Source: a virus. From it: 40,878 nucleotides of DNA. Shown piece after piece: positions 1-40,878 of the stretch (position 1 is the first letter of the stretch; every line of letters begins with the position of its first letter). A model generated the notes under the pieces. It was not told where the DNA came from. It did not search any database and worked only from the letters and a program-made list of their open reading frames with translations. The position numbers and the translations under genes were made by a program. The stretch is from UHGV virus genome UHGV-0182401; one strand, written 5' to 3'.

Positions 1-10
1 ATGGTCCTCA

Positions 11-30
11 TTCCCGCCGAAATGCGGGAA
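11..30 (+). promoter_or_regulatory. nutR boxB-like hairpin (TTCCCGC-CGAAAT-GCGGGAA)
   Basis: 7-bp stem hairpin about 13 nt downstream of boxA at the window end; same core hairpin recurs on the minus strand in nutL. Confidence 0.55.
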
Positions 31-87
31 TACAACGCGCATAAGTTGATGCGCATAACTTCTTATTTGTTAAGGAAATACTTACAT

Positions 88-366
88 ATGGAACTTACAA
101 GTACTCGCAAGAAAGCGAATGCAATTACAAGCAACATCCTAAATCGAATTGCTGTACGTGGTCAGCGAAAGGTTGCCGACGCGTTAGGGATTAATGAATC
201 GCAAATTTCGCGATGGAAAGACAGCTTCATCCCCAAAATGGGAATGCTTCTTGCTGTTCTTGAATGGGGTGTTGAAGACGAGGAGTTGGCGGAACTGGCT
301 AAGAAAGTAGCCAGAATGCTGACAAAAGAAAAAGCCCCGAAGAACGGCGAATTCTTCGAGGCCTGA
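88..366 (+). CDS. cII: CII-like transcriptional activator
   Basis: Translation from the ATG at 88 aligns along its length with remembered lambda CII (shared QISRWK and [10 protein letters not shown] motifs); AAGGAAA ribosome-binding site upstream. The 1..366 track ORF is just the open frame. Confidence 0.8.
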
Positions 367-400
367 TGTAGAAAGACTGGATCAATCCACAGGAGTCATT

Positions 401-547
401 ATGACAAAACAACTCAGTCCTTACCAGGACAAAATTCACAAACACATACTACGTGATCGCTTCCTGTCCAGCTTCAAGCAGCCTGGTCGATTCCGGGCTG
501 AGTTGGAAAAAGTGAAGCTGATGCAGAAGGAGAAAGGTCATGAGTAA
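401..547 (+). CDS. Hypothetical small protein (48 aa)
   Basis: ATG preceded by AGGAG; stop overlaps the start of the O-like gene. Below the ORF-track size cutoff. Confidence 0.3.
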
Positions 548-1439
548 CATATCTAATCTAGCCGAAGCCAGAGAGGCCAGAAGGCTACAACAACCGCATC
601 AAAGCAGCGGTAAGGGGTATGCCTTGCTGCACCGTAAAATTATGGATGTGCCGTTTTACAAGGACGCAGAAGCTGCGCATCTGTGGGTTCACTTAATCCT
701 CAAAGCAAAGCATACGCCTGAGTATGTAATGACTGACGCAGGAGAAATTCTGGTAGGCAGAGGGAAGCTACTTGGCGGTAGAAACTCTCTGGCGTTTGAA
801 ACAGGACTCAAACCAGATCGCGTTCAGTACCTGCTTAGAAAGTTCAAAAAACTCGGCATGATTGACTGGGTTTCACACGGTAAATTCTCAGTTTTCTCGG
901 TAGAGAAATATGACGATTATCAGTCAAATTTTGTACCAGCAGATTACCAGCAAATTACCACCTCAAAGCCAGCAATACCAATGCCTGCAAGCAATACTGT
1001 ACCAGCAGATTACCAGCAAATTACCACAGATAAAGAATATAATAATATTATCTCTAATACTGACGTATTAGAGAGTACCGCAGCAGACAAAAAGTCTGAC
1101 AAGAAAAAACCTTCCGTTAGCTGTCAGGATGTTGTCGATGCTTACCACGAAATCCTTCCTGAAGCGCCAAGAATCCGCGCACTGAATGACAAGCGTAAAA
1201 ACCAGATCCGAACGTTCTGGCGCAAAGCCGGAGTGATAACCCGCCAGCTTGACGGGCATGGGTTCACGATGCAGGACTGGAGAAATTATTTGAGCTACGT
1301 AGGCGAAAATTGCCGATGGATGTTCGAAGAGCGTCCAAACCATCAACGCGGAACTGTCTGGCACAAAAAGGGATTTGATTTCCTGCTTAACGATAATACC
1401 TACCTGAAAGTTCGTGAGGGTGAACACGATGACCGATAA
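540..1439 (+). CDS. Replication initiation protein (lambda O / P22 gp18 functional analogue)
   Basis: Sits between cII and the DnaB-like helicase; carries internal direct repeats plus an AT-rich tract like ori-lambda inside O. Family assignment is by position and architecture, not strong sequence recall. Confidence 0.7.
932..1075 (+). repeat. Candidate replication origin: two perfect 30-bp direct repeats (932-961, 998-1027) with ACCAGCA/ATTACCA sub-repeats, then an AT-rich tract (1028-1075)
   Basis: Repeats read directly from the sequence (TGTACCAGCAGATTACCAGCAAATTACCAC twice); each encodes [10 protein letters not shown] in the initiator. Confidence 0.6.
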
Positions 1440-2865
1440 TTTTTATGCGCCGCCCCATAGCATCGAGGCAGAGCAGGCGGTGATTGGTGGATTGCTTCTG
1501 GATGATGACAGCAGTGAGCGCGTCCAGAAAGTTCTGGCGATGCTGAAGCCTGATTCATTTTACAGCCGACCACACAAAATCATTTTCGAAGAAATAACCA
1601 GAATGCACCGTGAGCAAAAGCCAGTAGATGGCCTGACGCTTTTCGATGAACTGGAGCGTAAATCGTTAACTGTGTCTGTTGGCGGTTTTGCTTATATAGC
1701 TGAGATCGCAAAGAACACGCCAAGCGCCGCAAACATCGTTGCCTATGCAATGCAGGTTCGCGAAACCGCAATGGAACGCTACGCCATCAACCGCATGACT
1801 GAAGCGACGGAATTGCTCTATTCCCGCAACGGAATGACTGCGACGCAGAAGTACGAAGCTATTCAGTCGATTTTCACGCAACTGACAGACCATGCAAAAA
1901 CCGGATCGCGTCGCGGCCTTCGCTCATTTGGTGAGGTTATGGAAGACTGGGTTAGCGACCTTGAGAAGCGATTTGACCCGTCAGGCGAACAACGAGGAAT
2001 GAGCACAGGGATCCCATCGCTGGACAGGATGCTGTCACCGAAAGGTCTGGTGAAAGGCTCTCTGTTTGTCATTGGCGCTCGCCCTAAGATGGGGAAAACG
2101 ACGCTATACAGCCAGATGGCAATCAACTGCGCAGTGCATGAGAAAAAGCCCGCTCTGATGTTCAGCCTTGAAATGCCCGGTGACCAGATACTGGAAAAAC
2201 TGGTAGGACAGAAGTCAGGTGTTAACCCGAATATTTTTTACCTTCCGGCGACAAATGACGCTGATGACGGCTATCAGGGTGATTACGATGGTGACTTCAA
2301 CAGGGCGATCGAAACAGCCAATCGCTTGAGTGAAATCGACCTGCTTTACATCGACGACACGCCGGGATTATCTCTGGCTCAAATAGTCAGCGAAAGTCGT
2401 CGAATCAAGCGAGAAAAAGGATGTGTTGGCATGATTCTGGTCGATTACCTGACACTAATGACTGCTGAGAAGGCCGATCGCAACGACCTTGCTTACGGCA
2501 TGATCACCAAAGGACTGAAGAACCTTGCCAAAGAGCTTGATTGCGTTGTTGTGCTTCTGACGCAGCTTAACCGCGCACTGGAAAGCAGAACCAATAAACG
2601 CCCATTACCAAGTGACTCACGAGATACAGGGCAGATTGAACAGGATTGCGATTATTGGGTGGGGATCCATCGTGAAGGTGCTTTTGATGACAGTGTTCCA
2701 CCTGGTGAAACCGAACTAATCCTTCGTCTCAATCGTCATGGCAATACCGGCACGGTGTATTGCATTCAGGCAAATGGCTCTATTTATGACACAGACCAAC
2801 AGTCCGCTGAAATGCGCCGCCGTGAACGCGAGGAACCGCAATCCAAGAAGAAAGGAGGATTCTGA
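1429..2865 (+). CDS. DnaB-family replicative helicase
   Basis: N-terminal SIEAEQAVIGGLL motif and Walker-type GARPKMGKT typical of DnaB; start chosen at the ATG after GAGGGTG. Confidence 0.85.
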   Translation: MTDNFYAPPHSIEAEQAVIGGLLLDDDSSERVQKVLAMLKPDSFYSRPHKIIFEEITRMHREQKPVDGLTLFDELERKSLTVSVGGFAYIAEIAKNTPSAANIVAYAMQVRETAMERYAINRMTEATELLYSRNGMTATQKYEAIQSIFTQLTDHAKTGSRRGLRSFGEVMEDWVSDLEKRFDPSGEQRGMSTGIPSLDRMLSPKGLVKGSLFVIGARPKMGKTTLYSQMAINCAVHEKKPALMFSLEMPGDQILEKLVGQKSGVNPNIFYLPATNDADDGYQGDYDGDFNRAIETANRLSEIDLLYIDDTPGLSLAQIVSESRRIKREKGCVGMILVDYLTLMTAEKADRNDLAYGMITKGLKNLAKELDCVVVLLTQLNRALESRTNKRPLPSDSRDTGQIEQDCDYWVGIHREGAFDDSVPPGETELILRLNRHGNTGTVYCIQANGSIYDTDQQSAEMRRREREEPQSKKKGGF

Positions 2866-2895
2866 TGACCATCTACATCACTGAGCTAATAACAG

Positions 2896-2922
2896 GGGCT
2901 ATTTACACAGTAGCCCTTTTTT
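2896..2922 (+). terminator. Intrinsic terminator after the helicase gene (tR2-like position)
   Basis: 6-bp stem GGGCTA/TAGCCC with 9-nt loop followed by TTTTTTATT. Confidence 0.5.
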
Positions 2923-2949
2923 ATTGGATTAAGAACGAGGGGGATCCTG

Positions 2950-3162
2950 ATGGACACCGTTAACGGAATGTGTTCAGACGCACCGCGTGCCAAAAAATGT
3001 AAATGCGGAAAATCACCGACAATATTCGACATGGAGAACGGGTGCCAAATCTACTGCGCTAACCACGCTGCTGTGGCGGCCGCGAATTATCGCAGTGCGG
3101 TAACGGAGTGGAATAACCTGAAATCTGTTAGAGAGGGAAGTCATGAAAAAACTAACCTTTGA
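2950..3162 (+). CDS. Small Cys-rich hypothetical protein (70 aa)
   Basis: ORF with GAGGGGGA ribosome-binding site; five cysteines including CKC and CxxxC spacing suggest metal binding. Confidence 0.5.
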   Translation: MDTVNGMCSDAPRAKKCKCGKSPTIFDMENGCQIYCANHAAVAAANYRSAVTEWNNLKSVREGSHEKTNL

Positions 3163-3583
3163 AATTCGATCTCCGGCGCATCAGCAAAACGCTATTCACG
3201 CAGTACAGCAAATCCTTCCAGATCCAACCAAGCCAATCGTAGTGATCATTCAGGAGCGCAACCGTAGCTTAGACCAAAACAGGAAGCTATGGGCCTGCTT
3301 AGGTGACGTCTCTCGTCAGGTTGAATGGCATGGTCGCTGGCTGGATGCAGAAAGCTGGAAGTGTGTGTTTACCGCAGCATTAAAGCAGCAGGACGTTGTT
3401 CCTAACCTTGCCGGGAATGGCTTTGTGGTAATAGGCCAGTCAACCAGCAGGATGCGTGTAAGCGAATTTGCGGAGCTATTAGAGCTTATACAGGCATTCG
3501 GTACAGAGCGTGGCGTTAAGTGGTCAGACGAAGCGCGACTGGCTCTCGAATGGAAAGCGCGATGGGGAGACAGGGCGGCATGA
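3143..3583 (+). CDS. ninB: NinB recombination protein
   Basis: 146 aa, near-identical along its length to remembered lambda NinB ([27 protein letters not shown]...). Confidence 0.9.
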
Positions 3584-3762
3584 GACGACAGCGACGAAGT
3601 ATCACCGACATAATCTGCGAAAACTGCAAATACCTTCCAACGAAACGCTCCAGAAATAAACGCAAGCCAATCCCGAAAGAATCTGACGTAAAAACCTTCA
3701 ACTACACGGCTCACCTGTGGGATATCCGGTGGCTTAGAGAACGTGCGAGGAAAACAAGGTGA
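3580..3762 (+). CDS. ninD: Nin-region small basic protein (NinD/NinE family, 60 aa)
   Basis: [19 protein letters not shown]...; ATGA overlap with ninB stop. Which of ninD/ninE this is rests on gene order and is uncertain. Confidence 0.65.
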
Positions 3763-3929
3763 TTGACCAAAATCGAAGTTACGAACAAGGAAGTGTCGAG
3801 CGAGCTTTAACGTGCGCTAATTGCGGTCAAAAGCTGCATTTTCTGGAAGTTCACGTGTGCTCCGATTGCTGCGCAGAACTGATGAGCGATCCGAATAGCT
3901 CAATGTGCGAGGAAGAAGACGATGAATGA
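3759..3929 (+). CDS. ninE: Nin-region small Cys-rich protein (NinE/NinD family, 56 aa, GTG start)
   Basis: GTG start overlapping the previous stop; CANCGQ...VCSDCC motif; no in-frame ATG upstream. Confidence 0.6.
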
Positions 3930-4647
3930 GTTAATAAATGGCAATGCCATCAAAATGACAAGCATTGAAATCGCTGAGTTGGTAGAAAGCCGCCATAGCA
4001 ATGTAAAAGTATCCATAGATAGATTGGTGAAACGTGGCGTTATCAAGCCTCCTGCATTGCAGCACACTAACATAATCAATTATTTAGGTGTTATTACCGG
4101 GAAGCGTGATTTCTACGTCTTCGAGGGCGAACAAGGTAAGCGAGACAGTATTGTCGTTGTTGCCCAGTTGTCGCCAGAGTTCACCGCTCGCCTTGTTGAC
4201 CGCTGGCGAGAGCTTGAAGAAGCTGCGGTTAATATCCCCAAAACGCTACCAGAAGCGTTGCGCCTTGCTGCTGATCTTGCTGAGCAGAAAATGCAACTGG
4301 AAAACCAGCTCGCAATTGCCGCACCTAAAGTTGAGTTTGCCGATCGCGTTGGCGAGGCCAGCGGAATTTTGATTGGAAACTTTGCAAAGGTTGTCGGTAT
4401 TGGTCAAAACAAACTGTTTGCATGGATGCGCGATCACAAAATCCTTATTGCTTCAGGTTCCCGGCGAAATGTGCCAATGCAGGAATATATGGATCGCGGC
4501 TATTTCACAGTGAAAGAAACAGCGGTCAACACAAATCACGGAATACAGATATCGTTCACCACAAAAATCACCGGGCGTGGTCAACAGTGGCTGACCAGAA
4601 AGCTGCTCGATAACGGAATGCTGAAAGTAACAGGGGAGGCTGCTTAA
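3922..4647 (+). CDS. Roi/antirepressor-like DNA-binding protein (KilA-C/ANT-type C-terminal domain)
   Basis: 241 aa; position in nin region and domain pattern resemble HK022 Roi and phage antirepressors. Confidence 0.6.
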   Translation: MNELINGNAIKMTSIEIAELVESRHSNVKVSIDRLVKRGVIKPPALQHTNIINYLGVITGKRDFYVFEGEQGKRDSIVVVAQLSPEFTARLVDRWRELEEAAVNIPKTLPEALRLAADLAEQKMQLENQLAIAAPKVEFADRVGEASGILIGNFAKVVGIGQNKLFAWMRDHKILIASGSRRNVPMQEYMDRGYFTVKETAVNTNHGIQISFTTKITGRGQQWLTRKLLDNGMLKVTGEAA

Positions 4648-4937
4648 TGGCTAACCTACGCAAAGAAGCGCGCGGCAGAGAATGCCAGGTACGTATTTAC
4701 GGCGTATGCAATGGCAACCCTGAAACTACAGTTCTGGCACATTACCGGATGGCTGGAATTTGCGGAACGGGAATGAAGCCTGACGACCTGATCGGCGCAT
4801 GGGCTTGTAGTGACTGCCACGCGGAGATCGACCGACGCACCCATAATCTCGACAACAAAGACGCCAGACTTTACCACCTCGAAGGCGTAATCAGGACGCA
4901 GGCGATACTGCTGAAGGAGGGGAAGATTAAGTCATGA
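4647..4937 (+). CDS. ybcO: YbcO-like protein (DUF1364)
   Basis: 96 aa, MANLRKEARGRECQVRIYGVCNGNPET... closely matches remembered DLP12 YbcO; same position upstream of rusA. Confidence 0.75.
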   Translation: MANLRKEARGRECQVRIYGVCNGNPETTVLAHYRMAGICGTGMKPDDLIGAWACSDCHAEIDRRTHNLDNKDARLYHLEGVIRTQAILLKEGKIKS

Positions 4938-5296
4938 ACGAATATCAGTTTGTGCTTCCTTACCCGCCGTCGGTGAACACCTACTGGCGAAGACGGGGAA
5001 GCCAATACTACATCAGCGATAAAGGCCAGAAATACCGAAAAGACGTTCAGCAAATCATCCGCCAACTCAAGTTAGACATTTTCACCAAATCACGACTCCG
5101 CATCAAAGTCATCGCAGACGTTCCAGACTCCCGCCGCCGCGACCTCGACAACATCCTGAAAAGTTTACTCGACTCCCTTATCCACGCCGGATTTGCGGAA
5201 GACGACGAGCAATTCGATGACATTCGCGTAATTCGTGGTGTGAAAGTACCAGGTGGAAGACTTGGAATAAAAATCACCGAACTGGAGAACGCATGA
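4934..5296 (+). CDS. rusA: RusA Holliday-junction resolvase
   Basis: 120 aa with the conserved RRRDLDN motif and overall match to RusA. Confidence 0.9.
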   Translation: MNEYQFVLPYPPSVNTYWRRRGSQYYISDKGQKYRKDVQQIIRQLKLDIFTKSRLRIKVIADVPDSRRRDLDNILKSLLDSLIHAGFAEDDEQFDDIRVIRGVKVPGGRLGIKITELENA

Positions 5297-5478
5297 ACGC
5301 CACAATTCAAACGATACCAGAGCTTCTTATCCAGACACGAGGCAATCAGACCGAAGTGGCGAGGATGCTTTCCTGTGCAAGAGGAACAGTGCTCAAGTAC
5401 AACCGAGACAGCAAAGGTGAGCGTCACGTAATAGTTAACGGCGTCCTGATGGTAACGCCAGGCAAAAAGGGAAGATGA
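5293..5478 (+). CDS. ninH: NinH-like small DNA-binding protein
   Basis: GNQTEVARMLSCARGTVLKY matches the remembered lambda NinH core. Confidence 0.7.
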   Translation: MNATIQTIPELLIQTRGNQTEVARMLSCARGTVLKYNRDSKGERHVIVNGVLMVTPGKKGR

Positions 5479-5996
5479 TGAGCATAAGAGAACTAAACCT
5501 CACCAAAGAACAGCACGATTGGCTGAATTGCTGGCTTGAACTGTGGGGCGCATGGGTTTATTCAGGTCGTCTGGAAAAGCGCATGAGCAGCGTAATAGCG
5601 AAGTTCATGGAGAGCGTAGAGCCGGGAAGAGTTATGACAAGGCCAATGTGCAATGATGATGATGGAATGTTGATTTCTCAGGTCGTCGATTCCGTCATGT
5701 ACATTGACAAGAAAGCCTTTGGCATCCTCCTCAGCTACTACGCTCATGGTTCATCTAAGCGAGCAATTGCATCCTACTATCACGCGACTGCAAAGCCACG
5801 CAAGATGTGTGGACGTGGTGGCGAGGGATGGAGAAAACCTTCACTGGCAACCTGTAGAAACGAAATTGACGACATCCTGAAAGCGTCGTTATTTGTTTTG
5901 TACCAGCCAATGCAAAATGCTTTCAAAATGCGTAAACGTGTTGAGAAAGTTAAGCATGTTGCTGTTAAAAGCCTTGACATGCAATTATCCATTTAG
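5475..5996 (+). CDS. Late-gene antiterminator Q (Q21/QuuD-like family)
   Basis: WGAW and CNDDDGMLI motifs resemble remembered QuuD; last gene before the candidate late promoter. Confidence 0.7.
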   Translation: MMSIRELNLTKEQHDWLNCWLELWGAWVYSGRLEKRMSSVIAKFMESVEPGRVMTRPMCNDDDGMLISQVVDSVMYIDKKAFGILLSYYAHGSSKRAIASYYHATAKPRKMCGRGGEGWRKPSLATCRNEIDDILKASLFVLYQPMQNAFKMRKRVEKVKHVAVKSLDMQLSI

Positions 5997-6013
5997 CCAT
6001 AATTAGAAGGTAA

Positions 6014-6056
6014 GCTGCCGTTAGTGACTCTTAAGTTGCAATGGTGGCTTTTTTTG
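6014..6056 (+). terminator. Possible terminator downstream of Q
   Basis: Imperfect 9-bp stem with G-U pairs and a 17-nt loop, followed by TTTTTTT. Confidence 0.3.
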
Positions 6057-6132
6057 TTTGCACAACAGGTAAGAGCATTGAACCCGCAGACCTCGCGGAA
6101 TTGGTGAAAGGTGCCGCGCAGTGCTCTTATCG

Positions 6133-6263
6133 TTGTGGTGAACTCAATGGCGAGCTAGCAGATAGGCGACAGTGAAAATACTAGTCATGTAGCTGACCGC
6201 CGCGCGTACTGCAATCGGCAGCGCACCGATGGAAGCCGGTTCGATTCCGGCCGCCACAACCCA
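6133..6263 (+). other. tRNA-like element: canonical T-arm (GCCGG-TTCGATT-CCGGC), 7-bp acceptor-like pairing and CCA end, but about 131 nt long
   Basis: GGTTCGATTCC T-loop at 6238-6248; 6133-6139 pairs with 6253-6259; CCA at 6261-6263. No canonical D or anticodon arm could be folded by eye. Confidence 0.3.
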
Positions 6264-6423
6264 AACTGAGCCGTAGCCACTGGCTATCCTGAATTCATCA
6301 GTGATAGTTACGCTGCGGCCTTCTACACATGACCTTCGTGAAAGCGGGTGGTTCAATTCTGCTGTCTTCTTCACGTTAAAAGAGGAATTAGGCTTCGAAA
6401 ATGCAAAAACTTGCAAAAATGAC

Positions 6424-6452
6424 TTGAAAACGAGTTTTGAAACTGCATAATT
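6424..6452 (+). promoter_or_regulatory. Candidate late promoter (pR-prime-like): TTGAAA-N17-ATAATT
   Basis: Near-consensus -35/-10 with 17-bp spacer, downstream of Q and about 80 nt upstream of a strong terminator. Confidence 0.5.
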
Positions 6453-6534
6453 CCTATATGCTCGGACGTCAAAGGCGAAAGAGCTTACCCACCAGCGAAG
6501 ATGCCTTGTGCGGAGCGGTGGGAAACACATTCAA

Positions 6535-6565
6535 GCCCTTGCAGAAATGCAGGGGCTTTTTTATT
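6535..6565 (+). terminator. Intrinsic terminator (tR-prime-like)
   Basis: GCCCTTGCA-GAAA-TGCAGGGGC hairpin followed by TTTTTTATT; immediately upstream of the cargo cluster. Confidence 0.65.
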
Positions 6566-6592
6566 GGCTCAGTGCCACCAGGTGAACACCGT

Positions 6593-7144
6593 ATGCACAC
6601 GGCGATCATTTGCGCTTCCGGACCTTCCCTCACCCACGACGACTGCCAGAAAGCCATTGGCGCTGGATTACCCGTTATTGCGGTGAATTCTTCATGGCGC
6701 GCGGTGCCGGGATGCTCTCACATTTACGCGGGTGATCTGCGCTGGTGGGATGTGAACATTCCCGCGCTGCCCGATGGCCCCGAACGCTGGTCATGTAACC
6801 GGAGAGCACACACCCGATACGGCGTGAGCCTCTTCCCGACAGATACCAGCGGCACATTCAATTCGGGGCAGAGAGCAATCCTGTTCGCTCACTGGCTGGG
6901 TGCCAGTAGCATCATCCTTCTGGGCTTCGATTGCTCAATCTCAAACGGTAGTCACTGGCACGGCGATCACACAGTCCTCGATAACCCGACAGCAGCGAAC
7001 GTAAAGCGCTGGCATGGCGAGTTTGCCCGGGTTGCGGCGCAGCTGCGTGGAAGCGTCAATATCATCAACAGCAGCCGCCAGACGGCGCTTAATTGCTTTC
7101 GTCGCTTACCTCTTGAAGCTGCGATCAGCGAGGTTACATGCTGA
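6593..7144 (+). CDS. Cargo protein of unknown function (183 aa)
   Basis: ATG with GGTGA ribosome-binding site just after the terminator; the 6437 track start would run through the promoter and terminator. No confident family match. Confidence 0.55.
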   Translation: MHTAIICASGPSLTHDDCQKAIGAGLPVIAVNSSWRAVPGCSHIYAGDLRWWDVNIPALPDGPERWSCNRRAHTRYGVSLFPTDTSGTFNSGQRAILFAHWLGASSIILLGFDCSISNGSHWHGDHTVLDNPTAANVKRWHGEFARVAAQLRGSVNIINSSRQTALNCFRRLPLEAAISEVTC

Positions 7145-8079
7145 ATCCTCCGATTTACATCGATGGCATGCTGGGAATGGGAGATACCATTTACCAGCGC
7201 GCTTTCGTCAAACAACTGCCTGCTGGGACATTCATTAAGACGGCATGGCCGGAGCTTTACGAAGATCTGCCGGTGAAAGTTGTCCGAAGTGACACCACGC
7301 TCAGAACGCAGCGTAAAAATGAGTTTCGCAGTTCGGCAAAGTTTTATCCGCCGCCATCGCCACGACAGACGAAGCGAATATTTTACGGACCGTATGATCT
7401 GCGGCGCGGTTCGATATTTGATGCGATGCGACGCCAGTTCGGCGTAACGCCAGCAGCGCTTGATTTGCCATCCTTTGGCCCGTCGCAGTTTACGCACCAA
7501 AAGCCGATCGCCGTTATCCGTCCGGCAACGGTTCGTTCTGAATGGCGTAGCGACTCCCGAAACCCTGACCCCGATTACCTCCTGCGCGCATCGAGAATCC
7601 TGCGGAAACATTTCTGCGTGATTAGCGTTGCTGATTTGCAGGACGGGGAAGAGTGGCTGGTGGGTGAAGAACCAGAGGCGGATCTGAAAATGCACGCTGG
7701 CGAGCTCAATATCAAAGAGCTGATGCGCCTGGTTGAGCATGCCGCTGTCGTGGTTACGCCTGTTGGCTGGGCGCTGCCCGCTGCCATTGCGTACAAAACA
7801 CCTGTTTACGTTGTCGCTGGTGGGCGCGGTGGGCATAACGCTCCCGAGATAGTCACCGATCCGGCGATGGATTTATCCCGCGTTGGCTGGGCAATCCCGG
7901 ACAATTATTGTCGCTGCGAAGCGTGGGATCACCATTGCGACAAACGCATCTTCAACTTTGATTCAAAATTCGAGACATGGCTGAATGAAGTCGTTTTATC
8001 AGGAACTGAACAGCGGGCTGGTATTCCTCCCGGAGCTGGGCATCGGTCGTTATCCGGTTCCGGCATCACGCCCGTATGA
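7138..8079 (+). CDS. GT-B fold glycosyltransferase-like protein (GT9/heptosyltransferase-like motifs)
   Basis: N-terminal GMGD-type motif and C-terminal VVVTPVGWALPAAIAYKTPVYVVAGG resemble GT9 motifs; 7-nt overlap with the upstream gene. Confidence 0.55.
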   Translation: MLNPPIYIDGMLGMGDTIYQRAFVKQLPAGTFIKTAWPELYEDLPVKVVRSDTTLRTQRKNEFRSSAKFYPPPSPRQTKRIFYGPYDLRRGSIFDAMRRQFGVTPAALDLPSFGPSQFTHQKPIAVIRPATVRSEWRSDSRNPDPDYLLRASRILRKHFCVISVADLQDGEEWLVGEEPEADLKMHAGELNIKELMRLVEHAAVVVTPVGWALPAAIAYKTPVYVVAGGRGGHNAPEIVTDPAMDLSRVGWAIPDNYCRCEAWDHHCDKRIFNFDSKFETWLNEVVLSGTEQRAGIPPGAGHRSLSGSGITPV

Positions 8080-8599
8080 CGAGCAGTATTTCGCGAAGTA
8101 TCAGCAGCTTGCCGACACCGAAACAGGCAGAGCCTTAACGCAATCCCGTATTGAGCTGGTGGCGCGCCATTTTCACGGTCCTGTTCTCGACGTTGGTATC
8201 GGTGCCGGTCAGTTCGTCTCTACCCGACCGGGAACGCTTGGGTATGACATTAATCCGGCTGGTATCGCCTGGCTGAACGAGCGGGGCGCATTCGCTGACC
8301 TCTACGCCAGTCAGTGGCGCGCGCTGACGATGTGGGATGTCCTGGAGCACATCGACGAGCCGGAGCTGGCGGTACAGCAGGCTACAGAGTTTGTTTTCGT
8401 GTCGATCCCCATTTTTACCGATGCCGGAGACATTCTTCGCTCGCACCATTTCAGGAAGAACGAGCACATCTGGTATTTCACTGACGACGGTATTAAGCGC
8501 TGGTTTGCAGAGCAGGGCTTCGAATGCGCTGAACAGAACACAATCGAATGCCAGTTAGGGCGTAAGGGCGTCGCTTCGTACGCTTTCCGCCGCGTTTAG
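7985..8599 (+). CDS. Class I SAM-dependent methyltransferase
   Basis: Motif I VLDVGIGAGQF and downstream WDVLEHIDEP typical of the Rossmann-fold methyltransferases; only in-frame ATG is at 7985, giving a 95-nt overlap with the upstream gene. Confidence 0.7.
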   Translation: MKSFYQELNSGLVFLPELGIGRYPVPASRPYDEQYFAKYQQLADTETGRALTQSRIELVARHFHGPVLDVGIGAGQFVSTRPGTLGYDINPAGIAWLNERGAFADLYASQWRALTMWDVLEHIDEPELAVQQATEFVFVSIPIFTDAGDILRSHHFRKNEHIWYFTDDGIKRWFAEQGFECAEQNTIECQLGRKGVASYAFRRV

Positions 8600-8673
8600 T
8601 CCCCTCTTAGCCCATTGCATTTGGGTTTATTCCAGTTTCGCACACATCACCCGCAAACAGGCGAGGTCAACCT

Positions 8674-8832
8674 ATGAATAGCTCTCACGGGATTTTTGAA
8701 CAAACCATGAAATGGATCGCGCTATATCTGCCGTCAGTTTACGCCGGGTTATGCGCTCTGGGCATCTCAGCGCTTATCGACATACGCGCAGGGAAGCCGA
8801 AACTCTACACCGCCACTGGCGCGCTAAATTAA
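8674..8832 (+). CDS. Small hydrophobic protein (52 aa, one predicted transmembrane helix)
   Basis: ATG with GAGGT ribosome-binding site; hydrophobic stretch WIALYLPSVYAGLCALGISALI; just upstream of the holin. Below the ORF-track cutoff. Confidence 0.4.
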   Translation: MNSSHGIFEQTMKWIALYLPSVYAGLCALGISALIDIRAGKPKLYTATGALN

Positions 8833-8863
8833 ATAGAGCAAATCCCCTTATTGTGGGTAAGAC

Positions 8864-9187
8864 ATGAAGATGCCAGAAAAACATGACCTGTTAGCCGCCA
8901 TTCTCGCGGCAAAGGAACAAGGCATCGGGGCAATCCTTGCGTTTGCAATGGCGTACCTTCGCGGCAGATATAATGGCGGTGCGTTTACAAAAACAGTAAT
9001 CGACGCAACGATGTGCGCCATTATCGCCTGGTTCATTCGTGACCTTCTCGACTTCGCCGGACTAAGTAGCAATCTCGCTTATATAACGAGCGTGTTCATC
9101 GGCTACATCGGTACTGACTCGATTGGTTCGCTTATCAAACGCTTCGCTGCTAAAAAAGCCGGAGTAGAAGATGGTGGAAATCAATAA
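8864..9187 (+). CDS. S: Holin, lambda S type
   Basis: 107 aa, essentially identical to remembered lambda S, including the MKM dual-start motif. Confidence 0.9.
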
Positions 9188-9647
9188 TCAACGTAAGGCG
9201 TTCCTCGATATGCTGGCGTGGTCAGAGGGAACTGATAACGGACGTCAGAAAACCAGAAATCATGGTTATGACGTCATTGTAGGCGGAGAGCTATTCACTG
9301 ATTACTCTGATCACCCTCGCAAACTTGTCACGCTAAATCCGAAACTCAAATCAACAGCCGCCGGACGCTACCAGCTTCTTTCCCGTTGGTGGGATGCCTA
9401 CCGCAAGCAGCTTGGCCTGAAAGACTTCTCTCCGAAAAGCCAGGACGCTGTGGCATTGCAACAGATTAAAGAGCGTGGCGCTTTACCGATGATTGACCGC
9501 GGTGATATTCGTCAGGCAATCGACCGTTGCAGCAATATCTGGGCTTCACTGCCGGGCGCTGGTTATGGCCAGTTCGAGCATAAGGCTGACAGCCTGATTG
9601 CAAAATTCAAAGAGGCTGGCGGAACGGTCAGAGAGATTGAGGTATGA
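9171..9647 (+). CDS. R: Endolysin, lambda R type (lytic transglycosylase)
   Basis: 158 aa, near-identical to remembered lambda R. Confidence 0.9.
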
Positions 9648-10081
9648 GCAGAGTCACCGCGATTATCTCCGCTCTGGTTATCTGCATCATCGTTTGCCTG
9701 TCATGGGCTGTTAATCATTACCGGGATAACGCCATCGCCTACAAAGCCCAGCGCGACAAAGCCACATCCATCATCGCTGACATGCAGAAGCGTCAACGTG
9801 ATGTAGCAGAACTTGACGCCAGATACACAAAGGAGCTTGCTGATGCTAACGCGACTATCGAAAGTCTCCGTGCTGATGTTTCTGCTGGTCGTAAGCGCCT
9901 GCAAGTCGCCGCCACCTGTGCAAAGTCAACGACCGGAGCCAGCAGCATGGGCGATGGAGAAAGCCCAAGACTTACAGCAGATGCTGAACTCAATTATTAC
10001 CGTCTCCGAAGTGGAATCGACAGGATAACCGCGCAGGTTAACTACCTGCAGGAATACATCAGGACGCAATGCCTGAAATAA
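9644..10081 (+). CDS. Rz: Rz spanin (inner-membrane subunit)
   Basis: N-terminal transmembrane segment and strong match to lambda Rz in the first 40 residues. Confidence 0.85.
9843..10028 (+). CDS. Rz1: Rz1 spanin lipoprotein, embedded in the +1 frame of Rz
   Basis: Signal peptide [20 protein letters not shown] with lipobox VSAC and a proline-rich mature region, wholly inside Rz. Confidence 0.7.
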
Positions 10082-10279
10082 TTTTTTTGCAAATCACAAA
10101 GTCAATTTAATGAGCCTCGCGATGCGGGGCTTTTTATATCTGAATTTCACAGCGCATCTCACGCGCATATTAACGAGAGCCTTTCAGTAAGCGAGCCTGA
10201 GAAATGCCGTTATAGGTGGCGACCTCTCTCGGGCGGCTTTTCTGTGAGACAGGCTCACTTTCTAAAAGGTAAAGACGCT

Positions 10280-10798
10280 ATGAATCATCAATTGGCTAAT
10301 CTCGATTTCCGGGACATGGTGGTTGTTTCTGGTGATCGCGTGATCACAACCTCCCGCAAGGTAGCAGCTTACTTCGACAAGCAGCATCACCACATCATTC
10401 AGAAAATCGAAAAGCTAGACTGTTCGGATGAATTTCTAACCAGCAACTTTTCGCGGGTTACCTATGAACACAAGGGTAATCAGTATGTTGAATATGAAAT
10501 TTCCAAAGACGGCGCGATGTACATCATCATGTCGTTTACCGGCAAAAAAGCTGCCGCCATCAAAGAGGCGTTTATCAAAGCATTTAATTGGATGCGTGAC
10601 AGGCTGATGGAGATGGCTCACTCATACCAAAGAGAGCACAACGAGTTAATGCTGGAGTTCATGAAGGAAAAGGATGTTGCCAGTATGTCAGGACGCTTGC
10701 TGAACCGCTGGGGCAGGATCAAAAAACCGCAACTCATAGCAAGAATCGAAAGGCTTGAGCAGCAGGCGCAAATATCGATCCCCGGACTGCCAAAGTGA
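10280..10798 (+). CDS. rha: Rha-family phage regulatory protein
   Basis: N-terminal region resembles the Rha domain; start chosen at MNHQLANL. Confidence 0.65.
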   Translation: MNHQLANLDFRDMVVVSGDRVITTSRKVAAYFDKQHHHIIQKIEKLDCSDEFLTSNFSRVTYEHKGNQYVEYEISKDGAMYIIMSFTGKKAAAIKEAFIKAFNWMRDRLMEMAHSYQREHNELMLEFMKEKDVASMSGRLLNRWGRIKKPQLIARIERLEQQAQISIPGLPK

Positions 10799-11150
10799 CC
10801 ATTCCAAAGCCCATCTACGGGTGGGCTTGATAATGAAACCGTGATTTACATCCCCACAATCCGGGTATGTAAAAGATAGTTCAGGCGAGAACAGATTTAA
10901 CTAAATCTGTGCACCACCAGTTACGGCAGTACCACGAAGCAACCCAAGCCAGTAAGTGGGGAAATAACACTGGCAGCCACTGAAAGATGAACCTCCAGCC
11001 TTATGGCAAAAAAGATTCTTTGTGGTGGCGGGCTGATGGAAAGACATCGGTTATTGCAGAGACCATTCAATGAGTGGTCTCGACAATGGCTTATACCCTA
11101 CACGGGATAACTTAACTGATATCCCTTTTAACGGATAAACGGAGCCAATA

Positions 11151-11648
11151 ATGGCAAAGCTCACAGACAAACAAGAGCTGTTTGCCCATCCGGATGATGT
11201 GTATGTCGGAGAGTGTGTGATTTATACCGGCTACATAAATAAGCGAGGGTATGGGCAGAAGCACATTTCACGAAAGCCGCACTACGCACATCGAATCGCA
11301 TACTGCGAAGCTAACGGAATTTCGCTAGATAGCATCAAGGACCTGGTTGTTAGGCATAAATGCGATAATCCATCATGCGTGAATCCTGACCATCTGATTA
11401 TAGGTACTGTCGCTGACAATAATCGTGACAGGTCAAGGCGAGGCAGAAACTCATACCCTGACCGTTCAGGTGAAAAGAACGGAATGGCGAAATTAAAAGA
11501 GTGCGATGTCATCTGCATTCGACGTGAATATGTCCGCGGGAGCATTGGTAGGGGGCTTAGATCCTTATCAGAGAAATATGGCGTATCGACGACCATGATT
11601 GCTGACATCGTTAATTATAGAAATTGGAGCAACGTTTCGGGGGTGTGA
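11151..11648 (+). CDS. HNH endonuclease
   Basis: HRIAY...HKCDNPSCVNPDHL HNH motif; immediately upstream of the terminase genes. Confidence 0.75.
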   Translation: MAKLTDKQELFAHPDDVYVGECVIYTGYINKRGYGQKHISRKPHYAHRIAYCEANGISLDSIKDLVVRHKCDNPSCVNPDHLIIGTVADNNRDRSRRGRNSYPDRSGEKNGMAKLKECDVICIRREYVRGSIGRGLRSLSEKYGVSTTMIADIVNYRNWSNVSGV

Positions 11649-11649
11649 T

Positions 11650-12204
11650 TTGAAACAGCTCACACCTAAGCAGGAACTGTTCTGCCGGGAATATTTAAAA
11701 GATTTAAACGCCACTCAGGCAGCTATCAGGGCGGGTTACAGCGAGAAAACTGCTCGCGCCACTGGTAGCGAGAACCTGTCAAAACCTGACATAGCAGATC
11801 GCATTGCTGAGCTAAAGGCTGAACGCAATGAAGAGGTAGGTATAGACGCTGCCTATGTATTGCGACGGCTGACTGAAATCGATCAGATGGACGTGCTTGA
11901 CATTCTGCTTGCCAATGGCGAACTGAAGCCCATTAAAGACTGGCCTAAGGTATGGCGCACAACGCTATCAGGAATGGATGTCGTCGAGATGGCATCAGCA
12001 GATAGTGCTGCTCTCCTGAAGAAAATCAAATGGCCTGATAAGGTTAAAAACCTTGAGTTGCTCGGGCGTCATGTTTCTGTTCAGGCGTTTAAAGACAATG
12101 TCAAAAATGAAGTGACTGGTGCTGACGGAGGACCAGTCAGAACAGAAATTACCAACTTAACGCCGGAGCAGGCTGCAGAAGCGTATAAAAAAATGATGGG
12201 CTAA
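11650..12204 (+). CDS. Terminase small subunit
   Basis: [28 protein letters not shown] helix-turn-helix region typical of small terminase; start ambiguous (TTG at 11650 after GGGGGTG, or TTG at 11599). Confidence 0.7.
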
Positions 12205-12206
12205 GT

Positions 12207-13829
12207 ATGCCGTTACCATTTCCCTTCGATTTTAAACATCCTGATTACCAGATGGTTTTTGAATGGCGGATGGAACGCTTACAGCGCATTCGCCAGAACC
12301 CTGAAATATTGCCAGCACTAAAACAGTTTTACCGAACCAACCCGGCTCAGTTCATCATCGACTGGGGCATGACAACGGACCCGCGTAATATTGATTATGG
12401 CCTGCCGGTGACCATTCCGTTTTTACTCTTCCCTAAGCAGGAGGAGTGGATCCACTGGATTATGGAACGCTGGGGCAATCGGGAGAATGGTATTACCGAA
12501 AAATCCCGTGAAATGGGACTCAGTTGGACCGCGATCGGACTGGCCTGCTCGCTTTGTCTCTTCAACAAAGAAATGGTCATCGGCTTCGGCTCCCGTAAAG
12601 AGGAATACGTCGACAGCACCGGTGACCCGAAGGCGCTGTTCTGGAAGGCGCGAAAGTTCGTGGAAACACTGCCCATCGAGTTTCGTGGTTCGTGGGACGA
12701 GAAGAAGCATGCGCCGTATATGCGCGTTGAGTTTCCAGATACTGGCGCGGTTATCAAAGGCGAGGCTGGCGACAATATCGGACGTGGTGACCGTACCACG
12801 CTCTACCTGGTGGATGAAGCTGCATTCCTCCAGCGTCCTCTGTTGATTGATGCGGCGCTGTCGCAAACCACCCGTTGCCGTATTGACCTGAGCTCGGTTA
12901 ATGGCATGGCGAACCCGTTCGCGCAGAAGCGCCACGGCGGAAAAATACCAGTATTCACGTTCCACTGGCGAGATGACCCGCGCAAGGATGAAGAGTGGTA
13001 TCGCAGGGAGTGCGAGAAAATCGACAATCCGGTGGTGGTGGCGCAGGAACTTGACCTGAACTACAGCGCATCTGCGGAAGGCGTCCTGATCCCGTCCGAC
13101 TGGGTACAGGCTGCCGTCGACGCGCATATCAAACTTGGTATTCAGCCAACGGGCAAGCGACTGGGCGCGATGGACGTCGCCGACGAAGGCAGGGACAAAA
13201 ATTCCTTTTCCACCCGTCATGGCTTCCTCCTGGAGAATGTGCGGGAATGGTCCGGTGTGGGCAGCGACATTTATCAGTCCGTCGAGAAGGTCTTCGGTTT
13301 TTGCGAACAGGACAACCTCGAAGAGTTTCGCTTTGACGAGGACGGGCTGGGCGCTGGCGTTCGCGGCGATGCACGCGCTATCAACGAACTGCGTAACGCT
13401 GCGCGCCGACCGTCAATACTCGCCACACCGTTTCGAGGTAGTGGCGCGGTATTTGATCCGGATGATGAAGCTATTCGCGGGGACAACGGGCAAGCCGCCC
13501 GCCTGAACAAGGACTTCTTCGCTAACGCCAAGGCCCAGAGCTGGTGGCGGTTACGTAAACTTTTTCAGAATACCTGGCGCGCCGTGGTTGAAGGTATGGC
13601 TTACAACCCGGACGAAATCATCTCAATCAGCAGTAGCATGGCACTCAAAGATAAACTCATCATCGAGCTTTCGCAGCCGACCTATTCCATTAATGGTGTG
13701 GGAAAAATCGTTATTGATAAACAGCCTGACGGCACCAAGTCGCCGAACCTCGCCGACTCGGTGATGATCAGCTACGCGCCAATGAATTCAGCCCTGAACA
13801 TCTGGGAGCTGCTAGGGAGACAGGCCTGA
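12207..13829 (+). CDS. Terminase large subunit
   Basis: 540 aa directly after the small subunit; ATPase and nuclease-like regions. Confidence 0.8.
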
Positions 13830-15295
13830 TGGCACGAAACAAGCAAGCCTCTCAGCGAACGGCGCAGGCCACCGCTGATGGCTACGAGAACTTTGTCGCC
13901 CGCGTGGGGATGCAGACGCCTAACCAGCATTCAGCATCGACCTACCGGGCGAACTTCACCAGCCGCAACCGCATGCTGGTGGAATGGTCCTATCGTTCGT
14001 CCTGGATCATCGGCGAAGCGGTCGACGCTATCCCGGATGATATGACCCGCAAAGGCATTCGCATTACTTCGGAAATTGATGCAAAAGATCGCGGCATTCT
14101 CGAATCACAACTTGATGAGTTGCAGATCTGGGATGCGCTGAACGACGTGCTGAAATGGTCTCGCCTCTACGGCGGCGCGGTCGGCTTCATCATGATCGAG
14201 GGGCAGGCACCAATGACCCCGCTGCGGCTCGAAACCATTGGAGAAGGCAAGTTTAAGGGCATTCTCCCGCTTGACCGCTGGATGATTAACCCGGTGCTGA
14301 CCCGTCGCATTAAAGAGATGGGGCCAGATCTCGGCAAACCTGAGTTTTACGACGTGGTGACCACTGCAACGGGCATCCCGGCCTGGCGCATCCATCACAG
14401 CCGCCTGATTCGCTTCGACGGGGTGACGCTACCATTCCAGCAGAAGATGACCGAAAACGAATGGGGAATGTCGGTTGTAGAGCGTATCTGGGATCGGCTT
14501 ACTGCGTTCGACAGCGCCACTGTCGGCGCGGCGCAGCTTGTCTACAAAGCGCATCTGCGTACCTACAAAGTGAAAAAACTCCGTGAGCTTATTGCGCTGG
14601 GTGGCCCCGCGTTCGAAGCGCTGCTGAAGAACATCGATCTGATTCGCCAGTTCCAGAGCAATGAAGGCATGACGCTGATGGATTCCGAAGATACTTTCGA
14701 AACCCACCAGTACAGCTTCAGTGGTCTGGATGACATTCTTTCGCAGTTCGCTGAGCAGATCAGCGGTGCCGTTGGTATCCCGCTGGTACGCCTGTTCGGT
14801 CAATCCCCGAAAGGCTTCTCTACTGGTGATGCAGACCTCGCCAACTATTACGACCGGGTGAGTTCATTGCAGGAGCGCCGCTTACGGATTCCGATGCGCC
14901 GGATACTGGACATTATGCACCGCTCGGAACTCGGTAAGCCGCTGCCGGACGATTTCACGTTTGAGTTTAACCCGCTCTGGCAAATGTCTGATGTCGATCG
15001 CTCAACGGTGGCGTTAAACACTACCAACGCAATCAGTACGGCGCTGGGTGATGGTCTGATGACACTGAAAGCCGCTATGACCGATTTGCGCGAAAATTCT
15101 GACGTAACCGGCATCGGGGCATCCATTACCGACGAGGACATAGAGAATGCCGAAGACGAAGCGCCGCCAGGCATCGGCGAACTTGGCGACAAACCGCCAG
15201 AGTCGCCAGGCGGAGATCCGATATCGAACGAGCCTACGGCAGATAGCGCGGGCGGTCGGGGATATCGTAAATGGGCGCTACGATGGTTCAAATGA
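13829..15295 (+). CDS. Portal protein
   Basis: 488 aa following the large terminase with ATGA start overlap; size and position. Confidence 0.75.
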   Translation: MARNKQASQRTAQATADGYENFVARVGMQTPNQHSASTYRANFTSRNRMLVEWSYRSSWIIGEAVDAIPDDMTRKGIRITSEIDAKDRGILESQLDELQIWDALNDVLKWSRLYGGAVGFIMIEGQAPMTPLRLETIGEGKFKGILPLDRWMINPVLTRRIKEMGPDLGKPEFYDVVTTATGIPAWRIHHSRLIRFDGVTLPFQQKMTENEWGMSVVERIWDRLTAFDSATVGAAQLVYKAHLRTYKVKKLRELIALGGPAFEALLKNIDLIRQFQSNEGMTLMDSEDTFETHQYSFSGLDDILSQFAEQISGAVGIPLVRLFGQSPKGFSTGDADLANYYDRVSSLQERRLRIPMRRILDIMHRSELGKPLPDDFTFEFNPLWQMSDVDRSTVALNTTNAISTALGDGLMTLKAAMTDLRENSDVTGIGASITDEDIENAEDEAPPGIGELGDKPPESPGGDPISNEPTADSAGGRGYRKWALRWFK

Positions 15296-15920
15296 TAGCG
15301 TTACCGAAATAATGGATGCGCTGGAGCGCTACAGCGAAATCATCACCCCCTGGGCGACTAAGGTTGCTGAGAGCTTCACCGCCGACATTGCGCGCCAGAA
15401 TGAAAAGCAGTGGCGTCAACACAGCCGGAACATCAGCGCAGAGCTGCGCAACATGGTTGACCGCGCCCCGGTAGGCCAGGTGATGAAATCCATCGTCGCC
15501 GAGCAAATTAAGTACATCAAATCTCTGCCTCTTGAGGCCGCCGATCGGGTGTATGACATTCAGAACAAGGCCATCGAGGCCGTTGTGTCTGGTGGCCGCG
15601 CTGAACCATTCGCGAAAGAGATAGCAGCGTCCGGTGACGTGTCACGCTCACGAGCGAACCTTATCGCCCGGACTGAGCTTGGGCGCGCAACCGGCGCGCT
15701 CGATCAGGCGCGTGCGCTGTCAATCGGCTCGAATGGTTATATCTGGCGTACAGCCGAAGATGGCGACGTCCGGCATTCTCATCGAGAGATGGAAGGGAAG
15801 TTTGTCGAATGGGGCCGACCTCCAACGCTTGACGGCATGACCGGTCACGCTGGCGAGCTCCCGAACTGCCGCTGTTACAAAGAAATCGTCTTCCCCAACC
15901 CTCATTCTTATCTCGCCTGA
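15147..15920 (+). CDS. Head morphogenesis protein (Mu F-like)
   Basis: C-terminal TAEDGDVRHSHREMEG...NCRCY motif characteristic of the Mu F family; start uncertain because of the overlap with portal. Confidence 0.7.
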   Translation: MPKTKRRQASANLATNRQSRQAEIRYRTSLRQIARAVGDIVNGRYDGSNDSVTEIMDALERYSEIITPWATKVAESFTADIARQNEKQWRQHSRNISAELRNMVDRAPVGQVMKSIVAEQIKYIKSLPLEAADRVYDIQNKAIEAVVSGGRAEPFAKEIAASGDVSRSRANLIARTELGRATGALDQARALSIGSNGYIWRTAEDGDVRHSHREMEGKFVEWGRPPTLDGMTGHAGELPNCRCYKEIVFPNPHSYLA

Positions 15921-15934
15921 ATCGCAGGTAAACC

Positions 15935-17155
15935 ATGAAATATTTTTTCAATACCCGGCTGGGGGAAACCCGCTATCAGCTGGCTGACGGCTCGTTGCTG
16001 TGCAAAGACGTGCCGATAGGACGAACAGGTAAGCAGCTCTATGGTGCTGATGACCTGCCAAAACTGAAACCCGATAAGTTCGGTGAAATAGTCGTCACGC
16101 GTTCTCCTGAGCAGGTATTCCATCCCGCCACGCTTGCCTCATTCGAAGGAATGAGTATCACGGTGTTGCATCCCGAGGATGAAAACGGGGATGTGCGGCT
16201 GGTCAACCCCGAGAACTGGAAAGAGCTTGCGGTCGGGCATCTTCAGAACGTTCGGCGCGGGACTGGTGATCAGTCTGATTTGATGCTGGCTGACCTTATC
16301 GTCAAAGACGAAAGCGCCATTCAGCTTATCGAAGATGGCCTGCGTGAAGTGTCGTGTGGCTATGACGCGGAGTACGAGCAGACCGAGCCAGGTAAAGCCG
16401 AGCAGGTCGATATTACCGGAAACCATGTGGCTCTTGTCCCTAAAGGCAGAGCCGGAAATCGTTGTGCAATTGGAGACAGAGACACAATGGCAAATCAAAA
16501 GAAAAGCTGGTGGACCCGCATGCGCACGGCCATCAAAACGGGTGACGCTGACACCATGAACGAACTGCTGGACTCTGCGCCAGCGGCGGTAACGGGTGAC
16601 GAAGGGGATCTGCCGAGCGGCGTTAACCTCAACATTAACCTTTCACCGCAGCAACCATTGCCGGACAAAAAGCCGGAAATGGGCGGAGAGCCAACCGGCG
16701 ACGGCGAGGACGATATCAAAACCTTGCTTAAAGCCCTGCTGGCTAAGCTGGAAGGAAATGCGACGGGCGATAACGACAATAAGCCTGACGATAATCCGAC
16801 CGGTGACGGCGAGGACGATGAAGAGGAAACCACGATTACTGGTGACTCAGCCTGGCGTGCCGAAGTTATCGTTCCGGGTATCGATCTGAGCCGTAAGATG
16901 AAACCGACCGCGTTCAAACGCGAGGTTCTGGCTTCCGCTGACAAAACGCTGGTTCGCCAGATAGTCGGCGATGCGGATATCCGCAAATTGCCGAAACAAT
17001 CGGTCAACATGGCGTTTAATGCCGTGTCAGAGATTGCCAAAGGGCGAAACACCCGCAGCACCACGGGCGATGCACAACGTCCAAATATGGGCATGACCAG
17101 CATCGCTTCCCTGAACAAACAAAACGCCGACTTCTGGTCTAACCGCAAAGGATAA
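15935..17155 (+). CDS. Putative scaffolding/prohead protein
   Basis: 406 aa with an acidic low-complexity central region; position between head morphogenesis and capsid genes. Confidence 0.45.
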   Translation: MKYFFNTRLGETRYQLADGSLLCKDVPIGRTGKQLYGADDLPKLKPDKFGEIVVTRSPEQVFHPATLASFEGMSITVLHPEDENGDVRLVNPENWKELAVGHLQNVRRGTGDQSDLMLADLIVKDESAIQLIEDGLREVSCGYDAEYEQTEPGKAEQVDITGNHVALVPKGRAGNRCAIGDRDTMANQKKSWWTRMRTAIKTGDADTMNELLDSAPAAVTGDEGDLPSGVNLNINLSPQQPLPDKKPEMGGEPTGDGEDDIKTLLKALLAKLEGNATGDNDNKPDDNPTGDGEDDEEETTITGDSAWRAEVIVPGIDLSRKMKPTAFKREVLASADKTLVRQIVGDADIRKLPKQSVNMAFNAVSEIAKGRNTRSTTGDAQRPNMGMTSIASLNKQNADFWSNRKG

Positions 17156-17159
17156 TCCA

Positions 17160-17663
17160 ATGACTGCATATCTGTACCGGATGCCTGTTGGCATTGCCGG
17201 GGCTATCTCTCGCCCGCAGGACTTAACCGTCGAACCGGTGGTCCTTAAATCCGATAACGCCTTTGCTGCCTATGGGCTGGCTGGTAAATACGATGATGAC
17301 GGTTTTTTCGTGCCGCTGGAGGACGGTGACACCGCCGACAAGGTGAAGGGGATCTACGTTCGTCCGTATCCGACCACATCGCAGCCAGACATGGTTCGCC
17401 AGGTGGGGACGGATAAGAATTTCCCGGGCGACGCCATGAAACGTGGCTACATGACCGTTAACCTTGGATCTGGCTTCGATGCCAGCACCATCAAAAAAGG
17501 TGATCCTGTCTACGTGGTCGTTTCGCTCGATTCAACCATTGACGTGCCGCTGGGCGGCTTCATGTCCACGTCCGTCAGTGGCAAAAACGTGGCGCTGACC
17601 AACGCCGAATTCACAGGGGCCGGTGACGCTAACGGCAATGCAGAAATCTCCTGGAAGATTTAA
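17160..17663 (+). CDS. Head structural protein
   Basis: 167 aa immediately upstream of the major capsid gene. Confidence 0.45.
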   Translation: MTAYLYRMPVGIAGAISRPQDLTVEPVVLKSDNAFAAYGLAGKYDDDGFFVPLEDGDTADKVKGIYVRPYPTTSQPDMVRQVGTDKNFPGDAMKRGYMTVNLGSGFDASTIKKGDPVYVVVSLDSTIDVPLGGFMSTSVSGKNVALTNAEFTGAGDANGNAEISWKI

Positions 17664-17674
17664 GGAACAGACGA

Positions 17675-18616
17675 ATGATTACTTTTGATCAGGCAACAGT
17701 TGATAGCTCTGGTGCCTTTCTCATCGGGGAGCTGGAGCGACTCGACCAGACGCTGAACCTGCCACTGGTGGGGTACACCTGGACCCGCGATATCCAACTG
17801 CGTGAAGATGTCTCCATCGCAGATGACATTTCCAGCTGGACGAATACCAGCTTCGCCGCTGCGGGTACTGGCGCAAATCCGAATGGCAAAAACTGGGTAG
17901 GCAAAGACTCAACCGCTATTGCTGGCGTAAACGTGGATATCGGCAAATCCGGTAACCCGCTGAATCTCTGGGGCATGGAACTGGGCTGGACCGTTGTAGA
18001 GCTGGCAGCAGCTCAGCAGGTAGGTCGCCCGATTGACACCCAGAAGTACGACGGGATGCAGCTCAAATGGCAGATGGACAACGACGAGCAGGTGTATGTT
18101 GGCGATTCCGCATTAAACCTGAAAGGCCTTGTTACCCTGAACGGTGTTCCTGTCAACAACGCTGCCAAAACGTGGGCAACCTCAACACCGGACGAAATCC
18201 GCGCAAGCATTAACCAGGTGCTGTCTGATGCGTGGGCCGCTTCTGGTTACTCTGTGGTTCCGCGTGATTTGCTGATCCCGCCAGAGCAGTTTGCTCTGTT
18301 GTCCAGCATCATCGTTTCATCTGCGGGTAACCAGTCCCTGTTGACGTACCTTCAGACCAACACCATCAGCTATCACCAGAACGGTGTTCCGCTGAATATC
18401 CGCGCGGTTAAATGGCTGAAAGGCCGTGGTGTGGGGAATAAGGATCGCATGGTTGCGTACACCAACGATAAAAAATACGTCCGCTATCCGCTGGTGCCGT
18501 TGCAGAGCGTTCCTATCCAGTATCGCGGTCTGTATCAGATTGCGACCTACTACGGCAAGCTCGGTGCGGTTGAGCCAGTGTACAAAGAAACCATTTCGTA
18601 CGTTGATGGCATTTAA
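17675..18616 (+). CDS. Major capsid protein
   Basis: 313 aa in the capsid position, followed by a strong GC hairpin. Confidence 0.7.
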   Translation: MITFDQATVDSSGAFLIGELERLDQTLNLPLVGYTWTRDIQLREDVSIADDISSWTNTSFAAAGTGANPNGKNWVGKDSTAIAGVNVDIGKSGNPLNLWGMELGWTVVELAAAQQVGRPIDTQKYDGMQLKWQMDNDEQVYVGDSALNLKGLVTLNGVPVNNAAKTWATSTPDEIRASINQVLSDAWAASGYSVVPRDLLIPPEQFALLSSIIVSSAGNQSLLTYLQTNTISYHQNGVPLNIRAVKWLKGRGVGNKDRMVAYTNDKKYVRYPLVPLQSVPIQYRGLYQIATYYGKLGAVEPVYKETISYVDGI

Positions 18617-18623
18617 CAGCCAT

Positions 18624-18644
18624 ATGGCCCCCTTGCGGGGCCAT
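18624..18644 (+). other. Stable hairpin after the capsid gene (ATGGCCCC-TTGC-GGGGCCAT)
   Basis: 8-bp stem; no T-run, so more likely an mRNA-stabilising or attenuating structure than an intrinsic terminator. Confidence 0.4.
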
Positions 18645-18657
18645 TAAGGATGACCCA

Positions 18658-18879
18658 ATGGCAAAAAATAATGCAGTAATACACGTACATACCCCGTTTG
18701 TGCTCACGCTTCCCGACGGTTCGCGGCGCGAGTTTGTTAAAGGCCGTCATGCAGTGGAGGAAGACGTTGCCACGCACTGGTTCACTCGTGCGCACGCGGA
18801 AGTATCCGTTGGCAAAGCCACAGACGCGCGTAACGAGGTAAAAAATGCCAAAGAATCAAAGTCTGCCAACGGTAAGTGA
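18658..18879 (+). CDS. Hypothetical head-tail joining region protein
   Basis: ORF with upstream AGGA; position only. Confidence 0.4.
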
Positions 18880-19252
18880 TTTTCGCCGCGACTTCCCGCA
18901 GTTTGTTGACCCTGCCAAATATCCCGAAGCGCAAATCCAGTTTCGTCTGAATCTGGCCGATGAACTGCTGAGCGAAAACGTCACCGGCAAAAAGTTGTTT
19001 CCGTACTTTGCCGGGTTGTTCGTTGCGCACTACATGACGCTCTGGGCGGCAGACAGCAGAGCGATGCTGGCTGGTGGTCCGGGCGGTTCAACCAATGGTG
19101 TTCAATCCTCTAAGTCCGTTGACAAGGTAAGCGTCAGCTATGACACCAGCGCGACGCTGAATCCTGATGCAGGTTTCTGGAATAACACCCGATATGGCGT
19201 TGAATTTTATCAGTTGATCACGATGTTCGGTGCAGGTGGTCGCCAGCTATGA
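18845..19252 (+). CDS. Putative head-tail connector/adaptor protein
   Basis: Position and operon coupling. Confidence 0.45.
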
Positions 19253-19803
19253 GTTTCAAAAGCGGTGTAACAACGAGGGTGGATAACGCTAAGGCCATTC
19301 TGGATGCGCTCAGGTCGCTAACCAAAAAGGATGTGCTGGTCGGCATCCCTTCGGAAGACAGCGAGCGTGAAGATGTTCAGTTTGGTAATGCCGGGATCGG
19401 CTATGTCAACGAATACGGCTCACCAGCGCAAAACATCCCCCCACGCCCGCACCTGACCCCCGGCGTTAAATCGGTAGAGGAACAGACAGTGCCGCAGCTC
19501 AAAGCAGCGGCGCAGGCTGCGCTTGATGGAAATGCGGTGGGGGCGGAAAGAGCGCTCAACCGTGCCGGAACGCTGGCCGCTAATGGCGTCAGGCGTTACA
19601 TGACTATTACCGGCTTTACACCGCTTGCTGATAGCACCGTTGAAGCCCGCGCACGTCGAGGTCGCAAAGGGGCGAAAGCTGAGCTTGCCCGACGCGCTGC
19701 TGGTGAGTCTCCTGGAACCGATCTGGTGAAACCGCTAATCGACACCGGGCAATATCGCAGAGCTATTACCCATATTGTGAGGGATAAAGATGCCGACTCT
19801 TGA
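19249..19803 (+). CDS. Putative head completion protein
   Basis: ATGA overlap with the upstream gene; position. Confidence 0.45.
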
Positions 19804-20176
19804 TGTAACAGACGTGCTTTTTGACCCCGATTTTTGCGACTTCAACCTGTGGGTAACGCGTCGCGCGCAAACGGTGGACGATGACGGGATCGGCAGCGAC
19901 AGCGAAGTTAAAACGCAGTTTGCCGGGGTTGTTACTGTTGACCGCTCCCTGGAAAACCGCCGCATGCAGGCCGGGCAGGTTATCAGCGGCGCGATTCTCA
20001 TCGTGACAACTGAGCGGCTGACACAGGGGCAGACTGGCCGTGATGCCGATATCGTGACGTATCAGGGCCGTGATTATCGTGTGACATTCGTCGACCCGTA
20101 TACCGCTTACGGTGCTGGCTTCGTCCAGGCGCATTGCGAACTGTTGCCGTTTGATGGGGGTACTCCCGTTGAGTAA
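19790..20176 (+). CDS. Putative tail completion protein
   Basis: Position between head and sheath genes. Confidence 0.45.
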   Translation: MPTLDVTDVLFDPDFCDFNLWVTRRAQTVDDDGIGSDSEVKTQFAGVVTVDRSLENRRMQAGQVISGAILIVTTERLTQGQTGRDADIVTYQGRDYRVTFVDPYTAYGAGFVQAHCELLPFDGGTPVE

Positions 20177-20717
20177 TAACACCAGCACAGAGCGCGGCTG
20201 GCTGACACCCACCAGCGGCGATCCGGCTTATGACGAAGCGCTCGACAGGCTGTTAAGCCAGTGGATGCGTAACGTTTCCGGTCTGTCTGCCGGGATGGTT
20301 CGTCCGCGCTGGCAGAAAAATCAGCCGCCACTGCCACCCGTTGAAACGAACTGGTGCGCGTTTGGCGTTACCGGGTTGCTCATTGATAACAACCCTGCAT
20401 TCACCGGGCAGACTGAAGAGGGCGCTCAGCTCTGGAGGCATGAAACGTTCGAGTGCATGGCGTCGTTCTATGGTCCGGCGGGGATGGTGTATGCGTCCCG
20501 GTTTCGTGACGGTATATCTGTACCGCAGAACAACGCAGCACTGAATGCGCTGGGGCTGTCTCTTGGCGATTACACAGGTCTGACTCCCTTCCCCGAACTT
20601 ATCAACCAGCAATGGGTTCGCCGTTACGACATGACGGTGCGACTGCGCCGGAAGGTTGTCCGCGAGTATGGCATCAAATCGCTGGTGGAAGTGCCAGTCA
20701 CCTTTTTTGGAGAATAA
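20154..20717 (+). CDS. Putative tail completion protein
   Basis: Start chosen at the internal ATG (MGVLPLS) to avoid a long overlap. Confidence 0.45.
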   Translation: MGVLPLSNNTSTERGWLTPTSGDPAYDEALDRLLSQWMRNVSGLSAGMVRPRWQKNQPPLPPVETNWCAFGVTGLLIDNNPAFTGQTEEGAQLWRHETFECMASFYGPAGMVYASRFRDGISVPQNNAALNALGLSLGDYTGLTPFPELINQQWVRRYDMTVRLRRKVVREYGIKSLVEVPVTFFGE

Positions 20718-20720
20718 ACT

Positions 20721-21881
20721 ATGACGCAGGGCTTACCTGTATCCAACGTTGTAAACGTTGATGTGATCATCTCGCCGAAAGCGGCTACTGGTCGTAACTT
20801 CGGCGCATTGCTAATCCTTGGCTCTTCCACTGTCATTCCGGTGACAGAACGTACTCGCCTATATGCTTCCATTGAGGACATTGGCGAAGACTTCGGTGTC
20901 GACAGCCCGGAATATAAAGCAGCGCAGGTTTTCTTCAGCCAGTCACCGAAGCCGACACAGGTTTATGTTGGTCGCTGGGCGAAGACGCTGAGTTCTTCCG
21001 AGAGTGGAGATACTGAAACTATCGTGCAAGCCGTTAATGCCTGCCTGCAATATACCAACTGGTATGGGCTGGTTGTCGCTGATGATGTTGTCGCTGGTGG
21101 CGATGTGCTTGATGCTGATGACGTGATTGAGGTTGCTAAACTCATCGAAGCGTCCAGCCTGAGCCGCATTTTCGGGGTAACATCTGCTGACGCCGAGATT
21201 ATCAGCACGACTTCGACGACTGATGTTGCGTCGAAATTAAAGGCTGGCAAGTATTCCCGTACCTTTGTTCAGTATTCCACCAGCAGCCCTTATGCGGCTG
21301 TTTCAGCTTTCGGTCGCGCGTTTACTGTCAATTTCAACGGCAGCAATACCACCATTACCCTGAAATTCAAACAGGAACCGAGCGTAACCTACGAAACGCT
21401 GACGGTAGGACAGGCGGCGGCTGTGGATGCGAAGAATGCGAACGTGTTCGTGTACTACGCCAACGACACGGCGATCCTGCAACAGGGCGTCATGGCGAAC
21501 GGTGACTTCTTCGACGAGCGCCACGGGCTCGACTGGTTGCAGAACTACGTTCAGACCAACCTCTATAACCTGCTTTACACCAGCACCACCAAAATTCCGC
21601 AGACTGATGCCGGTGTGACCCGTCTGCTTTCCAACGTTGAACAGTCCATGGATCAGTCCGTCACGAACGGTCTGGTAGCGGCTGGCGTGTGGAATGGTGG
21701 ACCTATCGGACAGCTGAATTCCGGCGATACGCTGACCAAAGGTTATTACGTGTATGCGCAACCTCTTTCAGAACAGGCGCAGGCCGACCGAGAAGCTCGC
21801 AAAGCACCGTTAATTCAGGTGGCCTGTAAGCTGGCTGGCGCAGTTCATTATGCCGATGTGCAGATCAACGTGGTTCGCTAA
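20721..21881 (+). CDS. Putative tail sheath protein
   Basis: 386 aa followed by tube, frameshifted chaperone pair and tape measure, the P2-like order; size close to P2 sheath. Confidence 0.55.
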
Positions 21882-21891
21882 GGAGCGATAA

Positions 21892-22332
21892 ATGGCAACT
21901 TATTCTTTTCTCGATGTAACCGCGTCGCTCACCGGGCCGACCGGCGTTATCGATCTTGGTCAGGGTTCTGCCAACTCTGAGGAAGGTATCACCCAGACCA
22001 TGGGCGGCAACAAGAACACTATGACCATCGGTGCCGATGGCGAAGTGATGCACAGCCTGCACGCCGATAAGTCAGGCACCATTACGGTGACGCTGCTGAA
22101 AACCTCCCCGGTGAACAAGAAGCTGTCTCTGGCGTATAACGCGCAAAGCCAGTCCTCTGCCACCTGGGGCAATAACGTGATCGTCATTCGCAACACGGCA
22201 TCGGGTGATATTTCTACTGCGCGTTCGTGCGCATTCCAGAAACAGCCTGATTTCAATAACGCCAAAGAGGGCGGGACTGTTTCCTGGGTGTTCGACTGCG
22301 GCAAGATTGACCAGCTGCTCGGGGAGTTTTAA
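21892..22332 (+). CDS. Putative tail tube protein
   Basis: 146 aa following the sheath candidate. Confidence 0.55.
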   Translation: MATYSFLDVTASLTGPTGVIDLGQGSANSEEGITQTMGGNKNTMTIGADGEVMHSLHADKSGTITVTLLKTSPVNKKLSLAYNAQSQSSATWGNNVIVIRNTASGDISTARSCAFQKQPDFNNAKEGGTVSWVFDCGKIDQLLGEF

Positions 22333-22335
22333 CGC

Positions 22336-22761
22336 ATGGAATTCGAAATTAAAGGCGTGAAATATCGCACCGCAAAGCTCAGCGTTTTCGAACAGCTGAA
22401 GGTGTCCCGCAAGCTGTTGCCGGTGCTGGCCGGGATGGTTTCTGACTTTCGGAGCGTTCAGGAGAAGATCAGCAGCAAAGACACCGAAGGCGCGATGGCT
22501 ACCATCCTGCCAAAGATTGCCAATGCTGTGTCCGATCTGAGCGATGGCGACGTGGACGCTATCCTGTTCCCCTGCCTTTCCGTTGTTTCACGCGAGCACA
22601 TGAAAGGCTGGGTGCCGGTCTGCCAGCATGGCGAAATGGCGTTTGACGATATCGACCTGCTGACCATGCTGCAACTGGTGGCGCGGGTGGTCGCCGACTC
22701 GCTGGGAAATTTTTTGCAAGGACTCCCTACCAGCGAGACGCCCACCCCGCCAGCGGAATAA
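22336..22761 (+). CDS. Tail assembly chaperone (short form)
   Basis: Between tube and tape measure; slippery heptamer TTTTTTG near its 3-prime end. Confidence 0.6.
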   Translation: MEFEIKGVKYRTAKLSVFEQLKVSRKLLPVLAGMVSDFRSVQEKISSKDTEGAMATILPKIANAVSDLSDGDVDAILFPCLSVVSREHMKGWVPVCQHGEMAFDDIDLLTMLQLVARVVADSLGNFLQGLPTSETPTPPAE

Positions 22762-22949
22762 CCTTCAACAGCCTGCCGGGCGGTGAAGATTTTATTCTTC
22801 GTCCGGCGCTTGCCTTCCAGATTGACCAGAAAGACCTTAACAGCGGTGCGGTAGACCTCTGCCGCATCGCGCTTCTCAATGACTACCTCGACATGCGCGA
22901 GGATAACGACGCCCGGGTAGATAAATGGAGAGCGGCCAATGAGCGGTAA
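22710..22949 (+). other. Programmed -1 frameshift site and extended chaperone reading frame (analogous to P2 E/E+E-prime and lambda G/GT)
   Basis: T-TTT-TTG heptamer at 22710-22716 in frame; the -1 frame stays open for about 75 codons to a stop at 22947-22949. Confidence 0.55.
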
Positions 22950-24954
22950 CGCAGATACGATTAAAGATTTCCTTGTTTCGCTGGGATTCGATATCGATCA
23001 GGCTGGCGCTAATAAGTTTGAAGCCGTGCTGAAAGGCGTTACCGCGAACGTTCTGAAGGTCGGCGCGGTGGTGAAAGGCGCAGCGCTGAGCATTGTCGGA
23101 TTTACCACCCAGATCGCGAATGGTCTGGATAAAATTTACTGGGCATCCCAGCGGACGGGGGCCAGCGTCCAGGGCATCAAAGCGCTGGGCTATGCCGCAT
23201 CGCAAACTGGCGCCAGCGCTGAGTCGGCCATGTCCTCCCTCGAAGGGTTGGCTGGCTTCATGCGTAGCAATCCGGGGGCGGAAGGGTTCCTGAACCGTCT
23301 TGGTGTCCAGACCCGCGATGCCAGCGGAAAGATGCGTGATACTGCTGCCATCTTTACTGGCGTTGGGCAAAAGCTCAACAACATGCCGTATTACCGCGCG
23401 AAGCAATACGCGCAGATGCTCGGCATCGATGAAAACACGCTGATGGCGATGCGCAGAGGGATGGGGCAGCTCAGTTCTGAGTACGCGTTGACGGCAAAGC
23501 GTATTGGTTTTAATGCTGAGTCAGCGGCTAAACAGTCCAATATTTTCATGACCTCCATGCGTAATCTGACGATGACGCTTGGACAGGCGAAAGACAAGAT
23601 TGGCTCTAACCTAGCTGGTGGCCTTGCTGGCAGCATTGATAACTTCCGCAGGCAGATACTCGACAACTGGCCGAAGATTGAAGCGGTCATCACGAAGATC
23701 ATCAAAGGAATTCTCTGGGCAGGTGACGCGATTACCCGCGTGTTATGGCGAACTGGGCAAGCTGTTGAGGGTGTGATCGCCTGGTTCAAAAAGCTGAACC
23801 CAGCCACGCAGCAGCTTATCGCATTGTTCAGTGGGCTGTTGGTTGCATGGCGGCTGCTAAATACCGCTTTCATGTCATCACCCTTGGGCATGATAACGAC
23901 GCTTATTATTGCACTTGGTCTGCTCTTTGATGATTACCAGACGTGGAAAGAAGGTGGCAAAAGCCTGATTGACTGGGGGAAATGGAAGACTGAAATTGAT
24001 CAGGCCGTCAAAATGATTGGTGACCTGAAAAAGACTGTTACGGACCTGACAAAAGCGCTGGCTAAGTTGCTCGGTATTGACCCCAAGTCATGGTCCCTAA
24101 AGTGGGATTTTAGCAACTTCATTTCGCAAATGGGTGAGTTCGGCAAGATGCTGAACATGATCGCCGACCTGCTCAACGCCATTAAAGATGGCCGCTGGGC
24201 TGATGCCGCCAGCATCGGCAAACAGATGCTTAATCAGGGCAGCGAAAATCCGTCAGCGATGCCGATGGTAACAGACAGCGCCAACGGAACCGCCGACTGG
24301 ATTAAAGAGCACTGGGGATTCGATCCTCGCAGCGTGGGCCGAACGGTGCGCGGCTGGTTCGGTGATGATGAGCCTGAACAGCTCGGCCAGTCAGTTAAGC
24401 GGCCACAGCCAACCAAAGCAGGCTCTGAACTGCTGGGATGGATGCAGCCGATGTTTACCAACCTGGAACAGCTCTACCGGCTTCCGGAGGGGTTATTGCG
24501 CAGCGTGGCCATAACGGAATCGGGCGGTAATCAGTTCGCCGTTTCAGGCGCTGGCGCGAAAGGTCTGTTTCAGTTTATGGATGGCACGGCGCGCGACATG
24601 GGCCTGCGTGGCAATGATGTATTCGACCCGGAAAAGTCAGCTCAGGCAGCCGCTAAGTACCTCAGCCAGCTGTTGCGGCAGAACGGCGGAGACCTTAGCA
24701 AAGCACTGGCATCATATAACTGGGGGATCGGGAATGTTAAGCGTTATGGAATGGGGCTAATGCCGCAGGAAACGCGCAACTACATTCCGAAAGTAATGAG
24801 CAATATGCCCACCAGCGCCCCGGTGATTCAGCAGGAAACGAATATTAACATCCACGGTGTTTCCGATCCGCGTGAAGCTGCCCGTTTGACTGTTGACCGT
24901 CAAAAGGGCGTGAATTCACAGTTAACCCAGCAACTCCCCGCAGGACCGAGATAA
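22939..24954 (+). CDS. Tail tape measure protein with C-terminal lytic transglycosylase (SLT) domain
   Basis: 671 aa; ESGGNQFAVSGAGAKGLFQFMDGTARDMG matches the SLT catalytic motif. Confidence 0.75.
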   Translation: MSGNADTIKDFLVSLGFDIDQAGANKFEAVLKGVTANVLKVGAVVKGAALSIVGFTTQIANGLDKIYWASQRTGASVQGIKALGYAASQTGASAESAMSSLEGLAGFMRSNPGAEGFLNRLGVQTRDASGKMRDTAAIFTGVGQKLNNMPYYRAKQYAQMLGIDENTLMAMRRGMGQLSSEYALTAKRIGFNAESAAKQSNIFMTSMRNLTMTLGQAKDKIGSNLAGGLAGSIDNFRRQILDNWPKIEAVITKIIKGILWAGDAITRVLWRTGQAVEGVIAWFKKLNPATQQLIALFSGLLVAWRLLNTAFMSSPLGMITTLIIALGLLFDDYQTWKEGGKSLIDWGKWKTEIDQAVKMIGDLKKTVTDLTKALAKLLGIDPKSWSLKWDFSNFISQMGEFGKMLNMIADLLNAIKDGRWADAASIGKQMLNQGSENPSAMPMVTDSANGTADWIKEHWGFDPRSVGRTVRGWFGDDEPEQLGQSVKRPQPTKAGSELLGWMQPMFTNLEQLYRLPEGLLRSVAITESGGNQFAVSGAGAKGLFQFMDGTARDMGLRGNDVFDPEKSAQAAAKYLSQLLRQNGGDLSKALASYNWGIGNVKRYGMGLMPQETRNYIPKVMSNMPTSAPVIQQETNINIHGVSDPREAARLTVDRQKGVNSQLTQQLPAGPR

Positions 24955-25580
24955 TGGATATTTTATCAGCGATTTTTCGCCAGCAATCCCGGCGAATTGG
25001 CCTGCTGATCCCCAGCGTGGTCGTCTCCGAAAAGCATTCTGATGCGCTCGAAATTACTGAGCATCCGGTGGAGAAGCCAACAACGAATAGCGCGTCGGGT
25101 TTCATCGCCGATCATGCGTATAAGCGTCCCAGCGAAGTCACAATGGAATGCGGCTTTGCTGGTGGCGGTTCGTTGCTGGACTTCATCGATACATCTTCAA
25201 TCGGCCTCAGCGCCGGGCTTAGCCCAAAAGAAACATACCAAAAGCTGCTGGATATGCAGCTTGAGCGCGTGCCATTCGATGTGGTTACCGGGAAGAGGGT
25301 GTACACCAATATGCTGGTGCGTGCCATTGAGGTGACGACCGATAAAACCAGCGAGAACGTGCTGAACTGCACGCTTACCCTGCGTGAAGTCATCATAACG
25401 CATACAAAAAATGTCACCGTTGCTGATAAATCCGATATGCAGGACGGGGTTAGTACATCTGCGGTGCAGAATTCCGGGACTAAATCCACCACCCCAGTAA
25501 ATGAATCGGTAATTAAGTCAACAGGGTGGTTTGATGGACTAAAAGGAACCAGTCTTGGTAACTCTATAGGTATCCAATGA
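24954..25580 (+). CDS. Tail protein (P2 gpU-position)
   Basis: Position after tape measure. Confidence 0.45.
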   Translation: MDILSAIFRQQSRRIGLLIPSVVVSEKHSDALEITEHPVEKPTTNSASGFIADHAYKRPSEVTMECGFAGGGSLLDFIDTSSIGLSAGLSPKETYQKLLDMQLERVPFDVVTGKRVYTNMLVRAIEVTTDKTSENVLNCTLTLREVIITHTKNVTVADKSDMQDGVSTSAVQNSGTKSTTPVNESVIKSTGWFDGLKGTSLGNSIGIQ

Positions 25581-25882
25581 ATGTAACTGAAATCCCTTTA
25601 TCGCCGGATAACCAGCTATTTCGCATTCAGTTAGCAGAGACAACATACACGCTGAGAGTCATTTGGCGTGATTCTGCTGGCTGGATTCTGGATGTACAAG
25701 ATAGCAGTGGCGAACCGCTTCTTTCTGGCGTGCCGCTGGTAACCGGTGTAAATCTTCTTGAGCAATATCCTCAACTAGGTATTAACGGGGCGCTGCTCGT
25801 TGGCTGCGATGTAGGCGCACCGGACGAGCCCACCAAAACCAACCTCGGCACATACAGCCACCTCATTTTCGTGCAGGAGTAG
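25577..25882 (+). CDS. Tail protein (P2 gpX-position)
   Basis: ATGA overlap with the upstream gene; position. Confidence 0.45.
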   Translation: MNVTEIPLSPDNQLFRIQLAETTYTLRVIWRDSAGWILDVQDSSGEPLLSGVPLVTGVNLLEQYPQLGINGALLVGCDVGAPDEPTKTNLGTYSHLIFVQE

Positions 25883-25884
25883 AA

Positions 25885-26949
25885 ATGTCTCTTAACTGGA
25901 TGCGCCATTTTGAGTTGCAGCTGTTGGACCAGAACGGGCAGGGTATTTCCCTGTCTGATTTTAAGGTCACGTTCCAGATCGAGTGGGCAGATACACGCTG
26001 GCCGCGCGTGGCAAACGTGAAAATTTACAACCTTTCGACCGATACCACGAACAAGATACTGGGGCAGGAATTTGCCAAAATTCGCATCATTGCCGGGTAT
26101 GACGGTATTGCGCCGGATGTTGATGCGAGCCAGGTTGGTGTCGCCCGGGAGATTTCACCAGACCAGGTAGGGCAGGTGAACGGTCAGAACTACGGCCTGA
26201 TATTTGACGGTGATATTCGCTTCACCGTCACCGGGAAGGACAACATCACCGATTCCTGGGTGCTGATTCAGGCCATCAGTAACCACGAAGCGTTCCTCTA
26301 CGCGACTACCATCACCACGCTTGCCGCTGGTTATACCGTTGCGGACCTGCACCGGGCGACTATGCAGGATTTCAACGCGTTCGGCGTGACGCAGGGCATT
26401 ACCGGTGACTTTCCTGATACCGTGTTTCCTCGTGGCCGTGCGATTTATTCATCCACCCGTAACGTGATGGATAATATTGCTGCGCAGTGCAAAGCGACAT
26501 GGCAGCTGGTGGATGGTCAGGTCCAGATGGTGCCGGAGGATAAATATATTCACGAAGCCATTGTGTTGAATGCCGATACTGGCCTGATCGGTATGCCGCA
26601 ACAAACGATGGGCGGCGGAGTAAACGTGCGGTGCCTGATAAACCCAAACATCCGTATTAATGGTCTTATCCAGCTCGATCAGGCTTCGGTGTACCGCGCT
26701 GCGCTCGGCAATAGCGAAATCGCTCAGTCGCCCGGGCGTATCACCGAAACGGAAGAGAACGGCAACCGCGTGCTGACAGGTACGACGTCACAGGCTGCCA
26801 GCATTGCGACAGATGGCGTTTATATCGTCAAAGCTATCGACTATACTGGCGACACCAGAGGTCAGGCGTGGTACATGGATTTGATGTGTTTTGCGCGTGG
26901 GGCTCGCGAGCTTTACAGCCAGAATGCCATGCTGAAAACCAACTATTGA
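25885..26949 (+). CDS. Tail/baseplate hub protein (P2 gpD-position)
   Basis: 354 aa, position. Confidence 0.5.
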   Translation: MSLNWMRHFELQLLDQNGQGISLSDFKVTFQIEWADTRWPRVANVKIYNLSTDTTNKILGQEFAKIRIIAGYDGIAPDVDASQVGVAREISPDQVGQVNGQNYGLIFDGDIRFTVTGKDNITDSWVLIQAISNHEAFLYATTITTLAAGYTVADLHRATMQDFNAFGVTQGITGDFPDTVFPRGRAIYSSTRNVMDNIAAQCKATWQLVDGQVQMVPEDKYIHEAIVLNADTGLIGMPQQTMGGGVNVRCLINPNIRINGLIQLDQASVYRAALGNSEIAQSPGRITETEENGNRVLTGTTSQAASIATDGVYIVKAIDYTGDTRGQAWYMDLMCFARGARELYSQNAMLKTNY

Positions 26950-26959
26950 GGTGAATATT

Positions 26960-27304
26960 GTGAAGCGTGTAGCAGCCGTAATTTTTCTGCTGACTTCGTT
27001 TTTATCCTTGAGTGCATTTGCTGATTCACAATGTGGTAACTACAGGGTGCACTGGGCGGATGATGGGCTTGCAAGAATTAATGGCGCAAAACCAGAAACT
27101 CAAAAAATCACTTTTCTGAAAAAAGAAGGTGATTATAACAATGTAAAATTTGAGTGGGTTGTTGCTACCGATCAACCCGGTCGCTGGGTGGGAATGGAGT
27201 TCATTGGGCGCAACGGAAAAGCCATTCTCAATGTCCAGTGGCTGCAAGCCAGCATGAATGCGCCGCGTCAGTATGCAACATACGACTGCCGAAAAGTAAA
27301 ATAG
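26960..27304 (+). CDS. Small secreted protein with signal peptide (moron candidate)
   Basis: GTG start after GAGGTGA; signal peptide MKRVAAVIFLLTSFLSLSAFA; inserted between baseplate genes. Confidence 0.5.
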   Translation: MKRVAAVIFLLTSFLSLSAFADSQCGNYRVHWADDGLARINGAKPETQKITFLKKEGDYNNVKFEWVVATDQPGRWVGMEFIGRNGKAILNVQWLQASMNAPRQYATYDCRKVK

Positions 27305-27322
27305 CCCGCCAGATAGGCGGGC
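27304..27322 (-). terminator. Hairpin terminator between convergent genes
   Basis: GCCCGCC-AGATA-GGCGGGC perfect 7-bp stem; T-rich on the minus strand downstream of the 27328..27618 gene. Confidence 0.5.
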
Positions 27323-27327
27323 ATGCG

Positions 27328-27618
27328 TCAAAAATATTGAGCTTTAATTATAATAAACACAATAATTACGAACAGGATGTTTCTAATTATTTTTTGCTTA
27401 TGAGTAAGTTGTTTTTTTTCTGTCGATTTCCCGGGAGAGTAAAGGTTAGTGGTATGCGACAGCCCCGTGCCGGGAAGGCCATTTGTCATCTTTACGCCTT
27501 TTTTCCCGATGTTAATGGTGGAACCTTTACCACCAATTGAAGTGCTTACTCCGCTTTTGCTAATGTTGATCGCGAGTCCGGGCGCAATCCGGATTCTTTT
27601 GCGAAATCTAAAGCCCAT
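27328..27618 (-). CDS. DUF4236-like protein with C-terminal transmembrane segment
   Basis: N-terminal MGFRFRKRIRIAPGLAINISKSGVS...GLPGTGLS pattern matches remembered DUF4236; lies in an AT-rich tract. Confidence 0.55.
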   Translation of the reverse strand: MGFRFRKRIRIAPGLAINISKSGVSTSIGGKGSTINIGKKGVKMTNGLPGTGLSHTTNLYSPGKSTEKKQLTHKQKIIRNILFVIIVFIIIKAQYF

Positions 27619-27805
27619 TTGTTACTCCTGTAGTCAAGAATGCGATGGTGCAGGTCCACTCTATGGCGGCTTCATGGCTGAAATTGATTTTTAATGCTTA
27701 CTTGTTGCAAATATATCCTAATACACCTTGTGAATATGTGCCATTGCAGCGGAAAAGCCTTACTTCACACTGATGTAGCTTAGTTACTAAGAGATAATTG
27801 ATACC

Positions 27806-27829
27806 AAACCAGCTTCGGCTGGTTTTTTT
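27806..27829 (+). terminator. Intrinsic terminator just upstream of the baseplate spike gene
   Basis: AAACCAGC-TTCG-GCTGGTTT followed by TTTTT. Confidence 0.5.
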
Positions 27830-27840
27830 ATGGGGTTTTT

Positions 27841-28581
27841 ATGCCAATTCCTACTCAATCACAGATCGGCGGCGAGCAGCAGACCGCGCAGGCCATTGCC
27901 GATTCGGTGTCTACTCAGATGCGCGTAGCGATGCCTGGCATCATTCAGTCGTTCGATCCTGACGCTGTAACCTGCACAGTAGAGGTGGCGCTTCGCGGTA
28001 TTGTTGGCGACGACTCCACCGAATTAAAACCGCTGGTGGATGTGCCTGTCATCTTCCCGCGCGGAGGCGGTTGCACGCTGACCTTTCCGGTAAAAGAAGG
28101 CGATGAGTGCCTGCTGATCTTTGCCGACCGTTGCATCGATTTCTGGTGGCAGAGCGGCGGCGTTCAGGAGACCGTCGACCCGCGCCAGCATGACTTATCT
28201 GATGCGTTCGCCATCGTTGGCCCGCAGTCGCAAGCGCAAAAAATCAGCGGTATCAGTACCAGCGCCGCGCAGCTGCGAACCGATGATGGTGTGGCGTTCG
28301 TAGAGGTTTCCGCAGGACATAACATCACCGTTCAAACACCGGGCCAGCTCACGGCTACGGCTGAAGGTGGAACGACAATCACATCCCCGACTATCACGCT
28401 GAACGGCAACGTAACGATTAATGGCAATCTGTCTCAGGGAATGGGAGAAAGTGGTGGTACTGCGACGATGCTTGGGCCGGTTACGGTAACGAATGATGTG
28501 ACAGCTTCAGGTATAAGTGTCGCCACGCATAAACATGGCGGAGTTCAGACAGGCGGGGGAACTACTGGAGGGCCGCAATAA
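27841..28581 (+). CDS. Baseplate spike protein (P2 gpV-like)
   Basis: 246 aa with glycine-rich C-terminus; followed by W/J/I-like genes in P2 order. Confidence 0.65.
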   Translation: MPIPTQSQIGGEQQTAQAIADSVSTQMRVAMPGIIQSFDPDAVTCTVEVALRGIVGDDSTELKPLVDVPVIFPRGGGCTLTFPVKEGDECLLIFADRCIDFWWQSGGVQETVDPRQHDLSDAFAIVGPQSQAQKISGISTSAAQLRTDDGVAFVEVSAGHNITVQTPGQLTATAEGGTTITSPTITLNGNVTINGNLSQGMGESGGTATMLGPVTVTNDVTASGISVATHKHGGVQTGGGTTGGPQ

Positions 28582-28934
28582 TGCGATACCGACGAGAAGA
28601 TGCTGACGGCGATTACACTTTCGGGCAAGGTGACGACACCTTCCTTATCGACAGTCCGGAATGTGTCGCCCAGGCCGTAAAAACCCGTTTCGAGCTCTGG
28701 CGCGGTCAGTGGTTTCTCGATCTGACGGAAGGCACGCCGTATGTTCAGTCAGTGCTTGGGAAACAGCGATCAGACGTCTACATCCTGGCTATACGCGAAC
28801 GCATACAGGACACGCCGGGCGTTCTGTCGATTCTTTCCTTCGATACCAATTATGACGGCACCAGCCGCCGCGTCACTTTCACTTCCTCCATTGACACAAT
28901 CTACGGCCAGACGACTGTAACAAGCGAGGCATAA
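28581..28934 (+). CDS. Baseplate protein (P2 gpW-like)
   Basis: 117 aa, position and size. Confidence 0.65.
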   Translation: MRYRREDADGDYTFGQGDDTFLIDSPECVAQAVKTRFELWRGQWFLDLTEGTPYVQSVLGKQRSDVYILAIRERIQDTPGVLSILSFDTNYDGTSRRVTFTSSIDTIYGQTTVTSEA

Positions 28935-30134
28935 ATGGCTTTGAACCTCGACACGCTGGGGCTATCGGCAACGGTAACCGCCCAGGGGATTAGTGCGCCT
29001 GATTACCAGACAATCCTCGATACACTGACCAGCTATTTCAGGCAGATTTACGGTAGTGATGCCTACCTCGAACCAGACAGCAAAGATGGGCAAATGGTCG
29101 CGCTGGTGGCTCTGGCTGTGCATGATGCTAACAATACCGCTATCGAGATCTACAACTCGTTTTCACCGACGACAGCGCAGGCCGCAGCGCTTAGCAGCAA
29201 TGTGAAAATTAACGGGATCACGCGAAAAGTAGCGACAAACTCTACTGCTGACCTTCTGTTAACCGGTACGGCGGGCACGACTATCACGAATGGCTCCGCA
29301 CGGGATAAAAACGGCATTATCTGGAATTTTCCCGCGAGTGTAGCAATCGGGGTTGATGGTACTGTGCTGGTGACGGCCACATGTGCGAATAGCGGTTCGG
29401 TTGCGGCGATGGCCGGGACTATTACCACCATTAACACACCGACTCGCGGCTGGGTGTCGGTAACCAACCCTGCTGCGGCTATTGTCGGTTCACCAGCCGA
29501 AACCGACGCAGAGCTGCGCATTCGGCAGGGGCAAAGCGTCGCGCTACCATCGATCACACCGTTTGAAGGTGTCGACGGTGCAATAGCTAACGTTGCTGGC
29601 GTGACACGTCACAAGCTGTATGAGAACGACACGGGGGCAACCGACAGCAACGGGCTGCCGCCGCACTCAATTTCCGCCATCGTCGATGGTGGGGATGTTA
29701 CCGAAATAGCCCAGACCATCAGGGGGAATAAAGGGCAGGGAACGGCAACCTACGGGACAACTTCTGTCACGGTGCCGGATACTTACGGTAATCCTCACGT
29801 CATCAGTTTTTCACGCTCTACCGATGTGCCAATTTTCGTAGCCATTACCCTGAAAGTTTTTACCGGGTATACCTCTCAAATCGGCGAGCAGATCAAACAG
29901 GCTGTTGCCGACTATATTAACGGCCTGACAATTGGCGACGACGTTCTGCTGAGCCGTATTTATTCCCCGGCAAACCTTGGTGTTGTGAGCGGCGGTAATG
30001 CCCGATATTACGACATTCAGGAGCTGCTCATCGGCAAATCCTCTGACTCAGTCGCAAGCGGAAATATCGATATTGCTTATGACGAATCTGCGTCATGCGT
30101 TGCGAGTCACGTCACTATCACGGTGACCTCATGA
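28935..30134 (+). CDS. Baseplate protein (P2 gpJ-like)
   Basis: 399 aa, position and size. Confidence 0.65.
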   Translation: MALNLDTLGLSATVTAQGISAPDYQTILDTLTSYFRQIYGSDAYLEPDSKDGQMVALVALAVHDANNTAIEIYNSFSPTTAQAAALSSNVKINGITRKVATNSTADLLLTGTAGTTITNGSARDKNGIIWNFPASVAIGVDGTVLVTATCANSGSVAAMAGTITTINTPTRGWVSVTNPAAAIVGSPAETDAELRIRQGQSVALPSITPFEGVDGAIANVAGVTRHKLYENDTGATDSNGLPPHSISAIVDGGDVTEIAQTIRGNKGQGTATYGTTSVTVPDTYGNPHVISFSRSTDVPIFVAITLKVFTGYTSQIGEQIKQAVADYINGLTIGDDVLLSRIYSPANLGVVSGGNARYYDIQELLIGKSSDSVASGNIDIAYDESASCVASHVTITVTS

Positions 30135-30811
30135 GCAAATACACCGAACTGATCACTAACTACCATGCTACCAAGCCACTCTTTTTTGACCATATAGATC
30201 TGAGCACCCGCCCGCTGATTGATGTGTCCAGCACTATGTCAGGGCTTATAACAGCCTTCGATATCGATACTGCTGTCGGTGTACAGCTCGACATCCTCGG
30301 TCTGTGGATCGGACGCAGTCGCATAGTCAGCCAGCCAATTAGCGGAGTTTATTTCAGCTGGGACACTGACGGGCTTGGGTATGACCAGGGCATCTGGCAA
30401 GGGCCATATGATCCTGATTCTGGCTATACGACGCTAAGCGATGAGACGTACCGCATCATTCTGAAAGCGAAAATCGCTATCAACAACTGGGACGGTCGGA
30501 ACGACTCTCTGCCTCCCATCCTTGACGCTGCTACCGCAGGCTCAGGCCTGAGGATGCAGATCGTCGACAACCAGGACATGACGATTTCGGTCTGGGTTTT
30601 CCCTGAAACTGATATTTCTGATGTGTCTCTCGAACTGATCGCCGCTATCAAACAGGGCTATCTCACCGTTAAATCAGCTGGCGTATGGGCCGGTGATGTT
30701 GAAACGCCTTCGGTAGAAACACCGTCAGAAGGCTCTAAATTCTTTGGGTTTGATATGGATAACGAATACATCGGCGGGCTCGATGTTGGAGCATGGGGGA
30801 CTTTACTCTAA
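30131..30811 (+). CDS. Baseplate/tail protein (P2 gpI-like)
   Basis: ATGA overlap with the upstream gene. Confidence 0.6.
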   Translation: MSKYTELITNYHATKPLFFDHIDLSTRPLIDVSSTMSGLITAFDIDTAVGVQLDILGLWIGRSRIVSQPISGVYFSWDTDGLGYDQGIWQGPYDPDSGYTTLSDETYRIILKAKIAINNWDGRNDSLPPILDAATAGSGLRMQIVDNQDMTISVWVFPETDISDVSLELIAAIKQGYLTVKSAGVWAGDVETPSVETPSEGSKFFGFDMDNEYIGGLDVGAWGTLL

Positions 30812-31692
30812 TGGCAACAAATAACTTTAAAGCGTTCGCGCTTGATCCTAACGCTAACGTCATGTCACAGGCAGACTGGGAAGCGCTTCCGGCGCTGCTG
30901 TCTGGTTTTACTGCCGGGAAGGCCTCCAGTGCGCAGGTTAACAAGGCGTTGCGGCAGAGCAGTACCATGGCAGCTGTTATCGCGCAATTCATGGCTGATA
31001 AAACAGGACAGGATGTACTGGATAATGGTAACACCAGCCAATTAGAGGCGATATTTGCCAGTGCAATCCAGGGGCGTCTAATCAATGTCCGTGTGTTTAC
31101 ATCATCCGGGACTTACACGCCAACCAATGGAACAAAGTCGATTATCGTCGAAGTGCAAGGAGGAGGCGGAGGTGGTGGTAATGCCAAGGCCACTTCGTCC
31201 ACCACATATACATTGACCTCATCGGGAGGGGCTGGTGGGTATGCTAAATCCAGACTTACCAATCTTGCCGCCTCTTATTCTGTAACTGTAGGAGCAGGAG
31301 GCGCGGGAGGTGTTTCTGGAGGGCAGTCAGTTTTTGGCTCTATTACATGCGGAGGAGGAGGTGCTGGCAGCCAAATAGGCGGGTCTTATACAGCATCGAG
31401 CAGTGTAGTAACACTTGGCGCATCAGGAGGCGATGCTTCGGGTGGCAATATAGTTAATGTTCCTGGTTCGAGTGCCGATCCGTCACTTTTAATCGCTGGC
31501 GGGGCTGTGTCTGCTGTTGGTGGAAATTCAGTCATCGGTACTGGTGGGAAAGGTGCCGGTTCTTCTTCTGCTACCGGACTTCCTGGAACACTAGGCGGCG
31601 GTGGTGGTGGTGCTAATGCCGCTGGAAATACTACGTTAATTGCTGGCGGTAAAGGCGGTGACGGTATTGTTATAATTTGGGAGTTTGCATGA
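30811..31692 (+). CDS. Tail fibre protein with glycine-rich repeats
   Basis: Long Gly/Ser/Ala-rich repeat tracts (GGGGGGNAK..., TLGGGGGGANAAG...). Confidence 0.65.
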   Translation: MATNNFKAFALDPNANVMSQADWEALPALLSGFTAGKASSAQVNKALRQSSTMAAVIAQFMADKTGQDVLDNGNTSQLEAIFASAIQGRLINVRVFTSSGTYTPTNGTKSIIVEVQGGGGGGGNAKATSSTTYTLTSSGGAGGYAKSRLTNLAASYSVTVGAGGAGGVSGGQSVFGSITCGGGGAGSQIGGSYTASSSVVTLGASGGDASGGNIVNVPGSSADPSLLIAGGAVSAVGGNSVIGTGGKGAGSSSATGLPGTLGGGGGGANAAGNTTLIAGGKGGDGIVIIWEFA

Positions 31693-32087
31693 TGGCTATT
31701 TACGCATTAGTTAAAGACGGCGTTGTAGAAAACACAGTCATCTGGGATGGGGGAGGTGATTTGTTTCCTGACTACCAGGCGGTTGAACTGAACGAAAATG
31801 AAACCGCTGGTCCGGGATGGACTTATGACGGAACTGAGTTCTATCCTCCAGTTGAACCGGAAAAGAGCCATGAAGAGTTGGTGGTTGAGGCTGAGCAGCA
31901 GAAAGAAGCTTTATTGTCAGAGGCGCAGACAACGATAAGCCTTTGGCAAACTGAACTGCAACTTGGCATCATCAGCGACGAAGATAAGGCAAGTCTGATC
32001 GCGTGGGTTCAGTACATCAAAGCCCTTAAGGCGGTCGACACGTCGAAAGCTCCGGATATCACCTGGCCTGTGCCACCAGCGACTTAA
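31689..32087 (+). CDS. Tail fibre assembly chaperone
   Basis: Small gene immediately after the fibre gene with ATGA overlap. Confidence 0.6.
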   Translation: MMAIYALVKDGVVENTVIWDGGGDLFPDYQAVELNENETAGPGWTYDGTEFYPPVEPEKSHEELVVEAEQQKEALLSEAQTTISLWQTELQLGIISDEDKASLIAWVQYIKALKAVDTSKAPDITWPVPPAT

Positions 32088-32225
32088 TTTCATTTTGGCG
32101 ATGTGCCATATTTGTGTCATACGTGGTAAATCGCCTTTCACTATCTTGCGTCATGTGCCATTGAGTTATGCAATGTGAATGCGGCAATGTACATGTAAAA
32201 CAGTTAGTTAAAAGTGATTCTACTA

Positions 32226-32271
32226 ATTCGTAATGCGAAGGTCGTAGGTTCGACTCCTATTATCGGCACCA
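32226..32271 (+). other. Phage attachment core: 3-prime 46 nt of tRNA-Thr (thrW-like), anticodon loop to CCA
   Basis: ATTCGTAATGCGAAGGTCGTAGGTTCGACTCCTATTATCGGCACCA matches the remembered 3-prime part of E. coli thrW; 14 nt from the integrase stop. Confidence 0.7.
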
Positions 32272-32285
32272 CTAACCACGCGGGT

Positions 32286-33449
32286 TCACGCGATATTCAC
32301 CAGTTCAGCAAAAGCGCCTTGTGCCATATTTGTGCCATTCCCCGCCAGAAATGAGTCGATTTGCATGGCATGCTGCGTCAGGTGATTCGGTGCCAGATGG
32401 GCATAACGCTGTACCATCTCGATACTTTCCCACCCGCCCATTTCCTGTAGCGCACTGAGTGGCACGCCGGACTGTACAAGCCAGCTTGCCCAGGTGTGCC
32501 GCAGGTCATGGAAGCGGAAATTTTCTATTCCCGCCCGCCTTAACGCTGCTCGCCATGCCGTGTTAGCATCAGACCGCATTTTGCGCACTGCCTTTGTTCT
32601 CGTTCCATCCGGGCGAACGGATGATTCAGTGTGAACAAAGACCCACCGGTTATGTTTCCCCAGCTGCTCCCGCAGCACCTTACAGGCCGATTCGTTCAGG
32701 GCGACCCCAATCGCCCTTCCTGCTTTCGCGTCCTCGGGGTGAATCCACGCGACCTTCCTCTGCATATCAATTTGTGACCACTCCAGATCGGTGATGTTCG
32801 ACCTGCGCAGCCCCGTCGCCAGTGCAAAAATAACAACTGGCTTCATATGCTCGGGAAGTTCCCGGATCAGGTTCGCCGCTTCCTCTTTGGTTAGCCAGCG
32901 AATACGCTTATTTTTCGGCACCGGGCATTTGATGTTCGGCGCCTTGGCTATCCATCGCCATTCGTTGGCCGCACATCGTAACAGCGCCCGGATGAAAGCA
33001 AGGTGCGTCGCCTTCGTCGCCAGCGACGCTGGTTTATCCTTAAATTCAGGAACCGGCTTACCTCTTCGCAGCAGGCTGTCCCGTTTCGCCTCCCAGTTCA
33101 TTCGATGTTTGCGATTAACCATCGAACTCACCGCCGACAAGATCCTGTCTTCCGTGATTGCTGACAGGTCCATTCCTTTGAAGTGCATTCTCCAGAATCC
33201 GATCCGGCTTTTGTCATCGTCCAGGCTTTTCTTGTGCTGCTTTTCGTTAAGCCAGCGAACGCACGCTTCATCGAACGTTCTCGGCTTAAACTCACCCATC
33301 TTATCAACTCGCCATGCTTCAGCTTTCAGCTGATCATAGAGCTCCTGCGCTTGCCTTTTGTCCGTTGTCCCAAGAGACCGTCTAATTCGACTTCCACCAG
33401 GCGTAACGAAGTCGCAGTGCCACGTACCGGCACGTTGTTTGATTGACAT
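32286..33449 (-). CDS. int: Tyrosine integrase
   Basis: 387 aa; N-terminus resembles remembered P22 Int; C-terminal HDLRHTWAS...Y catalytic region. Confidence 0.9.
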
Positions 33450-33673
33450 GCTTTAACCTCCTGCACATCAACCGCATTCACCGCGCTATTGTGTCTCACA
33501 GACTTAAGCGCCGCAATGCAGTCTGACTTGCAAATGCGATATGGGCTTTTAGGTTTATCTGGATTTATCTTTGCGGCCTGAAGTCGTCCACTTCGTATCC
33601 ACTGCGTGATAGTGCCTTTGTCTACCTTCAGATACGATGCTGCCTCTTCACGAGTGAAGATTTCTTCTTCCAC
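33326..33673 (-). CDS. xis: Excisionase-like helix-turn-helix protein
   Basis: [22 protein letters not shown] helix-turn-helix; directly upstream of and overlapping int. Confidence 0.55.
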
Positions 33674-33760
33674 TTGGAATCTCCATTTATTGAGTTGGTA
33701 TTATTGCGGTAGGTCTGGATATCTTGAGAAATGAACAGGCCTCATCGAGTGTGAGGCGGG

Positions 33761-34105
33761 TTAGTCCTTGCGTAGCTCGCTAATTCTTCTGTAAGTCTCT
33801 GGTGCTTTGTTTCCGTGTATCTTCATTTCAGACTTCAACAGAGCAACGAGGGAATCCCATTCGTTGAGGATGCCTTTGAATGCCGGAACGCGCTTTGCAA
33901 CCTTGTTGAATGAATCTCTGATTTCTGGAATCTGCTCAACAAGTGCAACGCATCGCCGAAAGTCTGCTGCGTCATGGGGAGCACCGAAGTAATGACCATA
34001 GATATTCTTTTTCAGTCCACATGCGATTGAGGCAAGAGTTGCGCTACTGATGCCAACATCGCCAGTCGATTGCCATTTCAAAACCTTCATAGCCAAATCT
34101 GACAT
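33761..34105 (-). CDS. Hypothetical protein (114 aa)
   Basis: Start placed at the internal ATG (MSDLAMK) because the track start codon lies inside a terminator hairpin; GGAGACAAG upstream. Confidence 0.5.
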   Translation of the reverse strand: MSDLAMKVLKWQSTGDVGISSATLASIACGLKKNIYGHYFGAPHDAADFRRCVALVEQIPEIRDSFNKVAKRVPAFKGILNEWDSLVALLKSEMKIHGNKAPETYRRISELRKD

Positions 34106-34116
34106 TTCTTGTCTCC

Positions 34117-34140
34117 AATAAAAAACCGCCATCAGGCGGC
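34117..34140 (-). terminator. Intrinsic terminator within the leftward early operon
   Basis: CCGCC-loop-GGCGG hairpin followed by TTTTTTATT on the minus strand, directly upstream of the next start codon. Confidence 0.5.
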
Positions 34141-34205
34141 TTGGTGTTCTTTCAGTTATTCAATTCGAATATTGGTTACATTGTTTTCATATATGAATAA
34201 ATAAA

Positions 34206-34385
34206 TTAGCTTTTTTCGTTGCCTTCGCTTTCTTTATTAATTTTAACAAACTCGTTTTTACCACGCTCTCCAAATGCGTCTTTAGAGTCGTTGTATCCGC
34301 AATCGCAGCACACATAATCTCCAGACCATCCACGCATTGTTTTTTCTTTTGCAATATTTCCAGAACCGCATTTTGGACAAGACAT
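34206..34385 (-). CDS. Small zinc-ribbon protein (59 aa)
   Basis: CPKCGSG...CCDCGYND, two CxxC pairs; GGAGG ribosome-binding site. Confidence 0.5.
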   Translation of the reverse strand: MSCPKCGSGNIAKEKTMRGWSGDYVCCDCGYNDSKDAFGERGKNEFVKINKESEGNEKS

Positions 34386-34481
34386 ATCACTACCTCCAAA
34401 GCATGAGTGAGATGACAACGTAACATTGATTGGAGATTAACAATAGATTGCTGATGTAAAAGATATGTATAAGCTTCGCTT

Positions 34482-35048
34482 TCAAAGTGGAGGCTCTGGT
34501 AGCGGCATCCAGTGAGTTACGTCATCCAAGATATTTCCTGATAAATACGTGAAAGCTCTATATTTTTTGTAATCAATTGGATTTACAACCCAGTTCCAAT
34601 ATGCGGCCACGATTTCACCTTGACTAAATGCCAGTAACATTTTGGTTTCTTCCGGCATTCGCTCACTACAGCTTATCCAACCATCCGGAGTTACCGGAGA
34701 GTTGCCCGATAGCTCGTTCAACTTGTAAGTTTGGCTTACGAGTTCGGCTTCCAGTTCTGCTATGCGCTTTTTTGCTGCTTCCAGCTCGCCAAGCAGCGCC
34801 AAGACGGTAGCCGGATTGGCTGCAGCGATGAATTCAGCATTGGCCTGCTGTTCCATTTGGAAATCTTCATCGAAACCGCTTTCAGGATGCGCTCCTTCAA
34901 TTCTGCAAATGGGAAGATATCCAACAACGTCACGATGAATTAGCGCATCATCACAATCAAATCGGCTCTCTCCATATTCGAGCGACCACACCCCACACGT
35001 TGCTTTCTCTGCCGCTTCACGCAGTGCCTGATAGTCAATCTTGCTCAT
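34482..35048 (-). CDS. Ead/Ea22-like protein with C-terminal DUF551-like region
   Basis: 188 aa; C-terminal WISCSERMPEE...THWMPLPEPP resembles DUF551. Confidence 0.55.
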   Translation of the reverse strand: MSKIDYQALREAAEKATCGVWSLEYGESRFDCDDALIHRDVVGYLPICRIEGAHPESGFDEDFQMEQQANAEFIAAANPATVLALLGELEAAKKRIAELEAELVSQTYKLNELSGNSPVTPDGWISCSERMPEETKMLLAFSQGEIVAAYWNWVVNPIDYKKYRAFTYLSGNILDDVTHWMPLPEPPL

Positions 35049-35049
35049 G

Positions 35050-35349
35050 TCACATCACCCTGAATCCGTTGCATTTACGTAAGAAATCGCAGATATAGCC
35101 CTTCATTTTTTCATGCCAATCTCGATCATTCCCATTGCACCACCCATCAGGTGGAGTCCAGTTTTCTATCAGAGCAGCCATTTTCTTTGCTTTCGCCGGA
35201 GTAGCTGTTGCGGTATCGCAGTAATGACGAGTGTCAACAAACTTATCCATGCCATCGATATCAAGTACGCAAAACCATGTGTGATTCGGAATTCCTACAG
35301 GTGGTATTTGTTGCCCACGTCGGCGTTTATCAATGAGATATACACTCAC
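35050..35349 (-). CDS. Hypothetical protein (99 aa)
   Basis: Translationally coupled to its neighbours on both sides. Confidence 0.45.
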   Translation of the reverse strand: MSVYLIDKRRRGQQIPPVGIPNHTWFCVLDIDGMDKFVDTRHYCDTATATPAKAKKMAALIENWTPPDGWCNGNDRDWHEKMKGYICDFLRKCNGFRVM

Positions 35350-35795
35350 TGGTTACCTCCTTTGCGAAGCTCTGCGGCGAACTCGTTAAGTGATATGTAG
35401 CAATCTCCAAATGTTAACGAACCGCTCGACTGCATATGCTCCATAGCCATCTCCACGCCCTGCGCCCGTACTTCAGCCAGGAAAGCATCGGTGGCTGGGG
35501 TTTCAGTAACATCATCTTCCCATTCGCTAAACTCCTCACGACAAAAGTCATTAAATTCCTTCTCAGATTGCTTAAGCGAGGTATTTTCAGCAGCCATCTT
35601 CGCGCATTTAGCCTCAAGGTTATCAATCGTGATTCCAGCAGAACGACACTCCCGCAACGCCGTTTCTAGTTTTGATTCAAGTTCACCGAACTTACGCACC
35701 AGATATTCAGCGTTTGTTTCGTTAACCTTTAAATCTCGGGGGATGCATTTACCTTTCAGAAAACCATCCATCTCAATTAGTGACATTTGTTTCAT
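35346..35795 (-). CDS. Hypothetical protein (about 149 aa)
   Basis: Start chosen at the ATG after GGAG; the track start is a GTG 18 nt upstream. Confidence 0.45.
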   Translation of the reverse strand: MKQMSLIEMDGFLKGKCIPRDLKVNETNAEYLVRKFGELESKLETALRECRSAGITIDNLEAKCAKMAAENTSLKQSEKEFNDFCREEFSEWEDDVTETPATDAFLAEVRAQGVEMAMEHMQSSGSLTFGDCYISLNEFAAELRKGGNQ

Positions 35796-35951
35796 TTCTT
35801 CCCACTCCGCCACATTGCATTCAGATATTTGTTGTCATTAACAGAACCGAAATATTTCTCTTAAGCAATTCCTCTCTCGATGGCATTGGCTTTACGCGTT
35901 GGCGAATAATCATTTCTGCCGGAAGAATGCCGGGATTGTATGCAAGTCCTC

Positions 35952-36242
35952 TCATGATTTACTCTCCACGAACTGGTCAACGGCCATGCTAAGTGACACA
36001 CCTAAAGTATCGATATGCTGCTGAATATCCTGTAGCGTCCGCGCTTGAGATAACAGAATTTCACGGTTGCATAACTCTTTAACCAGATGCTCAAACTTGC
36101 TGTAATAACCGATACGGCTTAGTGTTTCTTTCCCTGCATTCTCACCTTCTTTGATAATTCCTCTTTCGCTAAGAATCAGGTCGTGTTTGGTTCCGGTAAT
36201 AACGTATTTGCCGAGGTCGATGTTTAGCTTCATTGTTTTCAT
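35952..36242 (-). CDS. Hypothetical protein (97 aa)
   Basis: Start at ATG ([10 protein letters not shown]) after GAGGA; the track ORF extends upstream from a TTG into the preceding gene. Confidence 0.45.
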
Positions 36243-36252
36243 TGTTAATTCC

Positions 36253-36549
36253 TCAGTCATTACTGATAGCGCCATAGCGTGAGCGGTAATTACGCAGGCG
36301 CGGGTCGATATATTCAGGGAAGTGGGTATATGTGGCTTTGCGGAATGGTCGGATTGATGTCTGGTAAATTCGCTCTCGTTCTTCTTTCTCTGCAAGCCAT
36401 ATACAGTGGCGAAATTCCTTTTCTTCTTTCGTTTCCTGCGGTAGCGACATTATCCGGTCGTAGTTTTTCCTGAATTTATCCAGCACCTCCGATACGGAAT
36501 TGCCGGAACAGCGGCGCGCGTCGTCCGCACCATACAGAGGCGCTGGCAT
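36253..36549 (-). CDS. Hypothetical protein (98 aa)
   Basis: ORF with ATG start; first gene after ssb in the leftward operon. Confidence 0.45.
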   Translation of the reverse strand: MPAPLYGADDARRCSGNSVSEVLDKFRKNYDRIMSLPQETKEEKEFRHCIWLAEKEERERIYQTSIRPFRKATYTHFPEYIDPRLRNYRSRYGAISND

Positions 36550-36562
36550 GATTTTCTCCTGA

Positions 36563-37078
36563 TTAAATTGCGTGAATAGCGTGACGAGGGAAGGGGAGGG
36601 TTACTGGCGCAAAAGGTATATCGTCGTCAAACTCCATAGGTGGTTCGCTGTGATTTACCTGCTTCTGAGGCTGCTGTTTTTGTTGCTGACCGTTATTTCG
36701 CTGAGGTGAAGACTGTTCATTGCTTCCTTGCTTGCCACCAAGCATTTGCATGGTTCCACCAACGCCCACGATAACTTCGGTAGTGAACCGATCCTGTCCG
36801 CTTTGATCCTGCCATTTTCTTGTCCGCAATTTTCCTTCAAGATAAACCTCAGAGCCTTTTCGCAGATATTCGCTGGCAATTTCTGCCAGTTTCCCGCTCA
36901 TTACCACACGGTGCCACTCCGTCTGCTCCTTTTGCTCTCCAGTTTGCTTATCACGCCATTGTTCTGACGTAGCAACTATAAGGTTTGCAAATGCCGTTCC
37001 TGATGGTGAATATCTGATTTCTGGATCATGCCCAAGGCGACCAATAATGATCACCTTATTTACGCCTCTACTTCCCAT
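36563..37078 (-). CDS. ssb: Single-stranded DNA-binding protein, with a 15-aa extension beyond the canonical DDDIPF tail
   Basis: OB-fold N-terminus typical of SSB and acidic [11 protein letters not shown] near the C-terminus, followed in frame by [15 protein letters not shown] before the stop. Confidence 0.85.
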
Positions 37079-37786
37079 TTATGCCGCCTGTTTTAGTTCG
37101 TTAACTCTGATGTTCATTACCTGAACGCATTTAGCCTGCGCATCCTCATTGCCAGCCATTAATTGCCAGTCATGCTGATAACGTTCTATGAGTTTTTTCT
37201 TGTCAGTTTCTGTTGATGCATAATCGCTGAAGTCTTTCAGGATTTGTTCGCAGTCAACCGATGGAGATTTCTGGTTGGTATTTTCTGGTGATGGTTTGTT
37301 ATCTGATGCTGGGATTGCCCAGCCCGGCAGCGATGGAGGGAGCCAGTAAAATCCTGTTCCATCCTTCAGTTTTGCCCTGTGCCACCCCTGTTTTTTATCG
37401 GGAGATGTTTGTGCGAAACCTTCCTCAAGGTTATACAGATACCGACCGATTCCCCACTGAACGGCAGCGCGCTTCATTGCACCGGAACGACCACCTTTGA
37501 CGGCTTCTACCTGCGTGTTTTCAGCAGCATCCCATTTGGTTACCCATTCGGAATCAATCTTTATTGATATGCCGCATTCAACGCCGCCGTTGTTGGGAAT
37601 ATCGCGGTATTCATTGCGCCATCCTGCTTTGCCACAAACATCGTCAAGGCGTTTCATGATTGCCCGGTTCGTAACATAAGCCAGCACCATAGCCCACACC
37701 TTGCCATCGCGTGTTTTACCGCTTTGCTGTATTCGCCATTCGATATCTTCAGGGCAGAATGGCTCATCGAATTTGTTCAAATCCAT
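37079..37786 (-). CDS. Single-strand annealing recombinase (Rad52/Sak-like)
   Basis: GAMKRAAVQWGIGRYLY motif typical of Rad52-like annealing proteins; paired with ssb. Confidence 0.65.
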   Translation of the reverse strand: MDLNKFDEPFCPEDIEWRIQQSGKTRDGKVWAMVLAYVTNRAIMKRLDDVCGKAGWRNEYRDIPNNGGVECGISIKIDSEWVTKWDAAENTQVEAVKGGRSGAMKRAAVQWGIGRYLYNLEEGFAQTSPDKKQGWHRAKLKDGTGFYWLPPSLPGWAIPASDNKPSPENTNQKSPSVDCEQILKDFSDYASTETDKKKLIERYQHDWQLMAGNEDAQAKCVQVMNIRVNELKQAA

Positions 37787-37873
37787 AATTCACCTCAGAA
37801 TGGACATGGCCCAAGGAAATAACGCTGGTTTAATACTTCGACTCGGGACAAATTAAGGCATACCCGCATTCCT

Positions 37874-38044
37874 TCGCGGTCACCATTATGGCGATACCAG
37901 AGAGCTTTCTGCGTGTACATGCGTCTCTGTAACTTGCTCTCCTTCACTGTGGTTGCAAGTGACATGAATATCTCCTTCGTTACCGATTAATTCTTTCATC
38001 TGACGAATGAATTCTTCGTCTGACCAGTTATCTGTAAAACTCAT
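37874..38044 (-). CDS. Small hypothetical protein (56 aa), coupled to the kil-like gene
   Basis: ATGA overlap with the kil-like stop. An alternative 58-aa ORF in another frame with an AAGGAG site overlaps it, so the frame choice is uncertain. Confidence 0.3.
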
Positions 38045-38193
38045 TTCCTGCGATACCACGGAATGTTGATCGCTGATTTCATCGCTTTATTTGCTTCAAG
38101 CCACATTTTGGAATCACCAATAAATCTGGCTATTACTGCTTTGTTCTGTGCAGCACGAAGCATCTGGTGATTGATGGCTATTTCATTGCGCAT
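38041..38193 (-). CDS. kil: Kil-like small protein (50 aa)
   Basis: GGAGG ribosome-binding site; FIGDSKMW resembles my (uncertain) recollection of lambda Kil; position between cIII-like gene and the recombination genes matches lambda order. Confidence 0.45.
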   Translation of the reverse strand: MRNEIAINHQMLRAAQNKAVIARFIGDSKMWLEANKAMKSAINIPWYRRK

Positions 38194-38312
38194 AACGCCT
38201 CCAGTTGTTTCTTTGCTGCTCTGATTAATTGTTTAACTCGGCGTGATAATTCAGATTCGTGCGGGTAGAAAGCGGACATGACGCCGCTACCCGCGAGCTG
38301 AAAGTGCATCAT
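38178..38312 (-). CDS. cIII: CIII-like small protein (44 aa)
   Basis: AAGGAG site; ESELSRRVKQLIRAAKKQL resembles the lambda CIII central helix. Below the ORF-track cutoff. Confidence 0.5.
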   Translation of the reverse strand: MMHFQLAGSGVMSAFYPHESELSRRVKQLIRAAKKQLEALCAMK

Positions 38313-38395
38313 GGGTAACTCCTTATATTTGATTGCATAACGAAAACGCCTCGAGTGAAGCGTTATTGGTATGCGGTAAAGCCGCGCTCAGGCGG

Positions 38396-38644
38396 CTACT
38401 CTATTTCTTCTTCGAATGATTTTATTAGTCGGTCAATAACATCATCCGTTTCAATATCATTTCCGTCTGATTGCTTTAATACATCTATTGATTCTGCAGC
38501 GGTAAATTCCATCGCTGTGAGAAACTCGACAATTGCACACTCAACGACATATCGTTCTTCATCTGTACGACATGAGATAAAAGAGCATTTAATTGCTGTT
38601 ATTACTTTTTGTTTAAGCTCTGCAGGGTAATCAGTTTTTATCAT
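38396..38644 (-). CDS. Small acidic hypothetical protein (82 aa)
   Basis: ORF with GGAG site, preceded by a terminator hairpin. Confidence 0.45.
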   Translation of the reverse strand: MIKTDYPAELKQKVITAIKCSFISCRTDEERYVVECAIVEFLTAMEFTAAESIDVLKQSDGNDIETDDVIDRLIKSFEEEIE

Positions 38645-38657
38645 CGTTTACTCCGTC

Positions 38658-38686
38658 AAAAAAATTGCCCTCACATTAGAGGGCAA
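38658..38686 (-). terminator. Intrinsic terminator within the leftward early operon
   Basis: TTGCCCTC-ACATTA-GAGGGCAA hairpin followed by TTTTTTT on the minus strand, directly upstream of a gene start. Confidence 0.5.
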
Positions 38687-39050
38687 AGAAGATTTCCAAT
38701 AATCAGAACAAGTCGGCTCCTGTTTAGTTACGAGCGACATTGCTCCGTGTATTCACTCGTTGGAATGAATACACAGTGCTGTGTTTATTCTGTTATTTAT
38801 GCCAAAAATAAAGGCCACTATCAGGCAGCTTTGTTGTTCTATTAACCAAGTTCTCTGGCAATCATTGCCGTCGTTCGTATTGCCCACACCATTGATTCTT
38901 ATCAATAGTCGTAGTCATACGGATAGTCCTGGTATTGTTCCATCACATCCTGCGGATGCTCTTCGAACTCTTCAAATTCTTCTTCCATATCTCACCTCAA
39001 ATAAGTGGTTTGCTGCCAAAACAATGAACCATCCGGAAATTCCAGATAGT

Positions 39051-39278
39051 TCATAATTCACTCTTCAATACTTCCAACTTACTAATCGCCGATAGATATC
39101 CGCGCTGATAGGGCATCATCATTCCTTCGAGCTTGCCACTTCTTAACTCCTCCCTGAGCAATTGTATTGCTTGATCAATAACCTCTGCCTTAGCGTCCTT
39201 TATGGCTTGCTTGCGGGGCTTTGCTTTCTGCTTTGGCAGATTTCTCAAGCATGATGGAATGTATGTCTGATTCATCAC
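39051..39278 (-). CDS. Hypothetical early protein (75 aa)
   Basis: Immediately downstream of the N-like gene. Confidence 0.45.
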   Translation of the reverse strand: MMNQTYIPSCLRNLPKQKAKPRKQAIKDAKAEVIDQAIQLLREELRSGKLEGMMMPYQRGYLSAISKLEVLKSEL

Positions 39279-39551
39279 TTACCTGGCTGTCAGTTGTTTT
39301 GATTTCCGGTAGCCTGCCGAGTAAATGGCTACGTTTGGCAGGCAAATACTTCCACTGCATTCTTCTGCCTTCTTGCAGCGAAGGCTTCCTAGTGATGCTG
39401 CTTTATCTGCTCTGACGCAACCAGAGAGCTTTAGCGCAATTTTTCGTGACAATCGCTGTTCTTGCATTGCCTGTTCACGTTGAGCCTGTCTGCGTGCTCT
39501 GCGGCGATTTCTGGCGTTATCGTCAGCCAGATATGTAATGACTACTGTCAT
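39279..39551 (-). CDS. N: N-like transcription antiterminator (P22 gp24-like)
   Basis: Arginine-rich motif NARNRRRARRQAQREQ; C-terminus YSAGYRKSKQLTAR resembles remembered P22 gp24; first gene after pL and nutL. Confidence 0.75.
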   Translation of the reverse strand: MTVVITYLADDNARNRRRARRQAQREQAMQEQRLSRKIALKLSGCVRADKAASLGSLRCKKAEECSGSICLPNVAIYSAGYRKSKQLTAR

Positions 39552-39657
39552 GTTGACCTCCGATGATTGACTTTGGCGGTGACGCGCCGGGTGCTTATCT
39601 TCCGGTTGCCGTCGTGCAGCTGCACTTCACGTCACCCCAAAGCCAACTACTCTTTGG

Positions 39658-39700
39658 TTCCCGCATTTCGGCGGGACAATCCCATCAATGTTAAAGAGCC
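39658..39700 (-). promoter_or_regulatory. nutL: boxA (GCTCTTTAACA) plus boxB hairpin
   Basis: On the minus strand, boxA at 39689-39699 followed 11 nt later by the same TCCCGCCGAAATGCGGGA hairpin seen in nutR. Confidence 0.6.
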
Positions 39701-39745
39701 TGCCAATCTGTTCCGTTTGGCTACCAGCTTCCTGCTGATGGCTAG

Positions 39746-39774
39746 ATAATCACAAATTGTGGTCGTACTGTCAA
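39746..39774 (-). promoter_or_regulatory. Candidate pL promoter (TTGACA-N17-GATTAT) with overlapping operator-like palindrome
   Basis: Consensus -35 and reasonable -10 on the minus strand; palindrome CACAAATTGTG at 39751-39761 in the spacer. Confidence 0.45.
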
Positions 39775-39846
39775 CACGAAATGTGATTGTTTTTATCACA
39801 ACCCGTGTTTACATTGATTTTAAAGGTAATTTAATTTTCTTTGGGC

Positions 39847-39871
39847 AACAAAAAACCCGCCGAAGCGGGTT
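39847..39871 (-). terminator. Intrinsic terminator downstream of cI
   Basis: AACCCGC-CGAA-GCGGGTT hairpin followed by a T-run on the minus strand, about 25 nt after the cI stop. Confidence 0.55.
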
Positions 39872-39895
39872 TGATGTTTTTAAGTGGCGGGTATA

Positions 39896-40537
39896 TCAGG
39901 AGAATTTCATCATCATCTGCACTGCTACGCCGATTATCTTGCAGTTGCCGTCGATTGGGATCAACGGATAGGCAGGGTTAAGCCCTTTCAGGTATTTGTT
40001 ACCGCCATCAATGATTAGCTTCTTGAACGTGGCTTCATTAGCATCTGTCAGCTTCGCAACTACCAGGCTTCCATTAACGGCTTCCTTTCCAGTGTCGAAC
40101 AGAACCAGCATACCCTCAGGAACGCTAAGGCCGGTAGGAGCTGTCATTGAGTCGCCCTGAACCCTGAGCCAGAAGGCGTCACCGACAACGTGACAATCTG
40201 ATTCATACCACTCATCCACTGCCTGAGGGTTGTACGGCTCTACGGCCTCACTCCATGCACCTGCGCTAACCCAGCTAATCAACGGAAACTTTTCCCCTGG
40301 CTTGTATTGTCCCTGATAGTTGTCGCCAAAAAGCAGTTCTGCCGGAGCGACACCCAAAGCTTTAGCTATTACCTCTGCGTCATCAACACTAACGCTTCTG
40401 GTTCCTGATTCATAGTTGCCGATCCGAGATTGTGAAGCCCAGCCGCAAAGCTCCGCAAGAGCCTTCTGTGTAAGCCCTTTATCTTCCCGTAATCGCTTGA
40501 TACGCGCGGCGATAGTTTCTGTTCTGTTCATGCGCAT
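39896..40537 (-). CDS. cI: CI-type repressor (helix-turn-helix plus LexA-like S24 autocleavage domain)
   Basis: 213 aa; C-terminal domain PLISWVSAG...VQGDSMTAP...CKIIGV closely resembles remembered P22 C2; divergent from cro. Confidence 0.9.
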   Translation of the reverse strand: MRMNRTETIAARIKRLREDKGLTQKALAELCGWASQSRIGNYESGTRSVSVDDAEVIAKALGVAPAELLFGDNYQGQYKPGEKFPLISWVSAGAWSEAVEPYNPQAVDEWYESDCHVVGDAFWLRVQGDSMTAPTGLSVPEGMLVLFDTGKEAVNGSLVVAKLTDANEATFKKLIIDGGNKYLKGLNPAYPLIPIDGNCKIIGVAVQMMMKFS

Positions 40538-40579
40538 TTTATATCACATTCCGTGGTTTAAGGCTTTACACGATTTGTG

Positions 40580-40608
40580 TTGACTATCAATCACAATGTG
40601 TGTTTAAT
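40580..40608 (+). promoter_or_regulatory. Candidate pR promoter (TTGACT-N17-TTTAAT) with operator-like palindromes
   Basis: In the cI-cro intergenic region; ACACGATTTGTGT and TCACAATGTGTG nearby. Confidence 0.45.
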
Positions 40609-40641
40609 AAAGACTGAGTGAACTAGCTCTTAAGGAAACCT

Positions 40642-40857
40642 ATGAACAACATTGCCAACGAACGGAAAAAGCTTGGCATCACTCAATCTGCGTTAGCAGG
40701 CGCGTGTGGCTGGAACCAGTCCCGCTTAGCTAACTACGAGTCAGGTATCCGGACTCCAGATTTAGAGTCGTGCCGTAGCCTGGTAAAGGCGCTGAATAAA
40801 TTGGGGAGCAAGACAACGCTAGATGGCTTGTTCCCGCCGCGTAAGAACGCCGCATAA
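40642..40857 (+). CDS. cro: Cro-like helix-turn-helix regulator
   Basis: 71 aa XRE-type helix-turn-helix (LGITQSALAGACGWNQSRLANYESG), divergent from cI. Confidence 0.7.
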   Translation: MNNIANERKKLGITQSALAGACGWNQSRLANYESGIRTPDLESCRSLVKALNKLGSKTTLDGLFPPRKNAA

Positions 40858-40863
40858 GCAAAT

Positions 40864-40875
40864 TGCTCTTTAACA
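40864..40875 (+). promoter_or_regulatory. nutR boxA (TGCTCTTTAACA)
   Basis: Matches the rrn-type boxA consensus as remembered; its boxB partner is at positions 11-30. Confidence 0.55.
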
Positions 40876-40878
40876 GTC

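Follow-up and report, generated by a model that had tools for sequence, protein, structure and literature searches.

The right end of the window (the whole 40,878-nt stretch of DNA that was analysed) carries genes for an N antiterminator, a cI repressor and Cro, and its left end carries cII. Two nut sites accompany these genes, and one of them, nutR, is divided between the two ends. The features of this control region are listed below.

39279-39551, minus strand: N antiterminator, 90 aa, matching PF25694 (N_peptide) at an E value of 2.3e-15 and bearing the arginine-rich motif NARNRRRARRQAQREQ close to the N terminus
39676-39659, minus strand: boxB of nutL, TCCCGCCGAAATGCGGGA, with the same 18-base core as in nutR and a 12-nt spacer to boxA
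39700-39689, minus strand: boxA of nutL, GGCTCTTTAACA, 100% identical to the annotated nutL of phage HK620
39746-39774, minus strand: putative pL (TTGACA, 17 nt, GATTAT), called by a promoter scanner on the copy in phage ECP1, at a position that agrees with the pL annotation of HK620
39896-40537, minus strand: cI repressor, 213 aa, with HTH and Peptidase_S24 domains
40580-40608, plus strand: putative pR (TTGACT, 17 nt, TTTAAT), read from the sequence by analogy with HK620 and lambda
40642-40857, plus strand: Cro, 71 aa, HTH_3
40864-40875, plus strand: boxA of nutR, TGCTCTTTAACA, identical to the annotated HK620 nutR from GCTCTTTAACA onward
40876-40878, plus strand: GTC, the first 3 nt of the 14-nt nutR spacer, which continues at 1-11
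1-11, plus strand: remainder of the nutR spacer, ATGGTCCTCAT, beginning with the ATG (position 1) of an over-long cII call
11-30, plus strand: boxB hairpin of nutR, TTCCCGCCGAAATGCGGGAA, with its 18-base core at 12-29
36-53, plus strand: hairpin GCGCAT-AAGTTG-ATGCGC just past nutR, in the region annotated as tR1 in HK620
1-366, plus strand: over-long ORF of 121 aa, in frame with cII and used by automatic gene callers
88-366, plus strand: cII, 92 aa, matching PF05269 at an E value of 1.2e-42 (profile positions 1-91 of 91 on residues 1-91)
540-1439: ORF of 299 aa in the position of O; an identical protein is placed after cII elsewhere

Both sites are built as nut sites are expected to be. Each has a boxA with the consensus GCTCTT(T)A on the transcribed strand and a GC-rich hairpin 3' of it on the same strand, 14 nt away at nutR and 12 nt away at nutL; there are two copies, one between pL and N and the other between cro and tR1/cII, each oriented with its own operon. 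The putative pL lies about 45 nt upstream of nutL, and the gene for N, with its N-terminal arginine-rich motif, just downstream of nutL, where a cognate N would be expected. The positions of the genes and promoters thus give the layout pL-nutL-N leftward and pR-cro-nutR-cII rightward, as in lambda; the putative pR was absent from the list returned by a consensus promoter scanner. The window contains exactly two copies of the 11-base boxA core GCTCTTTAACA, at 40865-40875 (plus) and 39699-39689 (minus), for a chance expectation of 0.59 matches with up to one mismatch, and the palindromic 18-base boxB core likewise has exactly two copies (0.03 expected by chance with up to three mismatches; two copies in none of 100 shuffles). 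RNA folding returns the boxB stem-loop as the predicted minimum-energy structure at both sites, with a 7-bp stem (UUCCCGC/GCGGGAA) and a loop CGAAAU at nutR. Its folding energy is not exceptional relative to shuffled sequences (z of -1.7 and -0.7), and the case for boxB therefore rests on duplication, position and homology. When the joined region, in its ECP1 copy, was compared with Rfam, no relevant family came up and the only two matches were at chance level; Rfam holds no nut family.

An earlier, sequence-only reading of this DNA had proposed that nutR is split across the ends of the window and that nutL on the minus strand has the same boxA and an identical boxB core. The division of nutR is as proposed, with boxA at the end of the window and boxB close to its start (the window opens with ATGGTCCTCA, followed by the hairpin), and the 18 bases of the boxB core are indeed identical in the two sites. 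The boxA does lie near the end of the window, but it stops 3 nt short of it instead of filling the last bases, and the two boxA elements share their 11-base core but begin with different bases, T at nutR and G at nutL. The comparison of layouts that the same reading had suggested as a check gave the same strand order in the joined nutR (boxA, 14 nt, boxB) and in nutL (boxA, 12 nt, boxB).

The closest annotated counterpart of this region is in HK620 (AF335538), where positions 9423-9468 carry the label 'nutR; putative N-utilization rightward' and are followed by tR1; both nut sites are labelled 'putative' there. The joined window matches the HK620 sequence at 113 of 114 nt from GCTCTTTAACA through boxB to the start of cII, nutL is identical, N is 97% identical, and pL, N, cro, tR1 and cII are arranged around the sites in the same way in both phages. 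Judged by these matches, positions 40864-40878 together with 1-30 are a lambdoid nutR, the same element as that annotated in HK620. The two phages differ in the first base of the nutR boxA (C in HK620, T in the window), in the cI-cro immunity region, which the window has in common with phage ECP1 instead, and in the virion, HK620 being a P22-like podovirus whereas the phage of the window has sheath and baseplate genes. The similarity to HK620 ends right at boxA, and in related loci the same GCTCTTTAACA follows nine different cro 3' ends, which points to a mosaic joint at the edge of nutR, 0-1 nt upstream of the boxA core (40855-40865).

The two ends of the window are physically contiguous, as the earlier reading had supposed. 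A look-up of exact protein matches to the ORF at 1-366 led to a contig from a JGI metagenome, Ga0495776_008131 (L132 in our collection; 40,977 nt), whose positions 1-8706 equal window 32173-40878 and whose positions 8707-19072 equal window 1-10366, at 100% identity and without a gap; its other end corresponds to window 18935-32271. We checked that the last 99 nt of this contig repeat its first 99 nt, and the non-redundant unit is thus 40,878 nt, the length of the window. A SPAdes contig from another sample (NODE_448 of ERZ1742070, 40,933 nt) matches at 100% identity wherever it was read, has a 55-nt overlap of its end with its start, also checked, and is broken at window 25772. Stretches of 100% identity are also carried by scaffold_476 of ERZ28567694 (40,933 nt) and k119_19209 of ERZ27239493 (40,997 nt), whose lengths equal 40,878 + 55 and 40,878 + 119, respectively, by arithmetic. 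The break points differ among the four assemblies. Phage ECP1 is contiguous across the join as well (100% over 200 nt, 99.66% over 5,050 nt), the join is unbroken in prophages of three E. coli chromosomes (99-99.6% over 486 nt), and an exact 44-mer spanning it is present in at least 119 IMG/VR contigs. Cro at the end of the window is therefore followed by cII at its start, in keeping with the sequence-only reading, and the gap of 108 nt between the two genes in the joined window is matched in ten of ten further contigs encoding this Cro. No terminal repeat is present in the window itself, and megablast of half-windows against the phage collection and complete E. coli genomes gave no identical genome, the best matches being mosaics with 42% and 75% coverage. 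Among the exact-protein look-ups, those with the Dit-like protein, O, N and the 313-aa protein, all of them widespread, led to other phages and prophages only, and the tail-fibre ORF gave no match, probably owing to a different called start.

The point at which the circle was opened is explained by gene calling. The TAA stop of cro is in frame with window position 1 and lies 21 nt before it, and the first start codon past this stop is the ATG at position 1. That ATG also begins the 121-aa product, which is on record in exactly this form in 52 blocks of the collection, the JGI contig included, indicating that the window was opened at a called gene start. We place the true start of cII at 88, since the CII profile fits the 92-aa protein from end to end, the PGAP calls in ECP1 and E. 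coli also give 92 aa, and an AAGGA at 74-78 has its last base nine nucleotides 5' of the ATG at 88. The split of nutR between the ends of the window is thus a bookkeeping effect, and the nutR, nutL and N found here are of a kind already known and annotated.

The gene content is that of a whole phage. An HNH nuclease gene stands with TerS, TerL, portal, protease and capsid genes, the tail is represented by sheath, tube, tape measure, baseplate and fibre genes and a tail-fibre assembly gene, and replication by the ORF in the position of O and a DnaB-like helicase; Q, lysis genes, int and recombination genes are present in addition to N, cI, cro and cII. The attachment region consists of two features:

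32226-32271, plus strand: attP core, corresponding exactly to the 3'-terminal 46 nt of a tRNA-Thr, between the tail-fibre assembly gene and int
32286-33449, minus strand: integrase, 387 aa, PF00589, which adjoins tRNA-Thr in E. coli lysogens

Similarity to the E. coli lysogens begins at 32226 and runs into int. An attP that is intact and internal indicates the excised form of the phage, not a prophage. The prophage of E. coli I3 is collinear with the window, with 35448-38886 mapping just before 243-30957, and the order of its left and right arms is that predicted by rotation of the circle. The 99-nt repeat of the JGI contig (window 32173-32271) ends exactly at the last base of the attP core; a branch of the assembly graph at 32271 is what one would expect from a JGI sample that contained the phage in both integrated and excised form. 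Two further segments stood out in the gene map. Between Q (5475-5996) and the holin gene (8864-9187), an interval that is the stx slot of Stx phages, positions 6437-8599 hold a three-gene block that recurs in many E. coli prophages and encodes a faintly MptE-like protein, a 313-aa protein without a family and a Methyltransf_23 protein. Within the plus-strand baseplate operon, a DUF4236 ORF on the minus strand (27328-27618) is a moron-like insert, conserved in related contigs.

The sequence-only reading had called the window a circularly permuted genome, and this term holds for the record, which is a rotated linearisation of a circular assembly. In its stronger sense, that headful packaging makes the DNA in the virion permuted and terminally redundant, it has in our estimation somewhat less than an even chance of being right. 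Close relatives have a Mu F-like head morphogenesis gene after the portal gene (PF04233, PF06381), a pairing that is common among headful packagers, and circular assemblies are compatible with this mode of packaging, but such assemblies are equally expected from cos phages and from excised circles. TerL has no Pfam match, the cut point is accounted for by a gene-call start and not by packaging, and the HNH nuclease gene adjoins terS as it does in some cos phages, though it is missing in close relatives. This last gene (11151-11648) lies directly upstream of terS, and close relatives that share the terminase (L173 and L177) do not have it, for which reason it probably encodes a mobile homing nuclease rather than a packaging cofactor.

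The assignment of the hairpin at 11-30 as the boxB of an N protein gains from its distribution. Among the IMG/VR contigs with enough upstream sequence, which differ in their immunity regions, all 99 loci with a nutR of this boxB type carry the boxB once more, and only once, in inverted orientation 1,127-3,373 nt upstream; boxB shows no variation across the collected loci, which were chosen by exact match. Wherever a simple ORF picker found the N gene in these loci, the N terminus of its product, MTVVITYLADDNARNRRRARRQAQREQ, is nearly invariant, while the C-terminal third falls into at least three types across phages (P22-like, lambda-like and a third). The I3 prophage has structural genes in common with the window, but its N is lambda N and its boxB is that of lambda at both sites, GCCCTGAAAAAGGGC at nutR and GCCCTGAAGAAGGGC at nutL, from which it follows that the type of boxB switches with the type of N. 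Such a switch is predicted by the rule that the arginine-rich motif recognises boxB, which is established for lambda, P22 and H-19B (for example PMC3526286 and PMC8022706). The boxB of this class is co-inherited with the N terminus of N. A GC-rich hairpin right behind a gene could in principle be something else, such as a terminator of cro or a palindrome bound by a protein on the DNA, and its 6-nt loop CGAAAU departs both from the 5-nt lambda loop (GAAAA or GAAGA, as read in a relative) and from that of P22, GACAA. We consider this very unlikely. No run of T follows the hairpin and a terminator scan of the ECP1 copy did not report it, an identical copy stands 12 nt past a second boxA between pL and N, the hairpin is always accompanied by one and the same N-terminal motif of N whatever the immunity region, and lambda boxB takes its place at both sites when N is of the lambda type.

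The hairpin is thus best read as boxB, and the N protein that would bind it is modular, a constant N-terminal segment with a putative role in RNA binding being combined in different phages with at least three unrelated C-terminal ends. The N of the window has 97% identity to phage 21 N over residues 34-64, 57% to P22 gp24 over residues 47-90 and 87% to the N of Stx phages over residues 67-90, but its residues 1-33 match none of these three. Gp24 of P22, phage 21 N and H-19B N all belong to the same Pfam family (N_peptide) as the N of the window. The motif of H-19B N is RSRRRER (PMC3526286). Given the unmatched residues 1-33, and by the logic used for phage epsilon34 (PMC2629481), the boxB specificity of the window phage is expected to differ from those of the P22, phage 21 and H-19B systems.

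The comparison with lambda follows similar lines. The architecture is the same, boxA being followed by a short spacer and boxB, with one site after cro and the other between pL and N, and lambda N also has an N-terminal arginine-rich motif, but this reads MDAQTRRRERRAEKQAQW in lambda and DDNARNRRRARRQAQREQ here; a lambda-like C-terminal end of N is found in some loci with the N-terminal motif of the window type. The lambda-type boxB is GCCCU-GAAAA/GAAGA-AGGGC and that of the window CCCGC-CGAAAU-GCGGG, the lambda-type spacers are 9 nt (nutR) and 7 nt (nutL) in the sites read as opposed to 12-14 nt in the window, and in place of the lambda boxA, GCTCTTA, the window has the longer, rrn-like GCTCTTTAACA. 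The full boxA of nutR, TGCTCTTTAACA, matches the P22 and rrn form. It is conceivable, though rather doubtful, that the motif DDNARNRRRARRQAQREQ and the 6-nt loop CGAAAU, a GAAA flanked by unpaired C and U, make up a mode of recognition distinct from those of lambda, P22 and phage 21; a genuine GNRA tetraloop, closed by a mismatch of C and U, might for example stand in place of a pentaloop with an extruded base. A search of solved structures with the N sequence gave no match even at an E value of 10, and our literature search found no experimental study of the HK620-type N/boxB class. This class is common, at least 119 IMG/VR contigs having its boxB and nutR.

By homology with lambda, P22 and H-19B, nutR and nutL would be carried on the pR and pL transcripts, respectively, where the arginine-rich N terminus of N would bind the boxB hairpin and NusB and NusE (S10) would bind boxA. 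Together with NusA and NusG, these proteins would render RNA polymerase resistant to termination, allowing read-through of tR1 into cII-O-P-Q on the rightward side and into the recombination genes on the leftward side. For the nut sites of the window we infer both the binding of protein to RNA and the resulting antitermination.

Other RNA structures lie close to the nut sites. The hairpin at 36-53 shows a compensatory change of G-C to A-U in two related loci and G-U wobble variants in about 20, a pattern suggesting that RNA structure is conserved in the tR1 region. Folding also predicts a 10-bp long-range pairing (z of -3.5) of 40867-40876 in boxA (UCUUUAACAG) with 69-78 in the ribosome-binding region of cII (UUGUUAAGGA). 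We set this pairing aside as probably incidental, since about 22 of 150 loci have a T-to-A change that disrupts the helix and is not compensated, and boxA resembles an anti-Shine-Dalgarno sequence in any case. At 39853-39872, between the pL/operator region and the end of cI, there is a perfect, bidirectional terminator-like hairpin (AAACCCGCCGAAGCGGGTTT) with a T run on either strand, located where HK620 has tIMM.

Returning to the molecule as a whole, an overlap equal to the k-mer size shows only that an assembly graph has closed on itself, and the circularity might on that ground be an artefact of a false repeat join or of a tandem or concatemeric template, with no real unit of 40,878 bp behind it. 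We regard the probability of this as very small. One and the same unit length was obtained from four samples with three values of k and four break points (two of the overlaps by arithmetic), the join gives the normal cro-nutR-cII order of independent phages and prophages with the 108-nt gap kept, and the gene set is complete and non-redundant. That the window is instead a fragment of a larger molecule, a prophage or a longer contig whose half-sites are not adjacent and only resemble a split nutR by coincidence, draws on nothing more specific than the generality that most lambdoid database sequences are prophages and retains practically no probability, being already refuted by the 100% contiguity of Ga0495776_008131 over the join, by independent assemblies with lengths equal to that of the window plus k, by the lack of bacterial genes in the window and by an attP that is intact and internal where prophage copies break at 32226.

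The contiguous ends, the unit length common to independent assemblies, the full gene set and the intact attP all agree with the claim of the earlier reading that the window is a whole genome, and the two observations that would have spoken against it, ends lying apart or bacterial flanking sequence, were looked for: the ends are contiguous elsewhere and bacterial genes are absent. We are highly confident that the window represents a temperate lambdoid phage with a contractile tail, whose circular genome of 40,878 bp is given in full and was linearised inside the nutR spacer at the over-long cII start, and that its nutR is the HK620 element. The nut/N system is textbook knowledge and this version of it is already annotated in HK620. 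The practical value of the result is small. The over-long call is a recurrent annotation error, in which cII is called 29 codons early, through the nutR spacer and boxB. As the genome is circular and all 40,878 bp of it are in the window, features near either end are to be read across the join.
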